Positions 1-64,000 of a stretch of DNA of 64,000 nt are shown piece by piece. Origin of the DNA: a virus. Each line of letters opens with the position of its first letter. Positions within the stretch are counted from its first letter, which is position 1. Both the position numbers and the translations under genes were made by a program. The notes under the pieces are model-generated. The model saw only the letters and a program-made list of their open reading frames with translations. It was not told the origin of the DNA and searched no databases. Location of the stretch: positions 1-64,000 of IMG/VR virus record IMGVR_UViG_3300029904_000005; one strand, written 5' to 3'.

Positions 1-72
1 TATTATGAGTTCTCATATAATGAGGAGCTTGATGTGTATGTATATACTTTTGTCAGACCTTATGATGATTGA
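1..72 (+). CDS. partial CDS (C-terminal 23 codons) running in from the window start, hypothetical
   Basis: Open frame from position 1 to TGA at 70-72; the next gene starts at 76. Not in the ORF track because it is truncated by the window edge. Confidence 0.3.
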   Translation, partial: YYEFSYNEELDVYVYTFVRPYDD

Positions 73-75
73 GCT

Positions 76-288
76 ATGGCAAGGAAACATACATTTCACC
101 GAGAGAATTGCACTAATTGCATAAGAATGTCCATAGTGGATATGCTCGGCAGAACAATAGTCCTTTCAGGTATTCATGCCTTTGAATGGCAAGTGTCCAT
201 AATTGGCAACAATAGTCTGACTATTATCAAATTTGCCAATAGGGTAGAAGCAACAAAAGAATTTAACAAATATAGAAGAAAAAGATGA
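76..288 (+). CDS. hypothetical protein (70 aa)
   Basis: ORF track entry; tightly packed with neighbours; no recognisable motif. Confidence 0.5.
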   Translation: MARKHTFHRENCTNCIRMSIVDMLGRTIVLSGIHAFEWQVSIIGNNSLTIIKFANRVEATKEFNKYRRKR

Positions 289-374
289 GTACAGAAACTA
301 TTATAACAATCATACTTGTCATTGCCTTCTTTTTGTATCTTGCATCAAAGGATAGAGAAACAAATAAAAGATAA
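285..374 (+). CDS. small hydrophobic peptide (29 aa, one predicted TM helix)
   Basis: ATG overlaps the upstream stop (ATGA). Sequence MSTETIITIILVIAFFLYLASKDRETNKR. Below the ORF-track size cutoff. Confidence 0.3.
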   Translation: MSTETIITIILVIAFFLYLASKDRETNKR

Positions 375-378
375 AATC

Positions 379-480
379 ATGGAAGAAGTAATTTATGCTC
401 CACAATATATATGTCCTAATTGTGACGAGCCTTTTGATGGACATGAATGTGAGAATTGTCATTATACAGAAGAAAGATGA
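379..480 (+). CDS. small zinc-ribbon protein (33 aa, CxxC...CxxC)
   Basis: Sequence MEEVIYAPQYICPNCDEPFDGHECENCHYTEER. Two Cys pairs, and its stop overlaps the next ATG. Confidence 0.4.
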   Translation: MEEVIYAPQYICPNCDEPFDGHECENCHYTEER

Positions 481-701
481 AGACATTCAAACTTATATGC
501 AAAGGTGTGTTACTGTATGTAACCACCTTTGTTGTCATGCTATGGATATGTGGCATTGACAGTATTGTAGAACAGGGATATTTTATACCTTGGACATTGG
601 TGATGGCTGTATTAGTATATGCTTGCTACAAATGTATATCATACAGGGAATTCAATATATTATCATTGAACAAATGGCTTACTAAAATAATGGAGAAATA
701 A
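477..701 (+). CDS. small membrane protein (74 aa)
   Basis: ORF 456..701 trimmed to the internal ATG at 477, which overlaps the upstream stop (ATGA). Two hydrophobic helices. Confidence 0.5.
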   Translation: MKTFKLICKGVLLYVTTFVVMLWICGIDSIVEQGYFIPWTLVMAVLVYACYKCISYREFNILSLNKWLTKIMEK

Positions 702-703
702 TT

Positions 704-1426
704 ATGGTACGAACAATTCATGTAGTATTTGTGGAGGATAAGACACAATATACCTCCAATTTGAAGGAACACATGTTCCTGTGTCCTTTTGACTATGTTA
801 AAGTAGGGGATTTAATCATGGACCCAAGATATACACCCTACATGCAGGTGACAAGAATTACTCCTTGTTGTGCAAGAGTACAGGAAGGTTTCACTCTGAA
901 AGACATCCAGATTGAGAGTTTGAACAAGAGGAAAATAGTAGTAACCCAAGGAAGTGATTTTGACATTGATAAAAGAAACATGGAAAGAAGAGACATTAGT
1001 GTCACTCTTGAAGAGGCAATAGAGTGGTACAACAGTGGAAATACCACACTGAGAACATTGGCATTGAATGCTTACACAAAGGATGAGCTGGAACTCAATT
1101 ATGCTCTGATTGCATCAAGAGTAAGCAAATACCGCAATGCTTTTATCATTCCTTTATGTGAAGAGAGGAAGTTCCAAGTACTTACAAAACTGGCTATTAT
1201 TGCCAATTACTTTAATAAGGATTGGAAAAAGACTGTTTGCAATACAGGATATTTCCTTGGTAATTATAACACTACCAATGGTCCTGTAGTAAACTGCTAT
1301 AATGGTGTTGGTATATACCAGCATAACACAGTACAGTATGCAGGGATTGTCTATTTCAAGAACCAAGAGGATGCTATTAAGGCAGTCAAGATTCTCGGTC
1401 CTGAAGTTAGAGAATTATTCAAGTAG
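704..1426 (+). CDS. hypothetical protein (240 aa)
   Basis: Long ORF; no recognisable motif. Confidence 0.8.
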   Translation: MVRTIHVVFVEDKTQYTSNLKEHMFLCPFDYVKVGDLIMDPRYTPYMQVTRITPCCARVQEGFTLKDIQIESLNKRKIVVTQGSDFDIDKRNMERRDISVTLEEAIEWYNSGNTTLRTLALNAYTKDELELNYALIASRVSKYRNAFIIPLCEERKFQVLTKLAIIANYFNKDWKKTVCNTGYFLGNYNTTNGPVVNCYNGVGIYQHNTVQYAGIVYFKNQEDAIKAVKILGPEVRELFK

Positions 1427-1446
1427 AAATTTATTATTAGCTTTGT

Positions 1447-1483
1447 GTAGGCTCAGTTGTGAAAACTCAGCCTACTTTTTATG
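1447..1483 (+). terminator. rho-independent terminator-like hairpin
   Basis: gtaggct...agcctac gives a 7-bp stem, followed by TTTTTAT, just after the 704..1426 stop. Confidence 0.5.
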
Positions 1484-1518
1484 CTGCCATAGCTTAATTG
1501 GATAAAACTAAAAAAAAC

Positions 1519-1602
1519 GCAGAGGTGGCAGAATGGATAATGCACCAGTCTTCTAAACTGGCTTTCTAAAAGAAAATGAGGGTTCGAATCCCTCCCTCTG
1601 TA
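1519..1602 (+). tRNA. tRNA, type II (long variable arm). Anticodon loop CUUCUAA gives anticodon UCU by hand folding; isotype uncertain.
   Basis: Acceptor gcagagg/cctctgt. 3-bp D stem with a 10-nt D loop. Anticodon stem ccagt/actgg. Variable arm tttct-aaa-agaaa with a 5-bp stem. T arm gaggg-ttcgaat-ccctc. No CCA encoded. Confidence 0.7.
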
Positions 1603-1633
1603 CAATAATAAACCATTTAAATAAGAAAATACA

Positions 1634-1939
1634 ATGAGAAAATGGACAGAAGAGGATAAGAACATCCTCCTTGAGGAAATCTCAAATGACCCAAGTAATC
1701 TACAGAATGTCTTCAGAAGAACTGCTGAGAGGACGGATAGAACCAGAGCCGCAGTTGCAACATACTGGTATCAGGTGCTTGCTCCTAAGAACAGAAATAA
1801 CAGGAGTAATACTGCATTCATGTCCTACAGTAAAGGCAGTATAAACAGCAATAGGAAAATATCCAGAGAGAATACTCAGCAGCCTGTTGTAGTAAGAAGA
1901 AGCAAATGGAGAAGAATACTTGATATACTGTTTGAGTAA
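1634..1939 (+). CDS. hypothetical protein with a Myb/SANT-like motif (101 aa)
   Basis: W-x-EED...L...RT...R...YWY spacing resembles a Myb/SANT DNA-binding repeat. Weak support. Confidence 0.45.
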   Translation: MRKWTEEDKNILLEEISNDPSNLQNVFRRTAERTDRTRAAVATYWYQVLAPKNRNNRSNTAFMSYSKGSINSNRKISRENTQQPVVVRRSKWRRILDILFE

Positions 1940-2204
1940 AGAAACTTTAATAATAAAGAGAGTGATATTAATTCCAGTGATACTGGTTCTTAATAAGGAT
2001 GGTGTAGCTCCTGTGACGCGTACTGCCTACTAACCTCCTGAGTTATCATAGAATCTTCTAGAGACTTGTCGCGAAAGTTGAAAAATAACTCTAGCTCTCT
2101 TTATTTAAATAGAAACAGTTGTGTACAATCCATAATATTTCCATGGCACTTAATATAGACTAAGATGATTTCATAGCTTTATTTTAAGTGCCATTTTCTT
2201 TTTT

Positions 2205-3011
2205 ATGAGTTGTACAAATAATAAAAAGTCATTAATTATGGAATGGAAGATAGGAGAAATATTTGAGTTTGAAGGTGAGTGGTATCAGTGCATACCAGAT
2301 ACCACTGATGATAATTGCAATAATTGCTTTTTTCAAAAGAGATGTAGCAACATCACAGGTGATTGTAGCTCAACTGCAAGAAGCGACGGTAAAAGCGTAG
2401 CTTTCAAGAAACTTGAAAAGATAGGAGAACCTTATAAATTAGGCAAAGTGCTAATTCAACAATATCAGGGACTTGCTCCTGTAATATTACCTAAAAATTC
2501 GGAGTGCTCAAACATTTTTAGGGTAATTAGTAGCATAAACGTTATTGAGATAGAAATCAAACAACCCCAAGAAAATATGGAAGAATATAGAATGCATGAT
2601 GCAAAAGAAGATATTCCCGAATTTGACAAAGTTGTTGACGAGTGTCTATTTGGCGAGGATAAACTAAACTTAAAGCCGTTTGACCTTGAAGCAGCTAAAG
2701 CAGGTAAACCCGTCTGCACAAGGGATGGAAGAAATGCAAGAATTATTTGCTTTGATGCTAAATGTGCAGATACACCAATTATAGCTTTAGTATCACGTAA
2801 TGATGGAGAAATTTTGTTGAGGCATTATAAAGATGGTAAACTTAGTGTTGATAAAGATTCAGATGCTGACCTCATGATGCTCTCTGAAAAGAAAGAGGGT
2901 TGGATTGTCGTTAGACGAAGTGATATCTACGAGAATGAAGAGGAAGCCAGAGAGACATTGCTTAACTCTTACGAGGCAATGATGCTTAGGAATATAACAT
3001 GGGAGGAATAA
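2205..3011 (+). CDS. hypothetical protein (268 aa), Cys-rich N-terminus
   Basis: Long ORF; N-terminal CxxxxxxxCxxC cluster. Confidence 0.8.
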   Translation: MSCTNNKKSLIMEWKIGEIFEFEGEWYQCIPDTTDDNCNNCFFQKRCSNITGDCSSTARSDGKSVAFKKLEKIGEPYKLGKVLIQQYQGLAPVILPKNSECSNIFRVISSINVIEIEIKQPQENMEEYRMHDAKEDIPEFDKVVDECLFGEDKLNLKPFDLEAAKAGKPVCTRDGRNARIICFDAKCADTPIIALVSRNDGEILLRHYKDGKLSVDKDSDADLMMLSEKKEGWIVVRRSDIYENEEEARETLLNSYEAMMLRNITWEE

Positions 3012-3014
3012 ATT

Positions 3015-3191
3015 ATGTGGATAGCAAGAGATTTTGATAACAGTTTGTGGCTTTTTACTGATAAACCATATAAAGATGACTTTAGGTGGCGGTTGCCTAT
3101 TGGTGATGGACGTTGCCAACCATTACTTGAATGTTTGTTTCCTGAAGTAAAATGGGAAGATGAAGAACCAAGAGAATTAATACTGAAGTAA
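3015..3191 (+). CDS. small hypothetical protein (58 aa)
   Basis: Good RBS (ggaggaataaattATG). Its stop overlaps the next ATG (TAATG). Confidence 0.35.
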   Translation: MWIARDFDNSLWLFTDKPYKDDFRWRLPIGDGRCQPLLECLFPEVKWEDEEPRELILK

Positions 3192-3361
3192 TGGACACTA
3201 AAGAGTTATATGTGGAGAAGTACAGAGACTTTATTATTGTCAAAACAGTGATTCCTAATATTCCTTGGGCAGTTTACACTGAGTCCGGACAATTTGTGGC
3301 AACTTTTTTATCTAAATTTTCGGCAATGGCTTTTATTGATTTAAGTTATAAAGAGAAATAA
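3191..3361 (+). CDS. small hypothetical protein (56 aa)
   Basis: Translationally coupled to its neighbours (overlapping stop and start). Confidence 0.35.
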   Translation: MDTKELYVEKYRDFIIVKTVIPNIPWAVYTESGQFVATFLSKFSAMAFIDLSYKEK

Positions 3362-3362
3362 T

Positions 3363-3560
3363 ATGGCATGGGTAGCGACAGATAAGGACGGTACTGAGAA
3401 AATATTTCCTTTTCAGCCCTATAGAGTAACAGATTATTGGACCTGTTCTATGTATATGTTTTTATCTGGGCCTATTCAACTACCAAAAGGTTCCATTAAG
3501 AAACTTATTGGAAGAAATCTCACATGGAAAGATGAATTTGTTGAACTTAAAGAAGAATAG
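3363..3560 (+). CDS. hypothetical protein (65 aa)
   Basis: ORF track entry; tight packing with neighbours. Confidence 0.5.
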   Translation: MAWVATDKDGTEKIFPFQPYRVTDYWTCSMYMFLSGPIQLPKGSIKKLIGRNLTWKDEFVELKEE

Positions 3561-3562
3561 TT

Positions 3563-4042
3563 ATGAATGAAGTTAAAATACAGATACCTGATAATTGTGA
3601 ACTCATCAAGGATGGGGACACATATATTGTGAAGGAAAAGAAACAAAGACCTCCAAGAAGTTGGGAGGAGTTCTGTGAGAGATATCCTATCAAGAAAGGA
3701 GAATCTTATATATCTATCAGTAGTAATATCTGTTCTGCAAGTTTTGATTATGTAGATAGATATTCAAAAAGTTACTGCGCCTCGAAAGAAGAAGCAGAAG
3801 CCTTTCTTGCCCTCATGCAGTTAAGGCAGTTGAGAAAGGCTTGGGTTGGTGATTGGGAACAACCTAAAGGAAAGTTTTGTGCCGGAATACTTTGTAGGGT
3901 ATATCCTACTCATGATGAAGTTGCTGTATCTTATGCTACATTTTGGACAAACATAGTTCTTTCATTCCCAACTAAAGAGATGGCTGAAGATTTCCTTAGT
4001 TGTTTCAAGGACTTATGTGAAAGGGCTAAGACTTTATTATAA
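3563..4042 (+). CDS. hypothetical protein (159 aa)
   Basis: ORF track entry; no recognisable motif. Confidence 0.75.
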   Translation: MNEVKIQIPDNCELIKDGDTYIVKEKKQRPPRSWEEFCERYPIKKGESYISISSNICSASFDYVDRYSKSYCASKEEAEAFLALMQLRQLRKAWVGDWEQPKGKFCAGILCRVYPTHDEVAVSYATFWTNIVLSFPTKEMAEDFLSCFKDLCERAKTLL

Positions 4043-4046
4043 AAAG

Positions 4047-4089
4047 TTCTCAATTTTCTTGCATAGTTGAGAATTTTTACTTATTTTTG
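4047..4089 (+). promoter_or_regulatory. terminator-like inverted repeat plus a Bacteroidetes-type -7 box (TAttTTTG) upstream of the Ro-like gene
   Basis: ttctcaa...ttgagaa is a 7-bp inverted repeat at 4047-4074. tatttttg at 4082-4089 matches the TAnnTTTG -7 consensus, 27 nt before the ATG at 4116. Confidence 0.4.
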
Positions 4090-4115
4090 CAGTGTCAAAC
4101 ATTAAAACAGAAAAG

Positions 4116-5525
4116 ATGAGCAAAGTAAATCCGTCATTAAGGAAAACCTCAAAATTTGATGAGGAAAGATTGGCTGGTGGCTCTGGTGCATTAGCAGCAA
4201 AACAGAGCAATGTGGCTCTATTAAGGAGAGCAGTACTTGCTAACCTCCTTTGGGAGAATGTGGCATATATGGATGGAATAAGGGTTGCTGAGGAAATTCA
4301 GAGACTTGTACCTCTGTGCCCTGCTGAGGAGGTATACAATATAGCCCTTGAAGCAAGGACAATGCAGAAGCTGAGACATACTCCTTTGTTCCTTGCAGTG
4401 GAGATGTGCAAGTATCCTGAGCATAAGATGTTTGTACAGGACTTGCTGCCTCAGATAATCACAAGGGCAGACATGCTCACTGACTTCTTGGCTATCTATT
4501 GGAAGGATGGTAAAAAGCCTATTGCAAATCAAGCAAAGAAAGGCCTAGCACAGGCATTCCATAATTTCAATGAGTATAAACTTGCCAAATATGACAGAGA
4601 TGCAGCTATCAAACTGAGAGATGTCATGTTCTTATGCAGACCTAAGCCAAAGAATCAGTATGAGCAGGAGTTATTTAAAAAGGTAGCAGACAGGACTCTT
4701 GCTGTGCCTGAGACATGGGAAGTGATGCTGTCTACTGGAAAGGATAAGAAAGAGTCTTGGACTAAACTTATCACTGAAGGCAAGATTGGAGGACTGGCCA
4801 TGCTGAGAAACATAGCCAATATGAGAAAGGCAAATGTGGATAGGAGAGTGATTAATGAGGGTCTTAAGAAGTTAAAGTCCTCAATGCTCCTACCTTTGGA
4901 CTTCTTGAAGGCAAACAAGATGAATCCTGAGTTTAGAGGACAAATAGAGGATGCTATGCTAAGTAGTTATGCTAATCTACCTAAGTTAAAAGGTAAGACT
5001 TTGTTTATTGTAGATGTATCAGGCTCAATGAGGGCCCCAATGTCTACTAAGTCTGGATTCAATAGGCAAGATGCAGCATGTGCTATGGCTATGTTAGCTG
5101 CCAATCAGTGTGAGGACTATGAAATAGTCTGCACTGCTGGCAATGACTATGATAGGATTGGAGCACATGAGCATATCATGTATCCTCAAAGGGGATTTGG
5201 CATCTTCTCTCAGATAGAAGATACTAGAAACAGAATTGGATATGGAGGGATATTCACAAGACAGTGCCTTGAATGGTGTGAGAAGAAATTTAAAGGGCAG
5301 AACTTTGATAGAATCATTGTATTCTCAGACTCACAGGATTGTGATTATGACACAATGAAGACTCCTAAGCCTTTTGGTACCTACAACTACATTTGTGATG
5401 TGTCTGCACATACAAAGGGTGTCAACTACAATGGTGTATGGTCTGCTGAAATAAGTGGTTTCTCAGAGCATTTTATCACATTCATTGCAGCAATGGAGGG
5501 TATTCAGAACACCTTTGAGGAATAA
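4116..5525 (+). CDS. rsr: Ro60/Rsr-like protein: TROVE-like helical region plus a C-terminal vWA domain with a MIDAS motif
   Basis: ORF 4092..5525 trimmed to the ATG at 4116. vWA MIDAS motif FIVDVSGSM. N-terminal segments RHTPLFLAV and LAMLRNIANMRKA resemble conserved Ro60 TROVE motifs as I recall them (R.PTHLF.F and LLRNLGKMTA). Size about 470 aa. Confidence 0.6.
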   Translation: MSKVNPSLRKTSKFDEERLAGGSGALAAKQSNVALLRRAVLANLLWENVAYMDGIRVAEEIQRLVPLCPAEEVYNIALEARTMQKLRHTPLFLAVEMCKYPEHKMFVQDLLPQIITRADMLTDFLAIYWKDGKKPIANQAKKGLAQAFHNFNEYKLAKYDRDAAIKLRDVMFLCRPKPKNQYEQELFKKVADRTLAVPETWEVMLSTGKDKKESWTKLITEGKIGGLAMLRNIANMRKANVDRRVINEGLKKLKSSMLLPLDFLKANKMNPEFRGQIEDAMLSSYANLPKLKGKTLFIVDVSGSMRAPMSTKSGFNRQDAACAMAMLAANQCEDYEIVCTAGNDYDRIGAHEHIMYPQRGFGIFSQIEDTRNRIGYGGIFTRQCLEWCEKKFKGQNFDRIIVFSDSQDCDYDTMKTPKPFGTYNYICDVSAHTKGVNYNGVWSAEISGFSEHFITFIAAMEGIQNTFEE

Positions 5526-5540
5526 AAAAAATAAGAGTAC

Positions 5541-5567
5541 TGTGTAGTGTTTTGTCAGACTTACTTC
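5541..5567 (+). repeat. copy A of the ~28-nt motif (gtagtgt...agacttacttc)
   Basis: Lies directly 5' of tRNA-Lys. Its terminal ACTTC forms the start of the tRNA acceptor stem. Confidence 0.5.
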
Positions 5568-5635
5568 ATTAACTAAGTGGTTATAGTACAAAACTTTTAA
5601 TTTTGATGACACAGGTTCGAGTCCTGTATGAGATT
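5563..5635 (+). tRNA. tRNA-Lys (anticodon UUU)
   Basis: 73 nt. Acceptor acttcat/atgagat (one A-C mismatch, one G-U pair). D arm acta-agtggtta-tagt. Anticodon arm caaaa-cttttaa-ttttg. Variable loop atgac. T arm acagg-ttcgagt-cctgt. Confidence 0.8.
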
Positions 5636-5691
5636 GGGGAAACCCAAGTCTGGCATTTGTTCTCACAGTACTCTTTTTGAAATAAAATATT

Positions 5692-5821
5692 GAGGAGTTA
5701 GCTCAGTTGGTAGAGCACTTAATGTACTCTGTCAAAAGTTCCACAGTAAAGTGTTGATGACAGATAGAGTTACTTCGGTCTTTTAAATCAGTGGTCATAG
5801 GTTCGAGTCCTATACTCCTCA
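5692..5821 (+). ncRNA. tRNA-like RNA (130 nt) with a 58-nt insertion between the D arm and the anticodon arm; Lys-like anticodon loop CUUUUAA
   Basis: Perfect 7-bp acceptor pairing gaggagt/actcctc across 130 nt. Canonical D arm gctc-agttggta-gagc. Canonical T arm atagg-ttcgagt-cctat with discriminator A. The insert at 5717-5774 carries repeat copy B. The anticodon stem is weak. Confidence 0.55.
5744..5776 (+). repeat. copy B of the ~28-nt motif (inside the tRNA-like insert)
   Basis: Sequence cagtaaagtgttgatgacagatagagttacttc. Confidence 0.5.
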
Positions 5822-5827
5822 CTAAAT

Positions 5828-5855
5828 GCAGTATAGTGTATAATAGACTTACTTC
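5828..5855 (+). repeat. copy C of the ~28-nt motif (intergenic)
   Basis: Sequence gcagtatagtgtataatagacttacttc. Confidence 0.5.
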
Positions 5856-5939
5856 TGCCATAGTAAATATTGAAAATTTGTTTGGGTTATTGATTTTTTT
5901 TTTCAGTCTATTAGCTTTTCTTACTGCATTTTACAATAT

Positions 5940-6064
5940 GGGGATGTAGCTTAATGGTTATAGTACTCTAATCGTTTTTCTCTGGAAGCAGTAGTGTAGA
6001 TAAGAGTTACTTCAAGCATTTAATTCGTAATTAAAATATGAAAGTTCGATTCTTTCCATCCCCA
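5940..6064 (+). ncRNA. tRNA-like RNA (125 nt) with a 54-nt insertion between the D arm and the anticodon arm; anticodon loop UUCGUAA (CGU, Thr-like)
   Basis: Perfect acceptor ggggatg/catcccc. D arm gctt-aatggtta-tagt. Perfect anticodon arm tttaa-ttcgtaa-ttaaa at 6019-6035. T arm gaaag-ttcgatt-ctttc. The insert at 5965-6018 carries repeat copy D. Confidence 0.55.
5988..6013 (+). repeat. copy D of the ~28-nt motif (inside the tRNA-like insert)
   Basis: Sequence gcagtagtgtagataagagttacttc. Confidence 0.5.
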
Positions 6065-6076
6065 CTAGAATAGACT

Positions 6077-6097
6077 GGTGCATGTAATGGCTACTTC
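6077..6097 (+). repeat. copy E (degenerate) of the motif
   Basis: Sequence ggtgcatgtaatggctacttc. Weaker match to the other copies. Confidence 0.3.
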
Positions 6098-6157
6098 AAT
6101 TATTTTAACTGCATTTGTTTGACTTTTTACACAAGAACCATTACAGAAAGTTCCGTC

Positions 6158-6194
6158 TTAGGGCTACAGTAGAAATATTGTAGCCCTTTTTTGT
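6158..6194 (+). terminator. rho-independent terminator ending the RNA cluster
   Basis: gggctaca-loop-tgtagccc gives an 8-bp stem, followed by TTTTTTG. Confidence 0.65.
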
Positions 6195-6250
6195 TTGAAT
6201 ATATTCGAAACATATACAATATCTGATTTATTAATTTTCTAAAAAAAAAG

Positions 6251-6619
6251 ATGGAAAAGAAAAAGACTGCTCTTAACAGGGCACTGAAAGAACAGCATTT
6301 TGAAATTGCTGAAACAGCCATGAAAGGTGGTGAAGAATCTGGAAGCCTAGAATATCCTGAACTGGTCAGGGGACTTGTTGAAGGATATAAGGGCAAGACT
6401 GCCCATGCACCTATTGAGGTGATTATAACAAGTTCCATCTTCCTTAATGCAAAGGAGCTGATGGGTCTTATAGAGTCACTGAAGCACACTCTTAAAATCA
6501 AGATGGTAGAGGAGCTTAGAGAGAAAGCTGAGAAGGGTGAGGCAACCCCAACAGATGTAATGGCTGCACTGATGTTGGCAGACATGATGAAAACAACAGA
6601 ACACAAAGAGGATGAATAA
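6251..6619 (+). CDS. hypothetical protein (122 aa)
   Basis: Preferred over the overlapping antisense ORF 6127..6624, whose product is Ser/Leu-rich antisense-type sequence. Same strand as neighbouring genes. Confidence 0.7.
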   Translation: MEKKKTALNRALKEQHFEIAETAMKGGEESGSLEYPELVRGLVEGYKGKTAHAPIEVIITSSIFLNAKELMGLIESLKHTLKIKMVEELREKAEKGEATPTDVMAALMLADMMKTTEHKEDE

Positions 6620-6992
6620 CACAACTAAAATCTCCCTGACCATTGAATTGGAGGGGAGCACTCTGGTACGCCAGAGTGAGCCTGAGATTATTAAATACTC
6701 AGTAACAAAAAGAGACCTTGAACCCAGTAAGAAGTGGAAAGGTAAAGATGGTCTGGAAGTAGTGAGAAAGGGTGCTTTCAAACACTATAGTGCCATTCCA
6801 AGACCTGCTTCCCAGCACATCAATATGAGCATTGAGGCATATGAATATATGACCTCAAGTGAATGTCCATACTGGTCCAGACCTAATGTGTGGAGGAAAC
6901 TGAATGAGACAGAAAGGCTTGAGGCTCACTTACAGAGAATCTGTGAGCATATGGGGGGTAAGTCTTTCACCTATGAAGTGTTAGAGGATTAA
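6612..6992 (+). CDS. hypothetical protein (126 aa)
   Basis: ORF track entry; overlapping start and stop with the upstream gene. Confidence 0.75.
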   Translation: MNNTTKISLTIELEGSTLVRQSEPEIIKYSVTKRDLEPSKKWKGKDGLEVVRKGAFKHYSAIPRPASQHINMSIEAYEYMTSSECPYWSRPNVWRKLNETERLEAHLQRICEHMGGKSFTYEVLED

Positions 6993-7009
6993 TTATCTCA
7001 GTGTAAGGG

Positions 7010-7050
7010 GAAAGGAGTATGCTGAATAAGCCTACTCCTTTCTTTTTTTT
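7010..7050 (+). terminator. rho-independent terminator
   Basis: aaaggagta-loop-tactccttt gives a 9-bp stem, followed by a T9 run. Confidence 0.65.
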
Positions 7051-7069
7051 TAGTATAAACTGATTAATC

Positions 7070-7610
7070 ATGGCAGAATTTATATATTTCAGGAATCAAT
7101 GTAGTATGTGGTATCCTACAGGAGAAAACTTCTCACATGCTTTTGGTTATATAGAAGAAGCTGCATTTTCCATTGATGATGTATTCCCAACAGGAAGATT
7201 TATCTTGGTGGTAAGAGGACACTCAGGCTCTATACTTGCAGGAGGAATAGCATACTTACTGAGAAGAAAAGGTAGAGATGTGCAAATATCCATATCAAGA
7301 AAATCAGAATCCACTCATGGTTACAATCTTGAAGGTATATACCCTTTTGATAAAACAGATGAGGTGCATATAATAGTTGTTGATGACTTTACTCAGACAG
7401 GTGAGACCATCAATGCAATACTTAGGGATTTGGCTGAAAAAAAAAATGTACGGGAGAAAAACATTTGACATGCTATGTATTGCTAATCATTGGGATGAAA
7501 GTAGTTTTACCAAAGAGGGAGGAGATGAGTATTGGGAGGCACATAAAGAAGTGGCCTCTCATTTTGAGTATATATTATGTAATTCGAAAATAAGAAAGAA
7601 AAAGAAATGA
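7070..7610 (+). pseudogene. type I phosphoribosyltransferase (PRTase) gene split by a frameshift at an A10 homopolymer (7437-7446)
   Basis: ORF 7070..7468 carries the PRPP-binding motif IIVVDDFTQTGETI. ORF 7377..7610 continues in another frame. Removing one A from the A10 run fuses them into one ~180-aa product, a typical PRTase length. Confidence 0.5.
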
Positions 7611-7780
7611 AAGTATTAGTGATATTACTGTTACTGCTTCTCTTCTTCCTATGGGTATATATCAGATATGACCCTAAGTTGGATAGAATAAGGAATAAAG
7701 ACAACTCATATGTCATATTATGGTATAATAGCTATTGTTGGGGTAGAGAAACAGAAAGAAAATATGTAATTCTATTTTAG
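7607..7780 (+). CDS. small membrane protein (57 aa)
   Basis: ATG overlaps the upstream stop. N-terminal sequence KVLVILLLLLLFFLWVYI is a TM helix. Below the ORF-track cutoff. Confidence 0.4.
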   Translation: MKVLVILLLLLLFFLWVYIRYDPKLDRIRNKDNSYVILWYNSYCWGRETERKYVILF

Positions 7781-7781
7781 T

Positions 7782-7982
7782 ATGAAAACAGGCACAATTG
7801 TGAAAATAGTATTGTGGTTTATACTGTTTATTGCCCTGCTTAGTGTGGGACTGGAGATGGTATCAAACCCAAATACAATGGAGAATGTGATTGGATTCTT
7901 TATTGTGGCAGCTATAGTAATTATTTCAATCAAAACAAAGTGTTTAACAACAATTAAATTCAAAAGAAAACATGAAGAGTAA
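7782..7982 (+). CDS. small membrane protein (66 aa, 2 TM)
   Basis: Hydrophobic helices. Preferred over the antisense ORF 7772..7963. Confidence 0.5.
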   Translation: MKTGTIVKIVLWFILFIALLSVGLEMVSNPNTMENVIGFFIVAAIVIISIKTKCLTTIKFKRKHEE

Positions 7983-8796
7983 AATTATTGTATTTGTAAT
8001 GGCTCTTATGGCTGTAATCAGCCTGAGTAGCTGTAGAGAAAGAATTGATGCAGGATATGAGGGCATCAAGGTGAACCTTTATGGTTCAGACAAAGGTGTG
8101 GATGAAGTATCACTGGTGACTGGTACTGTGTGGTACAATCCTATCACCACTAAAATCTATGAGTATCCTACATTCGTGCAGACTGTGGATTATGCTCCTT
8201 TCAGTATTAATGCAAAGGATGGCAGCTCATTCACAGTAGACCCTACCATCTCTCTGAAGATTGTAGATGGAAAGTCAGCTGAGGTATTCAAGAAATATAG
8301 GAAAGAGGATATTACTGAAGTTATTAATACAACTCTATACAATTATGTAAGGAATGCTTTCAGAATCCAGCTGAATAATTACACTACTGATGAATTGGTA
8401 AGTAAGAGGGAAGAGTTTGAGAAAGCCATTGAGGACAGGCTGGCTGAGGAATTGTTTGCTGAAAATTTCCAGTTGGAGCAGATGACCTCAGGCTTGCAGT
8501 ATCCTCAGACTCTTGTGAATGCCATTGATGCAAAGAATGCAGCAGTTCAGGAGGCACAGAAAGCACAGAATGAGGTATTGAAGATTAAGGCTGAGGCTGA
8601 GAAGAAGATTGCAGCAGCAAATGGTGAGGCACAGGCTCTGAAAATCAAGGGTGATGCAGAAGCAGAATACAATAGAAAGATTGCTGCATCCCTATCTCCC
8701 CTAATTGTACAGCAGATGATGCTTGAGAAGTGGGATGGTAAACTACCTATATATGGTACAGTTCCCACATTATTCAGAAATGTAGCAGAGAAATAA
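7972..8796 (+). CDS. SPFH/band-7 (prohibitin-like) domain lipoprotein
   Basis: Lipoprotein signal MKSKIIVFVMALMAVISLSSC. SPFH-like core, then an Ala/Glu/Lys-rich coiled-coil (EAQKAQNEVLKIKAEAEKKIAAANGEAQALKIKGDAEAEY). Confidence 0.65.
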   Translation: MKSKIIVFVMALMAVISLSSCRERIDAGYEGIKVNLYGSDKGVDEVSLVTGTVWYNPITTKIYEYPTFVQTVDYAPFSINAKDGSSFTVDPTISLKIVDGKSAEVFKKYRKEDITEVINTTLYNYVRNAFRIQLNNYTTDELVSKREEFEKAIEDRLAEELFAENFQLEQMTSGLQYPQTLVNAIDAKNAAVQEAQKAQNEVLKIKAEAEKKIAAANGEAQALKIKGDAEAEYNRKIAASLSPLIVQQMMLEKWDGKLPIYGTVPTLFRNVAEK

Positions 8797-8804
8797 TTAT
8801 AGTT

Positions 8805-8945
8805 ATGTGGTGGATTATTATAGCTGTCATATTTATTGCCTTTACTACCTGCATACTCAAAGATACCCATGTGAAAAAATACAATAGGACTCGGTATAAT
8901 TATTACACACTGGATGAGGAGTATGACCTTAAACTGCCTTTATAG
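8805..8945 (+). CDS. small membrane protein (46 aa)
   Basis: N-terminal MWWIIIAVIFIAFTTCIL is a TM helix. Lies between the SPFH gene and the next membrane ORF. Confidence 0.35.
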   Translation: MWWIIIAVIFIAFTTCILKDTHVKKYNRTRYNYYTLDEEYDLKLPL

Positions 8946-8951
8946 GCATGG

Positions 8952-9158
8952 ATGATTATAGCAGGTTCGTACTTTTTACCTATTATGAATATTGTGGCAT
9001 TTGTAGCTTTCCTTATTTATTACATTTATCATGCAGGACTGGACCCTAAAACCGTAGATAATGGTAATGAGGAAAACTATGCCTTCTCACTGAATGGGAA
9101 TAATTGGGTAACTAAGGGACTTTTGGCAATAAAGAAAGTATTAAACAAGAAGATATGA
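8952..9158 (+). CDS. small membrane protein (68 aa)
   Basis: Hydrophobic N-terminus. Its stop overlaps the helicase start (ATGA). Confidence 0.55.
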   Translation: MIIAGSYFLPIMNIVAFVAFLIYYIYHAGLDPKTVDNGNEENYAFSLNGNNWVTKGLLAIKKVLNKKI

Positions 9159-10369
9159 CAAGAGAAGAACTACAGATACAGTCCCTATCACTAATTAAAC
9201 AAAGTAATAGAGTTGCATTACAATGGTGTACAGGATTAGGTAAGAGCAAAATGGCTATTGATATGGCTAATTATCTGGCAGATAAGGAGTTTAAGGTAAA
9301 CTCAGAACCTCTCAATGTATTACTTGTAGTAGCAGAGACTGCACATAAGTCCAATTGGAAAGAGGAGATTGACAAATGGGAGTTAAGAACAGGAGAATGG
9401 GTAATGGAGTGTTATGCCTCACTGAAGAAGTACAGGAATACTCATTGGGATTTGATTATCTTTGATGAGGCCCACCATCTTGGCTCTGATTTGAGAATGG
9501 ATGTGCTGGCTGAGCTTCATGCAAGCAACATCATTCTATTATCTGCTACTCTTCCTGACCAAGTAATGCAGGCTGTAACTGGAGTTTTTGGGGAATTTGT
9601 TACTTCAAAGGTTACTCTCAAGCAGGCTATAGAATGGGGAATATTACCAACTCCTAAAGTATATCTTATTCCATTAACTCTTGATAGTACATACCCTAAT
9701 TGTACAATCATAGAGGAGTGGGGTAAAAAGGAAAAGAGAGTCACTTACAAATGCAGGTTCCATGAAAGATGGGAGTACTTGAAGAATAAGAACAAGTACC
9801 CTAATGTGACACTGGAAATTTCCTGTACACAACAACAGAAGTATGATTATCTATCTGCCCAGTTTGATTATTGGAAGAATAGATTTCTCTCAACAAGAAA
9901 TGAAGCTGTGAAAAATAAGTGGCTACAGATAGGCTCAAAAAGAAAAAGATTTCTTGGAGAATCAAAGACAGCAGTTGTAAGGCAGCTATTAAAGGACCTC
10001 GAAGGTAAAAGATATATATGTTTTTGTGCTAGTATAGAACAGGCTGAATCTCTTGGAGGGACTAATACCATACATTCAAAGAAAGATAATTCACTTGAGA
10101 TTATTGACAAGTTCAATGCAGGGGATATTAATAGTCTGTTTGCTGTAGGAATGCTTCAGGAAGGACAGAATCTCACAGGAATACAGGCAGGGGTAATTAT
10201 ACAGCTTGATGGTCAGGAGAGAGGATTTATACAGAAAATGGGTAGGAGTATGAGGTCAGATACTCCTATACAATATGTGTTATATTACAGAGATACAAGA
10301 GATGAGGAATATCTTGACTCTGTATTTGAGAATATTGATAAAGATTATATAGCTATTATGGAGAAATGA
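9155..10369 (+). CDS. superfamily II DNA helicase (DEAH box)
   Basis: Walker A CTGLGKSK. Walker B/DEAH IIFDEAHH. C-terminal helicase domain motifs. Confidence 0.8.
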   Translation: MTREELQIQSLSLIKQSNRVALQWCTGLGKSKMAIDMANYLADKEFKVNSEPLNVLLVVAETAHKSNWKEEIDKWELRTGEWVMECYASLKKYRNTHWDLIIFDEAHHLGSDLRMDVLAELHASNIILLSATLPDQVMQAVTGVFGEFVTSKVTLKQAIEWGILPTPKVYLIPLTLDSTYPNCTIIEEWGKKEKRVTYKCRFHERWEYLKNKNKYPNVTLEISCTQQQKYDYLSAQFDYWKNRFLSTRNEAVKNKWLQIGSKRKRFLGESKTAVVRQLLKDLEGKRYICFCASIEQAESLGGTNTIHSKKDNSLEIIDKFNAGDINSLFAVGMLQEGQNLTGIQAGVIIQLDGQERGFIQKMGRSMRSDTPIQYVLYYRDTRDEEYLDSVFENIDKDYIAIMEK

Positions 10370-10938
10370 AACTTATAATAGATGATAAACTATTAGAGAG
10401 ATATGGAGTAAGTCTGGAAGAGTTTTTATATCTCATGCTACTGGATTTAGACAGCTCAACTGAGATTATAGATACTCTTGAGAAAAAGGGATGGCTTGTC
10501 AAGGGACATCTTACAGAGATATCAAGACAGAGATTAGCAGCTGCTCTTAACAAAACTAAGGAAGAACCATCAACTGACAGCAGAATAGATAATCTTGTTG
10601 AAAGACTGATGAACATATTTCCTAAAGGAAAAAAGGAAGGAACAGCTTATTATTGGAGAGGCAACAGAAAGGAAATTAAAGACAAACTTCTTAAGTTCTT
10701 TGTATACTTTGGTGATACCTATACTGATGGCCAGATAGCCAATGCAGCTCAAAAATATGTAGATTCCTTTAATGGAAATTATACATATATGAGATTATTA
10801 AAGTACTTTATCTGGAAGAATGACAAGAAGGCTACTCCTGAGGGACTGGCAGTTGAACAGGTATCTGAGTTAGCTTCTTATATAGAAAATGAAGGGCAGG
10901 AGGACCATGATAATGACTGGAGCACACAACTTATCTGA
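10366..10938 (+). CDS. hypothetical protein (190 aa)
   Basis: ORF track entry; overlapping start and stop with the upstream gene. Confidence 0.75.
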   Translation: MKLIIDDKLLERYGVSLEEFLYLMLLDLDSSTEIIDTLEKKGWLVKGHLTEISRQRLAAALNKTKEEPSTDSRIDNLVERLMNIFPKGKKEGTAYYWRGNRKEIKDKLLKFFVYFGDTYTDGQIANAAQKYVDSFNGNYTYMRLLKYFIWKNDKKATPEGLAVEQVSELASYIENEGQEDHDNDWSTQLI

Positions 10939-12100
10939 ATTGTCCATTAAGGATAGAGTTAAAGCAAGGATAATTGAGAGAAGGGATAGATTAAGTCATA
11001 ATAGAATTAATTCTATTCCCTCTCCTTTTGTCAGATTCAAGAGTGAGTTTCTTGGAGTAGAACAGGGAAAGATGTATTTAATTTCATCCTTTACTAAAGG
11101 TGCTAAGACCCAATTCTCTACATTTATGTTTGTAATAAATGTGTTGATGTATGCCTATAATCATCCTGATAAGATAAGAGTAAGATGGTTTATGTATCTA
11201 CTTGAAGAGACAAAGGAGGATATGATGGCAAGAATCATGTGTCATCTTATATATCATTTGTCAGGAAAAAAGATTGAGGTATCTCCTACTGCACTTATGT
11301 CAAGCGACAATATTCCTGTACCACAGGCAGCACTTGATGTAATGGAATCTCAAGAGTTTAATAGTATAATTGACTTCTTTGAGTCCCATACTGAGTTTTC
11401 TGATAGTACAAACCCTACAGGAGTGTATAATGAATGTCTGTCTTATGCCAAAGCTTATGGTACAATTCATACAAAGAAGAAAAAGTATAGAGATGATAAT
11501 GGTGTAGAGCATGAAATTGACGGTTTTGACTTTTATGAGCCTGATGATGAGGATGAGTACAGGATAATACTAGTAGACCATGTATCCCTACTCTCTCAAG
11601 AAAGAGGCTTTACACTTAAACAAAGTATTGATAAACTGGGAGAATATTGTATTATACTGAGAGACAGATATAAGTTTACTCCTGTACTTATACAGCAGCA
11701 GAATACTGACCAGGAATCCAATGATGCTTTCAAGATGCAGAGACTAAGGCCTACTGTAGCAGGCTTAGCTGACTCTAAGTATACAGCGAGAAATACTACT
11801 GTGTTCCTTGGATTATTTTCTCCTATAAAGTTTGAACTCAACAACTATAAAGGATATAACATTGAGATATTTAGAGACAATATCAGATTTCTTGAAGTTG
11901 TACTGAACAGAGGAGGCAGGCAAGGAGGTATAGTAGCATTATATTTCAATGGTTGTACATGCGACTTTGTTGAGCTCCCTAAACCTGATAACAGAGTAGA
12001 GATGGATAAGTGGTATAGTTGGCTAAAGGCAAAGGATAAAGCAGGCAAGGCTTTCTTTACCTTTGGAATAAGAAAAATGATTAGCAGGTTGCACAGGTAG
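10889..12100 (+). CDS. RecA-fold replicative helicase-like protein (DnaB/T7 gp4-like)
   Basis: Walker B-like IILVDHVSLLSQ and QQQN resemble DnaB-family helicase motifs. The true start may be the ATG at 10907 or 10913, which reduces the 50-nt overlap. Confidence 0.5.
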   Translation: MKGRRTMIMTGAHNLSELSIKDRVKARIIERRDRLSHNRINSIPSPFVRFKSEFLGVEQGKMYLISSFTKGAKTQFSTFMFVINVLMYAYNHPDKIRVRWFMYLLEETKEDMMARIMCHLIYHLSGKKIEVSPTALMSSDNIPVPQAALDVMESQEFNSIIDFFESHTEFSDSTNPTGVYNECLSYAKAYGTIHTKKKKYRDDNGVEHEIDGFDFYEPDDEDEYRIILVDHVSLLSQERGFTLKQSIDKLGEYCIILRDRYKFTPVLIQQQNTDQESNDAFKMQRLRPTVAGLADSKYTARNTTVFLGLFSPIKFELNNYKGYNIEIFRDNIRFLEVVLNRGGRQGGIVALYFNGCTCDFVELPKPDNRVEMDKWYSWLKAKDKAGKAFFTFGIRKMISRLHR

Positions 12101-12111
12101 AGAATATTTCA

Positions 12112-12119
12112 TAAGTTTG
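12112..12119 (+). promoter_or_regulatory. Bacteroidetes-type -7 box (TAagTTTG)
   Basis: Match to TAnnTTTG, 46 nt upstream of the ATG at 12166. Confidence 0.3.
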
Positions 12120-12165
12120 CAGCCTTTTCCAAGCAAAAGTAACATTTAACATTACAAGTGAAACA

Positions 12166-12870
12166 ATGGCAAAAATTGTAGCAATTTTAGGTTCATCAGG
12201 AGATGGAAAGACTACTTCTACTATCATAAATCCTGATGGAAGTTTTGACCTTGAAAATTATCAAGGTATGAGTCCTGAGTCTCATTTTATTCTTAATTTG
12301 GATAGGAAGACACTTCCATTTCCAGCAGGAATGTGGTGTACTGAAAGGAAGAATTATTATGAGCCTAAGGATTTTAAGGAAATCAGAATGATGATTGAAT
12401 GGTGTGCTAAGCAACAGAACATCAAGTCTATATCCATAGACACTGTAAATATTTATCTTGCTATGAAAGAGTTTAATGATAGGAAGAAAATGACCTATGA
12501 CCAGTGGAAGGATGTGGCTAATGATGTTATAGAGCTTAATATGCTGTGTAATACTACTCTCAGAGAGGACCAGATAGTTTATATCATGGGGCACACAATG
12601 CTTCAGACTCAAGCTGATGGCAGTGAGAAAACAGTATTTAGTGTAATAGGTAAGAAATTGACTAAAACACAGCCTGAAGGCTTCTATCCTATGGTCCTTA
12701 TGACAAGAGTTGAATATGGGGATAATGGTGATAATAAGTATTATTTCCAGACTAGAGCCAATCATTCATCTGCCAAGACCCCTTTGGGGATGTTTGATAA
12801 ATTTGAGATTCCTAATAGTCTCAAACTTGTTGATGATACCATAAGAAACTATTATAAGATGAATGGATAG
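12166..12870 (+). CDS. P-loop NTPase (RecA-like/AAA_24-like)
   Basis: Walker A AILGSSGDGKTT at the N-terminus. Size about 230 aa. Confidence 0.6.
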   Translation: MAKIVAILGSSGDGKTTSTIINPDGSFDLENYQGMSPESHFILNLDRKTLPFPAGMWCTERKNYYEPKDFKEIRMMIEWCAKQQNIKSISIDTVNIYLAMKEFNDRKKMTYDQWKDVANDVIELNMLCNTTLREDQIVYIMGHTMLQTQADGSEKTVFSVIGKKLTKTQPEGFYPMVLMTRVEYGDNGDNKYYFQTRANHSSAKTPLGMFDKFEIPNSLKLVDDTIRNYYKMNG

Positions 12871-13150
12871 GGAAGAGACTTTAAGACTGTCAAGATTAGT
12901 TGCTTTTGGTGGATTATCTTTGACTGATTTTTTTAAAGTAATTACAGAATACTGCCTTGAGAAAGGTAAAAGAGACAGTGATATTGCAATACTTAGAGAA
13001 TACTTAGCAAAGGATATTTTTGCATTACACTCCTGTATGACTCAGGCACTGGAATACTTTGAGAAGAAATTTACCATATGCAAGGTATGGAGTGCTCCCA
13101 ATCCATTAAGTAATCAAGGACAAGAAAGAAAAGTAATATTAATCTTTTAA
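12863..13150 (+). CDS. hypothetical protein (95 aa)
   Basis: ORF track entry; overlapping start with the upstream gene. Confidence 0.6.
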   Translation: MDREETLRLSRLVAFGGLSLTDFFKVITEYCLEKGKRDSDIAILREYLAKDIFALHSCMTQALEYFEKKFTICKVWSAPNPLSNQGQERKVILIF

Positions 13151-13162
13151 TTAAAAGAAAAC

Positions 13163-13651
13163 ATGAATACAAAAGTTTTAACAGTAAGACAGTTCGCCGC
13201 CATTAAGAGGGTGGCACAGAATGTAAACCCTTTGGTAGTAAAAAAGAATAAGATTGCTGCCAAGATTAATGAGTTGAATGAGGAATATAATGCCCTCTGT
13301 AATGAGATTATAGGTCATGAGATGGGCATTAAGAATCTGACAGGAGGTCTGACCAGTGAGGACCTTATCACTAAGAGAGTTGAGGACACTGGTAAGGTAG
13401 ATAAGGATGGCAGACCTATCAAAACTACCAAGTATGAGCCTAAAGAGGGAATATTAACCTTCAATGAGGAGAATAATGTGTATGAGATTCATATAGAGGA
13501 AACTCCTGTACCTGAGGCTGTAGACCCTGAGTCTGTTGATGACACTGAGAAAGCTCCTGAGGTAGAAGTGAAAACTGGTGAAGAAGCTCCTATCAGTCCT
13601 GTTGCAGAGTTTACTGAAGAAGACAAGAAAGACATTCCTTTCATGCAATAG
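13163..13651 (+). CDS. hypothetical protein (162 aa), acidic C-terminal half
   Basis: ORF track entry. Preferred over the antisense ORF 13454..13648. Confidence 0.7.
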   Translation: MNTKVLTVRQFAAIKRVAQNVNPLVVKKNKIAAKINELNEEYNALCNEIIGHEMGIKNLTGGLTSEDLITKRVEDTGKVDKDGRPIKTTKYEPKEGILTFNEENNVYEIHIEETPVPEAVDPESVDDTEKAPEVEVKTGEEAPISPVAEFTEEDKKDIPFMQ

Positions 13652-13705
13652 TTAAATAACATATGGTTTTAAATGGAAATATAAACAATAAATAACTAAA
13701 TAAAT

Positions 13706-14647
13706 ATGAAAAGTAATAAATTATTTTTTGCATTTGCCACTGGTAAAGAATCTACAGAGGGTAATGTGGTAAAAAGATATATTGGAGTAGCTCCTGTGTT
13801 TGTTCTGGCAGTAAATCCCTCTAAGGCAGAGCTTGAGAAACTGTATGACACAGAGCTTGAGAATGCTCCTGAGTATATAGGTGAGACTGAGATTGGTCAG
13901 GAAGGTGCCAAGATGAAGGTACCTCAGGTGAGACTTGATTTCATTGTACAGACTGACCCTGACAAGTCTAATGGTATTGACATGAAGACTAAAGTGTCTT
14001 TCTTCCTTGCTAAGGAGGTAAGGTATAATAGGGATGGTAGTAAGGTACAGGTAATCAACAAGTATGGTGAGACTACATGGCTTCCTGTTGAGGATGCCAA
14101 GGCAGGTAGAGTGCCTGAGAGTCTCAGTTGGTTTGAGCCTGCTGATTTCAGGCCTGCATTTATTGGTGAGGAGGAACTCACTGGCTTTATCAAGGCTTAT
14201 CTGAACATCCCTAACAAATCTTACAGAAAGAAGAATGGTGAGGTGGTTGAGATAAAGGATAAGTCTGAGGCAGAGGCAAGACTTGATAAGATTCAGGACT
14301 ACTTCAAGGGAGATTTCTCTGAGTTGAGAAATGTGATTGCACTTCAGCCTAAGAATAAGGTTAAGTGTATGTTCGGTGTAAGGACTACTGATGATAACAA
14401 GCAGTATCAGGCTGTTTATACTCAGAAGTTCCTGAAGAACAATATCACTGATTACAGTAAGCTGGATGAGGAATTGCAGGAGAGGAAGGCTGCTGGTGCT
14501 TATCCTACTACAGAGTTCAGTGTATGTGATTTGAAGGAGTACACAGTGGAGTCTACTGACTTTAGTGGAGGCAGTGAGGATAGTGGTGATATGCCATTTG
14601 ATACTGCACCAAGTGCAGGTGCTCCCTCTCCTTGGTTCGGTAAATAG
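13706..14647 (+). CDS. hypothetical protein; possible ssDNA-binding protein
   Basis: Acidic C-terminal tail DSGDMPFD...PWF resembles SSB C-terminal tips (DDDIPF). Weak support. Confidence 0.35.
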   Translation: MKSNKLFFAFATGKESTEGNVVKRYIGVAPVFVLAVNPSKAELEKLYDTELENAPEYIGETEIGQEGAKMKVPQVRLDFIVQTDPDKSNGIDMKTKVSFFLAKEVRYNRDGSKVQVINKYGETTWLPVEDAKAGRVPESLSWFEPADFRPAFIGEEELTGFIKAYLNIPNKSYRKKNGEVVEIKDKSEAEARLDKIQDYFKGDFSELRNVIALQPKNKVKCMFGVRTTDDNKQYQAVYTQKFLKNNITDYSKLDEELQERKAAGAYPTTEFSVCDLKEYTVESTDFSGGSEDSGDMPFDTAPSAGAPSPWFGK

Positions 14648-14669
14648 TAAAAATTATTGAACATAAGAT

Positions 14670-15674
14670 ATGGCATTCAGTTTTGGTAAAAGTTCTGTGA
14701 ATCTTGAGGATATTCTGAGTAGAGTGACAGAAGCAGATATTCTATCTTACTACTTGGGTATTACAGAGGTTCCTTGTATAATTCACTCTCCTCTGAGAGA
14801 GGACAAAAGACCATCATTTGGCTTATATTCCATTGATGGTAAGAGAATATTCTATACTGACCTGTCCACAAGAGACAGAGGAGGTTTATTTGACCTGCTT
14901 GGTCATATGTGGAATTGCAGTTATGTAAAAGTTCTTGAAAGAATTAATGAGGATATACCCAAATTTGAGATGAGTTCCAATATCAAATCATATACTCCTT
15001 GTAATGTAAAGACTGCAAGTAGTTACAGCAAGTCTGTAGACCTTCAGTGTAAGGTCAGGGAATGGAGGAAGTATGATATTGAGTATTGGGAGTCTTATGG
15101 AATAACTCTAAATTGGCTCAAGTATGCAGAAGTTTACCCCATATCACATAAGATTGTTATAAAAGATGGTCATAAATATGTGTTTGGTGCTGACAGATAT
15201 GCCTATGCTTATGTAGAACACAAGGAGGGTAAAGTTACTCTCAAGATTTATCAACCTTTCAATAAGGATGGTTATAAGTGGAGTAACAAACATGACACAT
15301 CAGTAATAAGCCTATGGACAAAAGTACCTCAATATGGGGAGAGAATATGTATCTGTTCTTCCCTTAAAGATGCCCTTTGTCTGTGGGCTAATACTGGTAT
15401 TCCTGCTTTGGCTATCCAAGGTGAGGGGTACAGAATGAGTGATACTGCCATTAGTGAACTCAAAAGAAGATACAAACAGGTATTTATCTTATTTGATAAT
15501 GATGAAGCTGGCCTTATTGATGGTAGAAAGCTTTCAGAATCAACTGGGTTCACTAATGTAGTATTACCTAAATTTGAAGGAGGGAAGGATATTTCAGACC
15601 TATATCACTCTCTTCAAGACAAAGAAAAATTCAAAGAAATCATGATAGGTCTGTTTATTAACAAAAGTATCTAA
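14670..15674 (+). CDS. DnaG-type DNA primase (zinc-binding plus Toprim domains)
   Basis: Zinc ribbon CIIHSPLREDKRPSF. Toprim segment ICSSLKDALC...ILFDNDEAG. Confidence 0.75.
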   Translation: MAFSFGKSSVNLEDILSRVTEADILSYYLGITEVPCIIHSPLREDKRPSFGLYSIDGKRIFYTDLSTRDRGGLFDLLGHMWNCSYVKVLERINEDIPKFEMSSNIKSYTPCNVKTASSYSKSVDLQCKVREWRKYDIEYWESYGITLNWLKYAEVYPISHKIVIKDGHKYVFGADRYAYAYVEHKEGKVTLKIYQPFNKDGYKWSNKHDTSVISLWTKVPQYGERICICSSLKDALCLWANTGIPALAIQGEGYRMSDTAISELKRRYKQVFILFDNDEAGLIDGRKLSESTGFTNVVLPKFEGGKDISDLYHSLQDKEKFKEIMIGLFINKSI

Positions 15675-15692
15675 CATAAAGAGAATAATACA

Positions 15693-16385
15693 ATGGAAGC
15701 AAGAAAAATTACAGTGGTTTCTACGAGAAACCAGAAGAAGAGTGTAATCATGTCAGCAGCTACTACTCTGGCTGAACTGAAAGCTGACTTGAGACAGAAT
15801 GGTATTGACTATGATGGTATGACCTTCTATGAGGGTGTTTCCAAGATAGAATTGAAGGATGATGCCTCAGTTCTTCCTCATGATATACCCTACAAGGGAC
15901 AGACCACCAATGAGCTGGTATTCATGCTGACCAACACCAACAAGAAAATCAAGAGTGGTGCTGGTATGAGCAGAGCAGATGCCTATGCTGCAATCAAAGC
16001 AAATGGCTTACAGGAAGAGTGTGTAAAGAGATTTGGCAAGAACTTCACCATGTGCAAGACTGCTGACCTCATTGCACTTGTAAATGAGAAGTCTACATCA
16101 AAGCCTGCACCTGTAAAGGAAGAGAAAGTGGCTAAGCCTAAGAAGGAAGAGCCTGATACTCAGACTGATGCTGCTGAGGTTGTAGATACCAAGGCAAGGG
16201 CTGCAATTTCTGAACTGCTTACTATCCTCACAGACAATGGAGTTATCTGTGATGATGAGGTAGAGGAAATTAAAGACATTCTTGGTGGTAAGGTTGAGGC
16301 AGCTGTCTCTGAGGATTACAAGCCTTCTTCTGCATCTCCTTACTCTGATGATGAAATTGACAGAATGTTCGACTTTACAAGATAG
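15693..16385 (+). CDS. hypothetical protein (230 aa)
   Basis: ORF track entry; no recognisable motif. Confidence 0.75.
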   Translation: MEARKITVVSTRNQKKSVIMSAATTLAELKADLRQNGIDYDGMTFYEGVSKIELKDDASVLPHDIPYKGQTTNELVFMLTNTNKKIKSGAGMSRADAYAAIKANGLQEECVKRFGKNFTMCKTADLIALVNEKSTSKPAPVKEEKVAKPKKEEPDTQTDAAEVVDTKARAAISELLTILTDNGVICDDEVEEIKDILGGKVEAAVSEDYKPSSASPYSDDEIDRMFDFTR

Positions 16386-16404
16386 TAAAGTTGGTGTCTA
16401 ACTA

Positions 16405-16443
16405 AAGGTGGGTGGATAGAAATGTCCCCCACCTATTTTTTTT
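16405..16443 (+). terminator. rho-independent terminator
   Basis: aggtggg-loop-cccacct stem, followed by a T9 run. Confidence 0.6.
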
Positions 16444-16450
16444 ACTCTAT

Positions 16451-17743
16451 ATGAATGAATTAATAGAAAGTAAGATAGAGGAACTGTATTCCTTGATTAT
16501 GGACAGGCCTAATCAGGTGCTGGCCATATTCAATGATTTCTTTGGTGAGGATAAGGTGGATATGCAGGGGTTCATAGGGGTTGATGAACTCAAGTCATGG
16601 TTTGATGTCACTCCTATCTCTGACTATGCCCCACGAGTTTTACTTGGTATGAGCAGGGAGGATTATAACAATTATGGAAGAAAGCCCTTAACTGACCTGA
16701 AAGATGAGGTACTTGATTCAGTCCTTAATCAACTTTGCAGTGGACGGATGATAGACAGTATAGGACAGATGAATTTCAGCTCAGGATTCATACTTGTACA
16801 TTTCCCCCATGTGAGGATTACCAATGAATATAATAGATTTGTGGATATTAACCACCTGTATGCAAAGGTCAAAGTGCTGTATAATGGCTCAATGAATGGT
16901 TATTTTTCTCTTAATAGAGCTGAATATACCTATCTTCATATCCGTAATAATTATATGCATTCTCATGTAAGCCAAATTCCTCTACGTAATTTTACAGAGT
17001 TTCAGAGTCCATGTACAGGCTCTGGTCCTATCAATAATACTATGGCCCGTCTCAACATTGATGGAGGATTTGACCCTGATATATGGAAACTGTTCTGTCT
17101 TGAGTTGAGTAAATATGTTGAGGTAGAATCCATTGAAGGAGTTCCTTATCACAGATTGGAAAGTCTTGGCATCTCAGGAATGAATGCTGGAGAAACTGAA
17201 TTTAGACTGGTTAATGAACTTAACTATTATGGAGATGGTATGGATGCGATGATTAAGGACTTTACTTCTCATTTCATCAGACAGGGTAAATTAAGATTCA
17301 ACTATGTGGATGGAAGTTATTCTATTGGTATGTCCTTTACTGAGTACATGCTTGTAATCAGTAATGAGTTCATTGACTGGTATAATAAAAGATTCAATAA
17401 CAAAGAGTCAAAATATATCTTTACCACACTCAAGAGCTGTGGCTTATTGAAAGAATGCATTGTAGCAAACAATAGAATCTATTATGGGGATTCTATTGAT
17501 AGGATAAATTCATATACAGCCTATAATGGTAAGAAAATGTGTACTTTTAAAGGTGAGGATGTACTTATCCACATTACAGACATCAATGAAGTGAAGGAAA
17601 GTAATAAATCTGTTGTACTCAATGTTAATATAGCATTGTATATATTGTCGAAAATTCTCCGTGTAATTAATTACAGATATGGAAAAGCAGAACAAAGAGA
17701 CCAAGAAGGTAATAGAATTAGTGAAGAAGTCAGATACATTTAA
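16451..17743 (+). CDS. hypothetical protein (about 430 aa)
   Basis: ORF 16412..17743 trimmed to the ATG at 16451, because the annotated start lies inside the terminator hairpin. Confidence 0.7.
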   Translation: MNELIESKIEELYSLIMDRPNQVLAIFNDFFGEDKVDMQGFIGVDELKSWFDVTPISDYAPRVLLGMSREDYNNYGRKPLTDLKDEVLDSVLNQLCSGRMIDSIGQMNFSSGFILVHFPHVRITNEYNRFVDINHLYAKVKVLYNGSMNGYFSLNRAEYTYLHIRNNYMHSHVSQIPLRNFTEFQSPCTGSGPINNTMARLNIDGGFDPDIWKLFCLELSKYVEVESIEGVPYHRLESLGISGMNAGETEFRLVNELNYYGDGMDAMIKDFTSHFIRQGKLRFNYVDGSYSIGMSFTEYMLVISNEFIDWYNKRFNNKESKYIFTTLKSCGLLKECIVANNRIYYGDSIDRINSYTAYNGKKMCTFKGEDVLIHITDINEVKESNKSVVLNVNIALYILSKILRVINYRYGKAEQRDQEGNRISEEVRYI

Positions 17744-18002
17744 GCTAATTATACCTGAAGAGGTTGAGAAAAAGATAAGATATATATGCCAGCAAATATG
17801 GAAAGATGAATGGTCTGGCACTCTCTTCTATAAACCAGAAGGGAGGTTTGAGGATGGTACTTTGGCTATCAGATGTGTGGATATTTATGTCATGGATATT
17901 GGAACTGCTGCCTATACAGAGTTTGATATGTCTCCTGATGTAATCAGCTATATGACTGATAATCCTGAGTTGCTTGACTGTCAGATGGGACTCATCCATT
18001 AA
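17679..18002 (+). CDS. hypothetical protein (107 aa)
   Basis: ORF track entry. Overlaps the upstream gene by 65 nt in another frame. Confidence 0.55.
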   Translation: MEKQNKETKKVIELVKKSDTFKLIIPEEVEKKIRYICQQIWKDEWSGTLFYKPEGRFEDGTLAIRCVDIYVMDIGTAAYTEFDMSPDVISYMTDNPELLDCQMGLIH

Positions 18003-18163
18003 GTGTGAGTGGATGTAAAACTGGGTGAATTGCTGGAAACTGGTAGATAAACCACAATCAGCAGCCAAGCATTAGGGTTAAAACCCTTTTGAAGGTTCAA
18101 CGACTAACACTTGAAACTGCTATTGCAGAATATAATAGTGACACGAGTGCCCAGCCCTATAGA

Positions 18164-18898
18164 TTATTTTATAGGTGATGATATAGTCTGAACTTGTTTA
18201 TATTTATCATAAGAGGAATGATTTATTCTTTGTAAGAATTTATCATGTTTCCTTTTATAATAAAAGGTTAAATTATTGTAACAATTAAAGAATTGCATAA
18301 CATCTTTTTTAGATGCAAATGCTAATCTTGGTATGGAATCATATTGTCTTATATGAGATTTATCTATAGATAGGTGGTCACATATTCCTTCAAGGAATTT
18401 CTGTGTACCTCTTATACTTATGTATAAAGAATAATCTTTACACAAGTATCCCCTATCATTAGTTCTTTCTCTATCTAAGACAGTTACACTTCCATCTCCA
18501 TCAAAGTATCCTATTATAAAAGCATTTCTATATTCCATAGGTATATTACATAATATATTATCCATAGATAAGCTTTTATTCTCAGTGATACCATATCTTC
18601 TTAAAGCATTTATTATAGGTCTTTTAGAAATTGTATATCTGATATGATGGATTTCCTTAGTTTTATCAAAGGAACTCTTTCTTCTAATTTCAAGCAATTT
18701 TCTATTAATATCTTGTAACTGATTCTTTATAAAATATAAAACAGCTCTGTCCTCATATTTAACCGTAATGGTTAAAGAAGTGGAAGAGGTTGATGTACCT
18801 TTCACTAAAGCACCATCTGCGGCTATAAACCCTAAGATATAGGCTTTTGAATAAGAATCAATTACATCAAAATAATGTACATTTACTGGGTATTTCAT
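18164..18898 (-). mobile_element. free-standing LAGLIDADG homing endonuclease (two LAGLIDADG motifs)
   Basis: Motifs ILGFIAADGAL and IIGYFDGDGSV. Only minus-strand gene in a + strand block. About 150 nt of non-coding DNA on both sides. Confidence 0.85.
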
Positions 18899-18908
18899 AT
18901 ATCTATTT

Positions 18909-18962
18909 ATTTAATTATGTACAAAGATAAGACTTTTAATTTAATTATGCAACAAGATAAGT
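18909..18962 (-). promoter_or_regulatory. tandem imperfect 24-bp direct repeats with a -7 box (TAtcTTTG on the minus strand) upstream of the homing endonuclease gene
   Basis: tttaattatgtacaaagataagac and tttaattatgcaacaagataagtc. The reverse complement of 18922-18929 is tatctttg, 23 nt before the ATG. Confidence 0.4.
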
Positions 18963-19050
18963 CCCTTTGTTATAATATTTAACTATTTTTATTAAAAACA
19001 AGAATGTTAGGATAAAGAGCCTAACAGATAACAATTAGTCACATAATAAC

Positions 19051-19959
19051 ATGAGTACCTTCTTCAGTGGTACAGATACTGCTACTCTGAAGGAAGAAGG
19101 CATAGACAGGAATCATTTTGTATCTCTGATTGTCAATAATGAGGGTACATATACAGCTGCCATTACAAGAAAGGTAAAAGCTGTAAAGACTATCACAGAA
19201 GATTTCTCCTATCCTACCTTTGAGGATGAGGAAATAACAGATACCAAGACCTATACAGTGGAAAGTGAGGAACTTGAGTGGTTTTATCTGAAGATTGAGT
19301 TTGAGAGCAGTTCCTTTCGTGAGGAACTTAAAGCAAGACTTGAGGAAATTAAGAATGTCAAAGCAGAGAAAGCCAGACAAAAGGCACTTAAGCAGCCTGT
19401 ATATGCTGGTGGGTATGGTAATTGGCAAAGTAGTAAGCCTCAGCAGGGTACTCTGTTCCCTGAAATTGGTAAGAAAGTAACACAATCATATATGGGACAA
19501 GCAGGTCCTGCCAATGAGGTTGTTAGAGAGGATAGTGACAGTTCCCTTTTTGATTATGACTATATTGATAATAAGATTTCAAATGATGTGCCTTATAATC
19601 ATGTAGAGTTCAATAAGGAAACTGTGAAATCACTTGTGCTTCAACTTGTTACAGGAAGTATTATTATACCTAATGCAAGTAAGATTGATGCTAGGAAATG
19701 GGCACAGGGTATGGTTCCTCTCTATGAAAGAAGATTTGGTAAAGGTAAGAAAGGAATGAAGTTGTTTGAGTCATGGGCTGAAGGTTATATTGAGTTCCTG
19801 TGTTGGTTCGCTGAGGATAGTGACCTTATAGAAATGGGACTGTGTGATGATGAGATTGCTGCAATATGTGCTTACAGTATAATCAAGGAACTTACCAAGT
19901 TGCCTGAAAATGTATATATTAAGAAGTATATTGATATTCTTAGAGGATATTTAATTTAA
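19051..19959 (+). CDS. hypothetical protein (302 aa)
   Basis: ORF track entry. The antisense ORF 19039..19485 was rejected. Confidence 0.75.
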   Translation: MSTFFSGTDTATLKEEGIDRNHFVSLIVNNEGTYTAAITRKVKAVKTITEDFSYPTFEDEEITDTKTYTVESEELEWFYLKIEFESSSFREELKARLEEIKNVKAEKARQKALKQPVYAGGYGNWQSSKPQQGTLFPEIGKKVTQSYMGQAGPANEVVREDSDSSLFDYDYIDNKISNDVPYNHVEFNKETVKSLVLQLVTGSIIIPNASKIDARKWAQGMVPLYERRFGKGKKGMKLFESWAEGYIEFLCWFAEDSDLIEMGLCDDEIAAICAYSIIKELTKLPENVYIKKYIDILRGYLI

Positions 19960-19969
19960 AGTAAATGAA

Positions 19970-21106
19970 ATGGAAGAATTAATGGATACAATATCTGATA
20001 GTGTAGAGCCTGCTGAGCCTATAACAGAGGAAACTACTCAAAATGTAATTGGGCCTGAAGCAATTGGTGTATCTTATGTAGATTCTACACAACTTGATAC
20101 AATACTTTTTGGTGTACATCATGGTCTCATTCCCTCTATTGAGCCTTATAGTGAGGCACCTTATACATATCAGCTGTCTTTTGGTAATGGTCATATTCTT
20201 TTCATCAATGACCATCAGTTCAGTATAATAGTTGAGGCAATAAGAAGGCATGAGAATGCAGCAACAGAACATATTGAACCTCTTCCTAACAGTGAACCTG
20301 ACAGTAGTCCTCTTTCAAAGGAAGAAGAGGAACTGTTGGCACAGGTAGTGGAGGAGGCACACAGTGAGATTCCTGTAAATTCAGATTCACTGCTTGTTGA
20401 TGAGTCTACTTCAAGATTCAGCTCTGCTATTTGGTATGAAGCAATTCAGAAGAAGACTATTCTACTTGCAGGTGTTGGTGGTATTGGTTCTTATGTAGGT
20501 TTTCTATTGGCAAGAATGAAGCCTGCTGCACTCTTTATTTATGACCCTGATATAGTTGAAACTGCTAATATGTCAGGCCAGTTATATAGTATGCATGATA
20601 TAGGAAATCACAAAGTAAGTGCTCTCTCAGGGATGATTAGTAGATATTGTGATTATGGCAGTACATTTGCAGTTCCTGAAAGATTTGATGAGACTAGTGA
20701 AGCTGCTGACATCATGATTTGTGGCTTTGACAATATGGCTGCAAGAAGGCTCTTCTTTAGTAAATGGCTAAATCATGTACAGAATAAACCTGCATCAGAA
20801 AGAGCTAATTGTCTGTATATAGATGGAAGACTGGCAGCAGAAGAGTTCCAAGTACTCTGTATTAAAGGAGATGATGAGTTCAATATCAACAGATATGGAA
20901 GGGAGTTCCTATTTTCTGATATAGAGGCAGATGCAACAGTATGTTCATATAAGCAGACTACATTCATGGCTAACATGATTGCATCTGTTATGGTCAATTT
21001 GTTTGTGAACTTTGTAGCAAATCAGAATAATCCTCTTATTGACAGAGACCTGCCATTCTATACTACATACAATGCAGAAACTATGTATTATAAAACTGAA
21101 GCATAA
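19970..21106 (+). CDS. ThiF/MoeB/E1-like adenylyltransferase with an N-terminal extension of about 150 aa
   Basis: Rossmann nucleotide-binding motif LLAGVGGIGSYVGFLL followed by E1-like core conservation. Confidence 0.7.
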   Translation: MEELMDTISDSVEPAEPITEETTQNVIGPEAIGVSYVDSTQLDTILFGVHHGLIPSIEPYSEAPYTYQLSFGNGHILFINDHQFSIIVEAIRRHENAATEHIEPLPNSEPDSSPLSKEEEELLAQVVEEAHSEIPVNSDSLLVDESTSRFSSAIWYEAIQKKTILLAGVGGIGSYVGFLLARMKPAALFIYDPDIVETANMSGQLYSMHDIGNHKVSALSGMISRYCDYGSTFAVPERFDETSEAADIMICGFDNMAARRLFFSKWLNHVQNKPASERANCLYIDGRLAAEEFQVLCIKGDDEFNINRYGREFLFSDIEADATVCSYKQTTFMANMIASVMVNLFVNFVANQNNPLIDRDLPFYTTYNAETMYYKTEA

Positions 21107-21882
21107 TGGAATATAGCTGGAGATATGCAAGCACTCTGAAAAAAGTATTTTCTTGGATTGATGATACTTCAGTAGGTGAGGTAGCTAATGAGTTGATTAC
21201 ACTTGGCAGACATAATGCCTTCAACAGGCTGTTTGTAGTTGATGTGTCCTCAGATGAGATTGAGGTTCCTACTTTTGCAAGGTCTGTTGTAGAGTCTACA
21301 GTCAGGAGGAATCTGGAGTATCCACATATAAGTCATGTAGGAAAAATAGTCATTCCAATGTATGTGAATACATATAATCTGGCAGCAAGAACTGCTGACA
21401 GTATAGTGAATATCTTCTTTTCAAGAACCAACTTCAATCAGAGGTTGCAGAAAGTTACAACAAACAAAGGAGAAGTGTATTACGGAGGCAAGGGGATTAT
21501 ATTGGATAAAGATTTCAATATCCTGCTTCTATGTACTATTGTTTGTAAAAAGACAGAAGATGTAGGGAAACAGATGATGTTTTATTATAAGCCTGTAATA
21601 CATGTAGGCCCACAAGTGTTTTTGAGAAATGAAGGTCTGATGAGCAAGTCCATTCTCAAAAAGATTATTCCTTTCTATATATCACACAATATGGGCTCAA
21701 TCAATACTCATAATTACTTCTGGGATGGCATCCCTGAAGGAACCAAACCTCAGGTACTGATTGATGATGTGAATAGGTTCATAGAACATCCTGCCAAACC
21801 ATCTCCTCAGAAGTGCTCAGATGATGTACTGAATCAATTACTTATAGATAATGTAGATGATGTACTGAATCAATTTCTATGA
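21106..21882 (+). CDS. hypothetical protein (258 aa)
   Basis: Ends with a tandem 20-nt repeat (gatgatgtactgaatcaatt, twice) encoding DDVLNQL/F. Confidence 0.75.
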   Translation: MEYSWRYASTLKKVFSWIDDTSVGEVANELITLGRHNAFNRLFVVDVSSDEIEVPTFARSVVESTVRRNLEYPHISHVGKIVIPMYVNTYNLAARTADSIVNIFFSRTNFNQRLQKVTTNKGEVYYGGKGIILDKDFNILLLCTIVCKKTEDVGKQMMFYYKPVIHVGPQVFLRNEGLMSKSILKKIIPFYISHNMGSINTHNYFWDGIPEGTKPQVLIDDVNRFIEHPAKPSPQKCSDDVLNQLLIDNVDDVLNQFL

Positions 21883-22556
21883 CACTTGAAGAGTATTTTG
21901 GTAGATGGATGAGGGTAATAGACAGAAAGGAGCTTGATTCTGTACTGAATAAACTTGCATTGGAATATAGAAGAAAACCTATTTGTCCTGCACAAAGTGA
22001 TGTGTTTAAAGCATTTGAGGTTTGCCCTTATGACAGTCTTAAAGTTGTAATGGTGGGTTGTGACCCATACCCTCAGAAGGGAGTGGCTACTGGAATACTG
22101 TTTGGTAATAAGAAGGGGACAAGAGATGAAGATTTGTCTCCTTCTTTACAAATAGTAAAAGAAGCTGCAATAAATTTTGAAGTTCCATATAATTGTATTA
22201 TCTTTGACCCCACATTAGAGAGTTGGGCGAAACAGGGGATTTTAATGATTAATTCAGCTCTTACAGTAGAAATGAACAGGATAGGTTCCCATGTAATGCT
22301 GTGGAGACCATTTATAGCAAGTTTATTGAAGAACCTATCTGAGAATGAGCCTGGTATAATTTATGTCTTATTTGGTAAACAGGCTCAGACATTCAAGCCT
22401 TATATAAATAAGCAGTTTAATACTGTATTGGAGGAGAATCATCCTGCATATTTTGCAAGAACAGGTGAGCCTATGCCACATATAGTATTTGAACAAATCA
22501 GTGAACTTACAAAAGATAAATATGGGATACCAATTACTTGGTATCAAGAGTATTAA
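21879..22556 (+). CDS. ung: uracil-DNA glycosylase (family 1-like)
   Basis: Motif VVMVGCDPYPQKG corresponds to the GQDPY water-activating loop. ENHPAYFAR corresponds to the HPSP region. Confidence 0.75.
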   Translation: MTLEEYFGRWMRVIDRKELDSVLNKLALEYRRKPICPAQSDVFKAFEVCPYDSLKVVMVGCDPYPQKGVATGILFGNKKGTRDEDLSPSLQIVKEAAINFEVPYNCIIFDPTLESWAKQGILMINSALTVEMNRIGSHVMLWRPFIASLLKNLSENEPGIIYVLFGKQAQTFKPYINKQFNTVLEENHPAYFARTGEPMPHIVFEQISELTKDKYGIPITWYQEY

Positions 22557-22576
22557 CTTTCTAAAATAAAAAAAAA

Positions 22577-23149
22577 ATGGAGAAATTTGTTTTGAAAAAT
22601 GGCCAAGAAGTTAAAATGGGCGACAGAATTGTTAAGCATGGAGTGACAGGCACCATCTTTGGTAAGATGTTTTCTGTGCAGGAAATTATTGTGAATGAGG
22701 AGACCTTGCCCAAACTGATTGAGGAGGGTGTGCTGATACCCATGAAGGAATGCCCTCATAAGGCTGGCTGTCCTTGCAGTCAGGGTGCAAAAAGTGAGAT
22801 TCCTATGGACATAAACTTCTACATTGAGAAGATTGCAGCCAGACTTGGTTGGAAACCTGAGAAGGTCTATAACTATCTCAATAGTGTGGACTCAATTCTT
22901 CCTGCTGCTGCATTCTCTATGATACTCAGAGAGATTGCCATTGAGTTGGATAAGAAGTATGAAGACCACATTGAGAACAGCCCTGAGATTTATGTAATCT
23001 CTATGACTGATGGTAGAATTACAAAAGCTAATAAGGCTCATATTAAGAACTACAGAAACTTTGCAGCATTCAGGTCTATAAATGACGCAAAGATTGCTTG
23101 TGGAATTGTAAGAGATGTACTCAAGGAAATGTTCAAAAGTGGAAAATAA
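22577..23149 (+). CDS. hypothetical protein (190 aa)
   Basis: ORF track entry; A10 run just upstream of the ATG. Confidence 0.75.
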   Translation: MEKFVLKNGQEVKMGDRIVKHGVTGTIFGKMFSVQEIIVNEETLPKLIEEGVLIPMKECPHKAGCPCSQGAKSEIPMDINFYIEKIAARLGWKPEKVYNYLNSVDSILPAAAFSMILREIAIELDKKYEDHIENSPEIYVISMTDGRITKANKAHIKNYRNFAAFRSINDAKIACGIVRDVLKEMFKSGK

Positions 23150-23615
23150 GAAGATTAGAGGGGCTACTAAGACTAAAACTCTTGGAATCACATTTAAATC
23201 TCAGTTAGAGAAGAGTCTGTATAAGACTCTTCTTGAGCTGGGATTCAAGCCTAAATATGAACCAAGAACCTTTGTGGTATGGGAAGGATTTACATCAATT
23301 ACTCCTTTTTATGATAAGGAAACTGATACTCAAAGAGATAGAAGAGACCCAAGAAGTTCTAAGATTCTGGTAGAGAAAAGTCCTATAGTACATCCTATAA
23401 GATATACTCCTGATATATACTTTGAGTACAATGGTATTGATGTCTGGATTGAAGCTAAAGGTATGGAAAATGATGTCTTTTATATAAAGAAAAAACTATT
23501 CAGGAAATACCTTGACAATATATTAGCTACTACTGGAAAGAAATCATTGTACTTTGAGGTATATACTAAGAAGCAGCTTTTACAGGCAATTGAAATTGTT
23601 AAGAACTATGAGTAA
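23115..23615 (+). CDS. putative PD-(D/E)XK family nuclease
   Basis: TPDIYFEYNGIDVWIEAKG fits PD...(D/E)xK spacing. The start may be later than 23115, which overlaps upstream by 35 nt. Confidence 0.45.
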   Translation: MYSRKCSKVENKKIRGATKTKTLGITFKSQLEKSLYKTLLELGFKPKYEPRTFVVWEGFTSITPFYDKETDTQRDRRDPRSSKILVEKSPIVHPIRYTPDIYFEYNGIDVWIEAKGMENDVFYIKKKLFRKYLDNILATTGKKSLYFEVYTKKQLLQAIEIVKNYE

Positions 23616-23919
23616 GCCAGTAGAGAGAATGAAGGCATTGATGTGCTCTTTGCCTGAAAGAGACATTCCTTTGGGGCATAAGTTCCTAAATGAGAGAGAC
23701 TTTGATTCACTAAAAGAGCTGATAGACTCAGCTATATATAAGGTGAGAAAGAGTCTGAAGAGTGACAATCCAAAAGAAGAGTACCTAATGGTAAGTCTTG
23801 AGGATTTAAGCAGATTGAAGTCTGAGGTAGATATGTACATTATTCAGCTGGAGATGCCTGAAAATGGTATATATGGTGAGGACTTGGATGATTGTGAATT
23901 TGAAGAGGAGTTTTACTAA
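23608..23919 (+). CDS. hypothetical protein (103 aa)
   Basis: ORF 23554..23919 trimmed to the in-frame ATG at 23608, leaving an 8-nt overlap. Confidence 0.6.
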   Translation: MSKPVERMKALMCSLPERDIPLGHKFLNERDFDSLKELIDSAIYKVRKSLKSDNPKEEYLMVSLEDLSRLKSEVDMYIIQLEMPENGIYGEDLDDCEFEEEFY

Positions 23920-24968
23920 TGGAGAGAAAATCTTTATATGATATATCTTGGAAAGTTGATGAGTCTACATACAGAGCTGACCCTGCATTAAGCTATTCCA
24001 CATTAGCAAGGTATGAGAGGGAAGGATTCAATAATCTTGAATATTTATTTGATAAATTGGAGACCCCATCCCTTACCTTTGGCAGTGCTGTAGATGCACT
24101 TATCACAGGTGGTCAGGAAGAGTTTGATAAGGAGTTTATGGTTGCTGATTTTCCTCCAGTTCCTGACAGTATAGTCACTATAGTGAAAGAGCTATTTCAG
24201 TGGCGTCATTCTACTAATAGGACCTTAGAGTCCATAGAGGATGATTTTATTATTGAGATGGCCTCAAAGTATAACTATCAGAATAACTGGAAACCAGAGA
24301 CAAGAGCTAAAGTTATCAAGGAGAAAGGTGCAGAGTATTATAAACTGCTGTATGTGGCAGGTGGCAGGGCTATACTTGATACTGGCACTTATCAAGATAT
24401 ATGCAATGCAGTAAAGGCACTTAAAGAGAGTGGGGCTACCAAGTTCTACTTTGCTGAAAATAATCCCTTTGAGCCTGATATTGAAAGATTCTATCAGCTA
24501 AAATTCAAAGGTGAATTTGATGGGGTAACTTATAGAAATATGGCTGACTTGATTATAGTCAATCATAAGGAGAAGTGGGTAAAGCCATGTGATTTAAAGA
24601 CAAGTTCCCATACAGAGTGGGATTTCTATAAGTCATTTGTACAGTGGAGGTATGATATTCAAGCAAGACTATACTGGGCCATCATAAGGCAGAATATGGA
24701 TAAGGATGAGTACTTTAAAGACTTCAGATTGCTTGATTATGATTTCATAGTAGTCAATAGGAGGACTCTTACACCATTGGTGTGGACTTGCCCATTCACA
24801 CAGTCAGTAGGCACACTTGTTTTTGGTAGGAATGAGCAGATTGAGTTCAGAGACCCATTCAAGATAGGCAATGAACTTCATACTTATCTCTCTTCAAGAC
24901 CAAAAGTGCCTATTGGAATAGAAGAAACAAAGTCAAATGATTTAAGAAAATGGCTTAACATACTATGA
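23919..24968 (+). CDS. hypothetical protein; possible RecB/Cas4-like PD-(D/E)XK nuclease
   Basis: Segment ADLIIVNHKEKWVKPCDLKTS (D...D.K). Weak support. Confidence 0.4.
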   Translation: MERKSLYDISWKVDESTYRADPALSYSTLARYEREGFNNLEYLFDKLETPSLTFGSAVDALITGGQEEFDKEFMVADFPPVPDSIVTIVKELFQWRHSTNRTLESIEDDFIIEMASKYNYQNNWKPETRAKVIKEKGAEYYKLLYVAGGRAILDTGTYQDICNAVKALKESGATKFYFAENNPFEPDIERFYQLKFKGEFDGVTYRNMADLIIVNHKEKWVKPCDLKTSSHTEWDFYKSFVQWRYDIQARLYWAIIRQNMDKDEYFKDFRLLDYDFIVVNRRTLTPLVWTCPFTQSVGTLVFGRNEQIEFRDPFKIGNELHTYLSSRPKVPIGIEETKSNDLRKWLNIL

Positions 24969-27181
24969 TAGAAAAAGAATGGCTTGGAAATAATCAACTC
25001 TCATTGGATATTTGGGATAAGAAGTACAGGATAAATAATGAGAGTTTTGAAGAGTGGCTTGACAGAGTAAGTGGTGGAAACCCTTATGTCAGACAGCTTA
25101 TAAAAGATAAGAAATTCCTGTTTGGAGGTAGAATCCTTGCAAGTAGAGGAGTTACTGATAGAAGAGTTACTTACAGTAATTGTTATGTTATAACTCCTCC
25201 TAATGACAACATAGAATCTATCTTTGAAGCAGGAAGGAAACTGGCAAGAACTTACAGTTATGGTGGGGGCTGTGGTATAGACATCAGCAATCTAAGACCT
25301 AAGAATGCTGTAGTTCATAATGCAGCCAAGAGTACTTCTGGAGCTGTAAGTTTCATGGATTTATACAGTTATATCACTGGTCTTATAGGGCAGTCAGGTA
25401 GAAGAGGAGCACTGATGATTAGTATTGATTGCAGACATCCTGATATTGAGGAATTTATTAACCTCAAGACTAAGCAGGGTGTATGTGAGAAGGCTAATAT
25501 CAGTATCAGGGTATCTGATGATTTCATGCAGGCAGCTATTGATGATAGGGATTGGGTAACTGAATTTACAAGTGAGGAGACTGGTACTATAACTAAGACC
25601 TTTAAGGCAAGGGACTTACTCAAGTTACTTGCCAAAAGGAATTGGGAATGGGCAGAGCCAGGACTACTTTACTGGGACAGAATCACAGGATATAATATGC
25701 TTGACAATGATGAAAGATTCAGTTATGCAGGGGTAAATCCCTGTGCTGAAGAGCCACTGCCGGCAGGAGGAAGTTGCCTATTGGGCAGCATTAATCTTAG
25801 TGAATTTGTAACCAATCCTTTCACAGATAAGGCTTATATAGATTGGGAAGGACTTGAAGAGGCAGTCTCAATAGCAGTGCTGGGCCTTAACCAAGTACTT
25901 AATGAAGGGATGATGCTTCATCCCTTACATGAGCAAAGAGAGTCTGTGAAGAATTGGAGACAGATTGGCTTAGGTACTATGGGGCTTGCTGATATGCTTA
26001 TTAAGATGGGTAGAACTTATGGCTCAGAAGAGGCATTGGCATTGACTGAAAGTGTTTATAGGACTATAGCAATAGCATCTGTAGCAGCATCTCTTGAACT
26101 TGCAAAAGTCAATGGATGCTATCCTATGTGTGATAAGGAGAAATTGGTGGAATCATCATTCATCCAATCTATTGGGCTTCCTAAGTATATGCTTGATGAC
26201 ATAAGAATCTATGGTCTTCACAATAGTCAGTTATTAACCTGTGCCCCTACAGGCAGTATAGCTACTATGTTACAGGTAAGTACTGGAGTGGAGCCTAACT
26301 TTGCATTGAAGTACACAAGGAAGACTCAATCATTGAATGGTAAGGACACTTATTATGATGTCAATGCCAAGATAGTTGATGACTATTTTTATACTCTCAA
26401 GAGTAAATATGCTACACCTAGAGAGAATGAGGAACTTCCCGACTACTTTGTAGAGTCTAAAGATATAGCTTCTATTGACAGAATTAAGATGCAAGCAGTG
26501 CTACAGAAGTACACTGATGCTTCCATCAGTTCCACCATTAATCTTCCTAATGAGGCCACTGTTGATGATGTGTATAATATCTATGTGGAAGCATGGAAGA
26601 ATGGATTAAAGGGGGTTACTATCTATAGGGCTGGATGTAATAGAGAAGGTATTCTGACTATAAAGAAGCCAGAGAGTATTCCTGTGACAGGTGCTCCTAA
26701 GAGACCTACAGTATTGCCTTGTGATATTTATAAAGTGAAGGTAGGAGGAGAATATTTCATAGTATGTGTTGGTCTGTATGAGGATAAGCCTTATGAAGTA
26801 TTTGTATTCAGACTGAAGAAGAATGTGAATATCACAGATGCTAAAGGAACTCTTACTAAGGTGAAGAAGGGGGTATATAATCTGTACTCAAAAGACCTGG
26901 TAATAGCTAATATTCTTGATACAGACATTTCTGTAGAAGAGAAGGCAGCTACACTATATAGCAGTATGCTCCTCAGGCATGGAGTCAATATCAAGTATAT
27001 TATCAAGACAGCAAAGAAGGTAAATGACAATATATCCTCATTCTCATCAGCTATGTGCAGGGTACTTGCCAAGTATATGCCTGTTGAGAAAGGAGGTACA
27101 TGTCCTGAATGTGGTGCTGAATTGGTGCATTCTGGGGGATGTGAGTCATGTCCTTCCTGTGGTTACTCAAAATGTGGATAG
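24965..27181 (+). CDS. ribonucleotide reductase catalytic chain (no small subunit nearby; probably class II)
   Basis: Active-site NPCAEE. C-terminal Cys tail CPECGAELVHSGGCESCPSCGYSKCG. 738 aa. Confidence 0.75.
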   Translation: MIEKEWLGNNQLSLDIWDKKYRINNESFEEWLDRVSGGNPYVRQLIKDKKFLFGGRILASRGVTDRRVTYSNCYVITPPNDNIESIFEAGRKLARTYSYGGGCGIDISNLRPKNAVVHNAAKSTSGAVSFMDLYSYITGLIGQSGRRGALMISIDCRHPDIEEFINLKTKQGVCEKANISIRVSDDFMQAAIDDRDWVTEFTSEETGTITKTFKARDLLKLLAKRNWEWAEPGLLYWDRITGYNMLDNDERFSYAGVNPCAEEPLPAGGSCLLGSINLSEFVTNPFTDKAYIDWEGLEEAVSIAVLGLNQVLNEGMMLHPLHEQRESVKNWRQIGLGTMGLADMLIKMGRTYGSEEALALTESVYRTIAIASVAASLELAKVNGCYPMCDKEKLVESSFIQSIGLPKYMLDDIRIYGLHNSQLLTCAPTGSIATMLQVSTGVEPNFALKYTRKTQSLNGKDTYYDVNAKIVDDYFYTLKSKYATPRENEELPDYFVESKDIASIDRIKMQAVLQKYTDASISSTINLPNEATVDDVYNIYVEAWKNGLKGVTIYRAGCNREGILTIKKPESIPVTGAPKRPTVLPCDIYKVKVGGEYFIVCVGLYEDKPYEVFVFRLKKNVNITDAKGTLTKVKKGVYNLYSKDLVIANILDTDISVEEKAATLYSSMLLRHGVNIKYIIKTAKKVNDNISSFSSAMCRVLAKYMPVEKGGTCPECGAELVHSGGCESCPSCGYSKCG

Positions 27182-27182
27182 T

Positions 27183-27323
27183 ATGTATAAGGTAGCTTAT
27201 TACACAAGAGATGACAGACTGGAGGAGAAAATAAACTCAGTCTGTAAGGATGGTGAATATGAAATAGCACAACTTACAGTTGATGAAGAGTGCTACACAG
27301 TAATTTATAAGAAAGTACAATGA
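27183..27323 (+). CDS. small hypothetical protein (46 aa)
   Basis: ORF 27024..27323 trimmed to the ATG at 27183 just after the reductase stop. Confidence 0.35.
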   Translation: MYKVAYYTRDDRLEEKINSVCKDGEYEIAQLTVDEECYTVIYKKVQ

Positions 27324-27541
27324 CAATTAACACAAAATTTAACATAGGAGATGAGGTGTATTTCATGCATAATGATAAAATTCAAATAGGCCATGTCTGG
27401 AGTATAAGAATAGGAATAAGTGGACCTAATTGGATAAGTGAGGAATATACAATGCAAGAGCATGGGGGAAGTACTTATGCTCCAAGATTTGCCCCTCATC
27501 AGTTATTCAGAACAAAACAAGAACTAATAGAATCATTATGA
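27320..27541 (+). CDS. hypothetical protein (73 aa)
   Basis: ORF track entry; overlapping stop and start with neighbours. Confidence 0.6.
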   Translation: MTINTKFNIGDEVYFMHNDKIQIGHVWSIRIGISGPNWISEEYTMQEHGGSTYAPRFAPHQLFRTKQELIESL

Positions 27542-28062
27542 AACTGAAGATAAAAGTAAAAGTTTTAACAGATGGCTGTATGCCTGAAATCAGTGAGAAA
27601 GGTGACTGGATAGACCTTAAGTCTGCTATAGACATACATATACCTGCGGCTCAAGCTGGAGTACAATATCAAGAGAATAATGTAAAGTACAGAGATGTCC
27701 ATATGCCTGTAGAATATATTCCTTTAGGAATTGCAGCTAGACTTCCTAAAGGATTTGAAGCTATAGTTGCATCAAGAAGCAGTGGTCCTAAGAAAATGAG
27801 GATTTTCATCCCAAATGGGCAGGGTATCATTGATAACTGCTATAATGGAAATAATGATGAGTGGAAATATGTAATATCTCCTATGGAAGGTACTGATATT
27901 CATAAAGGAGATAGAGTATGTCAGTTCAGGATACAGCTAAGTCAGAAGGCTACTATGTGGCAGAAACTGAAATGGGTGCTTAGCTCAGGTATCAGGCTTA
28001 TACAGGTTGATGACTTAGGTGATACTAATAGAGGCGGATTAGGAAGCACTGGAATTAAGTAG
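27538..28062 (+). CDS. dut: dUTP diphosphatase (dUTPase)
   Basis: Motifs IVASRSSG and C-terminal RGGLGSTG. 174 aa. Confidence 0.85.
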   Translation: MKLKIKVKVLTDGCMPEISEKGDWIDLKSAIDIHIPAAQAGVQYQENNVKYRDVHMPVEYIPLGIAARLPKGFEAIVASRSSGPKKMRIFIPNGQGIIDNCYNGNNDEWKYVISPMEGTDIHKGDRVCQFRIQLSQKATMWQKLKWVLSSGIRLIQVDDLGDTNRGGLGSTGIK

Positions 28063-28086
28063 TAACCAAAAAAAAAAGCATGAAAC

Positions 28087-28575
28087 ATGAGTTTGGAAAT
28101 AATTGGTGTGGTTATCTTGGTATTGGCAGTAGTAATTATTGCCAATACCATTGATAGTAGAAGGAAAAGGAACAATAGTAAAATCTCCTTTAAGGAAGCT
28201 ATGGATTTGGTAGAGCTGCCTGTGGTGACATTTTATAATGGCAATAGGAAACTGAACTTTCTGTTGGATACAGGAAGTAATGTATCTTACATCAACAGCT
28301 CTATCATTTCTCTTCTTGACCATGAGAAGACTGGTAAGAAGATGGATACTATTGGAATTGAAGGGAATAAAGTTAGTAACCAGTTCTGTAAAATGTCTGT
28401 GACATACAAGAATCAGGTATTTGAAGAAGAGTTTAGTATTGCTGATTTGGATGAGGCATTCAGTGTAGTAAAGCAGGAGTCTGGAGTTCAAATACATGGT
28501 ATCTTAGGAAGTAAGTTCTTTGAGAGATATAAGTATGTCCTTGACTTTAAGGAACTTATAGCATACATTAGGTGA
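28087..28575 (+). CDS. membrane-anchored retropepsin-like aspartic protease
   Basis: N-terminal TM helix. NFLLDTGSNVSYI is a D-T/S-G active-site motif. GILGSKFFERYKYVLDF is a retropepsin-like flap/dimerisation motif. Confidence 0.55.
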   Translation: MSLEIIGVVILVLAVVIIANTIDSRRKRNNSKISFKEAMDLVELPVVTFYNGNRKLNFLLDTGSNVSYINSSIISLLDHEKTGKKMDTIGIEGNKVSNQFCKMSVTYKNQVFEEEFSIADLDEAFSVVKQESGVQIHGILGSKFFERYKYVLDFKELIAYIR

Positions 28576-28844
28576 TGGAAGATATTATCAGGCTACATTC
28601 AAGAGGTGGTTCCAATAATTACCTCAAGAAGATGAGAAAACCAAATGGTGAGGAATCAAAGACTTATGTAATCAAGACTGATATACCTACTCTTAGAATG
28701 GGGTATGTTGATGATAAGAGAAAGTTCATTGACCCATCAGGAGGCCCTATGATAGTTGAAGGTTCATTGCTTGAAGAGGCTGATGCAATAGTCAAATCAA
28801 TTGACTTTGTTGTTGGATATGGTCATACTATAACATTTGAATGA
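28572..28844 (+). CDS. hypothetical protein (90 aa)
   Basis: ORF track entry; overlapping stop and start with neighbours. Confidence 0.65.
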   Translation: MMEDIIRLHSRGGSNNYLKKMRKPNGEESKTYVIKTDIPTLRMGYVDDKRKFIDPSGGPMIVEGSLLEEADAIVKSIDFVVGYGHTITFE

Positions 28845-31155
28845 TATGATATATTTTGTCACTGGTCAGAGAGAACTATTTGAATTTCCTGATGCCAAGT
28901 ATAAGTGTATCTCTGTAGAGGAGTCCTTAAGAATACTGGAGCCTCTTAGGATTGTAGGCTTGGATACTGAGACTACAGGTACAGAAATATGGCAAGGCTG
29001 GTTGCTTACCCTTCAATTAGGTAATAAAGAGAATCAAGTAGTAATAGATTGCTTGACCACTGATGTCAAACAGTATAAAGACTATCTTGAAAGTGACAGA
29101 TTATTCATCATTCATAATGCAAAATTTGACTTAAGATGGCTATATAAGGAACATATTGTAGTCAGAAATGTCTATGATACTTATTTGGCTGAAAAGATTC
29201 TATATCTTGGTTTTCCTCCGGGCATTATCTCCCTCTCTTTACAGGCTTGCTGTGACAGATATTTGAATGTCTTTCTTGACAAGACTGTGAGAGGGCAGAT
29301 ACATGCAGGAATGACTGAGGATGTCATAGTTTATGCTGCAAATGATGTAGTGTATCTTGAAGATATTATGAACAGTCAGTTACCAATTATCAGTGCAAGA
29401 GGCCAGAGAGTTGCACTTGATATTGAGAATGAGTTTGTAAGAGTTCTTGCATATATTGAATTTTGTGGTATCAGACTTGACCCTGAGAAGTGGAAGGCCA
29501 AGATGGTTAAAGATGCAGAGAGGTTGAAAATTGCCGAGCAGAAACTGAATGAGTGGGTAGTTGATTATGTGATGAAGAAGAATGACCCTTCTTTAATTGC
29601 AAATAACTATGACTCTCATAAGAAGGGTAAGCCAGTCAAACTTGCTGACAGTGTATATGTAGTTATACCTGCACCAACACTATTTTCCGAGTTTGATACT
29701 GGACCTCAATGTATTATTAACTGGAACAGCTCCAAACAGGTAATCAGGTTGTTTGAGGAACTTGGATTTGACTTATGGGTTAAAGACAAGAAGACAGGCA
29801 AAATGAAGAAGTCTGTGGAGTCCAAGTATATAGAATTGCAAGCTGACAAGAGTACCATTGTTCCTTTGTATCTTGAGTATTCAGCAGCCTTCAAGGTAGT
29901 GACATCCTTTGGTCAGAATTTTCTTGATGCCATTAACCCTGTGACACATAGAATCCATCCAACATTCAATCAAATGATGGATACAGGTAGATTGTCTTGT
30001 GGTTCAGGAGGAAAAGGAAAGGGAGGCAGGACTAAGGATGATGATATTGCAGAGGAAGAGGATGAGAATAAGGATACTGCAACTCAATCAAATGATAAGA
30101 GTGTCAATATCCAACAACTTCCTGCTACAGAAGAGACAAGAGCAGCCTTTATCCCTGAAGAGGGACATATGCTGGTAGACTGCGACTATGGAGACCAAGA
30201 GGGTCATGTATTCACAGAGCTGTCTGGTGATAAGGAGTGGATTGATTTCTATAATGACCCTAATCAAAGAGACGGACATTCATTTGTAGCTAAGATGTGT
30301 TTTCCTAAAGACCTTGATGGTATTGAGGAAAAAGATGTCAAGAAGAAGAGAAAAGACCTCAGAGATTTGGCTAAGAAAGCAAGGTTCTGTTTCAATTATA
30401 ATGGGCAAGCTCCTACAATGGCTGCTAATTGTAACATTCCTGTAGATTTTGCAACTGAGATTTATAACAACTATTTCAAAAGATTCTATGGTATAGCAGG
30501 CTATTTCAAAGTCCAGAAAAGGGATATGTGGAATAGGGGCTATATCTTGATTTCCAAGATAACTGGACTTCGGGCATACATTTATGACTATCCTATACTG
30601 AAAGGTATAGAGAGGAGGAAGAATAGTATGGAGGATTTCTGGGATATTTATAAAGCTGCAAGAGACAGTGGCAGGGTAATATCAGAAATTCCACCATCAG
30701 TCATGCAGGAGATAGCCAAGAGATTTGCTGAAGGAAAGTCTATTGAGGAAATAGCTGTCAGATATTCATATAAAGTAAAGAAAGCAGGTAAGGTGGAAGA
30801 GAGATTCATTGATATTAATAGAGAGACTGTATATGTATCAGTGATGAAACATCTTTGGAAAAGAAGGAGTGCTTCTGATAACCAGTCATGTAATTATCCT
30901 TCTCAGGGAACTGCTGCTGCAATGACTAAGATTGCTGGTATCAGATATTTCAATCATCTTGTGAATGATGGACTTATATTCAAAGTCCTCATTCCTAATG
31001 ATGTTCATGATGAATATCTGATTGAACCACCAGCTGAGATTGCAGAGCAGGAAGCTAAGAAGTTGAGTGAATGTATGGAGTACGCAGCAGCAATCTTCTG
31101 TAAGAAGGTGACTATCAGGGCTGTACCTGAAATTTCTGACAAATGGGTACATTAA
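28837..31155 (+). CDS. family A DNA polymerase (3'-5' exonuclease plus polymerase domains)
   Basis: Exo I VGLDTETTG. Pol motif A CDYGDQEGHVF. Motif B RDLAKKARFCFNYNG. Motif C VHDEYLIE. Low-complexity acidic insert at about aa 390-440. Confidence 0.85.
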   Translation: MNDMIYFVTGQRELFEFPDAKYKCISVEESLRILEPLRIVGLDTETTGTEIWQGWLLTLQLGNKENQVVIDCLTTDVKQYKDYLESDRLFIIHNAKFDLRWLYKEHIVVRNVYDTYLAEKILYLGFPPGIISLSLQACCDRYLNVFLDKTVRGQIHAGMTEDVIVYAANDVVYLEDIMNSQLPIISARGQRVALDIENEFVRVLAYIEFCGIRLDPEKWKAKMVKDAERLKIAEQKLNEWVVDYVMKKNDPSLIANNYDSHKKGKPVKLADSVYVVIPAPTLFSEFDTGPQCIINWNSSKQVIRLFEELGFDLWVKDKKTGKMKKSVESKYIELQADKSTIVPLYLEYSAAFKVVTSFGQNFLDAINPVTHRIHPTFNQMMDTGRLSCGSGGKGKGGRTKDDDIAEEEDENKDTATQSNDKSVNIQQLPATEETRAAFIPEEGHMLVDCDYGDQEGHVFTELSGDKEWIDFYNDPNQRDGHSFVAKMCFPKDLDGIEEKDVKKKRKDLRDLAKKARFCFNYNGQAPTMAANCNIPVDFATEIYNNYFKRFYGIAGYFKVQKRDMWNRGYILISKITGLRAYIYDYPILKGIERRKNSMEDFWDIYKAARDSGRVISEIPPSVMQEIAKRFAEGKSIEEIAVRYSYKVKKAGKVEERFIDINRETVYVSVMKHLWKRRSASDNQSCNYPSQGTAAAMTKIAGIRYFNHLVNDGLIFKVLIPNDVHDEYLIEPPAEIAEQEAKKLSECMEYAAAIFCKKVTIRAVPEISDKWVH

Positions 31156-31171
31156 TGAGGATTCACCTGAA

Positions 31172-31462
31172 TTGTTAAGTATGATGTCAAATTATTTGAG
31201 AAGTATGGAACAGAAGATTGATAATGTTAATCATCCTCCCCATTATACTTGGTTAAAAGACAAGTGTGGGATTGAAGTTATTGATATAACAAGACACATG
31301 GATTTTTGCTTGGGTAATGCTATCAAGTATATCCTTAGAGCAGGCCATAAGCAGGATGCCTCTCTCTCTGACAAACAGAAGGAGATTGAGGACTTGAAGA
31401 AGGCTATTTGGTATATTAAGGATAGAATTAAACAATTAGGAGGAGATATGAAAGATGATTGA
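31172..31462 (+). CDS. hypothetical protein (96 aa)
   Basis: ORF track entry; no recognisable motif. Confidence 0.7.
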   Translation: MLSMMSNYLRSMEQKIDNVNHPPHYTWLKDKCGIEVIDITRHMDFCLGNAIKYILRAGHKQDASLSDKQKEIEDLKKAIWYIKDRIKQLGGDMKDD

Positions 31463-31808
31463 TTTAAATAAAGTTTCTACAAGTCCTGATAGGGGAGGTT
31501 ATCATGCCTCCCCTTCTCCTAAACAGGAGTCTTGGAGAAAGAGAGTTCATTTTCTTTGGAGAATTAAAGGAATGACAGTTCCTATAGATGCACCAATGAC
31601 CAAAGAGGAAAAAGAGAAATTCTCACAAGCCCAGACTCTTATAGGAGAAGTAATCAAGGACTTTACAAAGAGTAGTGTTGCCCTTGGATTCAATGCAGTA
31701 AACAGGTGCTACTATTGTGGTAAGCCTGCTGTAACTATTGATAATAAAGGGTATTATGTATGTGAAAAGTGTAAGAATGAATATGCGAGGTTATTGAATA
31801 TGTCATAA
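31455..31808 (+). CDS. hypothetical protein with a C-terminal zinc ribbon (CYYCG...CEKC)
   Basis: ORF track entry; two Cys pairs near the C-terminus. Confidence 0.7.
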   Translation: MIDLNKVSTSPDRGGYHASPSPKQESWRKRVHFLWRIKGMTVPIDAPMTKEEKEKFSQAQTLIGEVIKDFTKSSVALGFNAVNRCYYCGKPAVTIDNKGYYVCEKCKNEYARLLNMS

Positions 31809-32005
31809 TGAGGCAATATACACAGAGAGAGTTCATTAGGATAGTAGAAAGAAGTGGCTTCTATTATGACAGAAATAATGGAAGCCATGCTATCTATGTC
31901 AATAGTAAAGGAAAGCACATCAGCATTCCCCATAAACTTGAGTGTGTAATTGCTCGGCGTTTAATAAAAGAAAATAATTTAGGCATTAATTTAAAAAGAA
32001 AGTAA
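31808..32005 (+). CDS. hicA: HicA-like toxin (YcfA family mRNA interferase fold)
   Basis: QREFIRIVERSGF...NGSHAIYV...ISIPHK matches the HicA pattern as I recall it (xEF..xLE.xG...GSxH......P.H). 65 aa. Confidence 0.6.
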   Translation: MRQYTQREFIRIVERSGFYYDRNNGSHAIYVNSKGKHISIPHKLECVIARRLIKENNLGINLKRK

Positions 32006-32006
32006 A

Positions 32007-32360
32007 ATGACTGAAAGTGGATATTATCCCCCTGGTGCAGAATATAATCCTAATGCACCTTGGAATGAAAAACCTCAGCCAAAGAAGCTTATTCCAGTTA
32101 CAATCAGTATTACAATGAGCAAGTCTGCATATATCTATGTAGATGATTATAAAATACTTGCAACAGGAACTGATGAGGACGGAGCTTACTTTGAGGATAT
32201 AGACTATTCTGATTGTAATCTGAAGAAGGCAGTGGAAGAGCAGATTACACTACCTCAAAATGCTTGGGATTATATAGCTCCTAAGTCAAAGAAGGAAGTG
32301 CAGGCTATCTTTGATTTGAAGGGGTGGAATGTTGATGAGATGGAAGTTGTTTTAGAGTAA
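32007..32360 (+). CDS. hypothetical protein (117 aa)
   Basis: Directly downstream of the HicA-like gene. No recognisable HicB features. Confidence 0.7.
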   Translation: MTESGYYPPGAEYNPNAPWNEKPQPKKLIPVTISITMSKSAYIYVDDYKILATGTDEDGAYFEDIDYSDCNLKKAVEEQITLPQNAWDYIAPKSKKEVQAIFDLKGWNVDEMEVVLE

Positions 32361-32372
32361 AAGAAAAATCTT

Positions 32373-32672
32373 ATGTATATAGTCAAGAAATATCATTATA
32401 GACCTGCTTATAGAAAGGGAGATTTAGAGGATGAGACTGTGATGATAGGAGCTTACACCTTTAATACCCGCAAGGAAGCTAAGGCTTATATAGAAAGAGA
32501 GTTGCAGGGTAGAAAGGATGTAACAAGAAATTATAAGAAAGGAAAAGAAGCCAGTTTATGTACTTACTGGACAGGAAAGACATGGGTTCATGAGAATACA
32601 GGAGAGACTTGTAGGGAAGATTATACCTACATCCTTGAAAATGCAAAATATCCATCAAAGTATAATTTATAG
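32373..32672 (+). CDS. hypothetical protein (99 aa)
   Basis: ORF track entry. The antisense ORF 32479..32706 was rejected. Confidence 0.7.
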   Translation: MYIVKKYHYRPAYRKGDLEDETVMIGAYTFNTRKEAKAYIERELQGRKDVTRNYKKGKEASLCTYWTGKTWVHENTGETCREDYTYILENAKYPSKYNL

Positions 32673-32680
32673 TATAACTT

Positions 32681-33478
32681 ATGATAGATAACTTTGAACT
32701 AATCAAGTCTATGTTCTATTTCAATGAGGCAAATGATATGTTCTTTCATTGCCAGATTGTACAAAGAGCAAAAGACCATAAAGGAGAAAAGATAAGAGAA
32801 GGTGCAATCAAGACTTACTTTATAAGAAGTGCTGAACATCTTATGAGAGTAAGAGATGAAATCATTCTCTTATGTGGGCACTATAAGGCAAGAGCATATA
32901 TTAATGTTGCAGGAAAGGATTTTAGTGCATTACAATCTTTGATGCTTGTTAAACTTGCAAGTGATATTCATCAAGGTCTTGTAAGGAATCCAAGAAAGTG
33001 TCTTAACAGTGCAGCAGGTGAACTCAAGTCAAGAATGCCTAAATGGATTGTGGATATAGATGATGTATCCATGAAGGACTCTATCAAGGAGAAACTCTTT
33101 GAGTTGTATGCAGAGGCTTGGAAGAGGAAAGGTTCTGATATTTCAGTAGAAGCACTTAAAGAAGTAGGAGATAATTATATCTATGCTGAAGTGCCTACTA
33201 AACAAGGAATCCATCTCATTGTAAAGCCTTTCAACACTAAGGCACTCAGTGAAGTATTTCCTGATGTGGATGTTCATAAGAACTCTATGGGAACCTTGCT
33301 GTATTGTCCTGATAATTTGGAAAAGCCTACATATTGCTGTAGCAAATGTGGTGGTACTAATATTCAGGTACAGGCATGGGTTGATGCTAATACTAATAAG
33401 TACATAGATGACATAAGTGATGGAGAATGTTGGTGTGAAGATTGTCAGCTGCATACCAAAATAAAGAGAATAAAATAA
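32681..33478 (+). CDS. hypothetical protein with a C-terminal Cys-rich zinc-finger-like tail
   Basis: CCSKCGG...CWCEDCQ. Preferred over the antisense ORF 33143..33514. Confidence 0.75.
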   Translation: MIDNFELIKSMFYFNEANDMFFHCQIVQRAKDHKGEKIREGAIKTYFIRSAEHLMRVRDEIILLCGHYKARAYINVAGKDFSALQSLMLVKLASDIHQGLVRNPRKCLNSAAGELKSRMPKWIVDIDDVSMKDSIKEKLFELYAEAWKRKGSDISVEALKEVGDNYIYAEVPTKQGIHLIVKPFNTKALSEVFPDVDVHKNSMGTLLYCPDNLEKPTYCCSKCGGTNIQVQAWVDANTNKYIDDISDGECWCEDCQLHTKIKRIK

Positions 33479-33485
33479 AGAGATA

Positions 33486-33650
33486 ATGAGATATGTAGTA
33501 ATTGAGGACTTCAATGGGTTAGTGAATTTTGTTCTTGACCCTGTTGAAGGAATGACAGCAGTATTTGATAATCTTGATGATGCTGTAAAGGCAGCTATGG
33601 ATTGTCAGAATGGTAAAATAGTAGATTTGGATAATTATGAATTTAATTAA
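33486..33650 (+). CDS. small hypothetical protein (54 aa)
   Basis: Acidic product. Its stop overlaps the thyX start region. Confidence 0.35.
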   Translation: MRYVVIEDFNGLVNFVLDPVEGMTAVFDNLDDAVKAAMDCQNGKIVDLDNYEFN

Positions 33651-34602
33651 ATCTTCGCATGAAATATGGGACCAGCCTTCAGGATTTGAAGGAATGTTGG
33701 AGCACATAGAGAGAGCAGGTAGAGTCTGCTATAAGTCAGAGGACAAAATAACTGAAGGCTCAGCTAAGTCCTTTGTAGATAGAATGATTAAGTCAGGTCA
33801 TGGAGCTATGTTGGAGCATGGTACTGTATATTTGCATATCAAAGACTATTATAATTCTGAAGCAAGTAAAACTATAGCTCACTATACTGGAACTGGTACT
33901 ATACTTAGTAATAACTTTAGTGTAAAAGAGATGAGGTCTAATCCCTATTCTAAATGTAATATTATGGGATTGGGATTACATGGAAGGCAGGCTTATATCA
34001 CCACTAACTACAGGGTACTTGTGGAAAATGGTTGGCTTGATGACCTTAAGTTTCTTTGTGAACCTACTGAATATCATGCAAAGAGAATCACTGTTCACTT
34101 TGTGTGTGATAGAGGTGTATCTCATGAATTTGTAAGGCATAGGGTGTTTAGTTTTGCTCAGGAAAGTACAAGGTATTGTAACTATAGTAAGGACAAGTTT
34201 GGTAATGAAGTTACTTTCATTGAGCCTTGCTGGTTGAATATTCCTGAAGGTAAGTACACTAACATAACCAAGCTAAGTTCTGAAGATGGAGAGTATAAGC
34301 AAATAATGTTACATGAGAATAATATCAATGCTTATCCTTTAACTACCACTCCTGAAGGTAGATTCTTATGGGGTTGCCTTTGGTCTGAGCATGACTACTT
34401 TGATTTAATAAGTCAAGGATGGAAACCTCAACAGGCAAGAACAGTACTTCCTAATGCACTTAAAACAGAACTTGTAATGACTGGCTTTGTGGATGATTGG
34501 AAACACTTTTTTGAATTAAGATGTGCTTCTAATGCTCATCCCCAAGCTCAGGAACTTGCCAAACCTCTGCATGAAGAGTTTATTAGGAATGGTTGGCTAT
34601 GA
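33637..34602 (+). CDS. thyX: flavin-dependent thymidylate synthase ThyX
   Basis: ThyX signature FVRHRVFSFAQESTRY (RHRxxxxxS). Confidence 0.85.
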   Translation: MNLIKSSHEIWDQPSGFEGMLEHIERAGRVCYKSEDKITEGSAKSFVDRMIKSGHGAMLEHGTVYLHIKDYYNSEASKTIAHYTGTGTILSNNFSVKEMRSNPYSKCNIMGLGLHGRQAYITTNYRVLVENGWLDDLKFLCEPTEYHAKRITVHFVCDRGVSHEFVRHRVFSFAQESTRYCNYSKDKFGNEVTFIEPCWLNIPEGKYTNITKLSSEDGEYKQIMLHENNINAYPLTTTPEGRFLWGCLWSEHDYFDLISQGWKPQQARTVLPNALKTELVMTGFVDDWKHFFELRCASNAHPQAQELAKPLHEEFIRNGWL

Positions 34603-34790
34603 ATATAGACAAACTAAGAGAAGCATGGCAGTTAGGTAATCCTAAAGTATTCAGATTCAAGAGTATATTTGGATTTATGCAGTTTTGTTGGGAGAATAAA
34701 TTAACTCCTGACAATTCTGCTACTGTCTATGATGAGAAAGAAGAAAGAATGTACTTAGTAAGAAAGGAATATGAGAACGAATTTAATTAA
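34593..34790 (+). CDS. hypothetical protein (65 aa)
   Basis: ORF track entry; overlapping start and stop with neighbours. Confidence 0.6.
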   Translation: MAMNIDKLREAWQLGNPKVFRFKSIFGFMQFCWENKLTPDNSATVYDEKEERMYLVRKEYENEFN

Positions 34791-35538
34791 AAAGAAAGAA
34801 AAGACAGAGAAGAAAGAGCTGTCTTCCAGTGATGGTAAGCTTGACATGGTGATTGCATTTGATACTACTGGCTCCATGAGAAGTTATATTGATGCAGTCA
34901 AAGAGCATGTGAAAGAGCTGATTCCTAAACTGTTCAAGCAGAATCCTGATTTGAGGATAGGAATAGTGGCTTTTGGTGATTATTGTGATATGCCAAGCAA
35001 AGATAGATTTGGTAAGGCATATCAAGTATGTGAGCTTACTGATAATGAGAATAGACTTATAGAGTTCATCACTAAGGCACAGAATACAAGTGGAGGTGAT
35101 AGTGATGAGTTCTATGAACTTGTCATCAAGAAGATAGTAGAGGAAACCAACTGGAGGGAAGACTCTACTAAGGCAGTTCTTCTTATTGCAGATGCAAGAC
35201 CTCATTCTATAGGGTATTCCTATTTTGATAGAGTAGTCAATAATCAGATTGATTGGAAAATAGAGGCTCAGAAGGCTGCTGAGAAAGGAATCAAGTTTGA
35301 TACACTGGCTATAGGAGGTAATCAATGGTATAAAGAGCTCTCAGAGATGACTAATGGAGTCAGTGCTCCATTTAGTACAAGCTCAAAAACCTCACAACTT
35401 GTTGAAGCTGCTGCATTGGCAAGAGGAGGAGAGGCTACTAAGGCAATGTACTATACTACTATGGACAGCTTCAAATTCAAAGATGATGCTGAAATGACTG
35501 CTGTATATGCAGCCTATTCAAAAGAAGTAATATCTTAA
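34771..35538 (+). CDS. vWA domain protein (stand-alone)
   Basis: MIDAS motif DMVIAFDTTGSM followed by a vWA-like beta/alpha pattern. The antisense ORF 34783..35325 was rejected. Confidence 0.65.
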   Translation: MRTNLIKKKEKTEKKELSSSDGKLDMVIAFDTTGSMRSYIDAVKEHVKELIPKLFKQNPDLRIGIVAFGDYCDMPSKDRFGKAYQVCELTDNENRLIEFITKAQNTSGGDSDEFYELVIKKIVEETNWREDSTKAVLLIADARPHSIGYSYFDRVVNNQIDWKIEAQKAAEKGIKFDTLAIGGNQWYKELSEMTNGVSAPFSTSSKTSQLVEAAALARGGEATKAMYYTTMDSFKFKDDAEMTAVYAAYSKEVIS

Positions 35539-35550
35539 AATCAATAAAAT

Positions 35551-36177
35551 ATGAGAATAAATCTTGCAGAAATTGAAGTAGGAGATATCTTTTCAGAAGA
35601 GTCTCATTACATTGTAAAAGGAGTAAAGAAAGACAGTATTGTATTTGAGCACCTTGAGAGTGGGAAGACTGTCAGTCTTAGTAATGAGTATGTTCATAAT
35701 ATGCTCAATACCTCAGACCAGTATGAAAAGGAAGTAAAAGTTACTAAGGAGGATAAGAAAGATGGTACTCCTGGTATAAGGACTATCTTTGAGAGTATCA
35801 AGTCTTCTGAGGTATTTACTGTAGTCTTCAAGAAACAGGATAAAGTCAAGACTAAGAAACAGTTTGAGGCTGAAAGAGAGGCTCAGAGAGTTGAGGCTAT
35901 TGCTCTGATTGACAAGGCTAAGAAGCAGAAGAAATCTATGGCTGTAGCCTATAAGGAAGCTCTTGAGTTTATTCAGAATAATCCTGTAAAGGATTATATT
36001 GAAGGTGAGGATAGAGTACTGAGAGGTTACAAAATGCAGTTTGTCTCAAGAGATGGTAAATACAAATGTATGGACATGGATATTGAGAGGACTGAGAAGG
36101 AGACAGGCGAGAGATTAGTGAATATCAACACCATATCTCAGCTTATCTATAATGGAGTAAAATATGTAGTAGAATAA
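35551..36177 (+). CDS. hypothetical protein (208 aa)
   Basis: ORF track entry; Lys/Glu-rich. Confidence 0.75.
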   Translation: MRINLAEIEVGDIFSEESHYIVKGVKKDSIVFEHLESGKTVSLSNEYVHNMLNTSDQYEKEVKVTKEDKKDGTPGIRTIFESIKSSEVFTVVFKKQDKVKTKKQFEAEREAQRVEAIALIDKAKKQKKSMAVAYKEALEFIQNNPVKDYIEGEDRVLRGYKMQFVSRDGKYKCMDMDIERTEKETGERLVNINTISQLIYNGVKYVVE

Positions 36178-36207
36178 TCTTGGTTGTTGCACATAAATTA
36201 GTTTGTT

Positions 36208-36250
36208 GTGAGGAGGAGAGTAAAATACTTTCCTCCTTATTTTTTCTTAT
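36208..36250 (+). terminator. rho-independent terminator
   Basis: aggagga-loop-tcctcct stem followed by TATTTTTTCTT. Confidence 0.55.
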
Positions 36251-36301
36251 ATGCTGCACTAATAGTTATACTAGTATTTCCTTAATTATTACATTTAAGG
36301 A

Positions 36302-36333
36302 TTTGTGTAAATGAAAATCTTTTTATACATTTG
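36302..36333 (+). promoter_or_regulatory. Bacteroidetes-type promoter (-33 TTTG, -7 TAcaTTTG) for the giant gene
   Basis: TTTG at 36302-36305 and tacatttg at 36326-36333 with a 20-nt spacer. 26 nt upstream of the ATG at 36360. Confidence 0.45.
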
Positions 36334-36359
36334 CAATTAAAACAATTAATTAAACCAAT

Positions 36360-39300
36360 ATGGGAAATATAACATGTATTGCTCCTACTAAAGAGATAAC
36401 GGAACTGCATAAGGAAATTAATTCTAATATTCCACAAATATCATCTTCTACAGTATTCACAGAATCAAGAACCTCAAATTATCAGCAGAGAACCAAAGAG
36501 AATGCTGACTGGTCTGATGCAACTATTGCATTTGCAGTAGATTTTAATACTGCTGGAGAGAGACTTACCAAAAAAGTAGCTGGAGATAAATGGAATGGAA
36601 TAAAACTGATAGTATCTAATGATAATCTGTATTATTCAGAAGTAGAACTGGATGAGATAGCCAGAAGATATAAAGGGGAAAGTATAAAACTGAATATAGC
36701 GGGAAATGGATTATATACTTTTAATAAAAGTGGTATAACCCAAAGTAAGGTCAATGATGTCATTACTTCTGCTATAATATTTCTGCGTAGCAACAGAGTC
36801 AATATATCTGAGATAAGAAGTGGTGGTCAGACTGGAGTTGATGAAGCAGGCATCATAGCAGCACAGAGACTAGATATCCCAAGCAGTGTCCATGCTCCTA
36901 AGGGTTGGAGATTCAGAGGAGTTGATGGTATTGATATATCTAATGAACAGCAATTCAAGGAAAGATTCTCACAGTATGAGAAAACTGCGGAGGTATCAAT
37001 AGACCAGATACTTAACTACATAAGAGAGTTCTGTGTTGCAAAGAATATACCTCAGAAGTTCTGGTACAGATATAAGGATGAGGCTTTTGACTATGTAAGG
37101 AGCAGAGTGACTGGTGAGAATCCTGATGTAAAGCCTTTTGATGATATAGAGATGTCTGAACTTATACTGCAGGATATTGTTGATTACTTTAAGTCTGTAG
37201 TAAGAGAGTCTGATGATTTTAGAAATGACCATACTTATTATGTTATAGGTTCTGATGGCAGAGAGAGACCAGCTGATATATCTGTATCTACTTATGGAAA
37301 AAGAGACTTTAGGACATTTTCAGCTGAGGCTTATAGAAGAGAGCGTAAATACCATACTGATAGTCCTGCTATGGCTATAGGTAGAGCATTTGATACTATA
37401 ACAAGAGACTTCTTTAATGGAGAATTGAAGAAGAATTACTCTAACATGGATAATAATAGACTGGAAGGTGTAATCAAAGGTCTTGAAAAAGTAAAGAACT
37501 GGCTTGATAGGAAGTTTCCTGATGGATATAGAGTAATGGCTACTCCTTTTCCTATAGCAGCACAGCTTACTGACTATAAAGGAGAACCTTTTTCAGTAGC
37601 AGGAGAAATGGATTTGCTTGTTATAGACTCAAAGGGAAATCTTTATATATATGATATGAAGACAACCAGTAGAGGGCCTAAAGGTAAGACAACTGCAAAT
37701 GATATTATTGAGAGTAATAATGAGCTCAGCAGTGAATATTCAAATCAATTGTCCCTGTATTCCAAAATACTGAAAACTGCATTTCCTGAAAGAAGTGTAA
37801 GAGGTATGGGACTTATTATAGCGGATACAATATATCCTTCAGGAAGAATAGGAGAACTGTATTCACTTGATGCTGATGACCAGCTCTATGTTAATAATAG
37901 ACCTATACAGGACCTTGCCACATCAGAATATTCTATATCTATAAGACTTATTAATCAGAATTTTACTCCCGCAAGTGTTGAGACTTCCTCATCAGTTGCT
38001 CTACTGGAGTTTGAAAAACTCACTCCTGAGGAAAAAGAGGCTCTCTCTGATTCTCCTATAGGAGGAATGTTTTCATCTGAAGGTATGATGCAAGATGCTA
38101 TTGATATGGTTGAAGCTGAGACTATTACAGAAGAAGCTACATTACAGGATGTAGAAGATTCAATACCTGAGATATTACCTTCAATAAAGTATAAACTTGG
38201 AATAAGTCTTACTAAGATATTATCAAAGATAGTTGAGTTTCTTAGAACTGATGACTCTCTAAGAGCAGAGTTGTTCCCTTCTCTTAAAGAGAATTTCTTT
38301 ATAGGAAAGAGTGTCAATCAGATAGTAACTCCCAGTACACTGCCTGTTCTTATGAACTATGCAAAGGAGAACTATTTTCTAAGTCCTGACAATATTAACC
38401 CTGAGGCTCCTTTATATGTCAAGTCAGCACAGAAATGGATGAGAGGACATTTTAATGAACTACTTACAGCAGCACCCTCAAGATTACTTCATGAACTTGG
38501 AATATCTCCTGTATTCTCATCTGAGGAAAGTACTCAAGAAGGACCTGAGACTCTTTCTCAAGAAGAGGAGAGTGATAGGGAGGCATGGTCTTTTGATAAT
38601 AGAGAAATACCTGTTGAAAATAAGATGTCTGAAGTACTTAAACAATTACTCTCCACTCTTTATAAAATAGAATATACAGAGAAGATAGATACTGATGGCA
38701 ATCCTTATTGGGAAGCAGGAGATTACATCTTCAATGAATTTGGTGTAATTGAGTTTCTTGAGAGAGGTGAGGTAGTATTAGGGCTACTTGATGGTTTACA
38801 TACTGCTAAGACTGGAGAGGATATGATTGCCAGATTAAAGGATAGTAGACTTGTAACCAAATATCCTTGGTATCCCCAAATAGCACAGCTTCTTGAAAAT
38901 AATCCTGAGATACAAGCAGAGTTCTTTAAGATATTTCATACCAACAGAACTGAATATGTAAATACCTTTATAGATGAAACAGTTAAGTATGAGAAGGGAA
39001 AGACTGTAACTAAAATAGATGTCAGAAAAAATAATCTTATAGAATATCAACAGAAACTTAAGATATTAGGAGACTTTAAGAAGAATGTACTAGCAGGTGA
39101 TTCAGAGGTATTCAAAATAGTTGACTCATCAGGTCTTGGTCTTGTAAGGACAGATGTAAATACTGTAAGAAGTATATTTGACAGGCTGGATAAAATAGGA
39201 CATGCCAATAGAAGAAGAGACAGAAGAGACAATATAGAAACTATCTCTGATGTTCTTAAGAGTATAGGATTTGGAGATTATTATGCTGTACTGTCATCTA

Positions 39301-42300
39301 TGCCTTATAAACAGGCTACTCTTATAGTAGGACTTATCAGAGACTTGCTTACCAGTGCTAATGGAAGAAAAGGCACAGTCTATGTTCCTTGGAATAAAGA
39401 TGAGCTTCTTAATAAGAGAAAGCAGGATACTATGGCAATGCTGATTAACTTCCTTAAGACTGCTGTTCCTGTTAGTGTCTCAACCTCTACAGTATACAGT
39501 AATGGTAAGAATTATCAGGTATATACAGCTCCATCAGCTCTGGGTAATCTTATTGAATGGATGTCAGACTCTTATTATGATGATGGAGGAGAGGGATTTG
39601 AGAGATATGTAAGGTCTTTTATTGATAATAAGTATGGCAAATCAAGACAGACTTGTTTCAATCCTGAAATACTTCCCAGCAGTGATGGTGTAAGAAAATT
39701 ACAATTTGTAAGTTCTTGGCTTCAGAAGATTTATGATAATCCATCAAGAGCAAGAGTACTTAAGCATCTGGTAGAAACATCAGGACTTGGAAGTCAATAT
39801 AAAGATATGAATTTGTACAAGTATCCTCTTGCCTCTTTGGTACAATATTTTACTGCAGGTAAATCTGGAGACAATGTATATATAGATTATGCTAACTACT
39901 ATGTTCCTGTAATGTCAGATAAGAACTCATCAGAGTATATCACATTTGAGAAATATCCTTTTAGGAGAAATCCTACCTCAGCTAAGGAGGCAATTGCAGA
40001 AGATGCTACTCAAATTATACTGTATGAGATAATAAGGATGAGAGATGTGTTTAGGACAAGTATTGATAATACTCCTAAGATTGATGTGTACTCATCTGAT
40101 ATTCCATCAAGTATAATTGATAAGCTGAAAGCTGGCAAGACTCTTGTAAAAAGCGATATAGTATCTAAAGGTGAATTGAAATCCTTTATGAGAACAGGTG
40201 GAGCAGGTTTTAACTTCTTCCCTGCTCTTAATAATGAATTTGTTGCAAATACTGATTTTGCAAAGTTTATTCTTAAGTATATCAGTGGAAAGATTGATAT
40301 GGATGCAACTGATGAAAGAAGTAGGTCTGTAATATATAACTTGGCCAAAGATGCTTTTATGAGATTCATGGAAAGTGACTTTCATAATTCATTTCTTCCA
40401 ATGATGGATTCTGTAGGAGTAACAGCCAGAACTGACTTGCTAAGTAGTGAACTGACAGGATTTACTGATATTACTGAAGCTCTTGGGGAGTTTTATTGGA
40501 ACAGTACTCTTGCATCAGCTAACATATTTGCAATGACTATTATAGACCCTGCATTCTATAATGGAGCAGTACAGGTGCAGAAAAGATTTGCACAGGTACA
40601 TGCTATGACTGACAGAGTTGATATTACTGCTAAATTTACTGATAGAGATGGTATAGTAAGAAGACTGTCTGATGGCCAGCATAGGTTCATAATAATTGAT
40701 GATGTTCATGCTGCATCTGACAGTATAGACATTATAAGTAGATTTTATGATAAGAAAATAGCAGATACATCTGATAATAAGAGGAAAGATTTCTTAAAAT
40801 CACAGAAAGAGACAGCTATAAAAATGCTTAGTGATATAAAGTTTACTGATGGTCAAGCTATTACTTCAATAGATGGTTATTTTAAGAAGACAGGTATGCT
40901 TGGTGTATTGACACCTTCCTTTAAGGAGTCCTATTATAGAATACTTGATGGAGATTTCTTAAACAGTGACCTTCAGCAGGTGTTCAGTGTAATAAAGCCT
41001 TTCACATTCTCTTGGGAGAATATATCTTCTGATGAAACTCCTTTCTATGTTCCATTACAGGTAAAGGACAGTGAGTATGTTCTCATGATGCTTCCTGCAA
41101 TGGTAGACAACCTAAAGAAAAATGGAGTACTTGGAGAGGATAATCTTCTTGCAAACCTGTTTGACTTCATGCATCAGTCAGCATATGACAATGATGAGTG
41201 GAATGGAAGGGGAGTAGATACTATAGTATTCGCGTCTGCAGTAAAGGGAGGAGCATCTAATGTGTTAAGTCAGGAGAAACTTAAAGAGATACTTGACAAT
41301 GACCCTGAGGAATTATGGGACTATGTACATCTGCATGACTTTTATGATTGGGGCAAACAGCAGGAAACACCTGACCACCTACAGGACCATGAGCAGGCAA
41401 TGCCCTCACAGACAAGAGTACTTATACCTGCTAAGATTGACAGGGAATCTGCAGTCATATATCAGGGAAAAAGAGTTAATGCAGGTGAGGTAATAGATAG
41501 ATATAATTCTGCTATTGCTGATGATATGAGACAGGGAATAGAGGATGTTGTCAGTATGTTTTCTCTTGAAAAAAGTAGATTGCAAAGAAATAAGAGCATG
41601 TCTGAGTTCCAGAAGAATAATCTTCTTAGGGACAGTAGGTCAACTGGAGAGGAATATAGAGCTGTATCATTAAGAAATGGAGAGTTCAATGTCCCTCTTG
41701 GAGACCCCATAAATATGGAGAAGTATGTAAGCAATACCCTTTCAGCAGTCAAGAAAGCTGTAAACAAGCAGCTTATTCCTGGAGGTCCTACAGTCCAGGT
41801 ATCTCCTTATGGCTATAATATGCCTAAAGTAGTCTTTGGAGATAATGGGGAGCTTAAGTACTTTGAGGTATATGTTACATTTCCATCCTCAGTTCTTGAG
41901 AGAAAGATGACTCCTACTCCTGAAGATAAAGTATGGAAAAGACTTAGTGCTGCTGAACAGAGGGATGCCCAGCTTGGACTTCCTCTCAGTGTGGCAAGAG
42001 GTCTTGAACTTAAGCTCATATCTGAGGATGACTTAAAGGCTATTGCATCAAGGATTCCTGTAGAGGAGAAGTATTCAATCTGGCCTATGAGGATAGCAGC
42101 TTTTCTTCCTAGAGTGATGGGAGAATATGCTATTATTCCTCCTGAGATTGTAGTGCTGTCTGGAGGGGACTTTGATATTGATAAAATTTATATTGAGTTG
42201 AAGTACACAAAGTCTAAAGAGGATGGGATGAATGATAGACAGATATTAAAGAATGATATTGTTGATATGCAATTCTCTCTTCTTACATCTGAGGATGCAG

Positions 42301-44531
42301 CTATATCACTCTTTACTCCTCAGGATGTATCCCCTTTAAAGAGGATAGCTGAAAAAGTAAATCCTTCTTATAAGAATGTTCCATATGCTATCACACAACC
42401 TCAAGGACAGTTCTATTTCCAGAACCAGAATATGATTGGTAAGGATATGGTGGCTATATCAGCTTCAACAAATGCTGCTCATGCTATGGGAACTATGACA
42501 CAAGTAGGAATAGCACTCCCAAATATATTATTTAATGGAGTTTCTTTAAGAGATTTAGGAGAGAATGGATTTACAAGACTTGACCCTACAGTATCTCCTT
42601 TTGACAGCAGTACAGTAGGAAGAACATCAGGAATGTTTGTAGGAGCATCAGCTGATAATGCAAAAGACCCTGTTGATGCAGCTGTAGGGTACCAGAAAAA
42701 GACAGCAAACTTCTATACAGGACTTATTAGACTTGGACTTTCTGCTGAAACAGTATCACTGCTTCTTAATCAGAAAGTAGTACTGGATGTAGTGAGAAAT
42801 GCAGAGTTGTCTGATTCTTCATTTGATAGTGCTCTAGAGGAAGCTGTAAACAGTACAGCTGAAGAATTAGGAATACTTCCTGAGACTATATTTGCAGTAT
42901 CTGATGGTATGGACTTCTCTGATGAATGGCTGCTTAAACAACTTAGGAATCCTGATAAAAACTCACAGGATAAGATACTGTTCTCTCTATATGCTCTAAA
43001 GGAGTCTATGGATGTTATATTTAGAATATCAGACCTTTATAAACTTAATTCTACACAGAATGCCGTAGGACCTAATGCTTGGAAGACATTAAGGAATATG
43101 GTTAAGTTGAATGAAATCAGCAGGGATATGAGTGACAAGGACAGTCCTATGTCCATACTTGCCCCTGATGCAGTAATGTCAATCTATGATAATCTGCCTT
43201 TCATACCTGAGTTGAAGAAAGTGTATGATGAGCTGGTACCTGAGCTGATGGGAAACTATTTCCCTGCATTCAGTGAGGTATATATAGGCCTTCTTCAGTT
43301 TATGTCCAACATGGGATTCAGTATAGGAAGAATGAGTGACAAAGATATGAGAACATTGTTTAAGGAGTTCACTGTGTATTATGGTACAGGAAACTTTGAA
43401 GGACAGACTCTTATTGACGGCTCTTTAAGAAACAGACAAAGATTGTTATATGAGCTTCCTTTCAATATTCTTAAGAAGAGAAGTAATCTACTCAGGTTTC
43501 CTATAATGTCAGCTCTTGAGTTTAAGAGCAGGGCCAGTAGGAAAGTTAATCTACCCTCACTTAGTATAGATACTTCAACTATGTCACCTATTGAGAAAGA
43601 TATGCTGTCAGCCTCATGGTGGGGACTTATGAATCCTATGGCAAGAACATATAATCAGACTAAATCTACAGCTGTAGACTTATTTGAGTATAATATATTC
43701 AGGTCAGGTTTTTATTTCTCACCTACAGGATTTGTTAACCTTGCCCCCAATATTATAAAGAACAGTTATAATAATGGAGCATACAGGAAACTCTCAGATG
43801 CTTCTTACTGGACAGGAAAGCTGTCTCCAGAGGATTATTATAATTTCCTACAACAATATGCAAGGAATCATCCTTATGGAAAGTTTGTACATGAGTGTTC
43901 AAAGAGAGAGCTGATTGAGACAAAGTATGGAGTGCAGGCAGCTGAGGGAGTCACTATACCTTCAAATACCGTACTGCTTAAAGTAGGGAAAGAACTGTAT
44001 GTAAGACTGTCCAAGAACAGTGATACATTTGTACCTACTACTAGACTTGGTTTTGATAATCAGGGATTTGAATATGACAGGCTGACAAATGGAGCAAAGA
44101 TGAGAACTGCAAGGTCAAATGAGGTCTATAAGAAGGTTGCAGGAGACTATCAGCAATATCTTGAGAGCATACATGAGCTGACAGAAGAAGAAAGTGTTGA
44201 GGATGAGTCTATTGACAGCAGCAGGTCAGTTCCTGAAGAGCCTGAATCCTTCTCACCTGATGTTAAGACAAGAAATAGTCTTCAGAAAATGGGAAGTGTA
44301 TCATTCAGTGAAGATAAGAGCCTCAGGAATACTATTGATACAATATTAAGTGATTCTGAGGTAAGACAATGGATTGCTACACTACCATCTGATAGGACTG
44401 ATGCTCTCTGGGAGGATAATGATAATCTTGTTAAGGATACATTACTGAGTCTTGCTGAGGATAATATGAGTGAGGAACAGTTCAAAAATGTAAAGAATAA
44501 AGTTAAAGAATCATTAAAAGGATATTGTTAA
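36360..44531 (+). CDS. giant multidomain virion protein (2723 aa); candidate crAss-like virion RNA polymerase with extra N-terminal domains
   Basis: GGDFDIDK at about aa 1937 recalls the DxDxD catalytic motif of two-barrel RNAPs. N-terminal SGGQTGVDEAGIIAAQRL is a DprA/SLOG-like motif (about aa 154). GEMDLLVIDSKGNLYIYDMKTT is PD-(D/E)XK-like (about aa 417-438). Confidence 0.5.
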   Translation: MGNITCIAPTKEITELHKEINSNIPQISSSTVFTESRTSNYQQRTKENADWSDATIAFAVDFNTAGERLTKKVAGDKWNGIKLIVSNDNLYYSEVELDEIARRYKGESIKLNIAGNGLYTFNKSGITQSKVNDVITSAIIFLRSNRVNISEIRSGGQTGVDEAGIIAAQRLDIPSSVHAPKGWRFRGVDGIDISNEQQFKERFSQYEKTAEVSIDQILNYIREFCVAKNIPQKFWYRYKDEAFDYVRSRVTGENPDVKPFDDIEMSELILQDIVDYFKSVVRESDDFRNDHTYYVIGSDGRERPADISVSTYGKRDFRTFSAEAYRRERKYHTDSPAMAIGRAFDTITRDFFNGELKKNYSNMDNNRLEGVIKGLEKVKNWLDRKFPDGYRVMATPFPIAAQLTDYKGEPFSVAGEMDLLVIDSKGNLYIYDMKTTSRGPKGKTTANDIIESNNELSSEYSNQLSLYSKILKTAFPERSVRGMGLIIADTIYPSGRIGELYSLDADDQLYVNNRPIQDLATSEYSISIRLINQNFTPASVETSSSVALLEFEKLTPEEKEALSDSPIGGMFSSEGMMQDAIDMVEAETITEEATLQDVEDSIPEILPSIKYKLGISLTKILSKIVEFLRTDDSLRAELFPSLKENFFIGKSVNQIVTPSTLPVLMNYAKENYFLSPDNINPEAPLYVKSAQKWMRGHFNELLTAAPSRLLHELGISPVFSSEESTQEGPETLSQEEESDREAWSFDNREIPVENKMSEVLKQLLSTLYKIEYTEKIDTDGNPYWEAGDYIFNEFGVIEFLERGEVVLGLLDGLHTAKTGEDMIARLKDSRLVTKYPWYPQIAQLLENNPEIQAEFFKIFHTNRTEYVNTFIDETVKYEKGKTVTKIDVRKNNLIEYQQKLKILGDFKKNVLAGDSEVFKIVDSSGLGLVRTDVNTVRSIFDRLDKIGHANRRRDRRDNIETISDVLKSIGFGDYYAVLSSMPYKQATLIVGLIRDLLTSANGRKGTVYVPWNKDELLNKRKQDTMAMLINFLKTAVPVSVSTSTVYSNGKNYQVYTAPSALGNLIEWMSDSYYDDGGEGFERYVRSFIDNKYGKSRQTCFNPEILPSSDGVRKLQFVSSWLQKIYDNPSRARVLKHLVETSGLGSQYKDMNLYKYPLASLVQYFTAGKSGDNVYIDYANYYVPVMSDKNSSEYITFEKYPFRRNPTSAKEAIAEDATQIILYEIIRMRDVFRTSIDNTPKIDVYSSDIPSSIIDKLKAGKTLVKSDIVSKGELKSFMRTGGAGFNFFPALNNEFVANTDFAKFILKYISGKIDMDATDERSRSVIYNLAKDAFMRFMESDFHNSFLPMMDSVGVTARTDLLSSELTGFTDITEALGEFYWNSTLASANIFAMTIIDPAFYNGAVQVQKRFAQVHAMTDRVDITAKFTDRDGIVRRLSDGQHRFIIIDDVHAASDSIDIISRFYDKKIADTSDNKRKDFLKSQKETAIKMLSDIKFTDGQAITSIDGYFKKTGMLGVLTPSFKESYYRILDGDFLNSDLQQVFSVIKPFTFSWENISSDETPFYVPLQVKDSEYVLMMLPAMVDNLKKNGVLGEDNLLANLFDFMHQSAYDNDEWNGRGVDTIVFASAVKGGASNVLSQEKLKEILDNDPEELWDYVHLHDFYDWGKQQETPDHLQDHEQAMPSQTRVLIPAKIDRESAVIYQGKRVNAGEVIDRYNSAIADDMRQGIEDVVSMFSLEKSRLQRNKSMSEFQKNNLLRDSRSTGEEYRAVSLRNGEFNVPLGDPINMEKYVSNTLSAVKKAVNKQLIPGGPTVQVSPYGYNMPKVVFGDNGELKYFEVYVTFPSSVLERKMTPTPEDKVWKRLSAAEQRDAQLGLPLSVARGLELKLISEDDLKAIASRIPVEEKYSIWPMRIAAFLPRVMGEYAIIPPEIVVLSGGDFDIDKIYIELKYTKSKEDGMNDRQILKNDIVDMQFSLLTSEDAAISLFTPQDVSPLKRIAEKVNPSYKNVPYAITQPQGQFYFQNQNMIGKDMVAISASTNAAHAMGTMTQVGIALPNILFNGVSLRDLGENGFTRLDPTVSPFDSSTVGRTSGMFVGASADNAKDPVDAAVGYQKKTANFYTGLIRLGLSAETVSLLLNQKVVLDVVRNAELSDSSFDSALEEAVNSTAEELGILPETIFAVSDGMDFSDEWLLKQLRNPDKNSQDKILFSLYALKESMDVIFRISDLYKLNSTQNAVGPNAWKTLRNMVKLNEISRDMSDKDSPMSILAPDAVMSIYDNLPFIPELKKVYDELVPELMGNYFPAFSEVYIGLLQFMSNMGFSIGRMSDKDMRTLFKEFTVYYGTGNFEGQTLIDGSLRNRQRLLYELPFNILKKRSNLLRFPIMSALEFKSRASRKVNLPSLSIDTSTMSPIEKDMLSASWWGLMNPMARTYNQTKSTAVDLFEYNIFRSGFYFSPTGFVNLAPNIIKNSYNNGAYRKLSDASYWTGKLSPEDYYNFLQQYARNHPYGKFVHECSKRELIETKYGVQAAEGVTIPSNTVLLKVGKELYVRLSKNSDTFVPTTRLGFDNQGFEYDRLTNGAKMRTARSNEVYKKVAGDYQQYLESIHELTEEESVEDESIDSSRSVPEEPESFSPDVKTRNSLQKMGSVSFSEDKSLRNTIDTILSDSEVRQWIATLPSDRTDALWEDNDNLVKDTLLSLAEDNMSEEQFKNVKNKVKESLKGYC

Positions 44532-47500
44532 TGAATACTAGTTGTGTATGGATTCCACAGAAAAATGGAAAACCAAGTAAATTATTTACTGACCTTATGC
44601 GTATTACAGAGAACAGGGAGAAAGCCAAGGAGCTTTACTCCCTTGTCTCTATACCTGAGGTACAGGAGGCTATAGGACTAAAGGAAAAAGACTCTCTTAA
44701 TGAGCCTGTTATAACTGAAGTACTGGAGAAAGTAGGCAACCCCCGGATTTTTCTGGGGGATAATGCCTATAAAAAGTATGTTACAGAGAAAGAAAATCTT
44801 GATAGATTATATTCTGACTTTGATGAGGCTTATAACAGACTTAAGAGCCTTATAACAAATTATCAGGACTATGCTTTCAGTATAGTACCTGATGGCAATA
44901 GCTTTAGAATAGCTATGGAGGATAAGGCTACAGGTATAAGAGGAATGAGGCATACTGTATTTAATGGAGAACTGCAAAACCGTCTTCTTAGTATATTAAG
45001 GTCATTGGGCTTTGATGTAAAGACTGACTCTACTGTTGGAAATACAAACAGATTCTCTCCTCTTACAGCACAGAAGAATGCTGATAATCTAAGAGAAGTC
45101 ATAAGAATAGCTAAAGGACAAAAAGGAGAAGAGGCTTTTCCTGAAGAGTTTGCACATGTGATGATTGAAGGACTTCAAAGACATCCTCTTGTAAGGAGGA
45201 TATTGGATATGATGTCTGATAAAGAGACTGTCCAGTCAGTACTTGGAGAAGACTATGAAAGATATAGACAGTTATATAATGGAAATGAGGAGATGCTGAA
45301 AAAAGAGGCTGCAGGAAAGGTTCTTGCTCAGTCTATAATAAATAAATCCTCTATACCTATTGTAGATAGAGTCTATAAAGTATCTCTTGAAAGATTCTCA
45401 AGAGCTGATGCCACAAAGATAGCTGAAGCTATAGTAGCAGCTGAAGATGCAGCTGACTCATTAGTTGATGCTTTTGATGAATCTGATACCTATGCTTATT
45501 TCAGCAGGGAAGATGTAATAAGTGGAAATGGTCTTAGCAGTCTGTCAAAGGAAGTAAAAGAGCTGGAAGAAGCTGCTGTAGCTGCCTATGATACACTTAC
45601 AAGAAAAATGAGAATCTCCTCTGCCAGAAGTAAAGTAAGAAGACCTGACTCAAGAGAAAACAGGGCACTTGCTGACATGAGAGACAGAATGCAGAAGAAA
45701 GATTATGCTGGAAGTATTTATTCTGCTCTTACTTATGTATTGGATGATGTAGAGGAGCTGTATGGTAGAATAAAGGATTTTAATGAACAGTATAAAACAG
45801 AAGGAAGATTTAAAGCAGGTAGAATAAATCAGTCCTTTAAACTTCTCAGAAGAGTTGCTGACTCACTTAATGCCTACTCTGATGTAGTAGGGAGGCTTGC
45901 TGCTATAAGAGATATGCCTAATATACAGGATGCTCTTGATGAAGGAGATATAAGTGAGATAGAAGATAAAGCAGTACAGATAACAGCTGTATGCAATAAT
46001 TTAAAAAGAGTATATGAGAACTCACGAAGAAATACCATATTTGAGTTTTTCAGAGGATGGTTGGGAGATGAGAGGATAACAGGAAGGGATGGTACAGGAG
46101 TAAATATAAATGAGATACTTGACCAAGCTCCTCATGATGTGACAGACTTGGCAAGACTGTTCAATTCTATGGAGGACTCTTCTGACTCACTGCTTGTTAT
46201 TCTAGATAATATACTAAAGAAAGTACTGCATGTAAGAGACAGGAAGACTGTAGAGATATCCCGTACTATAAAGGCCATACAGCATAATTATTATAATGAA
46301 AGTGGCAGCAGAGATACATCATTTATGTATGAGAGAGATTCTGAAGGTAAGCTTACAGGAATGATTATCTCTGATATAGACCATGCTAAGTACTATAAAG
46401 AAAGAAAAGAGTATATATTGATGTTAAGAGACAGAGGGGTAAGCGAAGATGAAATCTCCGCTAATCTTGAAACTTGGACTCTCAATCATACTAAACTTGT
46501 ACAGAACAAACTTGGTAAGAAAGAAAGAATACCAAGACAGGATATGTATCCTTCTGACAATCTGAAAAAGTTAAATACAGCTCAAAGAAAGTACTATGAT
46601 GCAATGATGGAAGTGAAACAGTGGAGTGACTCTATGCTTCCATCAAAGTATATGAGAACTTATAGAGCACCTATGAAAAGGGCCTCTACTGCTGATGCTG
46701 TTATGACTGCCTCATCAACCAGGCAGGCTGTACAACAATTAAAAGGCTCCTTTAGAAATGCGTGGGTCAGGACAGTAGATGATACTGAGTATGGTGCTTT
46801 AGGAGAATCTGCTATAGATGTAGAGACAGGAGAACTTACAGATGTTGTAAAAGCAAGAAGTGTACTTCTTGATTTTGCAGGAAATCCTGTAGCTAGGATT
46901 CCTTTGCCATATACCTCAAGACTTGATGATATGTCAGCTTTAAGTACTAATTTCACTGACAGTATTCTGGCCTATGCTGCTATGTCTGTAAACTATAATG
47001 AGATATCAAGAATAGCTGATGCTATGGAAGTTATTAAAAGTTATGTGGCAGATAGAGATGTAGTTCAGACTACAGGAGCAAGTAAGTTGATTGAACAGAA
47101 GAAGAACTTTGAAGGAAAGAGGGAAAGCACTCCTGTAATTAAAAAAGGATTTGATTCAAAAATCTATAAAACTCTTGAAGGGTATATAAATAGGAATATA
47201 TATGGAAGAACAAAGAATGAGGATAGAGTATATATAGGAAATAAGGAGATAAATGCAGGAAAAGTACTTGATAATTTTAAATGGTACACCACACTGCTTG
47301 GAATGGGTTATAATATATTCTCATTTGGTTCTAATGTAACTATGGGAAATGCTCAGCTTTTATTGGAGGCACTTAGTGGAAGATGGGATAAAACCACATT
47401 TAATCTTAAGGATTTAGCTAAGGGTGTTGCATTCTATACAAAACATACTACAGGAGTATTTGCAGATAGATACAGAGATATAAAGAGAGATAAGTTGTCA

Positions 47501-48535
47501 CTTCTGTTAAGAGAGTTTGACCCTGAGGAAGAGATTTATAGAGGACTGTTAAATGATAATACTGCACAAGGTGTAGTTAAGAGAAGTATGTCATTATTGA
47601 CTCCTCTGCAAGGTATGTCAGCAGGAGAGCATTATCTTCATTCAGTAATCATGGCTGCATATCTCAATCATATAAAAGTTAAGGTTGGAGATAAAACCAT
47701 GTCACTTCTTGATGCCTATACTACAGAAGAAGTAGAAATTGGAAAAGGCATGACTGACACTATACTTAAGCTTCCTGAAGGAATTGAATTTGTAGATGGT
47801 AATAAGATAACTGACGAATCTCTCTTTGATATAAAAAGAAGGATACAGGTAATATCTCACAAAATAAATGGTGCTTATAGTGATATAGATAAAGGTCAGA
47901 TAAACAATAGTGTGTATGGAAGACTCCTTATGCAGTATAGACAATGGATGCCTGCCTTTTATATGAGTAGATTTAAATCATCAAGGTATAATGCTGTTAC
48001 TGACAGAATGGAGGAAGGCTACTATAGAACTATGGGAAAATTCATGCTTCAGCTGCTTAAAGATATAGGAGACTTAAAGTTTACATTCTTTACCAGATTT
48101 AAACAACTGTCACCATATCAGAAGGCTAATATAATGAAGAGTATATATGAGCTTAGTTTATTTGGTTTATTAAGTCTACTTCTTAGATTTGGCGGAGAAC
48201 CTGATGATGAGGATACTTATGCACTTAACTATCTGAGGTATATGGCTTATAGATTAAGACTTGAATTAGGTAGTGGTGCTCCATCTCTAGCTTTCTTTGA
48301 GAATTTAGGAACTCTGGTACAAAGTCCTGTGCCTGCTATGGAGAAGATGGAATATATAGTTAATATATTTAATTTTGGAGATATAGGCCAGACTATTGAG
48401 ACAGGAAAATACGCAGGATGGAATAAGTATCTAAGAAATGTCTACTTTGCTCTACCTTTTGCAAGAAATATAGGAAGAGCTGTAGAACTAGGGCAGGGAC
48501 ATTTTGATATGTTCAATCCTTATATAAAAGATTAA
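44525..48535 (+). CDS. large virion-associated protein (1336 aa)
   Basis: Overlaps the giant ORF stop. No recognisable motif. Confidence 0.8.
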   Translation: MLMNTSCVWIPQKNGKPSKLFTDLMRITENREKAKELYSLVSIPEVQEAIGLKEKDSLNEPVITEVLEKVGNPRIFLGDNAYKKYVTEKENLDRLYSDFDEAYNRLKSLITNYQDYAFSIVPDGNSFRIAMEDKATGIRGMRHTVFNGELQNRLLSILRSLGFDVKTDSTVGNTNRFSPLTAQKNADNLREVIRIAKGQKGEEAFPEEFAHVMIEGLQRHPLVRRILDMMSDKETVQSVLGEDYERYRQLYNGNEEMLKKEAAGKVLAQSIINKSSIPIVDRVYKVSLERFSRADATKIAEAIVAAEDAADSLVDAFDESDTYAYFSREDVISGNGLSSLSKEVKELEEAAVAAYDTLTRKMRISSARSKVRRPDSRENRALADMRDRMQKKDYAGSIYSALTYVLDDVEELYGRIKDFNEQYKTEGRFKAGRINQSFKLLRRVADSLNAYSDVVGRLAAIRDMPNIQDALDEGDISEIEDKAVQITAVCNNLKRVYENSRRNTIFEFFRGWLGDERITGRDGTGVNINEILDQAPHDVTDLARLFNSMEDSSDSLLVILDNILKKVLHVRDRKTVEISRTIKAIQHNYYNESGSRDTSFMYERDSEGKLTGMIISDIDHAKYYKERKEYILMLRDRGVSEDEISANLETWTLNHTKLVQNKLGKKERIPRQDMYPSDNLKKLNTAQRKYYDAMMEVKQWSDSMLPSKYMRTYRAPMKRASTADAVMTASSTRQAVQQLKGSFRNAWVRTVDDTEYGALGESAIDVETGELTDVVKARSVLLDFAGNPVARIPLPYTSRLDDMSALSTNFTDSILAYAAMSVNYNEISRIADAMEVIKSYVADRDVVQTTGASKLIEQKKNFEGKRESTPVIKKGFDSKIYKTLEGYINRNIYGRTKNEDRVYIGNKEINAGKVLDNFKWYTTLLGMGYNIFSFGSNVTMGNAQLLLEALSGRWDKTTFNLKDLAKGVAFYTKHTTGVFADRYRDIKRDKLSLLLREFDPEEEIYRGLLNDNTAQGVVKRSMSLLTPLQGMSAGEHYLHSVIMAAYLNHIKVKVGDKTMSLLDAYTTEEVEIGKGMTDTILKLPEGIEFVDGNKITDESLFDIKRRIQVISHKINGAYSDIDKGQINNSVYGRLLMQYRQWMPAFYMSRFKSSRYNAVTDRMEEGYYRTMGKFMLQLLKDIGDLKFTFFTRFKQLSPYQKANIMKSIYELSLFGLLSLLLRFGGEPDDEDTYALNYLRYMAYRLRLELGSGAPSLAFFENLGTLVQSPVPAMEKMEYIVNIFNFGDIGQTIETGKYAGWNKYLRNVYFALPFARNIGRAVELGQGHFDMFNPYIKD

Positions 48536-48559
48536 TAAAAAAAAAATAGAAAAAATAAA

Positions 48560-48605
48560 AAAAAAATAAGGGAAAGGAGTAAATCTTTTCCCTTATTTTT
48601 TTTTA
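48560..48605. terminator. bidirectional rho-independent terminator at the convergent strand switch
   Basis: taagggaaa-loop-tttccctta hairpin flanked by A-runs upstream and T-runs downstream. Lies between the + gene ending at 48535 and the - gene ending at 48616. Confidence 0.7.
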
Positions 48606-48615
48606 TATTATTGTT

Positions 48616-51600
48616 TTAAAACGGCATACAAGCCCCTGTTTCTACCATATATCTGTAAGTCTCTTCTATAGAGTGAGTTTTAGCAAAATCCTCTATGAAC
48701 TCCCATGCACCTTTAGCATTTTCAAGATTCTCTACCAGCTCATCATTATCTACATTTGATAGAGTACTAAGTGCAGCTTTACAAAACTGTTCATAAGTTA
48801 TACTTGTCCCTTCAGTAGGAATGTTACTTACAGCCTTTTTTGTGGGTATTCTACTTGCAACAGGCTTATTGGTTACTTTTTTATCAGCCACTTTCTTAAC
48901 ATTTTTCTCTTGTTTAGCCTCAGGCTTTCCTTCTTCTGCTCCTGTAGGTGTGGAGAGTCCAAGAACAGAGTCAAATAATCCTTTTCCTTTAGGCTTTGGA
49001 ATAGAGGGTTTCTTGGTACTTGGAGCAGAAACTGAGGTAGGATTTTCTGTACTCTCTGACTCAGATTTTACTCTATTTCCTGTCTTAATATCAACTTGAA
49101 CCCATTCTATTAAACCTTTTTCCTGTATAACATTATCTTTTATTATAGCTTCCTTCCTAATTACAGGAATAAACCCTTTCTCAGGAGAGCCTATATAATC
49201 AAACAGTGTAGGGAAAGTCTGCTCTTCTTTAAACATTGATGTAAGAACTCCTCTAACAGAATAATCAGGAACAATAATAGTAGTACCATCATCCTTTTTA
49301 TATCCCTTAAGAGGGTCAAGTTCAGAATAGGTTGCAGACTTAACATACTCCCCAGAGTTATTTACTCGGATAGATATATCAGGAGTATCCTTATGATGTG
49401 TTTTTCCAAACTTAACTGCTGCAATATAGTTATTTCCAATTCTATATCTTATAGTCTCATCTTTCTTAGTACCTCTTCCCTTTCTATCTGCTTGCCATTC
49501 ATGTATTTCACTATCTGTCATTTTCCTAAGATTAGTACCATCAAGTAGATAGAACTCAAACAGGTTAGACATAGGATTCAGTACTTCATAAATAGGATTA
49601 TTCTTATTTTTAAACCAATATCTTGACTGGGCCATATTCCTAACTATATCAGAGTAAAGCTCAACAAGTATTATCTGCATAGGGTCTGTAACCTGCTTTC
49701 TACTACTGTCAAGATATTTACCACTATCAGAAGTCTTATAGAAAGTCTCCCCATTTATAGTAAACTTATCTGATGACTTGTCCTTTTGGAATCCTTTGAA
49801 TCCTGAATGTACTGAAATAGTCTTACCAGCCTCAGATTCAATCATACTCCATGTACCATCATCATGTATCTCTATCTGGTTTATTATATATGAACTATTA
49901 ACATTCTGTACTCTTGCAAGGTCTGTCTTAAGCATATCAGATGCTATAAGGTCCTCCTTACTCCATATATCATGAAAAGATATATTAAATGTATAACCAG
50001 CATCATATATAAGTCTTAACAAATCATCCTCTGCATTTACAGAAGTAAGGTCAGATGTCCCTCTACTATTGGCTGTCTTAGCTATTTTAGTATCTACATC
50101 TATAATGAGTTTCTTATTCTCGGGTATCTGTAGATACTGCCTGAGTGTATGCAGTGCATTCTTAACAGCATTAAGGTCTTCTTTTCTAGCAGCTGAGACA
50201 ATATCTGAGACAATAGCTTTTATTCTCTTCACTACAGGAGCATTAGTATGAGAGCCTGAAGGATATTCCTCTACATTGAATTTCTTAGGACTCACATATT
50301 TATGAGTAATCTGTCCATTAGATTCCAATACTCTCATCCATACAGTCCCTGCTCTATTAGAAGTTATTCCATGAGGATTATAAGAATTAAGAGGTATTAA
50401 TCTACCTGGCAAATCAGCACCTATAGTATAAGTATCTCCCATTCTTGTCTGTACACAGAACTGAACCATAGAAGAATCTACATTCCCTTCCTTATCTCTA
50501 GGCATAATATCAAGCAGGTTCTTATCAGCATCAGCATTAGGATAATTTTCATCAGCCTTAACCATTCTACCTGTATATGCAAATACTATATTAGAATAGT
50601 ATGGCAGTATAAATCCTGCACCTTTACCTGACCCAACTTCCTCTATAGTCTTTGAAGCATAAGCCCCTCCTGTATGGATGGCTGTATCAAAAAACTTTTG
50701 CCAAGACTCTTCTGTTTTGCTTGTTTTATTAACAGCTCCTAATACATGAGCATGATATGTATTTCCTGCAGCATCCTTTAATATAAGAGGCCCTTTTTCA
50801 TCCTCAATTACTGCAAGAATTGTATTTAGAGAATCATGGGTAGCCTTTCCTGTATCAGGGTCAAGAACAAGAACTCTTGCAAAATTCACAGTAAGAGGTT
50901 GTCCCTTACTCTCTCTTTCATTTTTCCACTCGGCAAACCCTCCGGATTGTAACCACTCTTCTTCTCCAAGGATTCTCATAAGCCTTCCTACAAAAGAATT
51001 AGATGAGTTATCTATAGCTCTGTGATTCTCTTTTAATTCCTTTATATTATATAAGGTACCATATCTTCCTATTTGAAAAGCATCTTCATCACCATAATAT
51101 TCTCCATATCCTCTAGGCTCACTCTCAGCATAGTTGTCTCTTTGTCTTTTTCCTGCACCTCTTATCCAAAGATTGTCAGTTTTTCTATTAGTTTTAGCTT
51201 TCTTTGATTCAGCAGCACCATTACTTATACCACCTTCAACAGCCTCATCAGATGTTACTATTTTTCCTGATGTTGTTGAAGATTCCTCAGGCTTTGACTT
51301 TGGTTTATAAGGATTACTGGGACTGAGCTTTCCTGCATCATCCTGTCTTAATGCCTCTCTAAGGTCATCATCAGAGTAATTATGATAGTCAGGAGCTAAG
51401 TCTTCAAAAGTATATCCCTCAACTTTTGTTATACCTTTTACTTTTCTTGTTTCTACTTTTCTACCCTCAGCAGTTTTAATGAGTTCTTCTCTTGTCTTAT
51501 CATCATAGCTGTCATCCTCATCACTTTCATGAGGGTCAGATTCTTCTACTGAATCTTCTTGATTGGCAGTACCTTTTGAAAACAAGCCTCCCTTTGCCTG

Positions 51601-54189
51601 TTTTGACTTTACCATATTATCTACTTTATCAAGTCTATCTTTCTCAGCCTTTACTTTATCAGCATCTTCTTTAGAAAGGGTTTTCTCCATTTGGTCATAT
51701 AAGGCATCATTGAAAGAGGCAGCATTATCATACTTATTTGCAGCTAATACATTATCAATAATATTAAATATATTAGAATCCTCAATTCCAGCTTTTCTCA
51801 TACTCTGGACAAACTTTCTCATATCATCTGCCAGTTTCTGTATTTCATTTGCTCTTACAGGACCAGTACCACCCTCATCATCAGAGAGCATGTCCATTAC
51901 TGTATTAAGGTCAGAAGTCTGATAATTTTTCAACATATCAGCTGCTGTATTGATAAAACCTGATTCATTAGATTGAATCTCATTATAAATAGGAGTCAGT
52001 CTTTTTCTTTCAGATTCAATAAAATTAGACTCTATTTCTTCAGCTTTCTGACTTGCAGTCTCTATATTATGCAGAGCAGGATTATCCCAGATTTTCTGTA
52101 GAGAAGCAGCTGTAGCTAGTGCAGCCTTATCTATTCTGCCCAAATCATCTATCTTTTTGATATATGATTCCCTTACATCTGGAGTAATATAAGTGTCATT
52201 CTCAAGAAACTTTTTAACTCTGTTTCTATATTCAGAACTATCCCAGTTTGCATATCCATCATTATCAAGTTTATTTCCTATATATCCAGTCAGCTCTTCT
52301 ATAATAGTATTTCTTCTACTTTCTAAGTCTCTGAGAAGTGCTTTACCAAACAGATACTGTCCTGTTGTATCTACAGAGAAATCATGACCAGAACTTTCAA
52401 GTGCTGCCTTGTCATCAAGATAATCTTTCTTTATCTGTTTTACTCTCTCAGCATTCTCCCCCAGAATCCTTCTCACTTCAGTGACAACTCCTTTGTCAGT
52501 CTGGTCTGTAAGTGTAGCTATACCATCAGGAGTTATAAGAGAATCTCTAAGACTTAAAGCCTCTTCATCTGTTATATTCTGTGACTTATCTATTATAGCA
52601 TCAAGAACATCCATTCTGCCTATGGAGTCAAAAGTCTGTACAGTTGACAATAACTCACCGAGGTCATAGTTTTTAAAATTAAAGTCATCTCCTACTATAG
52701 CTGACTCAATTCTTCTATTTGAAAAGGCTTTAGTTCTTACAAGATTATCTATTAATGTTTTGTAATTTCCTTCTTTAAGTTTCTTATCAATAGTATTTAC
52801 TGTATTTCTAAGTGCTTTATCCTCATTATATCTTTGTATAAACTCAGATATACCACCTCCCCATGAAGGACTTGGATATGTTTTTCCTGATGAGGCCTGT
52901 CTTTTTCTGAATGACGGGACTCCAAGTATTGAAGTGAAGGCCCCCATCAATCCTTCCATTACAGTCTGTTTCTCACCAATGGCAGCACCTACAGCTGATA
53001 AAAAAGCATCTCCAAGTGTATCTATATTTTCTCTTTCATCAAGGTCTTCCTCATAAAGTGTATAGTCATAGACACTAGGCTGCTTTGTAGAAAAATCAGA
53101 TATGATTCCTTGAGAGATTTCTTCTCCAGCCTCACTTAGAGCCTCTTTTACTCTTCCTCCAATAGTACGCAAAGTAGAGGCTGTTTTACCTCTCATTTTA
53201 AGTCCCATTCCCTCTATAAGAGATGCATCCTTTTCAAGGGCCTTTACTGTAAGTTTCTGTCCATTTTTATCTACAAGTTTTACTCCACGCTCAGCAAGAG
53301 ACTTATTGACAGTCTGCTTAGAAAAAGTAGCTCCTCTTCTAAGAGTACTACCCCAACCCAACATATTGGTTGCCATCAGTAGGGCGGCATTTATACCATA
53401 GGTAGTATTTCCTGCCATATTAGAGTCAGCAACTATTTCATTATATTTATCAGAATACCATTTATTTAGAGCATTAAGTTCTTCAATGTCAGTAATAAAA
53501 GCCTTTCTCCTATTATACTCCATAGTTAAAGGATTAAGTCTTTCACTTATTACATCATTCTTAACCTGTAGTCCCTCTGTTCTTGCCTCAGCTAATGCTG
53601 ACATAAATGCAGGAACAATCATAGACATAGCTCCTGTAAGTCCAAGAGCACCTCCAAGAGCACCTGCTCCCATCATACCAACAGTAAATCCTGCATTTTG
53701 TATAAGGTCTCCCCAGAATACAGATGAGAACAGTTGCTGTCCTATAGGAAGTTCTTCATAACCTCTTGGTCTGTATATTTGATGTCTGTTGAGTACATTC
53801 TCTTGCCATTTGTTCAACTGTCTAGTCACAGGATTAAATGTTCCATTACCTGTAGCCAATGATAAAGCTTCAAATATATTACCAAGAGTAGCATCAAGAA
53901 ATGTAGTACCTGCTATGGCACCCATATTTCCCAATCCTCTTGCCAATCTATTTATTCCTGACTGTGCTCTATATCTTCTATCATTGATATCATCAGGACT
54001 AAGATAGGATACATCTCCTATATTTCTATCTATTCTTCTGTCTATTCTCCCAATAACAGGATTATATTGAGAGACAGCTCTTTGATTGACAGACTGTTCT
54101 AGAGCTTCCTCATATGTTGTCTGAGGGTCTTTAATAGGGGCTACTCCACTTCTTTCAACTTTTCTATCAAGATATGATAAATCCGCCAT
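48616..54189 (-). CDS. very large virion protein (1857 aa); putative tail or ejected cargo protein
   Basis: Gly-rich hydrophobic segment MGAGALGGALGLTGAM near the N-terminus. The internal + strand ORFs are antisense artefacts. Confidence 0.8.
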   Translation of the reverse strand: MADLSYLDRKVERSGVAPIKDPQTTYEEALEQSVNQRAVSQYNPVIGRIDRRIDRNIGDVSYLSPDDINDRRYRAQSGINRLARGLGNMGAIAGTTFLDATLGNIFEALSLATGNGTFNPVTRQLNKWQENVLNRHQIYRPRGYEELPIGQQLFSSVFWGDLIQNAGFTVGMMGAGALGGALGLTGAMSMIVPAFMSALAEARTEGLQVKNDVISERLNPLTMEYNRRKAFITDIEELNALNKWYSDKYNEIVADSNMAGNTTYGINAALLMATNMLGWGSTLRRGATFSKQTVNKSLAERGVKLVDKNGQKLTVKALEKDASLIEGMGLKMRGKTASTLRTIGGRVKEALSEAGEEISQGIISDFSTKQPSVYDYTLYEEDLDERENIDTLGDAFLSAVGAAIGEKQTVMEGLMGAFTSILGVPSFRKRQASSGKTYPSPSWGGGISEFIQRYNEDKALRNTVNTIDKKLKEGNYKTLIDNLVRTKAFSNRRIESAIVGDDFNFKNYDLGELLSTVQTFDSIGRMDVLDAIIDKSQNITDEEALSLRDSLITPDGIATLTDQTDKGVVTEVRRILGENAERVKQIKKDYLDDKAALESSGHDFSVDTTGQYLFGKALLRDLESRRNTIIEELTGYIGNKLDNDGYANWDSSEYRNRVKKFLENDTYITPDVRESYIKKIDDLGRIDKAALATAASLQKIWDNPALHNIETASQKAEEIESNFIESERKRLTPIYNEIQSNESGFINTAADMLKNYQTSDLNTVMDMLSDDEGGTGPVRANEIQKLADDMRKFVQSMRKAGIEDSNIFNIIDNVLAANKYDNAASFNDALYDQMEKTLSKEDADKVKAEKDRLDKVDNMVKSKQAKGGLFSKGTANQEDSVEESDPHESDEDDSYDDKTREELIKTAEGRKVETRKVKGITKVEGYTFEDLAPDYHNYSDDDLREALRQDDAGKLSPSNPYKPKSKPEESSTTSGKIVTSDEAVEGGISNGAAESKKAKTNRKTDNLWIRGAGKRQRDNYAESEPRGYGEYYGDEDAFQIGRYGTLYNIKELKENHRAIDNSSNSFVGRLMRILGEEEWLQSGGFAEWKNERESKGQPLTVNFARVLVLDPDTGKATHDSLNTILAVIEDEKGPLILKDAAGNTYHAHVLGAVNKTSKTEESWQKFFDTAIHTGGAYASKTIEEVGSGKGAGFILPYYSNIVFAYTGRMVKADENYPNADADKNLLDIMPRDKEGNVDSSMVQFCVQTRMGDTYTIGADLPGRLIPLNSYNPHGITSNRAGTVWMRVLESNGQITHKYVSPKKFNVEEYPSGSHTNAPVVKRIKAIVSDIVSAARKEDLNAVKNALHTLRQYLQIPENKKLIIDVDTKIAKTANSRGTSDLTSVNAEDDLLRLIYDAGYTFNISFHDIWSKEDLIASDMLKTDLARVQNVNSSYIINQIEIHDDGTWSMIESEAGKTISVHSGFKGFQKDKSSDKFTINGETFYKTSDSGKYLDSSRKQVTDPMQIILVELYSDIVRNMAQSRYWFKNKNNPIYEVLNPMSNLFEFYLLDGTNLRKMTDSEIHEWQADRKGRGTKKDETIRYRIGNNYIAAVKFGKTHHKDTPDISIRVNNSGEYVKSATYSELDPLKGYKKDDGTTIIVPDYSVRGVLTSMFKEEQTFPTLFDYIGSPEKGFIPVIRKEAIIKDNVIQEKGLIEWVQVDIKTGNRVKSESESTENPTSVSAPSTKKPSIPKPKGKGLFDSVLGLSTPTGAEEGKPEAKQEKNVKKVADKKVTNKPVASRIPTKKAVSNIPTEGTSITYEQFCKAALSTLSNVDNDELVENLENAKGAWEFIEDFAKTHSIEETYRYMVETGACMPF

Positions 54190-54191
54190 AA

Positions 54192-56225
54192 CTATTTCCT
54201 CTTTTTCTCAGTATCATAAGTTACATTTATTATATCCTCAAGGAACATCTGAGGCTCACTGCCCATAAAGCTATATGGATTAGATACTCCTATACATACT
54301 CCTGTTTCTGTAGTTACTATCTTATGAGGTACTCCACTAGCATCATTTACAACCAGCACATATCCTATAACATTACCTCCAGCCATAATAGGAGACATAT
54401 TCTCTCTTTTGAAAGGAGTAAAAGGAACTCCTTCTATATTAAAATCTTCAAATAGATTCTTTCCTTTCCAAGACTCCCAGTTAAGAGATACAAATTCAGG
54501 CATAACAGCTCTTTCTTCAGAAGTTCCTATACCTGGAACACTAACACCGTCTATATTATAACCATCCCTGCTAAAATCAAGCAAACCATCCATTCTACCT
54601 TGTATACCTCTTCTCCTCTTAACATCATCAACACTGCCTTCAAGATAATAATAGTTAGTTCCATCAGTTACACATACTCTTCCCTCACTATCAATTGAAT
54701 AGTATCTATTATCTGCTTCCAGAAGAGCAGCAATCTCTTTTTCACTTGCCAGTTTCCCTACACTCTGATTGTCCTTGTCATACTTAAATACTCTTCCATT
54801 AGTTATTCTATTAATATAGTTTCTATCATCTATTGAGAATCCTGCAGTAGTTTCCTTATCAAAATTAAATCTTGTAGGAGATATTTGTACTTCAGACATT
54901 CTTATAGCTGTTCCTATTCTTACATTATTAATAGGGTCATCAGATATATAACTATATTTATCTGCTAAAGCTTGGAATCTCTCCTTATCTCTTCTCTTTA
55001 TTTTCTCTGATTGTTTCTCACTATATTTAGGATACTTAGAATTAACTAAGTCATTTATAGTACTCATCGTGTAAGCAGTACTCCATAAATTATTCTCATC
55101 AGCATATTTAATAAGAGAATTACGATATTCCTCTCTTAATTCATTATATCTTTCAGGGTCTTCATCATAGACCATCATAGCAGCAAGTTCAGGAGATACA
55201 AGCATCATTTGACCATCAACTTCTGCTTCAATATACATATAATCCGAATTATTATCTCCAGTCATTAAACCTGAATATGCCTCATAATCAGATACAGCTT
55301 GCTCATAATCTCTTCTAGGTACAAGATTAACAGGAGCACCTTTATATGTATTAAGATTTGTATTATAAGAAGTTTCTGGAATACCTTCACTATCCCCAGA
55401 TGGTGGAATTACTCCATATGCTCTATTCTGCATATACTCTACTTTAGTTTCTCCAGACAGCCCTGCCTGCATACCTTCAATAATATATCTCTCGGCTCTG
55501 TCTCTGTCTTCTTCAGTAAATCCTTCAGAGTATATACCAGAGTTATCCATAATTTCTTGAACTTGACTATCAAGTTCAGGTATAGCTTCTATTACACCTC
55601 CCATAAAAGCTTTAGCCTGTTCAGAATCAGGACCATATTGACTGACTATCTCCCAATACTGCTCCTCCATAGCAAGTCTTGCAGATTCAGGAACTGACCT
55701 TATACTATTTGAGAAAGCCTGTGCAAGTGCTTGTCCTCTACCATAAAGTTCATTACCACTCACATATGCTGCTTCAGGAGACATACCATTCATATATCCT
55801 GCCACTCCTTGATAGTAAGGATTTGCATTTGTCATAAGGGTAGGGTCTTTGGATACTTTTTCATCCCAGAGTTTTCTTGCTTCAGCTCTTGCAAGAATAC
55901 CTTGCTGTATAGGTACTATCTCATTATTATACTGCCTTCTTAAAGTATTAATAGTCTTTCTACTGCCTGCTGTAAGACCATTACTGGCAAGTTCCTCAGC
56001 AGCACTCTCTACAGCATTCCTGTAAGGAGTATAAATATTATCAAGCAGTTCAGAGTCATACTCTCTACTTAACTGTGCTCCTATTTGTCCTAAAGCATCT
56101 GAATAAGTATTATATAATTCCTCCTGTCTTTGATGCTCCTGCTCTGCTGCTAAAACTGGAGCAAGAATCTCCTCATAACTAAAAGGCTTAAATTTACTAC
56201 CTATTACTAAATAATTAGCTGCCAT
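54192..56225 (-). CDS. virion structural protein (677 aa), hypothetical
   Basis: Contiguous with neighbouring minus-strand genes (overlapping stops). Confidence 0.8.
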   Translation of the reverse strand: MAANYLVIGSKFKPFSYEEILAPVLAAEQEHQRQEELYNTYSDALGQIGAQLSREYDSELLDNIYTPYRNAVESAAEELASNGLTAGSRKTINTLRRQYNNEIVPIQQGILARAEARKLWDEKVSKDPTLMTNANPYYQGVAGYMNGMSPEAAYVSGNELYGRGQALAQAFSNSIRSVPESARLAMEEQYWEIVSQYGPDSEQAKAFMGGVIEAIPELDSQVQEIMDNSGIYSEGFTEEDRDRAERYIIEGMQAGLSGETKVEYMQNRAYGVIPPSGDSEGIPETSYNTNLNTYKGAPVNLVPRRDYEQAVSDYEAYSGLMTGDNNSDYMYIEAEVDGQMMLVSPELAAMMVYDEDPERYNELREEYRNSLIKYADENNLWSTAYTMSTINDLVNSKYPKYSEKQSEKIKRRDKERFQALADKYSYISDDPINNVRIGTAIRMSEVQISPTRFNFDKETTAGFSIDDRNYINRITNGRVFKYDKDNQSVGKLASEKEIAALLEADNRYYSIDSEGRVCVTDGTNYYYLEGSVDDVKRRRGIQGRMDGLLDFSRDGYNIDGVSVPGIGTSEERAVMPEFVSLNWESWKGKNLFEDFNIEGVPFTPFKRENMSPIMAGGNVIGYVLVVNDASGVPHKIVTTETGVCIGVSNPYSFMGSEPQMFLEDIINVTYDTEKKRK

Positions 56226-59002
56226 TATCTTCTCCTCCTATTTCTAGTACTTTTAGTAAGCATTCCTCCATGTTTCTTATATCCAGTTCTACCATCTGGA
56301 AGACTCATATATCTCCAAGCATCATTGCTATTTACTTGATTGAATATAAAGTTCTCTCTTCCTATATCTCCAAGAGTATCAAATAATCCTGTAAAGTTAG
56401 CACTTCTGTTCTGTTCAAGTGCAGCATCAGCAGCCTCTCTCATTCCAGCTATAGTTCCTATGGTGCTGAGTCTTCTTGCATCATAAGTATTCTGGAGTCC
56501 TGAATTATAAGTATCTGCCTGCATTGCACCTTGTGAATTGAACATGTTGGTTCCTCTGTTAAACTCCTCAACTTGTCTCATTAGATTGTCATTGTATTGC
56601 TCTGCTTTCAGATAGGCATCTCCTAGTGCATCCTGAGCACTTCTGTTAAGACCTATGAGTGAGTTCCTGACAGCACCTGCATTTCCACCTCCTGTATTTT
56701 CCAATGCTCTTCTTGAAGCAGCTGTCTCAGCTCCCAATCTATTCATAAGATATGAGGTATTAAGAGGATTGTATCTCATGTAGTTTGATATAGGCTTAAA
56801 TCTTACTCCTCTAGGTCTCTGTCTGTTAAGTTCATTAAGTATGGTATTTGAGTGCTCATAGTCAGGCTTTGAGAAAGCACTCACAAGAGAACCTATTGCA
56901 GAGCCTATAGCAGGCATATACCTCATCCATGTAGACCTGTTCTTAGGCTTAACTGGGCTAGGAGTCTGAACTCTTTCCTCTAAAGGAGTGCCAGTCTCTG
57001 CTCTTACTGTAATCTTAGGTAGTACACTAGTTATACGAGGGATTTCTTGCTTTATAGGAAGCTCATCTGCGGGAATTGTTTCAGGTATCAATTCAACAGG
57101 ACTAGTCACATCTACTTTTCTTGGAGTAAATGGAAAATCAATGGGATTTGAAAGCGGGTTTCCTAATACCTTATTTAAATACTGAATCTGCTGAAGCCTA
57201 GAAGGAGGAGGCACTCTATTGCTCAAATCAAAAGGCAGTATCTCATCTTTAGTAGGAAAGATATCAAAAACCCCACTATATTTCCTACCTCCGCAGGACA
57301 TTAGTCTATTGGTTCCCATTATATCATTACTTCTTCTCATTGTTTCTTGTACTGCCATTAATTTACCCATACTATCTTCAAGTCCTCTCTTGCTTATAGG
57401 GTCATTAGGTCTCTCCTCTGACTCTTTCTGCAAGTCTTTTGCTATCTGAGCAAAGGTCTTATTCTTATAACCTTTAAGTCCAGATGCCTTCAAAGTTTCC
57501 TTCTTAGGCTTCAGCCTATTTGAGAAAACATAGTCATTGAATATAACCTCACCTTCCTCAACAAGATTAGGAAGTCCATCAGGAGCTATACCCATAGGTA
57601 CACCTTCCATAGGATTCTGTTCATGCTGGCCCCCATTATTTATCTGTGTTATACCATTTGAGAACTCCCCACCATGAGTAAGAAATCCTCCATGTGCTTT
57701 TGCATGTTTTTCCATATTAACAGCCTCCCTTGCTCTGTTAAATCTTGCTTTTTCCTCAGCAGGTCTTATGTATCCCTTTGTATAATACAATGCTGCACTA
57801 TCAGTATAAGGAGTGGACCAAAACTTATCATAACCATCTTTTAATTTTCCTATATAAGGCTTTCCACCACCACCATCACTCCAATAAGGCTGTTCTGAAA
57901 TTTCTGACTCATTCAATAGCTTTGTTATCTGCTCTTCAAAAGATAAGTCTTCAGGGTACCTCTCTTTGCTCCATTGAGCTATACCTCTAAATTTTCCTGT
58001 GGCATCTATTGCATTAGGGTCTCCTCCTGATTCATGAAGTATATTAGATAGTACTGTATATCTTTGTGGCTCTGGATATCCTCTATTTATCATAGAGTCC
58101 TGAAGAGCACTCATATTTTTAGGAATAAAACTCCTATCATATAAGGGATTGTATGTGGTAAAGTCTACTCTTCTTGGATTTTTACTATTTTTTGATTTTA
58201 GTCCCTCTACTTGTTTTCTGAGTATATCTTTAGCCTGTTCCTTGTATCCTCCCTCATCCTTTCTGTGTCCTCCAAAATTCCTCGCAAAGTTTGCCTTCTT
58301 GACCATAGCAGGAGAATAGTTGCCTTTATTTGCAAGAACCTTACTTGCAAATTCCTGTACTCCCATACCTCTCTTCTTGGCAGCAGCTGTAAAAGTACCT
58401 CTCTTTGAAGGTTTAATGTATATCTTCCCACCTTTTGAGAACAAAGTAGACATATTGGCAAGATTCTGCTGATTCATTATACTCTGAGCATTTGAGGAGA
58501 AAGCAAGTTGCTGTCTAAGATTTGCTTCATTAGCCATTTTATTCAATTCAGCTGCCTTATTTCTAGCTTTCTGATTACCTACTGCTGCTCCTATACCTGA
58601 ACCTAAAAGACCCGCAGCTCCTCCAATAATAGTCCCTATAATTCCTCCCTGTGCTCCTGCTGCTGCACCTGATAATCCTGCTCCAAGTATATTACCAGCC
58701 ATCTCACCTTCTGACATTCTCCTCACATCTCTCCAACTTGTCTGATTACCAAAATTTGAAGTAGCCCCCCACTGCTCCATAAGAGAGTCAAGACTTGAAG
58801 CCTCTACATTCTTACCTGCATTATCCATAGTACTTTCTATGGCAGATGTATCAGCTATCTGAGCATTTTGCATTGCAGAATCAAGTGTGCTTGATACCCC
58901 ACCTAATACACTGCTTACAATACCCATTGCATTTCCACCTCCTGCAAACTTTCTCCTTAGAGGAAGATATACTGTTAGCATCCTATTATTTTTTCTTTTC
59001 AT
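56225..59002 (-). CDS. large tail-associated protein (925 aa) with a lytic transglycosylase (SLT)-like segment
   Basis: Gly-rich N-terminus AGLSGAAAGAQGGIIGTIIGGAAGLLGSGIGAAVG. LHESGGDPNAIDATGKFRGIAQW resembles the SLT motif E-S...PNA...G.GLMQ. Confidence 0.6.
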   Translation of the reverse strand: MKRKNNRMLTVYLPLRRKFAGGGNAMGIVSSVLGGVSSTLDSAMQNAQIADTSAIESTMDNAGKNVEASSLDSLMEQWGATSNFGNQTSWRDVRRMSEGEMAGNILGAGLSGAAAGAQGGIIGTIIGGAAGLLGSGIGAAVGNQKARNKAAELNKMANEANLRQQLAFSSNAQSIMNQQNLANMSTLFSKGGKIYIKPSKRGTFTAAAKKRGMGVQEFASKVLANKGNYSPAMVKKANFARNFGGHRKDEGGYKEQAKDILRKQVEGLKSKNSKNPRRVDFTTYNPLYDRSFIPKNMSALQDSMINRGYPEPQRYTVLSNILHESGGDPNAIDATGKFRGIAQWSKERYPEDLSFEEQITKLLNESEISEQPYWSDGGGGKPYIGKLKDGYDKFWSTPYTDSAALYYTKGYIRPAEEKARFNRAREAVNMEKHAKAHGGFLTHGGEFSNGITQINNGGQHEQNPMEGVPMGIAPDGLPNLVEEGEVIFNDYVFSNRLKPKKETLKASGLKGYKNKTFAQIAKDLQKESEERPNDPISKRGLEDSMGKLMAVQETMRRSNDIMGTNRLMSCGGRKYSGVFDIFPTKDEILPFDLSNRVPPPSRLQQIQYLNKVLGNPLSNPIDFPFTPRKVDVTSPVELIPETIPADELPIKQEIPRITSVLPKITVRAETGTPLEERVQTPSPVKPKNRSTWMRYMPAIGSAIGSLVSAFSKPDYEHSNTILNELNRQRPRGVRFKPISNYMRYNPLNTSYLMNRLGAETAASRRALENTGGGNAGAVRNSLIGLNRSAQDALGDAYLKAEQYNDNLMRQVEEFNRGTNMFNSQGAMQADTYNSGLQNTYDARRLSTIGTIAGMREAADAALEQNRSANFTGLFDTLGDIGRENFIFNQVNSNDAWRYMSLPDGRTGYKKHGGMLTKSTRNRRRR

Positions 59003-59015
59003 AGCTATAAAAAAT

Positions 59016-59057
59016 TATATTGCAAATATAAGTAGTATTACTCATATTTGCAATATA
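59016..59057 (-). promoter_or_regulatory. 15-bp inverted repeat (tatattgcaaatata / atatttgcaatata) carrying a minus-strand -7 box TAtaTTTG: intergenic terminator/promoter element
   Basis: Near-perfect inverted repeat with a 12-nt loop. On the minus strand the hairpin is followed by a T-run. tatatttg lies 21 nt upstream of the ATG at 59002. Confidence 0.45.
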
Positions 59058-59075
59058 ATAAGTTAATTTATTGTT

Positions 59076-62000
59076 CTACTCATAATAATATACAGTAAGG
59101 TCATGGAATATATTTCTTCTTCCTTCATCCCCACTTAATACTTTTTTTGTAAGTGTAAGATTTACCCACGGATTTCTTATTCTATTTAATCCATAGGGAT
59201 TACTATCTTTATTCTTAGCATCTCTTGGTATATTTACTCTCCATATCCTAAACTTCTTTTTTGCTGAGGATGGCTGTAGAGTATTACTTACAATCCTTAT
59301 CTGCCCATGCTGATATTCAGTTTCAGCAGTAAGAGTATCAAATGTATCAAATGGAACTTCAGTATCTCCTTCAAACATATCTGACCTATATTCTATATTG
59401 GTAAATATCTTATCACCATAAGGGTCAGGAGTTATTCTATATTGCATTGAGTAATCCTCATAGTTGCCATAGAAATTGTTATACTCACCTTCCTGCATAT
59501 ACCACAGACTGCCATTTCTCTCAGTTATTAGATGTCCATTAAAGTTGTCTATCATTGAAGTGCTCCTATAGGGCATGAAAGACATAAACTGCTGAAGAAG
59601 CTCAGAATATACAAGACAATAATCTTTTGAACTCCAATAAATATCATTTAATGATTTATCATAGAATCCCCTTACATTAGTATATTTATATGGAGTCCAT
59701 ACATCAAGAGTGGAGTTGTTATTAATCCAAGTCTTAAATCCTTTAGTGTCAGATAGTGATATAAGTTGTGGGTTCATTACATTAATTGACCCACTGATAT
59801 CATCTATAAAGTACAAAGAATTATCTCTTTCAACTATTGACCATTTGTTGATACATCCTGCATTGTTATAAAGATATCTCTTACCATCAACCTTGCCTGA
59901 GTTTGCCAGCTCTATAGGAAGTCCCTGAGTAGCTTGCAATTGGGCATAGGAATTAAACATTATCTCAGCTATTCCCTTATCCTGAAAAGATATAATACTA
60001 TTACCAAGTCTATTAAGTGACCTTAGCTCTCCTTTATCACCATCAAGATAAAGTACACTTGATGAATATAAATGAGTCCAGTTGTCTATCTCAGCTCCTG
60101 GATTCTTAGGAAGAGACCAGATAATTGAGGTCTTGAATTTTTCAGTATTAAACAATCTGCTATTAAGGATAGTTCCTGTTATGAAATTATCAGATTGATT
60201 ATATACTGAATTAAAAAGATTAAAATTCAAGGGAGACATAAATGTATTATTCTGACTTCCTCTATTTCTATCATATCTTCCATTAGTATTCACATAGGAC
60301 TCCAATACAGTAGATACTATATCAATAACAGAATTTTCTGACTCACTGTCATAAGCATAAGTTCTTAAAATATCATATCTCTGTAACCATGTATCTCCAT
60401 ATGTATTAGTAACTTTCTCTCCTATATTAAAAGCTTTTGAGCAAGGTATCCAATTTTGGTTTGTATCTACAGTAGCCTCAGTGTCCCTATACAGCTCTCC
60501 TATAAACATATAAGAGTCACTGGTTTCAGACAATAGATAAGTGTAAAATGTAGTAGGGGCAATAACAGATGAGCTGACCCAATTAAATTTACTCATTTTA
60601 GCCGCAGGATAATTATCCATTGACTCTATATTGTTTATATATAGATAAAAATCCTCCGTACTATAAAATTTATATGTAGTACTCTCATATGAGAATACCA
60701 TATCAGGATTTACTCCCTGAAGTTCATCTATAGTTACTGCTTTCCACACATCAACTATACCACTTCTTGTCTCTAAATCCTCTGCCACTAATCTTAACAC
60801 AGTTTGGTTAAACTGCTTTAGTACCTCATTAGGCTGAAGAGGAGATGCAGAACCTATATCACCATATAAGAAAGGCTCTGTTGATTTCCATCCCATAGCA
60901 CCACCAGAATAAGAATCATCTCCTATAGAAGTAAGCACAATATAATCTCCTATAGCAGGATTAAAATTAGATGGGTACTCTTTCTTCTTTATTCCTACAA
61001 TACTAAAATCAGGGTCAGAGAGCTTATATTCTTGCATATACGCTATTTGTACCCAACCAGTAAGTAGTATATCTAAAACTCCCATAAATTTTAAATTTAT
61101 AGAAGTCTTAGTAAAATCCTCTTTTTCAGTGTTCCAGAACTCTCTATTTCCATAAGGACCTTGAAATAAAGGAATTGTATTTAATCCCGGAAGAATAACA
61201 GTACTTCCTATAGCAGTATCTTTAAATCTTAATATTGCATGGGGAGTTGATTTGTATTTCATTGATACCCCTGTAGTACCAAAATCCAAAGAATTATTCC
61301 AAATACTATCATTCCATGTAGCCCCTTGTACATCATTACTTTTAACATGACATTGTACAGGACTTATGGTATTAATATTAGGACTTCCTCCATAAATATT
61401 TGCTGCTAATATAGGATATGCAGGCAAAGTTACTATATCATTAAATTCTATGGTTCTAGGATATAGGACTTCATTAATATTACCTTTATAGTAAAGATTA
61501 GTATTATCATCGCTATTCTGAAGTAGTACTGCTATATCTTCAGTTTCCTTAAATAATACTGGACCATCTATACCTTGAGGAGGAGTCCACATATTCTTTC
61601 TATATATGGTAGGCCCACCATAATGAAGGTTGGATGTTATGTTACTTTGAAGTATATCAGTAGAAGCAGTACTGTCTATATTTACAGTTCCTGTTTTATG
61701 CCACGGAAAAATAATATATCCTAATTTTTTAGTATCCACTAATTCATTATCATTACCATCATGCTTATATGGAAATGAATAATAAAATGGGCCACTTATA
61801 AGAGAATTACCACCATGGTCTCCATCTCTTGAAGAGAATCCTGATTGTACCTGATACATATTCATACCACTGGATACTCCTGCGGGATTAGTAATGTTAA
61901 GAAATTTAGCTCCTACATTGCTGACAATCTCAGTATATCCTACAATACGAAATTTAACATTTTCTCCTAGTGATATATTCTCATCAATATCAGGAGAATA

Positions 62001-63797
62001 AAATCCTATAATATTAGTATCTACAAAGAAGGAGTTTTTATGTTCAGTAACAAATTCCTGTCTTTCAGTAGTAGTACCATTTTTTATATAAGGACCTATT
62101 GTATATTCTGACCCATAGTTACACTGTATTTCCGCCTTAAGTACATTATTAAACTCCGAGTATCTCTTATTCCCCAAAAGAAACGGCTCTCCATACTCAG
62201 GTATAACTGCATTATGTCTAAATTCAGCAAATTGGCCTACTTCAAAAATATCACTAATATTCTCATCCCATAATTCTTTTGAAGAGAAAGGCCTGGCAAA
62301 CCAAGAAGCTTGACAGTAAGCTGTATTATCATCTCTAGACCCTACTTTAAATACTGTAGGACATACCAAACCTTGAGCTATAATCTCCCTAGAGGAATTT
62401 TGAAGTCTGACAGCTCTCATTTTTCTATACCCAGCATTTAAAAGTGCTGTAGCTAATGAATCAGTCACATATAGTGATGGTGTATATACAGTATATTCAT
62501 CTCCATAATTATTTATTGTAGGATAATTGGAAGTCTGCCATGTTCCTACTTCAACTACATTAGACCACTGTCCATATTTATTTTGAAACTGTATGCCTAT
62601 ATTATATGTATTACCAGCCTTAAATATTCTATTTAAGGAATCAGTAGCATAATCCTGATAAATATATTTATAATTAGGACTACTACTATAATCAGCAGTA
62701 ATCTTTCTACTATCAGACAGTAATTTTACATTTGTCTTAATACTCTCAATCAAACTATCATCTAATGTATAGGATTCTATTACATTATTTCCAAGAAATA
62801 ATGTATTATCTTTTGATGTCATAGTTGATGGGTATATTAAGTCTCCTCCCTTATATAGAATTTCTGAGGCATCAATAGACTCATATACCATACCTGTATC
62901 AAGTATAGTCATTATAGGCATTAATGAAAACTCAGTTTTAAGGTCTCTTCTTATAACTCTTCCTTGAGGAGTACCATCTAATGTAGTTCTTATAATTGAA
63001 TAGAGATTAATTCTATCAAAGAACTCATCAAAATTAGCAACTGTGATAATAAAAGATGTTGATTGATATTCTTCAGGAGATAATCCCCTATCATCAGTAG
63101 TAAGGTTTATAACATCTGATTGCCATATTACAGGAGTCTCTCTTCCAAAGTAATTTGAGTAAGTAATAAAATATTGAATTGTACCTGAAGGAAATTGTCC
63201 TTCTATATTAGCTCTTCTTACTGCAATAGTCTCATTTAACTTTAATTCCTGTAATAGAGAGAAAGGGTCTTCTTTAAGTCCCCATTTTATTTTTTCTGCA
63301 CTATCAGCAACAATATTAACATATCTTACTTGATGAACTCCATCTATCCAATATACCTTCTGTACAGTTTCAGTCTCATAGTTGAATAAAGTCTCCACAG
63401 GCCTATCCATACTAAGACCTAAATCCCCTTCATATAATACTTCCCCAACTAATCTATAGCCACTCTTTTCTGCTTTATTATAAACAAGTGTCAGGTAATC
63501 TGCACTATATTCCTTCCCATCATCAGGAAACTCAGGAGCATCTCCTTCTAATTTTCTAAATGTGCTGAATAGAAGAATCTTGTCATTACATAGACAATAT
63601 CCTATTACAGTGCCATTAATAGTAATATTAGGCACTTTATAAGTTCCCTTTTCATTAGAAACTGAAAGCAGAGTACTTTCTTTATCAGGAGTAATTCTTA
63701 TATTTTGATTGTCAAAGGCAAACTCATTGTTTATCTTGCTTATGGCAAGGTCCTTAGACATTCCTTTATTGATAAACCTTGCTACTTTTCTTTCCAT
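59076..63797 (-). CDS. very large virion protein (1573 aa); putative tail fibre or receptor-binding structural protein
   Basis: Single uninterrupted minus-strand ORF. Asn/Tyr/Ser/Thr-rich, as in beta-rich tail proteins. Confidence 0.8.
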   Translation of the reverse strand: MERKVARFINKGMSKDLAISKINNEFAFDNQNIRITPDKESTLLSVSNEKGTYKVPNITINGTVIGYCLCNDKILLFSTFRKLEGDAPEFPDDGKEYSADYLTLVYNKAEKSGYRLVGEVLYEGDLGLSMDRPVETLFNYETETVQKVYWIDGVHQVRYVNIVADSAEKIKWGLKEDPFSLLQELKLNETIAVRRANIEGQFPSGTIQYFITYSNYFGRETPVIWQSDVINLTTDDRGLSPEEYQSTSFIITVANFDEFFDRINLYSIIRTTLDGTPQGRVIRRDLKTEFSLMPIMTILDTGMVYESIDASEILYKGGDLIYPSTMTSKDNTLFLGNNVIESYTLDDSLIESIKTNVKLLSDSRKITADYSSSPNYKYIYQDYATDSLNRIFKAGNTYNIGIQFQNKYGQWSNVVEVGTWQTSNYPTINNYGDEYTVYTPSLYVTDSLATALLNAGYRKMRAVRLQNSSREIIAQGLVCPTVFKVGSRDDNTAYCQASWFARPFSSKELWDENISDIFEVGQFAEFRHNAVIPEYGEPFLLGNKRYSEFNNVLKAEIQCNYGSEYTIGPYIKNGTTTERQEFVTEHKNSFFVDTNIIGFYSPDIDENISLGENVKFRIVGYTEIVSNVGAKFLNITNPAGVSSGMNMYQVQSGFSSRDGDHGGNSLISGPFYYSFPYKHDGNDNELVDTKKLGYIIFPWHKTGTVNIDSTASTDILQSNITSNLHYGGPTIYRKNMWTPPQGIDGPVLFKETEDIAVLLQNSDDNTNLYYKGNINEVLYPRTIEFNDIVTLPAYPILAANIYGGSPNINTISPVQCHVKSNDVQGATWNDSIWNNSLDFGTTGVSMKYKSTPHAILRFKDTAIGSTVILPGLNTIPLFQGPYGNREFWNTEKEDFTKTSINLKFMGVLDILLTGWVQIAYMQEYKLSDPDFSIVGIKKKEYPSNFNPAIGDYIVLTSIGDDSYSGGAMGWKSTEPFLYGDIGSASPLQPNEVLKQFNQTVLRLVAEDLETRSGIVDVWKAVTIDELQGVNPDMVFSYESTTYKFYSTEDFYLYINNIESMDNYPAAKMSKFNWVSSSVIAPTTFYTYLLSETSDSYMFIGELYRDTEATVDTNQNWIPCSKAFNIGEKVTNTYGDTWLQRYDILRTYAYDSESENSVIDIVSTVLESYVNTNGRYDRNRGSQNNTFMSPLNFNLFNSVYNQSDNFITGTILNSRLFNTEKFKTSIIWSLPKNPGAEIDNWTHLYSSSVLYLDGDKGELRSLNRLGNSIISFQDKGIAEIMFNSYAQLQATQGLPIELANSGKVDGKRYLYNNAGCINKWSIVERDNSLYFIDDISGSINVMNPQLISLSDTKGFKTWINNNSTLDVWTPYKYTNVRGFYDKSLNDIYWSSKDYCLVYSELLQQFMSFMPYRSTSMIDNFNGHLITERNGSLWYMQEGEYNNFYGNYEDYSMQYRITPDPYGDKIFTNIEYRSDMFEGDTEVPFDTFDTLTAETEYQHGQIRIVSNTLQPSSAKKKFRIWRVNIPRDAKNKDSNPYGLNRIRNPWVNLTLTKKVLSGDEGRRNIFHDLTVYYYE

Positions 63798-63798
63798 A

Positions 63799-64000
63799 TT
63801 ACGGCTGTACTTTTAAATATTCCTTTCTACCATTGTCCCTAAATCCCCTACTGTGCTCATTGTCTCTTATAATCAGAGTTCTCCATGAGTTGAAGAATGA
63901 CTCAGCCTTGTCAAGTGACAGTCTGTTAAATTCAGATTGGCAATCACCTGCTGCCCATGCATAGTCCTGTAAGGCTTGATTAAATACTACTGTTGATATC
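63799..64000 (-). CDS. partial CDS (C-terminal 67 codons) of an upstream minus-strand gene continuing beyond the window
   Basis: Minus-strand frame open from the window edge to TAA (plus tta at 63799-63801), 1 nt before the ATG of the 1573-aa gene. Confidence 0.4.
   Translation of the reverse strand, partial: ISTVVFNQALQDYAWAAGDCQSEFNRLSLDKAESFFNSWRTLIIRDNEHSRGFRDNGRKEYLKVQP

What the first reader, a model, noticed from the sequence alone, without database searches (positions are those of the whole stretch)
4047..6194. Ro60/Rsr-like (TROVE+vWA) gene directly followed by a cluster of tRNA and atypical tRNA-like RNAs: candidate phage Ro-RNP system
The 470-aa product of 4116..5525 has a helical N-terminal region with motifs that resemble the Ro60 TROVE domain (RHTPLFLAV; LAMLRNIANMRKA), as I recall that family. 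Its C-terminal vWA domain has the MIDAS motif DVSGSM. That is the Ro60/Rsr architecture. In bacteria, rsr sits next to genes for Y RNAs, and the YrlA class of Y RNAs contains a tRNA-like domain. Here the Ro-like gene is followed 38 nt later, on the same strand, by tRNA-Lys(UUU) and two tRNA-like genes with large non-canonical insertions. All of these lie under one terminator (6158-6194) and probably one promoter (4082-4089). This co-operonic layout is what a phage-encoded Ro protein with tRNA-mimic Y-RNA-like partners would look like. I am not aware of it being described for crAss-like phages.
Basis: partly seen in the sequence, partly recalled or inferred. Interest (0 to 1): 0.88.

Follow-up and report, generated by a model that had tools for sequence, protein, structure and literature searches.

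The report
crAss-like phage Ro60–Y RNA operon
A crAss-like gut phage carries a Ro60-type RNA-binding protein gene followed by five small RNA genes; all five share a diverged form of the stem that marks bacterial Y RNAs, and three are built into complete tRNA shapes, so this is an unannotated, topologically unusual version of a known protein–RNA partnership.

Summary

**Protein.** The 4116..5525 gene encodes a full-length Ro60/TROVE protein. Pfam TROVE scores above threshold. A homolog profile hits the solved Ro60 structures from Thermus phage phiLo, Xenopus, Deinococcus and human.

**RNAs.** The 630 nt between this gene and a strong terminator hold five RNA units, not three. All five share one module, and its helices covary across 70 distinct copies. 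The module consists of:
- a variable lower helix
- a bulged U
- two conserved pairs (R-Y and G-C)
- an asymmetric internal loop
- an 8-bp upper helix
- an invariant (U/C)UACUUC tail

**Family link.** The same frame flanks TROVE genes in distant phages and in 64 of 80 bacterial loci. In some of those the crAss UAGUG position reads GGCGAAG, the published Rsr-binding motif of YrlA. The RNAs are therefore diverged YrlA/YrlB-class Y RNAs.

**What is unusual.**
- Unit 1 is a complete tRNA-Lys at the tip of the stem.
- Unit 2 is a tRNA-Lys-like RNA with the module inserted in its anticodon stem.
- Unit 4 is a tRNA-Thr-like RNA with the module in its D loop.
- Units 2 and 4 have open acceptor ends.

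The array is unannotated in the crAss001 reference genome. Binding and function are inferred, not shown.

**Verdict.** New variant of a known kind.

The parts
4082..4089 (+). Candidate promoter -7 element TATTTTTG upstream of the TROVE gene. It follows a weak hairpin at 4046-4074 that ends the upstream gene.
   Evidence: Read from the sequence. The match to the Bacteroides TAnnTTTG consensus rests on my own knowledge. The sigma-70 scan did not call it. Unverified.
4116..5525 (+). Ro60/TROVE protein gene, 469 aa: N-terminal HEAT-repeat TROVE region plus C-terminal vWA domain with MIDAS-type DVSGS at residues 300-304.
   Evidence: Pfam TROVE 52.8 bits, above the cut-off of 23. PHROG 850 'RNA-binding protein' at 3e-33. 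PDB phiLo Ro60 (9KOP/9L5Y) at 7e-15 over residues 24-461. A homolog profile hits phiLo Ro60 at 1.7e-38, Xenopus Ro60 at 1.4e-9, Deinococcus Rsr at 2e-9 and human RO60 at 3e-9. 78% aa identity to crAss001 Gp96.
5533..5675 (+). Y-like RNA unit 1, with the RNA ends in the lower helix. Layout: 12-bp lower helix (5533-5544 with 5664-5675); UAGUG at 5545-5549 opposite GUUCU at 5659-5663; upper helix; UUACUUC at 5561-5567. The module encloses a complete tRNA-Lys(UUU) at 5563-5635 and a GGGGAAACCC hairpin.
   Evidence: MFE fold recovers this layout, z = -4.4. ARAGORN and Rfam call the tRNA. Lower and upper helices covary across relatives. The acceptor stem changed compensatorily in L005.
5692..5821 (+). 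Y-like RNA unit 2, a tRNA-Lys(UUU)-like cloverleaf with open acceptor ends. The module (5724-5776, lower helix capped by a loop) is inserted in the 5' strand of the anticodon stem between nt 28 and 29. The split stem is CU|GGU pairing with AUCAG.
   Evidence: ARAGORN calls tRNA-Lys(ttt) after excision. The two outer stem pairs that bracket the insertion are kept in 29 of 30 distinct relatives, in at least five pair combinations.
5824..5931 (+). Y-like RNA unit 3, stand-alone with no tRNA domain (YrlB-like). Layout: 10-bp lower helix; UAGUG at 5834-5838; UUACUUC at 5849-5855; UUCU at 5918-5921.
   Evidence: 10 of 10 complementary pairs directly after UUCU. MFE fold z = -2.3. An orthologous unit in L004 has compensatory changes.
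5940..6064 (+). Y-like RNA unit 4, a tRNA-Thr(CGU)-like cloverleaf with open acceptor ends. The module (5963-6013, lower helix CUG-GAAG-CAG) is inserted in the D loop. The D stem is GCUU/AAGC.
   Evidence: Rfam tRNA 34.1 bits for 5990-6064. ARAGORN calls tRNA-Thr(cgt) after excision. The D stem flanking the insert reads GCU/AGC in some relatives and GUG/CAC in others (sequences). MFE fold z = -3.0.
6072..6158 (+). Y-like RNA unit 5, stand-alone. Layout: short lower helix AGAC/GUCU; UGGUG at 6076-6080 opposite GUUCC at 6150-6154; upper helix CAUGUAAUGG/CCAUUACAG; CUACUUC at 6091-6097.
   Evidence: Read from the sequence. Upper helix 8 of 8 paired. MFE fold recovers the frame but with z = -0.1. 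The last unit in relatives has the same layout and also precedes the terminator.
6160..6197 (+). Intrinsic terminator that ends the TROVE-RNA array: a 12-bp stem with 5 G-C pairs, then TTTTTTGTTTG.
   Evidence: Terminator scan. An equivalent hairpin plus T tract follows the last unit in relatives.

Best explanation
This is a phage Ro60–Y RNA operon.

**Shown**
- The gene encodes a Ro60/TROVE-vWA protein.
- The 630 nt after it encode five structured RNAs on the same strand, ending at one terminator.
- Every RNA contains the same helical module: lower helix, bulged U, R-Y and G-C pairs, an asymmetric loop (5' UG.. opposite ..RUU), an 8-bp upper helix, and a (U/C)UACUUC tail.
- This module is the diverged counterpart of the stem of bacterial YrlA/YrlB Y RNAs. 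UAGUG occupies the position of the GNCGAA motif, and UUAC that of the YUAY motif.
- The module accompanies TROVE genes across phages and bacteria.

**Inferred**
- The array is transcribed with the TROVE mRNA. The crAss001 ortholog is an early gene.
- The transcript is cut into five small RNAs. Each docks one Ro60 ring through the bulged-helix module.
- The distal part of each RNA is the effector. Three units present an essentially complete tRNA. Two present small hairpins.
- By analogy with Rsr–Y RNA–PNPase, the RNP most likely tethers Ro60 to host RNA-handling enzymes. In the tRNA-shaped units these would be proteins that recognise tRNAs. It would thereby redirect structured-RNA or tRNA surveillance early in infection.

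The exact target is unknown.
For: **Protein family:**

**Module is real and structured**
- Five copies lie in 540 nt of the window and nowhere else in it.
- 51 related loci hold 2-6 copies each at the same place.
- Among 70 distinct modules, 96.4% of cells are paired, against 65% when shuffled and 26-43% when slid. All 8 upper-helix pairs covary.
- The motif pair reads U-A in 57 copies and C-G in 13, with no exception.
- RNAalifold finds the same structure independently, as do the single-sequence MFE folds.
- Search-bias controls.

**Link to TROVE**
- The frame lies next to TROVE genes of 26-65% aa identity found by a DNA pattern scan.
- 43 frames on the TROVE strand against 3 opposite in 26 viral loci.
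- 172 against 4 in 80 bacterial and archaeal loci.

**Link to YrlA**
- CcrColossus and Xylella phage Usme units use the same frame around the permuted T-arm / closed acceptor / D-arm domain, and get Rfam YrlA hits at E=1e-7 and 4e-10.
- Microcystis phage and L282 units read GGCGAAG where crAss has UAGUG.

**Literature**
- YrlA RNAs lie within 4 kb of Ro60 genes on the same strand and are proposed to dock through this motif; a YrlA is cut by RNase P and receives CCA (PMC4201824).
- Phage phiLo Ro60 binds phage Y-like RNAs and forms complexes with host PNPase (PMC12135203).
- crAss001 TROVE is an early gene (PMC8375218).

**tRNA-shaped units are extras rather than the tRNA supply**
- crAss001 has a separate cluster of 23 ordinary tRNAs, including two Lys and Thr and Pro, without the module.
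- In crAss001-type relatives the anticodon hairpin of the unit-2 class is aberrant, with a 9-nt loop.
Against: - No expression, processing or binding data exist for this phage.
- Rfam Y_RNA and YrlA give no hit in the window even at E<=10.
- The literal GNCGAA motif is absent from all five window units.
- The NCBIfam Rsr equivalog model scores 18 bits against a cut-off of 900, so the protein is a distant Ro60 relative, not an Rsr equivalog.
- The AlphaFold model from a single sequence was unusable (pLDDT 42), so the ring fold is inferred from sequence only.
- Units 1, 2 and 4 in this window keep regular 7-nt anticodon loops, so a decoding role cannot be excluded.
- Two module arrays (L067, L111) have no TROVE gene within the held stretch, though those loci are partial.
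- Part of the helix statistics comes from registers chosen to maximise pairing. Shuffle controls mitigate this.
Confidence: 0.78

Rival explanations
1. The RNAs are primarily working tRNAs (Lys, Lys, Thr) for phage translation. The shared module is a handle by which the TROVE protein chaperones, protects or matures them. Units 3 and 5 are by-products or regulators. Under this reading the system is a tRNA-supply device, not an effector-tethering RNP.
For: - Complete cloverleaves with open acceptor ends and regular 7-nt anticodon loops in the window.
- Anticodons differ between close relatives: Thr, Pro, Tyr, Ile, Met, His, Lys. This looks like selection on decoding.
- tRNA-Lys in unit 1 scores 58.9 bits.
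Against: - A roughly 50-nt helix branching from the anticodon stem or D loop would clash with the ribosome and with D/T-loop packing unless it is removed. No removal mechanism is known in bacteria.
- crAss001 already has ordinary tRNA-Lys (two copies), Thr, Pro, Ile, Met and His in another cluster.
- Several lineages have 8-9-nt or irregular anticodon loops.
- Two of the five units have no tRNA part.
- In bacteria the same module is attached to non-decoding tRNA mimics.
Confidence: 0.12
2. The module is an intron-like or mobile insertion, or a processing signal, in a phage tRNA operon. It happens to lie beside the TROVE gene and has no functional tie to that protein.
For: - Excising the module restores canonical tRNAs.
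- The same element sits at three different positions in different tRNA bodies, as a mobile element might.
- The window and its relatives do carry group I introns and homing endonucleases.
Against: - The module also exists free-standing with its own paired 5' and 3' ends (units 3 and 5).
- It tracks TROVE genes down to about 26% aa identity in unrelated phages and in bacteria, always on the gene's strand.
- It has no resemblance to group I/II introns, to bulge-helix-bulge motifs, or to any Rfam ribozyme.
- The ordinary tRNA cluster of crAss001 lacks it.
Confidence: 0.04

Closest known systems
Bacterial Rsr (Ro60) with YrlA/YrlB Y RNAs (Salmonella Typhimurium, Mycobacterium smegmatis; Chen et al. 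2014, PMC4201824; Rfam RF02553)
   Same: - RNA genes lie next to the Ro60 gene on the same strand.
- A long stem carries a conserved 5'-strand motif, followed about 15 nt later by YUAY. Here these are UAGUG/UGGUG and UUAC/CUAC.
- The effector domain mimics tRNA, with T and D arms.
- tRNA-less partner RNAs (YrlB-like) sit in the same locus.
   Different: - The literal GNCGAA motif is replaced by RGUGNN.
- Rfam's model does not detect the RNAs.
- The tRNA part is not circularly permuted. Units 2 and 4 have open acceptor ends and a capped Ro stem. Unit 1 holds a whole tRNA at the stem tip.
- An anticodon hairpin is present.
- There are five units in tandem.
- The protein shares only about 40% aa identity with the closest bacterial TROVE proteins in the genome scan, and it fails NCBIfam's Rsr equivalog model.
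Deinococcus radiodurans Rsr–Yrn1–PNPase (RYPER)
   Same: - A Ro60 ortholog with a Y RNA whose tRNA-like part has the normal D-to-T order, with the Ro-binding stem at the acceptor position (PMC4201824). Window unit 1 has the same arrangement.
- It supplies the mechanistic model of tethering Ro60 to an exoribonuclease.
   Different: - Yrn1 has an incomplete D arm and a 6-nt 'anticodon' loop. Unit 1 is a full tRNA-Lys that tRNA finders recognise.
- No PNPase link has been tested here.
Thermus phage phiLo φRo60 with Yrl1/Yrl2 (PMC12135203; PDB 9KOP, 9L5Y)
   Same: - A phage-encoded Ro60 with phage-encoded Y-like RNAs beside the gene.
- It is the closest solved structure by sequence (E=7e-15 with a single sequence, 1.7e-38 with a profile).
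   Different: - phiLo RNAs were picked by a CGAA motif and lie upstream of the gene.
- They are described as stem-bulge-stem RNAs and were not described as containing a tRNA-like domain.
- The host and phage lineage differ.
YrlA-like arrays of Caulobacter phage CcrColossus and Xylella/Xanthomonas phages
   Same: - The same frame: [stem]-U-GG(U/C)G-N10-(U/C/A)UACUUC ... GUUCC-[stem].
- Tandem arrays of 7 and 4 units next to a TROVE gene of about 37% aa identity.
- Some units include an anticodon-like hairpin after UUACUUC, as window unit 2 does.
   Different: - There the arrays lie upstream of the gene, and the tRNA-like domain is the canonical permuted form with a closed acceptor hairpin (Rfam YrlA E=1e-7 to 4e-10).
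- In the window the acceptor is open and the Ro stem is capped, or a whole tRNA is enclosed.

Membership tests
Ro60/TROVE protein family | TROVE (HEAT-repeat) domain | tested here: met
   Pfam PF05731 at E=5e-14, 52.8 bits, against a gathering score of 23. The full-length alignment to phiLo Ro60 covers residues 24-461.
Ro60/TROVE protein family | C-terminal vWA domain with a MIDAS DxSxS motif | tested here: met
   DVSGS at residues 300-304 is invariant across the 20-sequence alignment A3. Pfam vWA_Ro60 scores E=1.9e-4, 21.9 bits, slightly below its cut-off of 27.7. Many close homologs carry PF25045 in precomputed annotation.
Ro60/TROVE protein family | Sequence relationship to experimentally solved Ro60 rings | tested here: met
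   Profile search: 9KOP/9L5Y at 1.7e-38, 1YVP at 1.4e-9, 2NVO at 2e-9, 9NEN at 3e-9.
Ro60/TROVE protein family | Ring-shaped fold | tested here: inconclusive
   The single-sequence AlphaFold2 model had mean pLDDT 42. No fold search was run on it.
Ro60/TROVE protein family | NCBIfam Rsr equivalog (NF041674) | tested here: not met
   18.2 bits against a cut-off of 900. The protein is a distant family member, not an Rsr equivalog.
YrlA/YrlB-class bacterial Y RNA | Encoded within 4 kb of the Ro60 gene on the same strand | tested here: met
   The units span 5533-6158, starting 8 nt after the stop codon, on the + strand.
YrlA/YrlB-class bacterial Y RNA | Long stem formed by the RNA's 5' and 3' ends | tested here: met
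   Met for units 1, 3 and 5, with lower helices of 12, 10 and 4 (+2) bp. Not met for units 2 and 4, where the same helix is capped by a loop and the RNA ends are tRNA acceptor ends.
YrlA/YrlB-class bacterial Y RNA | GNCGAAN0-1G motif near the 5' end | tested here: not met
   The window units read UAGUGUU, AAGUGUU, UAGUGUA, UAGUGUA and UGGUGCA. The motif occupies the same position in the same frame as GGCGAAG in Microcystis phage and L282 units, and as GGUGAAG in Xylella phage. It is a diverged counterpart, not a literal match.
YrlA/YrlB-class bacterial Y RNA | Conserved YUAY about 15 nt downstream of the 5' motif | tested here: met
   UUAC in four units and CUAC in one, each 10-16 nt after the RGUG motif, in all five units.
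YrlA/YrlB-class bacterial Y RNA | tRNA-like domain with T and D arms | tested here: met
   Units 1, 2 and 4 are full cloverleaves. Units 3 and 5 lack this domain, as YrlB does.
YrlA/YrlB-class bacterial Y RNA | Permuted order T arm – closed acceptor hairpin – D arm (the YrlA architecture) | tested here: not met
   In the window the order is acceptor–D–anticodon–T–acceptor. The permuted form is seen in CcrColossus and Xylella phage relatives.
YrlA/YrlB-class bacterial Y RNA | Match to Rfam RF02553 at the gathering score | tested here: not met
   No YrlA or Y_RNA hit at E<=10 in 5400-6400, and none at the gathering score in the whole window.
YrlA/YrlB-class bacterial Y RNA | Physical binding to the Ro60 ortholog | not testable with these tools
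   Needs RIP or EMSA. The only support here is co-occurrence.
Canonical decoding tRNA | Uninterrupted cloverleaf of 70-90 nt that tRNA finders recognise | tested here: not met
   Met for the tRNA-Lys inside unit 1. Units 2 and 4 are missed by ARAGORN, and are called only after a 50-60-nt insertion is removed from the anticodon stem or D loop.
Canonical decoding tRNA | Aminoacylation and use on the ribosome | not testable with these tools
   No data.

The most novel reading that the evidence does not exclude
crAss-like phages, and a few other phage lineages, have turned the Y RNA inside out. Instead of a tRNA mimic with a closed acceptor, they make genuine tRNA bodies with open, potentially CCA-tailed and chargeable acceptor ends and real anticodon loops (Lys-UUU twice, and Thr). 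Each carries a Ro60-docking helix on the anticodon stem, the D loop or the acceptor.

Such Ro60-tagged tRNAs could act early in infection as baits or sensors for host tRNA-targeting defences, or for tRNA-repair and processing enzymes. Lys-UUU, for example, is the classic target of anticodon nucleases. This would bring a Ro60-associated nuclease or repair activity to those enzymes.
Probability: 0.2. Interest if true: 0.85.

Novelty: new variant of a known kind. Interest (0 to 1): 0.62.

Why it matters
- **Function of a known early gene.** crAss-like phages are among the most abundant viruses of the human gut. Their conserved early TROVE gene has had no assigned partner or function. Here it is 78% identical to crAss001, while neighbouring genes are 31-51% identical.
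- **Candidate partners.** This analysis gives the gene five candidate RNA partners. They fill a gap of about 900 nt left unannotated in the crAss001 reference genome.
- **A cultivable test system.** The result ties crAss biology to the Ro60–Y RNA field and offers crAss001 on Bacteroides intestinalis as a system for finding out what a phage Ro RNP does.
- **Y RNA structure.** The Ro-docking stem appears to be a portable module that can be grafted onto true tRNA bodies at three different sites. This bears on how Y RNAs evolved from tRNAs and on what their tRNA-like domains are for.
- **Annotation.** Standard tools (ARAGORN, Rfam tRNA, Rfam YrlA) miss these RNAs, so similar arrays are probably under-annotated in phage and bacterial genomes.
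- **Autoimmunity.** From my own knowledge, commensal Ro60 orthologs have been proposed as triggers of anti-Ro autoimmunity. An abundant gut-phage Ro60 RNP would be another source worth considering.

Tried and rejected
- **Megablast of 3500-7000 against INPHARED phages:** no hit. The tblastn search was needed to find crAss001.
- **Rfam on the RNA region:** only tRNA hits. The weak hits to ycf2, SdsR, CPEB3 and permuted tmRNA are chance-level.
- **AlphaFold2 on the single sequence:** pLDDT 42, unusable. No fold search was run.
- **First IMG/VR pattern scan:** It was useful only after structural filtering.
- **Search for a TROVE gene beside the arrays in L067 and L111:** none in the held, partial stretches, so this is unresolved.
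- **Ideas considered from memory and dropped:**
  - K-turn: there are no tandem G·A pairs.
  - Loop E or sarcin-ricin motif: no AGUA/GAA.
  - Hammerhead, twister, pistol, hatchet or HDV-like ribozyme: no core motifs and no Rfam hit.
  - Archaeal-type bulge-helix-bulge intron: wrong geometry, and no such endonuclease is known in bacteria.
- **Tail–loop pairing:** I considered that the UUACUUC tail pairs with the GAAG or GUAA capping loops of units 2 and 4. This cannot be general, because units 1, 3 and 5 have no capping loop.
- **Vertebrate Y RNA resemblance:** UAGUG…GUUAC resembles the vertebrate Y RNA upper-stem sequence GUAGUGGGUUAUC (recalled from memory). There that sequence is fully base-paired, so I treat the resemblance as coincidental.

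Full report
**What is in the sequence**

ORF 4116..5525 on the + strand encodes a 469-aa protein. ARAGORN finds one tRNA after it, tRNA-Lys(UUU) at 5563..5635. Rfam also reports a weaker tRNA match at 5990..6064 and a fragmentary one at 5767..5817. It reports no Y_RNA or YrlA match even at E<=10. A strong intrinsic terminator lies at 6160..6187. The sigma-70 scan finds no promoter upstream of the gene. It remains unverified.

**The protein**

- Pfam TROVE matches above its curated threshold (E=5e-14, 52.8 bits against 23). vWA_Ro60 matches just below its threshold.
- PHROG 850 'RNA-binding protein' matches at 3e-33.
- A single-sequence search of PDB sequences aligns residues 24-461 to the Ro60 homolog of Thermus phage phiLo at E=7e-15.
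- A profile of 20 homologs raises that to 1.7e-38. It also reaches Xenopus Ro60, Deinococcus Rsr and human RO60 at about 1e-9.
- The MIDAS-type DVSGS is invariant in that alignment.
- The NCBIfam Rsr equivalog model is far from met, so this is a distant Ro60 family member.
- A single-sequence AlphaFold model was too poor to use.

The protein is 78% identical to Gp96 of Bacteroides phage crAss001, annotated 'TROVE domain-containing protein'. The window is syntenic with the right-end early region of crAss001, and the neighbouring proteins are only 31-51% identical. The crAss001 TROVE gene is reported as an early transcript and 'a possible ribonucleoprotein component' (PMC8375218).

**The RNAs share one module**

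Reading the region showed a repeated TTACTTC. The pattern N-R-GTG, then 6-16 nt, then (T/C)TACTTC occurs five times in the 64-kb window. All five lie on the + strand between 5545 and 6097. Shuffled windows give about 1.1 scattered matches on both strands together.

The 51 related viral loci found with the protein (69-88% identity, mostly contigs of about 100 kb) hold 2-6 copies each at the same place, 237 copies in all.

The module has this anatomy:
- a lower helix of variable sequence
- one bulged U on the 5' strand
- an R-Y pair and a G-C pair, which pair UAGUG with GUUCU or UGGUG with GUUCC
- an asymmetric internal loop, with UG plus 2-3 nt on the 5' strand and 4-6 nt ending in (G/A/U)UU on the 3' strand
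- an upper helix of 8 bp
- the tail (U/C)UACUUC

I built a fixed-length alignment of 70 distinct modules, circularly permuting those whose ends lie in the lower helix. In it, 96.4% of cells pair, against 65% after shuffling and 26-43% when partners are slid. All eight upper-helix pairs and four of the five lower pairs covary. The motif pair is U-A in 57 copies and C-G in 13, without exception.

Two helices were located by maximising complementarity, so I ran shuffle controls:
- A lower helix of at least 8 consecutive pairs occurs in 42 of 100 distinct units, against 0.8% of shuffles.
- An upper helix with at least 7 of 8 pairs occurs in 115 of 128 units, against 11% of shuffles.

RNAalifold on a plain MAFFT alignment of 18 contiguous modules finds the same helices. 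Minimum-free-energy folds of the five window units recover the module each time.

**Five units in three kinds of tRNA context**

- **Unit 1 (5533..5675)** has its ends in a 12-bp lower helix. The upper helix opens onto a complete tRNA-Lys(UUU) plus a GGGGAAACCC hairpin. In L005 the tRNA acceptor stem differs on both strands, so pairing is kept.
- **Unit 2 (5692..5821)** is a tRNA-Lys(UUU)-like cloverleaf with normal acceptor ends. The module, its lower helix capped by a loop, is inserted between nt 28 and 29 of the anticodon stem. The two stem pairs that bracket the insertion are kept in 29 of 30 distinct relatives, as GU/AC, CU/AG, AU/AU, CG/CG or UG/CA.
- **Unit 4 (5940..6064)** is a tRNA-Thr(CGU)-like cloverleaf with the module inside the D loop. 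The flanking D stem is GCUU/AAGC here, and GCU/AGC or GUG/CAC in relatives.
- **Units 3 (5824..5931) and 5 (6072..6158)** are stand-alone, with no tRNA part.

With the module excised, ARAGORN calls a tRNA in all 86 units of the unit-2 and unit-4 kinds from the window and relatives. This test is permissive, because many excisions were tried.

Anticodon arms differ between close relatives (Thr, Pro, Tyr, Ile, Met, His, Lys). In crAss001-type relatives the unit-2 class has a 9-nt or irregular loop.

In the crAss001 GenBank record the roughly 900 nt after the TROVE gene carry no annotation. Its 23 ordinary tRNAs sit in a separate cluster that lacks the module.

**Link to TROVE genes elsewhere**

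- A DNA-only pattern scan of IMG/VR returned mostly chance hits. The hits with proper helices lay beside TROVE genes, including ones of only 26-65% identity (L056, L059, L068, L097, L106, L120).
- Two arrays (L067, L111) had no TROVE gene in the partial stretch held.
- A structure-aware detector was calibrated on the window, where it finds five frames on the + strand and one on the - strand in 64 kb. In 26 viral TROVE loci of 43-69% identity it found 43 frames on the TROVE strand against 3 opposite.
- In 80 bacterial and archaeal TROVE loci it found 172 against 4. Frames were present in 64 loci, with arrays of up to ten units.

**Link to known Y RNAs**

In Caulobacter phage CcrColossus and Xylella phage Usme the same frame, [stem]-U-GG(U/C)G-N10-(U/C/A)UACUUC … GUUCC-[stem], forms tandem arrays upstream of the TROVE gene. 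There it encloses the published YrlA architecture of T arm, closed acceptor hairpin and D arm. Rfam YrlA matches these at E=1e-7 and 4e-10, below its gathering score.

In the Microcystis phage Mvi-JY20 and in L282, the position of the crAss UAGUG reads GGCGAAG. This is the GNCGAAN0-1G motif that Chen et al. proposed as the Rsr contact. UUAC corresponds in position and spacing to their YUAY (PMC4201824).

The window RNAs are therefore diverged members of the bacterial Y RNA class.

**What differs from the known kind**

Canonical YrlA is a circularly permuted tRNA mimic with a closed acceptor and no anticodon loop. Here:
- Units 2 and 4 have open acceptor ends and a capped Ro stem.
- Unit 1 carries a whole tRNA at the stem tip. 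This orientation is closer to Deinococcus Yrn1 (PMC4201824).
- I found no precedent for the D-loop graft of unit 4.

Open-acceptor forms occur in crAss-like relatives down to 55% protein identity and in a few other phage contigs. I did not find them convincingly in the bacterial loci.

**How it most likely works**

*Shown:* a Ro60-family gene; five structured RNAs on its strand before one terminator; a shared, covarying module homologous to the Y RNA stem; and co-occurrence with TROVE genes.

*Inferred:*
- The RNAs are co-transcribed with the early TROVE mRNA.
- The transcript is processed into five RNAs.
- Each RNA docks one Ro60 ring through the bulged helix.
- The distal domains, three tRNA shapes and two hairpin sets, recruit or occupy other factors.

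The precedents are Rsr–Y RNA–PNPase and the phiLo Ro60–Yrl–PNPase complexes (PMC12135203).

Two rivals remain. The first is that the RNAs are working tRNAs, with Ro60 as a chaperone handle. The second is that the module is an intron-like or mobile element unrelated to the protein. Both are less likely, for four reasons:
- free-standing units exist;
- the ordinary tRNA set lies elsewhere in the genome;
- anticodon loops are degenerate in some lineages;
- the tie to TROVE genes is tight and strand-specific.

**Novelty and verdict**

Phage Ro60 with Y-like RNAs is known in mycobacteriophages, CcrColossus, Bacillus phage G and phiLo. Jumbo-phage TROVE proteins have been linked to RNA repair (PMC7824862). 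In the searchable literature I found no paper describing Y RNAs of crAss-like phages or these tRNA-embedded topologies.

I rate this a new variant of a known kind. It is of solid interest to Ro/Y RNA and crAss-phage specialists, and it is testable in a cultivable system.

Noticed in passing
window 17950-18209 (+): Group I catalytic intron: Rfam RF00028 at 66.4 bits against a gathering score of 50. crAss001 annotates several group I intron endonucleases.
   Followed up: no
window 1519-1603 (+): tRNA-Arg(UCU) of 85 nt with a long extra arm, which is unusual for tRNA-Arg. The crAss001 counterpart is annotated as 72 nt.
   Followed up: no
L052 (crAss001 MH675552.1) locus 5811-6715: The reference crAss001 record has no feature in the roughly 900 nt between TROVE Gp96 and Gp95. 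Four to five Y-like units lie there.
   Followed up: yes
L180 (crAss001) 19478-20349: crAss001 encodes polynucleotide kinase/phosphatase genes Gp60 and Gp61. From my own knowledge these are RNA-end healing enzymes, the kind phage T4 uses against anticodon nucleases. No RNA ligase is annotated.
   Followed up: no
L001 5950-6094; L002 5950-6086; L024 6111-6207; L050 5500-5631 and others: The last Y-like unit of many relatives contains a hairpin with a conserved loop ..A(A/C)AGACUGA.. on a covarying stem. Another group instead has a conserved AGAAAGGAGUAGAUUU. The window's unit 5 has neither.
   Followed up: no
L024 5975-6109; L026 3338-3472; L027 5828-5962; L050 5364-5498: D-loop-grafted tRNA-like RNAs with an 8-nt anticodon loop CUUGUAAA. 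ARAGORN reports a 4-nt anticodon 'tgta'.
   Followed up: no
L274 100-1805; L279, L285, L337 and other bacterial loci: Acidobacteriota and other bacterial genomes carry arrays of up to ten tandem Y-RNA frames upstream of their TROVE gene. This is far more than the one or two Y RNAs usually described per species.
   Followed up: partly
L038, L039, L041 (69-70% aa relatives): In these crAss-like contigs the Y-like/tRNA-like cluster lies 2.5-4 kb downstream of the TROVE gene rather than directly after it. I did not examine what lies between.
   Followed up: no
window 4046-4074 (+): Inverted repeat GTTCTCAA…TTGAGAAT followed by TTTTTA. It sits directly after the upstream ORF (3563..4042) and before the TROVE gene's candidate promoter. 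It may be a weak terminator, but the scan did not call it.
   Followed up: no
window 704-10369 compared with L052: The TROVE protein is by far the best conserved product of the early region: 78% aa identity against 31-51% for its neighbours, relative to crAss001.
   Followed up: partly

What the first reader, a model, noticed from the sequence alone, without database searches (positions are those of the whole stretch)
5541..6097. Five copies of a ~28-nt motif (gcagtAGTGTA-ATAGAgTTACTTC) dispersed through the tRNA/tRNA-like cluster
Copies lie at 5541-5567 (abutting the tRNA-Lys 5' end), 5744-5776 (inside the first tRNA-like insert), 5828-5855 (intergenic), 5988-6013 (inside the second insert) and 6077-6097 (degenerate, intergenic). 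The motif ends in ACTTC. That matches the first five acceptor nucleotides of tRNA-Lys and sits just before the anticodon arms of the two tRNA-like genes. It does not match the host-type TAnnTTTG promoter. It could be a phage-specific promoter or processing signal, for example for a virion RNAP. It could be a protein-binding site such as a Ro-binding module. It could also be a small mobile repeat that has invaded tRNA genes.
Basis: seen in the sequence. Interest (0 to 1): 0.55.

Follow-up and report, generated by a model that had tools for sequence, protein, structure and literature searches.

The report
Phage Y RNA array beside Ro60
The repeated 28-nt motif is one strand of a conserved bulged RNA helix that marks five small non-coding "Y RNAs", several fused to tRNA-shaped domains in unusual ways, encoded directly after the Ro60 RNA-binding protein gene of a crAss001-like gut phage, so it is most likely the docking site for that protein and not a promoter or mobile repeat.

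Summary
The five copies are real and non-random. Each is the 5' strand of one RNA scaffold: basal stem, bulged U, R-G paired to C-Y of the partner strand (UAGUG/GUUCU), 9-bp variable helix, UACUUC. Both helices covary strongly: 93.5% paired vs 71% shuffled, 0/500 shuffles reach the score; A-U/G-C swap in 132 of 135 modules. The array (5533-6158) starts 8 nt after a Ro60/TROVE gene and ends at a terminator.

The same scaffold sits beside Ro60 genes, always on the Ro60 strand, in lineages with Ro60 only about 30-69% identical: Caulobacter phage CcrColossus, Xanthomonas and Rhizobium phages, Devosia, Acidobacteriota, Bacteroidales. There it encloses canonical YrlA tRNA-like domains that Rfam RF02553 recognises weakly. 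In some of those lineages the UAGUG slot reads GCCGAA or UGCGAA, matching the published Ro60-binding motif GNCGAA.

So these are Y RNAs of the YrlA/YrlB kind. I found no description of them for crAss-like phages.

What is new is the topology. One unit wraps a whole tRNA-Lys. Two are tRNA-shaped RNAs with open acceptor ends and the module inserted in the anticodon stem or D-loop. Two are plain hairpins. Their canonical anticodon loops swap triplets between close relatives. Ro60 binding itself is inferred, not shown.

The parts
4116..5525 (+). Ro60 (TROVE + vWA) gene, the presumed protein partner. ATG at 4116 gives the 469-aa product found identically in public data.
   Evidence: Pfam TROVE 5e-14 plus vWA_Ro60. 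PHROG 850 RNA-binding protein 3e-33. 100% identical 469-aa protein P0001. 78% identical to crAss001 gp96 TROVE protein.
5533..5675 (+). Unit A: open Y-type stem enclosing a complete tRNA-Lys(UUU). Basal stem 5533-5544/5664-5675. J1 UAGUGUUU 5545-5552. Inner helix 5553-5561/5647-5655. UACUUC 5562-5567. tRNA-Lys 5563-5635. GGGGAAACCC hairpin 5636-5645. J2 UUUGUUCU 5656-5663.
   Evidence: I1, I10; MFE z -4.1.
5692..5821 (+). Unit B: tRNA-shaped RNA with open acceptor ends (acceptor 5692-5698/5814-5820, D arm 5701-5716, T arm 5797-5813). A closed copy of the module (5720-5776) is inserted between nt 28 and 29 of an anticodon stem. Without the insert the stem reads CU+GGU/AUCAG with loop CUUUUAA (5780-5786). 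Module: inner helix 5726-5734/5762-5770, J2 AAAGUUC 5735-5741, distal stem CAC/GUG 5742-5744/5751-5753, J1 UUGAUGAC 5754-5761, UACUUC 5771-5776.
5824..5931 (+). Unit C: free-standing open hairpin (YrlB-like, no tRNA domain). Basal stem 5824-5833/5922-5931. J1 UAGUGUA 5834-5840. Inner helix 5841-5849/5905-5913. UACUUC 5850-5855. J2 GCUUUUCU 5914-5921.
   Evidence: (I9, I12).
5940..6064 (+). Unit D: tRNA-shaped RNA with open acceptor ends and the closed module inserted in the D-loop. Acceptor 5940-5946/6057-6063. D stem GCUU 5949-5952/AAGC 6014-6017. Module 5965-6013: inner helix 5965-5973/5999-6007, J2 GUUUUUCU 5974-5981, distal stem CUG/CAG 5982-5984/5989-5991, J1 UAGUGUA 5992-5998, UACUUC 6008-6013. 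Anticodon arm 6019-6035 (loop UUCGUAA, CGU). T arm 6040-6056.
   Evidence: Rfam tRNA 34 bits over 5990-6064; RNAalifold.
6072..6158 (+). Unit E: divergent open hairpin, last in the array. Basal stem AGAC/GUCU 6072-6075/6155-6158. J1 UGGUGCA 6076-6082. Inner helix 6083-6091/6137-6145. UACUUC 6092-6097. J2 GAAAGUUCC 6146-6154. It carries the G-C form (UGGUG/GUUCC) of the bulged helix.
   Evidence: homologous last-in-array family in L002-L004, L005, L017, L049.
6160..6197 (+). Intrinsic terminator closing the Ro60 + Y RNA transcription unit.
   Evidence: 12-bp stem, 5 GC pairs, followed by a T-rich tail (TTTTTGTTTG).

Best explanation
The motif is the 5' strand of the protein-docking scaffold of Y RNAs, the small non-coding RNAs that partner Ro60.

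The scaffold reads: basal stem, one bulged U, two pairs formed with the end of the partner strand (R-Y and G-C, i.e. UAGUG with GUUCU, or UGGUG with GUUCC), a short mismatched zone, a 9-bp helix of free but complementary sequence, then the invariant UACUUC.

The window encodes five such RNAs in a row, co-transcribed with the phage Ro60 gene as one early unit that ends at the terminator at 6160.

Inferred mechanism: phage Ro60 binds the conserved bulged helix of each RNA. The variable 'payload' of each RNA (a whole tRNA-Lys, a tRNA-shaped body, or a plain loop) then recruits or mimics something else. In bacterial YrlA, by comparison, the tRNA-like domain is the effector module and the Y RNA tethers Ro60 to an exoribonuclease.

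Shown here: the structure, its covariation, its exclusive same-strand linkage to Ro60 genes across distant lineages, and its positional equivalence to the published Ro60-binding motif.

Inferred only: actual binding, processing of the units, and the downstream effector.
For: (1) The Ro60/TROVE+vWA gene ends 8 nt before the array.

(2) Every copy pairs with a partner strand to give the same stem / bulged-helix / stem architecture.

(3) Covariation. Among 97 unique modules from 52 crAss001-like genomes there are 23 different inner helices. A module's own strands form 8.18 of 9 pairs, against 5.74 of 9 for swapped partners, and there are 21 different basal-stem 6-mers. On alignment A4, 93.5% of cells are paired vs 71% in shuffles, with covariation score 0.655 vs 0.206. 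No shuffle of 500 reaches it, and register slides give 0.12 or less. RNAalifold independently recovers the helices with compensatory changes.

(4) Base 2 of J1 pairs with the last base of J2: A-U 79, G-C 53, G-U 2, unpaired 1, of 135 unique modules. The bulged U is present in 131 of 135. The next pair also covaries in outgroups: UGCCG/..GC, UGUCG/..AC, UGAUG/..UC.

(5) Linkage to Ro60. The strict descriptor finds copies next to Ro60 genes of only 41-69% identity in dozens of loci. All are on the Ro60 strand and none on the opposite strand in 138 loci. Controls gave 3 hits in 1.44 Mb.

(6) In CcrColossus, Xanthomonas phage Olaya, Rhizobium phage RHph_Y65 and Devosia the scaffold encloses T arm, closed acceptor hairpin and D arm, which is the published YrlA layout. 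Rfam YrlA RF02553 hits copies in the three phages with E from 1.6e-8 to 7e-3.

(7) The J1 slot reads UUGCGAA, UGCCGAA, UGGCGUA, UGGUGAA and UAGUGUA/UAGUGAA along the series. That places it at the published Ro60-binding motif GNCGAA(N)G. The UAC corresponds to the published conserved YUAY / UA kink (PMC4201824 section 6; bioRxiv 10.1101/312249).

(8) The crAss001 TROVE gene is an early gene described as a possible RNP component (PMC8375218). A Thermus phage Ro60 binds phage-encoded Y-like RNAs in vitro (PMC12135203).
Against: No binding, expression or end-mapping data exist for these RNAs.

The crAss-type J1 (AGUGUA) matches the experimentally supported GNCGAA at only 3 of 5 specified positions, and 4 of 5 in the UAGUGAA variants.

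Rfam YrlA gives no hit in the window even at E<=10, and its hits on the canonical relatives are all below the gathering score.

Infernal's own alignment of RF02553 to Olaya places the model's first stem on our inner helix, so the element-by-element homology to Salmonella YrlA is not settled.

None of the five window units has the canonical YrlA order (V, T, closed acceptor, D).

Unit A could simply be a tRNA gene flanked by a processing stem.
Confidence: 0.75

Rival explanations
1. The scaffold is an RNA processing signal (an RNase III-type or phage endoribonuclease site). It would cut the polycistronic Ro60-tRNA transcript into units, independent of Ro60.
For: The stem / bulged helix / stem layout resembles phage RNase III sites (general knowledge). 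Unit A flanks a complete tRNA-Lys, and relatives enclose tRNA-Arg or tRNA-Gln in the same way. The units are packed head to tail in one transcription unit.
Against: Two copies lie inside tRNA-shaped bodies, where cutting would split the RNA. Free-standing hairpins enclose nothing to release (unit C). The scaffold follows Ro60 genes in lineages with different neighbouring genes and no shared neighbour other than Ro60. Invariant single-stranded UACUUC and a sequence-specific bulged helix are more typical of protein recognition than of RNase III substrates.
Confidence: 0.1
2. In units B and D the module is an intervening sequence that is removed, with or without religation, to yield functional tRNA-Lys and tRNA-Thr. 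The motif would mark excision boundaries.
For: Removing the insert restores a perfect 5-bp anticodon stem in unit B and in L025, or a D stem in unit D and L002. Anticodon loops are canonical: U33 in 41/42, R37 in 42/42. Bacterial Ro60/Y RNA genes are linked to the RtcB ligase operon (PMC7790460).
Against: No bacterial or phage splicing system is known for such inserts, and I saw no bulge-helix-bulge geometry at the boundaries. The identical scaffold occurs as stand-alone RNAs and in canonical YrlA, where it is the permanent Ro60-binding stem. The insertion point varies between D-loop, anticodon stem and anticodon loop within one gene family. No ligase or endonuclease was identified next to the array.
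Confidence: 0.08
3. The motif is a small mobile repeat (MITE-like) that has invaded tRNA genes.
For: Copies occur at different positions of tRNA bodies and between genes. Copy number varies from 3 to 6 among relatives.
Against: Copies within one genome share only the invariant J1, J2 and UACUUC elements, while their stems differ and compensate. There are no target-site duplications. Copies are confined to the Ro60 locus, on one strand only, and absent from the other 63 kb of the window. The scaffold is conserved across phyla together with Ro60.
Confidence: 0.03
4. The motif is a DNA promoter for the phage (virion) RNA polymerase.
For: It is repeated upstream of several small genes in an early region (PMC8375218 places the TROVE operon among early genes).
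Against: Compensatory changes with a partner strand show selection at the RNA level. Two copies are internal to tRNA-shaped genes. The same element is found in bacterial chromosomes (Devosia L230, with Chryseobacterium variants in L226), which lack the crAss polymerase.
Confidence: 0.02

Closest known systems
YrlA (Y RNA-like A; Rfam RF02553; Chen et al. 2014, PMC4201824)
   Same: Encoded within a few hundred bases of Ro60 on the same strand. A basal stem carries a conserved 5'-strand motif at the junction with a second ('AC') stem. A conserved YUAY/UA follows that stem. It has a tRNA-like domain with canonical T and D arms. Relatives of this locus in CcrColossus, Xanthomonas and Rhizobium phages are hit by RF02553.
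   Different: In the window the junction motif is UAGUG(U/A)A, not GNCGAA. The 3' strand (GUUCY) is also conserved and pairs with it, whereas the literature states that only the 5' strand is conserved. No window unit has the permuted order V-T-closed acceptor-D. Units B and D keep the native tRNA order with open acceptor ends and an extra anticodon arm, and the Ro60 module is closed by a loop and inserted in the anticodon stem or D-loop. RF02553 gives no hit in the window.
YrlB (short Salmonella Y RNA without tRNA-like domain)
   Same: Units C and E are plain stem / bulged helix / stem hairpins with the Ro60-type junction motif and no tRNA-like domain, encoded beside tRNA-like Y RNAs in the same operon.
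   Different: Units C and E keep the UACUUC element and the 9-bp second helix typical of the YrlA scaffold.
Metazoan and Deinococcus Y RNAs (Ro60-binding bulged helix)
   Same: A conserved helix with a bulged nucleotide formed by the 5' and 3' strands, recognised mainly through the 5' strand, as described in PMC4201824 and PMC12135203.
   Different: Different sequence (GGUCCGA vs UAGUG), and no tRNA-like domain in the metazoan RNAs. The resemblance of the bulged helix is architectural and was not tested structurally here.
Thermus phage phiLo Yrl1/Yrl2 (PMC12135203)
   Same: Phage-encoded Ro60 with adjacent phage-encoded Y-like RNAs, shown there to bind the phage Ro60 and host PNPase.
   Different: phiLo Ro60 is only 23.5% identical. 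Its RNAs carry a CGAA motif (GGCGAAG seen in L315), number two, and are not tRNA chimeras.

Membership tests
YrlA / bacterial Y RNA (Chen 2014; Rfam RF02553) | Encoded within about 4 kb of a Ro60 (TROVE) gene, on the same strand | tested here: met
   The array starts 8 nt after the Ro60 stop codon, on the same strand. The same holds in all relatives, with 0 opposite-strand hits.
YrlA / bacterial Y RNA (Chen 2014; Rfam RF02553) | Stem formed by the 5' and 3' parts of the RNA, carrying the Ro60-binding motif GNCGAA(N)G on the 5' strand | tested here: inconclusive
   The stem is present and covaries. The motif slot reads UAGUGUA or UAGUGAA in the window, which is 3-4 of 5 specified positions. Intermediates UGGUGAA, UGGCGUA, UGCCGAA and UUGCGAA in related Ro60 loci connect it to GNCGAA.
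YrlA / bacterial Y RNA (Chen 2014; Rfam RF02553) | Conserved YUAY / UA kink after the second (AC) stem | tested here: met
   UUAC of UUACUUC is invariant directly after the 9-bp helix: U 97, A 96, C 97 of 97. It matches the description in PMC4201824 and 10.1101/312249.
YrlA / bacterial Y RNA (Chen 2014; Rfam RF02553) | tRNA-like effector domain in the permuted order V loop, T arm, closed acceptor stem-loop, D arm | tested here: not met
   Units B and D have the native tRNA order with open acceptor ends. Unit A holds a whole tRNA. Units C and E have no tRNA domain. Distant relatives (L230, L312, L313) do have the canonical order.
YrlA / bacterial Y RNA (Chen 2014; Rfam RF02553) | Match to the Rfam covariance model at or above the gathering score (69 bits) | tested here: not met
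   No RF02553 hit in 5300-6400 even at E<=10. Canonical relatives score 30-50 bits, all below the gathering score.
YrlA / bacterial Y RNA (Chen 2014; Rfam RF02553) | Physical association with Ro60, and modification by tRNA enzymes (TruB, DusA) | not testable with these tools
   Needs RIP/EMSA and modification mapping.
Ordinary tRNA genes | Cloverleaf of 70-90 nt recognised by tRNA finders, with a contiguous D arm and anticodon arm | tested here: not met
   Only unit A's internal tRNA-Lys qualifies. Units B and D are 130 and 125 nt with 49-57-nt inserts. ARAGORN misses them and Rfam tRNA gives only a partial 34-bit match for D.
Mobile repeat (MITE/REP-like) | Near-identical copies dispersed at many loci, often on both strands | tested here: not met
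   Copies are confined to 5533-6158 on one strand. The stems differ and compensate.

The most novel reading that the evidence does not exclude
crAss001-like phages (and Flavobacteriales such as Chryseobacterium) make genuine tRNA / Y RNA chimeras. These would be tRNAs with open, processable acceptor ends and canonical but rapidly switching anticodon loops, carrying a Ro60-binding handle grafted into the D-loop or anticodon stem or wrapped around the acceptor stem. Ro60 would then be tethered to specific tRNA species. It could protect, repair, deliver or degrade them, or the chimeras could serve as anticodon-specific decoys against host tRNA-cleaving defences. The triplet swaps between sister phages would reflect an arms race.
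Probability: 0.15. Interest if true: 0.85.

Novelty: new variant of a known kind. Interest (0 to 1): 0.6.

Why it matters
crAss-like phages are among the most abundant viruses of the human gut. Their TROVE/Ro60 gene is an early gene of unknown role.

This analysis assigns the unannotated 600-900 nt that follow the gene, empty in the crAss001 RefSeq record, to an array of Y RNAs. That gives the protein its likely RNA partners.

It also extends the Y RNA scaffold definition. The 3' strand (GUUCY) and a covarying bulged helix are conserved across phages and several bacterial phyla. This explains why existing models miss these RNAs and gives a simple descriptor for finding them.

The chimeric topologies show that the Ro60 module can be grafted onto a tRNA body in at least three ways other than the canonical YrlA permutation. 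That makes the question 'what does the tRNA-like domain do?' directly testable with natural variants.

If the anticodon switching is functional, it would link Ro60 RNPs to tRNA-centred phage-host conflict.

Tried and rejected
1. The viral-collection scan with TAGTG-N(9-12)-TTACTTCAA was too loose.

2. Ungapped partner search was too noisy because of bulges. It was replaced by anchor-rule extraction.

3. RNAalifold on the plain MAFFT alignment of open hairpins recovered only 6 inner pairs, because the variable payload breaks the register.

4. The structure-first detector without sequence anchors has about 1 false hit per 10 kb. It was used only to read J1 and J2 without bias.

5. I searched for the published Salmonella YrlA core in E. 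coli genomes and plasmids to obtain a full canonical sequence, with no match. The supplement of Chen 2014 and two reviews are not held.

6. A covariance model from distant short hairpins was not built, because MAFFT mis-registers the 3' halves.

7. The regex hit AGTGGTTCTATGGGTAGTCTTACTTC inside the Ro60 ORFs of relatives is the coding sequence of the vWA MIDAS motif, not a module.

8. Pfam and PHROG searches of neighbouring ORFs found no RNA ligase, nuclease or other RNA-repair gene beside the array.
Full report
OBSERVATION. It matches nowhere in 100 dinucleotide-preserving shuffles of the window. Copies 2 and 5 are divergent but belong to the same family (see below). ARAGORN and Rfam confirm tRNA-Lys(UUU) at 5563-5635, beginning with ACUUC.

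CONTEXT. The ORF ending at 5525 is a Ro60 orthologue: Pfam TROVE 5e-14 with the Ro60 vWA domain and the PHROG 'RNA-binding protein' family at 3e-33. The 469-aa product starting at 4116 is in public data with 100% identity. The window is a crAss001-like phage (Kehishuvirus): Ro60 is 78% identical to crAss001 gp96. In the crAss001 RefSeq record the roughly 900 nt after gp96 carry no annotation at all. The array ends at a strong intrinsic terminator at 6160-6187. So Ro60 and the array look like one transcription unit. In crAss001 the TROVE gene belongs to the early class (PMC8375218, PMC10136315).

ANATOMY. Inverted-repeat search and folding show that each copy pairs with a partner strand.

The common scaffold is:
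- basal stem;
- J1 (UAGUG plus 2-3 nt);
- a 9-bp helix;
- UACUUC;
- on the other strand, the complement of the 9-bp helix, then J2 (about 8 nt ending GUUCU), then the complement of the basal stem.

Three topologies occur in the window:
- Units A (5533-5675), C (5824-5931) and E (6072-6158) are 'open'. The two strands flank a payload: a complete tRNA-Lys plus a small hairpin in A, and non-tRNA loops in C and E.
- Units B (5692-5821) and D (5940-6064) are tRNA-shaped RNAs with normal acceptor, D and T arms. In them the same scaffold is 'closed' by a 4-6-nt loop and inserted into the body.
- In B the insert lies between positions 28 and 29 of an anticodon stem. The stem is CU+GGU/AUCAG with loop CUUUUAA.
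- In D the insert lies in the D-loop. The D stem is GCUU/AAGC, followed by a complete anticodon arm UUUAA-UUCGUAA-UUAAA.

The J1 equivalent there is UGAUG, paired with ..UC of J2.

IS THE STRUCTURE REAL? I fetched 51 related loci by Ro60 similarity. I extracted modules by a fixed anchor rule with no hand alignment.
- This gave 230 modules, 97 of them unique, with 23 distinct inner helices and 21 distinct basal-stem 6-mers.
- A module's own strands form 8.18 of 9 inner pairs, against 5.74 of 9 for strands swapped between modules.
- The invariant elements are UAGUG (U 95, A 84, G 97, U 97, G 97 of 97), UUC in J2 (97 of 97) and UACUUC.
- On a MAFFT alignment of 22 contiguous closed modules, 93.5% of cells pair, against 71% in shuffles. 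The covariation score is 0.655 against 0.206, and none of 500 shuffles reaches it. Sliding the register by 1-3 columns gives 0.12 or less.
- RNAalifold independently predicts the acceptor stem, T arm, anticodon arm and both module helices, with 17 of 30 pairs showing compensatory changes.

The 'internal loop' is really a bulged helix. After a bulged U (131 of 135), base 2 of J1 pairs with the last base of J2: A-U 79, G-C 53, G-U 2, unpaired 1. The next pair is G-C in this phage group. In outgroups it becomes C-G, U-A or A-U, each with the matching J2 ending.

LINK TO Ro60 BEYOND THIS PHAGE GROUP. A sensitive search found a large family of Ro60-like proteins at 36-61% identity. A profile of 34 of them retrieved 80 loci from bacterial and archaeal genome assemblies and 80 from viral contigs.

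The strict descriptor, defined on crAss-type copies, fired next to Ro60 in dozens of loci whose Ro60 is only 41-69% identical. These include contigs assigned to Moraxella, Cytophagales, Acidobacteriota (seven copies in L209), Hyphomicrobiaceae and Chloroflexota, and the isolate genome of Devosia enhydra.
- Every hit is on the Ro60 strand.
- There is no hit on the opposite strand in 138 loci.
- Unrelated control sequence gave 3 hits in 1.44 Mb.

In these lineages the consensus is UGGUG ... UACUUC ... GUUCC.

WHAT IT IS. In Devosia, Caulobacter phage CcrColossus, Xanthomonas phage Olaya and Rhizobium phage RHph_Y65 the scaffold encloses a T arm, a closed acceptor-like hairpin and a D arm, in that order. 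That is the YrlA architecture of Chen et al. 2014, who listed CcrColossus among phages with YrlA (PMC4201824; PMC12135203).

Rfam's YrlA model RF02553 hits copies in the three phages with E from 1.6e-8 to 7e-3, although all are below its gathering score.

The published features map onto ours as follows:
- The conserved YUAY / UA kink after the 'AC stem' corresponds to the UAC of UACUUC (PMC4201824 section 6; 10.1101/312249).
- The Ro60-binding motif GNCGAA(N)G at the junction of basal stem and loop corresponds to the J1 slot. That slot reads UUGCGAA (Rhizobium phage), UGCCGAA (Bacteroidales contigs with Ro60 64% identical to ours), UGGCGUA (CcrColossus), UGGUGAA or UGGUGUA (Xanthomonas phage and many others) and UAGUGAA or UAGUGUA (crAss001-like).

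A detector that used only the UAC(U/A)UC tail and the two helices, not J1 or J2, still found J1 dominated by U(A/G)G(U/C)G and J2 by UUC(U/C) on the Ro60 strand.

The motif is therefore the Ro60-docking scaffold of Y RNAs. Binding itself is inferred.

One caveat: Infernal aligns RF02553's first stem to our inner helix. The exact element-by-element homology with Salmonella YrlA is therefore not settled. I could not obtain a full canonical sequence for comparison.

WHAT IS UNUSUAL. None of the five window units has the canonical YrlA order.
- Units B and D are the tRNA in its native order, with open acceptor ends and the Ro60 module closed and grafted in.
- This closed, inserted form also occurs in a bacterial chromosome, immediately upstream of the Ro60 of Chryseobacterium sp. 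JK1 (L226 2769-2896), next to a plain hairpin. So it is probably the usual form in Bacteroidota, and not a phage oddity.
- A Y stem wrapped around an entire tRNA recurs as well: tRNA-Lys or tRNA-Arg(UCU) in the window's group, and tRNA-Gln in L280 and L287.
- The anticodon-type loops of these chimeras are canonical: U33 in 41 of 42, purine 37 in 42 of 42, pyrimidine 32 in 39 of 42. None of these positions was used to select the loops.
- Yet the loops carry 16 different triplets, and the triplets switch between close relatives on identical stems. Examples are GAU, GGU, CAU and AUU on UUCAU/AUGAA, and UUU versus UCU in the unit A type. I have no tested explanation for this.

RIVALS.
- A DNA promoter is excluded by RNA-level covariation and by occurrence in bacterial chromosomes.
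- A mobile repeat is contradicted by the pattern of conservation: only the functional invariants are shared, the stems differ and compensate, and copies sit on one strand at one locus.
- A pure processing signal, or an excised intervening sequence, cannot be excluded without end mapping. However, neither explains the exclusive linkage to Ro60, the free-standing hairpins, or the identity of the scaffold with the permanent stem of canonical YrlA.

NOVELTY. Y RNAs next to phage Ro60 genes are known. They have been reported for 22 phages (PMC4201824) and for Thermus phage phiLo (PMC12135203). Full-text searches found no paper that links crAss-like phages or Bacteroides to Y RNAs or YrlA.

The crAss001-like array is therefore a new member of the family. 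It brings new topological variants and an extended, covarying definition of the docking helix. I rate it as a new variant of a known kind, with interest 0.6.

Noticed in passing
window 5780-5786, 6024-6030, 5595-5601; relatives L030, L034, L049, L254-L257, L266, L296 and others: The anticodon-type loops of the tRNA-shaped Y RNA units keep canonical features (U33 41/42, R37 42/42) but carry 16 different triplets. The triplets switch between close relatives on identical stems, for example GAU/GGU/CAU/AUU on UUCAU/AUGAA and UUU vs UCU in the unit A type.
   Followed up: partly
L226 2769-2976 (Chryseobacterium sp. JK1 chromosome); also L229, L235, L236, L244, L253: Flavobacteriales Ro60 genes are preceded by a 128-nt tRNA-shaped RNA with a closed module inserted in the anticodon stem, plus a plain hairpin (J1 UGUGA, J2 ..UUUUAA, UACUUC kept). 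So the closed, inserted topology is not phage-specific.
   Followed up: partly
L312 2700-3900 (CcrColossus), L313 2230-2850 (Xanthomonas phage Olaya), L314 2640-3770 (Rhizobium phage RHph_Y65): Cultured phages carry arrays of about 5-8 YrlA-type units upstream of Ro60 that are unannotated in the records. CcrColossus annotates a 'tRNA-Gln' (L312 3119-3186) that lies inside one such unit.
   Followed up: partly
L001 2262-2577, L006 1477-1780, L014 1512-1828, L035, L049, L273, L277, L280, L287: Many crAss001-like relatives encode a tmRNA (ARAGORN) 1-2.5 kb upstream of Ro60, usually next to a tRNA-Arg. No tmRNA is called in the window itself.
   Followed up: no
window 17950-18209: Group I catalytic intron (Rfam RF00028, 66.4 bits, E 1e-14). 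The host gene was not examined.
   Followed up: no
window 1519-1603: tRNA-Arg(UCU) of 85 nt with a long extra arm, unusual for tRNA-Arg. It is unrelated to the motif.
   Followed up: no
window 5990-6064; L030 4823-4896, L031 3074-3147, L045 4859-4932, L280 4749-4823: tRNA finders repeatedly call a 'tRNA' that starts inside the module, using J1 plus the inner helix as acceptor and D arm. This may hint that the scaffold's 5' strand derives from a tRNA 5' half, or may be an artefact. In the window call the acceptor pairs are poor (3 of 7 non-standard).
   Followed up: no
L006-L053, about 500 nt before the Ro60 stop (e.g. L008 3916-3941): A regex match to the motif inside Ro60 coding sequences of relatives is the codon string for the vWA MIDAS motif (V-S-G-S-M-G-S-L-T-S). 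It is a false positive, and it is absent from the window's Ro60.
   Followed up: yes

What the first reader, a model, noticed from the sequence alone, without database searches (positions are those of the whole stretch)
5692..6064. Two tRNA-like genes with canonical acceptor, D and T arms but a 54-58-nt insertion between the D arm and the anticodon arm
Each of 5692-5821 and 5940-6064 shows perfect 7-bp acceptor pairing (gaggagt/actcctc; ggggatg/catcccc) over 125-130 nt. A textbook D arm follows the 5' strand and a textbook T arm (ttcgagt/ttcgatt loops) precedes the 3' strand. Neither can be reduced to a normal 73-nt tRNA. The second has a perfect anticodon arm (tttaa-ttcgtaa-ttaaa, CGU). The first has a Lys-like loop cttttaa on a weak stem. 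The extra segment sits between D arm and anticodon arm, near positions 26/27. That is not the canonical 37/38 intron site and not a variable arm. Bacterial and phage tRNA introns are normally long group I introns in the anticodon loop. So these are either non-canonically interrupted tRNAs needing an unusual splicing or processing route, permuted or split tRNA relics, or tRNA-mimic ncRNAs (Y-RNA-like).
Basis: seen in the sequence. Interest (0 to 1): 0.8.

Follow-up and report, generated by a model that had tools for sequence, protein, structure and literature searches.

The report
Phage Y RNAs shaped like tRNAs
The two "interrupted tRNAs" are non-coding Y RNAs encoded next to a crAss-like gut phage's Ro60 gene: they are tRNA look-alikes carrying a conserved, probably Ro60-binding, hairpin, a re-wired version of the known bacterial YrlA tRNA mimics, not tRNAs with introns.

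Summary
Window 5692-5821 and 5940-6064 each have a perfect 7-bp acceptor stem, a canonical T arm and a 50-60-nt extra segment. The same long units (124-145 nt) occur in 49 of 54 related crAss-like loci. They show abundant compensatory changes in the acceptor, the T stem and two helices inside the insert.

They lie just downstream of a TROVE/Ro60 gene (4116-5525), in an array of five structured RNAs ended by a terminator. All five share one module: URGUG loop, 8-bp helix, invariant UUACUUC, GUUCY loop, variable closing helix. Three units carry it "open", formed by the RNA's own ends.

The same module forms the terminal stem of YrlA-type Y RNAs next to distant TROVE genes, including Caulobacter phage CcrColossus and Xylella phage Usme. 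Unit 1 is an exact circular permutation of those RNAs, opened at the acceptor stem and closed at the module. In unit 2 the module arm replaces the D arm, and the triplet in its anticodon-like loop varies freely among close relatives.

Verdict: Y-RNA-type tRNA mimics, a new topological variant of a known kind. Intron, split-tRNA and junk-insertion readings are not supported. Ro60 binding, processing and function are inferred.

The parts
4116..5525 (+). Ro60/TROVE orthologue gene. The ATG at 4116 gives 469 aa; an upstream GTG at 4092 gives 477 aa.
   Evidence: Pfam TROVE E=5e-14, with weak vWA_Ro60 and VWA_2 matches. The best solved relative is Thermus phage phiLo Ro60 (9KOP/9L5Y), E=7e-15 over residues 32-469, with the MIDAS motif DVSGSM conserved. 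It is 78% identical to crAss001 gp96, annotated 'TROVE domain-containing protein'.
5533..5675 (+). Unit A, an open-type Y-like RNA. Outer helix H3 5533-5544/5664-5675; UAGUG 5545-5549; helix H1/2 5554-5561/5647-5654; UACUUC 5562-5567; GUUCU 5659-5663. A complete tRNA-Lys(UUU)-like cloverleaf (5563-5635) is nested in the apical part.
   Evidence: MFE fold z=-4.5. Module found by the two-helix scan. ARAGORN and Rfam call the nested tRNA (58.9 bits). Conserved in L003-L007 and L032.
5692..5821 (+). Unit B, the first element of the finding: a tRNA-order YrlA-like RNA. Acceptor 5692-5698/5814-5820; D arm 5701-5716; spacer 5718-5725; module helix H1/2 5726-5733/5763-5770; loop AAAAGUUCC 5734-5742; hairpin H3 5743-5754; UGAUG 5755-5759; UACUUC 5771-5776; V hairpin GGU-CUUUUAA-AUC 5777-5789; AGUGGUC 5790-5796; T arm 5797-5813.
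   Evidence: CM built without the window scores 116.4 bits. Collinear with YrlA-type units only after rotation at the acceptor stem-loop.
5824..5931 (+). Unit Y, a simple open-type Y-like RNA. H3 5824-5833/5922-5931; UAGUG 5834-5838; H1/2 5842-5849/5905-5912; UACUUC 5850-5855; UUUCU 5917-5921.
   Evidence: Homologous unit in crAss001 at L002 2814-2903, with an identical UAGUGUAUAAUAGACUUACUUC.
5940..6064 (+). Unit C, the second element of the finding: a cloverleaf whose D arm is replaced by the module arm. Acceptor 5940-5946/6057-6063; D-position stem GCUU 5949-5952/AAGC 6014-6017; AAUGGUUAUAGU 5953-5964; H1/2 5965-5972/6000-6007; GUUUUUCU 5974-5981; H3 CUG-GAAG-CAG 5982-5991; UAGUG 5992-5996; UACUUC 6008-6013; A26 at 6018; 5-bp stem with 7-nt loop UUCGUAA 6019-6035; T arm 6040-6056.
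   Evidence: CM built without the window scores 105 bits.
6072..6158 (+). Unit D, a short and partly degenerate open-type unit. H3 AGAC/GUCU 6072-6075/6155-6158; UGGUG 6076-6080; H1/2 6084-6091/6137-6144 (7 of 8 pairs); UACUUC 6092-6097; GUUCC 6150-6154.
   Evidence: The MFE is not better than shuffles (z=0.23), so this unit rests on motif order and on homology with the last unit of related arrays (e.g. L003 4471-4615).
6160..6192 (+). Intrinsic-terminator-like hairpin plus U tract that closes the array.
   Evidence: 12-bp stem with 5 G-C pairs, followed by TTTTTT.

Best explanation
Window 5533-6192 is an array of five Y RNAs belonging to the phage's Ro60 (TROVE) protein. The two elements in the finding are its tRNA-mimicking members.

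All five RNAs share one module: a closing helix of variable sequence (H3); an internal loop with URGUG on one strand and GUUCY on the other; an 8-bp helix (H1/2); and an invariant UUACUUC. In three units the RNA's own 5' and 3' ends form H3, as in classical Y RNAs. In the two units of the finding H3 is capped by a loop, and the RNA instead opens at a tRNA acceptor stem.

Unit B has every element of a YrlA-type Y RNA in the same circular order: D arm, module, UUACUUC, V hairpin, T arm, acceptor. The break point is moved from the module to the acceptor stem. Unit C is a four-arm cloverleaf in which the module arm sits where the D arm would be.

Inferred mechanism, none of it shown here:
- The array is transcribed with the early Ro60 gene up to the terminator at 6160-6192.
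- Host RNase P and 3' processing enzymes cut at the tRNA-like units, which releases the individual RNAs and may allow CCA addition.
- The Ro60 ring binds the module.
- The tRNA-shaped part presents a tRNA surface to a host tRNA-binding or RNA-decay factor. In other systems Ro60-Y RNA complexes tether or gate polynucleotide phosphorylase (PNPase).

These RNAs are not decoding tRNAs and the extra segment is not an intron.
For: Shown here:

(1) The upstream gene is a full-length Ro60 homologue. Its crAss001 orthologue is an early gene followed by the same unannotated roughly 900-nt RNA region (PMC8375218).

(2) 49 of 54 related loci keep at least one long unit of 124-157 nt. The acceptor, the T stem and both insert helices covary, with 95.9% of cells paired against 39-50% for slid controls, and 18-20 of 23 pairs showing double changes.

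(3) The same module, circularly permuted, is found in the neighbouring non-tRNA units.

(4) In 79 TROVE loci spanning 40-87% protein identity, a motif-plus-two-helix scan finds 250 modules on the TROVE-sense strand and 2 on the antisense strand, with 64 of 79 loci positive. The scan is also positive in 10 of 17 loci of a TROVE group only 27% identical. None of 120 chance sequence matches in bacterial genomes met the helix criteria.

(5) Next to distant TROVE genes the module forms the terminal stem of RNAs ordered module-UUACUUC-V hairpin-T arm-closed acceptor loop-D arm-module. This holds in metagenomic loci, in CcrColossus and in Xylella phage Usme. The Rfam YrlA model matches these at E=1e-3 to 8e-9.

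(6) Unit B aligns with six such RNAs only after they are rotated at the acceptor stem-loop. Scores are 22.5-33 rotated, 13.5-19 unrotated and at most 9.5 shuffled, and the best rotation falls within 13 nt of the middle of the acceptor loop.

(7) The triplet in unit C's anticodon-like loop differs among near-identical relatives (GAU, CAU, GGU, AUU, CGU, UGU, GUA and others), while the loop frame YU-NNN-AA and the stem are kept.

From the literature: YrlA RNAs are Ro60-bound, circularly permuted tRNA mimics encoded beside Ro60 in bacteria and phages (PMC4201824; bioRxiv 10.1101/312249). A phage Ro60 binds phage Y-like RNAs and host PNPase (PMC12135203).
Against: - No experiment links these RNAs to the protein. 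Binding, processing and expression are all inferred.
- The literal YrlA Ro60-site motif GNCGAAN0-1G, and even CGAA alone, is absent from 5526-6200. The Rfam YrlA and Y_RNA models do not match the window.
- Type C units also occur inside large tRNA gene arrays of other phage contigs with no TROVE gene in the 4-5.6 kb held (L208, L219). The link to Ro60 is therefore not always local.
- Removing the insert from unit C would leave a perfectly canonical tRNA, so a processing route cannot be formally excluded for that type.
- My module scan used the conserved motifs as part of its criteria. Its specificity rests on the strand control and the chance-hit control.
Confidence: 0.8

Rival explanations
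1. They are precursor tRNAs with a non-canonical intron, in the D loop or at position 26/27. An unknown phage or host activity removes it to give functional tRNAs.
For: Deleting the insert from unit C leaves a textbook cloverleaf with a 5-bp anticodon stem and a 7-nt loop UUCGUAA. The phage does carry a group I intron elsewhere in the window.
Against: - The insert has no group I core and no ribozyme match, and at 50-65 nt it is too short for one.
- Its helices are conserved by covariation. The same module occurs in RNAs with no tRNA body and as the terminal stem of YrlA-type RNAs.
- Unit B would keep only a 3-bp anticodon stem after excision.
- The loop triplet changes among near-identical relatives without changes in the tRNA body.
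- From established knowledge, no bulge-helix-bulge endonuclease is known in bacteria.
Confidence: 0.05
2. They are functional decoding tRNAs that simply carry a large extra arm and are used in translation of phage genes.
For: They keep a perfect 7-bp acceptor stem, a canonical T loop GUUCRANUC, U8 and A14. Unit C also keeps an anticodon-loop frame YU-NNN-AA.
Against: - The triplet is not conserved among orthologues, and unit B has no proper anticodon arm.
- Many type C relatives lack the D-loop GG.
- All are tied to TROVE genes and share their extra arm with non-tRNA RNAs.
- By inference, a 50-nt arm at the D-stem/elbow side would be expected to clash with ribosomal tRNA sites.
Confidence: 0.04
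3. The RNAs are real, but the module's partner is not Ro60. It could bind another phage or host protein, or the tRNA-like units could serve mainly as RNase P/Z punctuation for processing the early transcript.
For: The canonical Ro60-site motif is absent. Type C units occur in tRNA arrays without a nearby TROVE gene. The gaps between units are only 2-16 nt, which is compatible with punctuation.
Against: The module co-occurs with TROVE genes, on the same strand, across 27-87% protein identity, both upstream and downstream of the gene. In YrlA-type relatives it occupies exactly the position of the Ro60-binding stem. Punctuation does not explain the conserved URGUG, UUACUUC and GUUCY motifs.
Confidence: 0.08
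4. The repeated motif is a DNA-level signal, such as promoters for the phage RNA polymerase or recombination sites, or a small mobile element that landed in tRNA genes.
For: The motif AGAsTTACTTC occurs four times within 450 bp. One copy contains TATAAT.
Against: The partner strands covary as RNA helices, G-U pairs are tolerated, and conservation is strand-specific. The TATAAT is not conserved between copies. The longer pattern TAGTG(8-14 nt)TTACTTC matches only inside this array in the 64-kb window. The position and structure of the insert are orthologously conserved in more than 50 genomes.
Confidence: 0.02

Closest known systems
YrlA (Y RNA-like A; Rfam RF02553; Chen et al. 2014, PMC4201824; structure in bioRxiv 10.1101/312249)
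   Same: - Encoded next to, and on the same strand as, a Ro60/TROVE gene.
- Contains a tRNA-like core: T arm with a GUUCRANUC loop, D arm with GG, U8/A14 and a 7-bp acceptor helix.
- The core is joined to a stem module.
- Unit B has the same elements in the same circular order as phage YrlA-type RNAs.
   Different: - The topology is re-permuted. Here the acceptor stem is open, with tRNA-like free ends, and the module is a capped hairpin. In YrlA the acceptor is a closed loop and the ends lie in the Ro60-binding stem.
- The motif is URGUG...UUACUUC/GUUCY rather than GNCGAAN0-1G.
- There is no Rfam YrlA hit in the window.
- Unit C puts the module at the D-arm position and keeps an anticodon-like arm, which YrlA lacks.
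Phage YrlA-type RNAs of Caulobacter phage CcrColossus and Xylella/Xanthomonas phage Usme (sub-threshold RF02553 hits)
   Same: They carry the same module: (G)GUGGCGUAG or UGGUGUAG, a helix, UUACUUC, and UGUUCC before the closing helix. They also form arrays of several units beside the TROVE gene.
   Different: Those units are in the classical permuted YrlA order and lie upstream of the gene. The TROVE proteins are only about 37% identical to this one.
Classical Y RNAs (metazoan Y1-Y5, Deinococcus Yrn1) and Thermus phage phiLo Yrl1/Yrl2 (PMC12135203)
   Same: The window's open-type units A, Y and D are stem/internal-loop/stem RNAs formed by pairing of the 5' and 3' ends, and they are encoded beside Ro60.
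   Different: The conserved motifs differ: a bulged helix in metazoa, and a CGAA bulge in phiLo. No binding data exist here.
tmRNA, including two-piece circularly permuted tmRNAs
   Same: A tRNA-like acceptor/T-arm domain is fused to a non-tRNA module, and tmRNA is a precedent for the same RNA family existing in permuted and unpermuted gene orders.
   Different: There is no mRNA-like reading frame or SmpB context, and the Rfam tmRNA model does not match the window.
Circularly permuted or intron-containing tRNA genes of algae and archaea
   Same: tRNA sequence interrupted or rearranged at non-canonical positions.
   Different: Those are processed to ordinary tRNAs by the bulge-helix-bulge endonuclease. 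Here the gene order is canonical, the extra segment is a conserved functional module, and no such enzyme is known in the host lineage (established knowledge).

Membership tests
YrlA / Y RNA-like (RF02553) | Encoded within a few kb of a Ro60/TROVE gene and on the same strand | tested here: met
   The units start 167 nt and 415 nt downstream of the TROVE stop codon at 5525, on the same strand.
YrlA / Y RNA-like (RF02553) | tRNA-like core with T arm, D arm and acceptor-type helix, and conserved tertiary-interaction nucleotides | tested here: met
   U8, G10, A14 and the T loop G-UUC-A-UC are invariant in 64 sequences. Unit B has the D loop AGUUGGUA and C48 in AGUGGUC. Unit C keeps GG in the 5' side of the D-position loop, but many type C relatives do not.
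YrlA / Y RNA-like (RF02553) | Conserved 5'-strand motif GNCGAAN0-1G in the Ro60-binding stem | tested here: not met
   There is no GNCGAAN0-1G and no CGAA anywhere in 5526-6200. The corresponding place holds URGUG. Phage relatives have GGCGUAG (CcrColossus) or GGUGUAG (Usme), which look like intermediates, but that is my inference.
YrlA / Y RNA-like (RF02553) | Topology: the RNA ends pair to form the Ro60-binding stem, and the acceptor stem is closed by a loop (a circularly permuted tRNA) | tested here: not met
   Units B and C have the reverse arrangement, with the acceptor open and the module closed by a 4-6-nt loop. They match YrlA-type units only after rotation.
YrlA / Y RNA-like (RF02553) | Reaches the Rfam gathering score (69 bits) | tested here: not met
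   No YrlA hit in the window even at E up to 10. The permuted relatives in other phages reach 26-50 bits.
YrlA / Y RNA-like (RF02553) | Bound by Ro60 in vivo; carries tRNA modifications (pseudouridine 55, dihydrouridine) | not testable with these tools
   Needs immunoprecipitation and modification mapping.
Canonical (decoding) tRNA | Cloverleaf of 70-95 nt detected by tRNA finders | tested here: not met
   The units are 130 and 125 nt. ARAGORN does not call them. The Rfam tRNA model gives 17 bits for unit B, and 34 bits for unit C with a mispaired acceptor.
Canonical (decoding) tRNA | Anticodon arm (5 bp plus a 7-nt loop) with the anticodon conserved among orthologues | tested here: not met
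   Unit B has a 3-bp stem. Unit C has the arm, but its triplet varies among near-identical relatives: GAU, CAU and GGU on the same body, and CGU, GGU, UGU and UGG on another.
Intron-containing bacterial or phage tRNA (group I intron) | Group I catalytic core inserted in the anticodon loop | tested here: not met
   The insert is 50-65 nt, lies outside the anticodon loop and has no Intron_gpI match. The window's real group I intron at 17950-18209 is readily detected.
Archaeal or algal non-canonical or permuted tRNA genes | Bulge-helix-bulge motif at the exon-intron junctions, or the 3' half encoded upstream of the 5' half | tested here: not met
   The gene order is 5' half, insert, 3' half. The insert is flanked by an 8-bp helix with asymmetric loops rather than two 3-nt bulges around a 4-bp helix. 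This was judged by inspection; no dedicated BHB search was run.

The most novel reading that the evidence does not exclude
[quoted passage not shown] They then act as Ro60-tethered tRNA decoys or baits for host enzymes that bind tRNA, such as anticodon nucleases of anti-phage defence, modification enzymes or synthetases. The freely varying triplet in an otherwise fixed anticodon-loop frame would be the footprint of an arms race. The coexistence of nested, arm-inserted, D-arm-replacing and classical permuted forms would show that YrlA-type RNAs arose by inserting a Ro60-binding hairpin into a tRNA and later permuting it. That would differ from the origin from a dimeric tRNA discussed in bioRxiv 10.1101/312249.
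Probability: 0.15. Interest if true: 0.85.

Novelty: new variant of a known kind. Interest (0 to 1): 0.6.

Why it matters
Y RNAs that mimic tRNA (YrlA) are known, but only as circularly permuted tRNAs with a closed acceptor stem and no anticodon loop. What their tRNA-like half binds is still unknown.

These phage RNAs keep the same parts in true tRNA order, with free acceptor ends. In one type they also keep an anticodon-like arm. They could therefore be substrates for RNase P, the CCA-adding enzyme and perhaps synthetases. That makes the question of what the tRNA mimic is for directly testable.

They also supply the missing unpermuted form for thinking about how YrlA evolved from tRNA.

The carrier is a crAss-like phage of Bacteroides. 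The TROVE gene is an early gene in the cultured relative crAss001 (PMC8375218), but no partner RNAs appear in the papers I could search.

From my own knowledge, not checked here:
- crAss-like phages are among the most abundant viruses of the human gut.
- Ro60 orthologues of gut commensals have been implicated as triggers of anti-Ro60 autoimmunity, so a very abundant gut-phage Ro60 RNP may be relevant.

On the practical side, these RNAs and their relatives are unannotated or mis-annotated as tRNAs in public records.

Tried and rejected
- tRNA with an intron: ARAGORN found only tRNA-Arg 1519-1603 and tRNA-Lys 5563-5635.
- Known RNA family: Rfam at the gathering threshold and at E up to 10 gave only tRNA fragments over 5480-6260, with no intron, ribozyme, Y_RNA or YrlA match.
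- Junk insertion: rejected because the insert is conserved in length, position and pairing across more than 50 genomes.
- Bacterial homologues: a genome-contig scan with GTTCTN{6,30}TAGTGN{8,14}TTACTTC was too degenerate. None met the two-helix criteria, so it served only as a chance control, and whether bacteria carry the module remains open.
- Megablast of window 3000-15000 against GenBank phages found nothing. A sensitive blastn search of the 5500-6250 region matched only crAss001-like phages, at about 70-75% identity. A second blastn search, of window 30000-37000, matched cr128_1, cr85_1, cr106_1 and crAss001 at about 75-79% identity.
- RNA-repair partners in the window, such as RtcB, RNA ligase or polynucleotide kinase: Pfam scans of 29 ORFs found none.
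- Supplementary alignments of Chen et al. 2014 and two reviews were not available in the library.
- A pseudoknot between the H3 loop (GAAG or GUAA) and UUACUUC: noted as possible but not general, because open-type units have no H3 loop. Not pursued.
- A resemblance of UAGUG...UUACUUC to GGUAGUGAGUUAUCUC in human Y1: this rests on my memory of the human sequence, was not tested, and is treated as probable coincidence.
Full report
**1. What is in the sequence**

Each has a perfect 7-bp acceptor helix, a canonical T arm and a discriminator A, and is 125-130 nt long. ARAGORN calls neither. The Rfam tRNA model gives 17 bits for the first. It gives 34 bits for the second only by pairing a false acceptor stem. 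No intron, ribozyme or Y RNA family matches 5480-6260, even at E up to 10.

**2. Genomic setting**

The window comes from a crAss-like phage. Sensitive blastn finds only about 70-79% nucleotide identity to crAss001, PhiCrAssBcn, cr128_1 and cr85_1 (Steigviridae).

The ORF ending at 5525 is a Ro60 homologue:
- Pfam TROVE at E=5e-14, plus weak Ro60-type vWA matches.
- A full-length match to the solved Ro60 of Thermus phage phiLo, E=7e-15 over residues 32-469, with the MIDAS motif DVSGSM conserved.
- Its crAss001 orthologue is gp96, annotated 'TROVE domain-containing protein'. It is likewise followed by about 900 nt with no annotation. It is reported as an early gene and a 'possible ribonucleoprotein component' (PMC8375218).

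None of the papers I could search describes partner RNAs for crAss-like phages.

**3. The two units are conserved, structured RNAs**

Using the TROVE protein I fetched 51 related IMG/VR loci at 69-87% identity. I then searched for a T arm followed by a 7-nt strand complementary to a strand 60-260 nt upstream. This found long units right after the TROVE gene in nearly every locus. In all, 49 of 54 loci have at least one unit of 124-157 nt.

Sixty-four distinct sequences align end to end (A1). For the acceptor, the T stem, an 8-bp helix inside the insert (H1/2) and a hairpin inside the insert (H3):
- 95.9% of cells form standard pairs, against 39-50% when the 3' partners are slid by 1-3 columns.
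- 18 of 23 pairs show changes on both sides.

A covariance model built from 49 homologues without the window sequences scores the two window units 116.4 bits (E=3e-24) and 105 bits (E=1e-21). Everything else in the 64 kb scores 27.7 bits or less.

The same model finds full-length units at 50-98 bits beside TROVE genes that are only 42-70% identical, and in two phage tRNA arrays. On that broader, model-fitted alignment the covariation is again strong: 95.9% paired, and 20 of 23 pairs with double changes. That alignment leans towards the model.

**4. Anatomy of the insert, and the rest of the array**

Read 5' to 3' in units B and C, the insert is:
- a helix strand (ACUCU plus 3 nt)
- an A/U-rich loop ending in GUUCY
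- a short hairpin H3 of variable, covarying sequence
- URGUG
- the complementary helix strand (3 nt plus AGAGU)
- an invariant UUACUUC

The same elements occur circularly permuted in the three other structured RNAs that fill the space between the Ro60 gene and the terminator at 6160-6192. In units A (5533-5675), Y (5824-5931) and D (6072-6158), H3 is formed by the RNA's own 5' and 3' ends, and the region after UUACUUC is the apical domain.

Unit A nests a complete tRNA-Lys(UUU)-like cloverleaf (5563-5635) in that apical domain. Unit D is short and weak (fold z=0.23).

The pattern TAGTG(8-14 nt)TTACTTC occurs three times in the window, all within this array, against 0.06 expected by chance.

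**5. Link to Ro60 and to YrlA**

I scanned 79 TROVE loci spanning 40-87% protein identity, requiring the motifs plus both helices. The scan found 250 modules on the TROVE-sense strand and 2 on the antisense strand, and 64 of 79 loci were positive. It was also positive in 10 of 17 loci of a TROVE group only 27% identical. Modules lie either upstream or downstream of the gene.

As a chance control, none of 120 sequence-only matches in bacterial genomes satisfied the helix criteria.

In the more distant loci the module forms the terminal stem of RNAs with this order: H3, UGGUG(UAG), H1/2, UUACUUC, a small hairpin with a 7-nt loop YUNNNAA, AGxGGUY, T arm, a closed acceptor stem-loop, UA, D arm, H1/2', UGUUCC, H3'. 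That is the published YrlA architecture of a circularly permuted tRNA with a closed acceptor stem (PMC4201824; bioRxiv 10.1101/312249).

Rfam's YrlA model matches these units at E=1e-3 to 8e-9, below its gathering score. They include cultured phages: Caulobacter phage CcrColossus, cited in the literature as carrying Y-RNA-like RNAs, and Xylella phage Usme.

**6. Unit B is a re-permuted YrlA**

Going round the circle, unit B has exactly the same elements in the same order. It is opened at the acceptor stem and closed at H3.

In global alignments with six YrlA-type units:
- unit B scores 22.5-33 when they are rotated at the middle of the acceptor stem-loop
- it scores 13.5-19 when they are unrotated
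- shuffles average about 3, with a maximum of 9.5
- among all rotations tried, the best lies within 13 nt of the middle of the acceptor loop

One contig (L294) has a YrlA-order unit (4922-5075) and a tRNA-order unit (5079-5204) side by side.

The 'Lys-like loop CUUUUAA on a weak stem' is therefore the YrlA V hairpin. The module helix takes the place of the anticodon stem.

**7. Unit C**

In all 37 type C sequences the four bases after the acceptor and UA/UG pair with four bases placed exactly before N26. The pairs covary: GCUU/AAGC, GCUA/UAGC, GUG/CAC. They are followed by a 5-bp stem, a 7-nt loop, a 4-5-nt variable loop and the T arm.

Unit C is thus a four-arm cloverleaf in which the D arm is replaced by the module arm. 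Put another way, the D loop holds the module.

The loop keeps the frame YU-NNN-AA, but the triplet varies among otherwise near-identical relatives. GAU, CAU and GGU occur on one body; CGU, GGU, UGU and UGG on another. This argues against a decoding role.

**8. How it probably works**

Shown:
- the conserved structures
- the shared module
- the linkage to TROVE genes
- the permutation relationship to YrlA-type RNAs

Inferred:
- The array is co-transcribed with the early Ro60 gene and ends at the terminator.
- The tRNA-like units are cut by RNase P and 3' processing enzymes, which would also release the intervening open-type RNAs, since the gaps are only 2-16 nt.
- CCA may be added. The phage's ordinary tRNA-Arg also lacks an encoded CCA.
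- Ro60 binds the module.
- The tRNA-shaped half engages a tRNA-binding or RNA-decay factor. By analogy, Ro60-Y RNA-PNPase complexes exist in bacteria and in Thermus phage phiLo (PMC12135203).

The literal GNCGAAN0-1G motif of YrlA is absent. CcrColossus (GGCGUAG) and Usme (GGUGUAG) suggest that URGUG is a diverged form of it, but that is my inference.

**9. Verdict**

The intron, split-tRNA and junk-insertion readings are rejected, and the Y-RNA-like tRNA-mimic reading is supported. These RNAs work like YrlA and are evidently related to it. They fail two defining features of the family as described, the topology and the motif, and they fail its Rfam model. I therefore file them as a new topological variant of a known kind, widespread in TROVE-encoding phages and apparently undescribed.

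The main weakness is that binding, processing and function are entirely inferential.

Noticed in passing
window 17950-18209 (+): Group I intron (Rfam Intron_gpI, 66.4 bits, E=1e-14). It lies between ORFs 16451-17743 and 19051-19959. A 244-aa ORF on the minus strand (18164-18898) overlaps its 3' part. The interrupted gene was not identified.
   Followed up: no
window 1519-1603 (+): tRNA-Arg(UCU) of 85 nt with a 13-nt insertion in the variable region. A class II-like long variable arm is unusual for an Arg tRNA. There is no encoded CCA.
   Followed up: no
L208 1527-1669 (+) and L219 2669-2817 (-), 2222-2366 (-): Type C units (60-83 bits with model R1), plus an open-type unit, sit inside arrays of 13-20 ordinary tRNA genes on 236-kb and 38-kb phage contigs. 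No TROVE gene lies in the 4-5.6 kb held. Whether these genomes encode Ro60 elsewhere is unknown.
   Followed up: partly
L325 3119-3186 (CcrColossus NC_019406 109217-109284); L297 2892-2966; L302 3303-3376: The 5' half of YrlA-type units (module strand, UUACUUC, V hairpin, T arm) is annotated or called as a tRNA. It is 'tRNA-Gln' in the CcrColossus record, and tRNA-Ser(tga) and tRNA-Thr(tgt) by ARAGORN. These are probably mis-annotations.
   Followed up: partly
L297 about 3040-3460 (+): Six or more copies of a roughly 36-nt repeat (AAUGGAGAAUAGCGUUCGUUCCCAGG..ACUACAGG), spaced about 65-70 nt apart, lie directly upstream of a TROVE gene on a 184-kb contig, downstream of its YrlA-type units. The array-like arrangement is of unknown nature.
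   Followed up: no
L276 2019-2366, L283 3092-3470, L294 6034-6341: tmRNA genes (ARAGORN for L276 and L283, Rfam for L294) lie within 1-2 kb of the TROVE gene and its Y RNA arrays in several large phage contigs. Two kinds of tRNA mimic are clustered together.
   Followed up: no
L002 3391-3534 and homologues (for example L009 4495-4635): The last open-type unit of crAss001-like arrays carries a strongly conserved apical segment, AAGUAAGAAAGGAGUAGAUUUU, which looks like a Shine-Dalgarno sequence. The corresponding unit D of the window lacks it.
   Followed up: no
window 5985-5988 against 6010-6013; type B relatives in alignment A1: The H3 loop is often GAAG or GUAA, complementary to the CUUC or UUAC of the invariant UUACUUC, so a pseudoknot is possible. 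It cannot be general, because open-type units have no H3 loop.
   Followed up: no
alignment A1, 'GGGGAUG UG GUGA' group: Cassette-like shuffling: three alternative anticodon-position arms are each linked to a particular T stem, and they combine freely with two alternative H3 hairpins (CCC-GAAG-GGG or AUG-GAAG-CAU). This suggests recombination among units or phages.
   Followed up: no
L042 3907-5551 (also L040, L043): In the clade with 69-70% identical TROVE proteins, the gene is followed directly by protein-coding ORFs of 81 aa and 462 aa. The Y RNA and tRNA-like units lie 2-4 kb further downstream, so the array is not always adjacent to the gene.
   Followed up: partly
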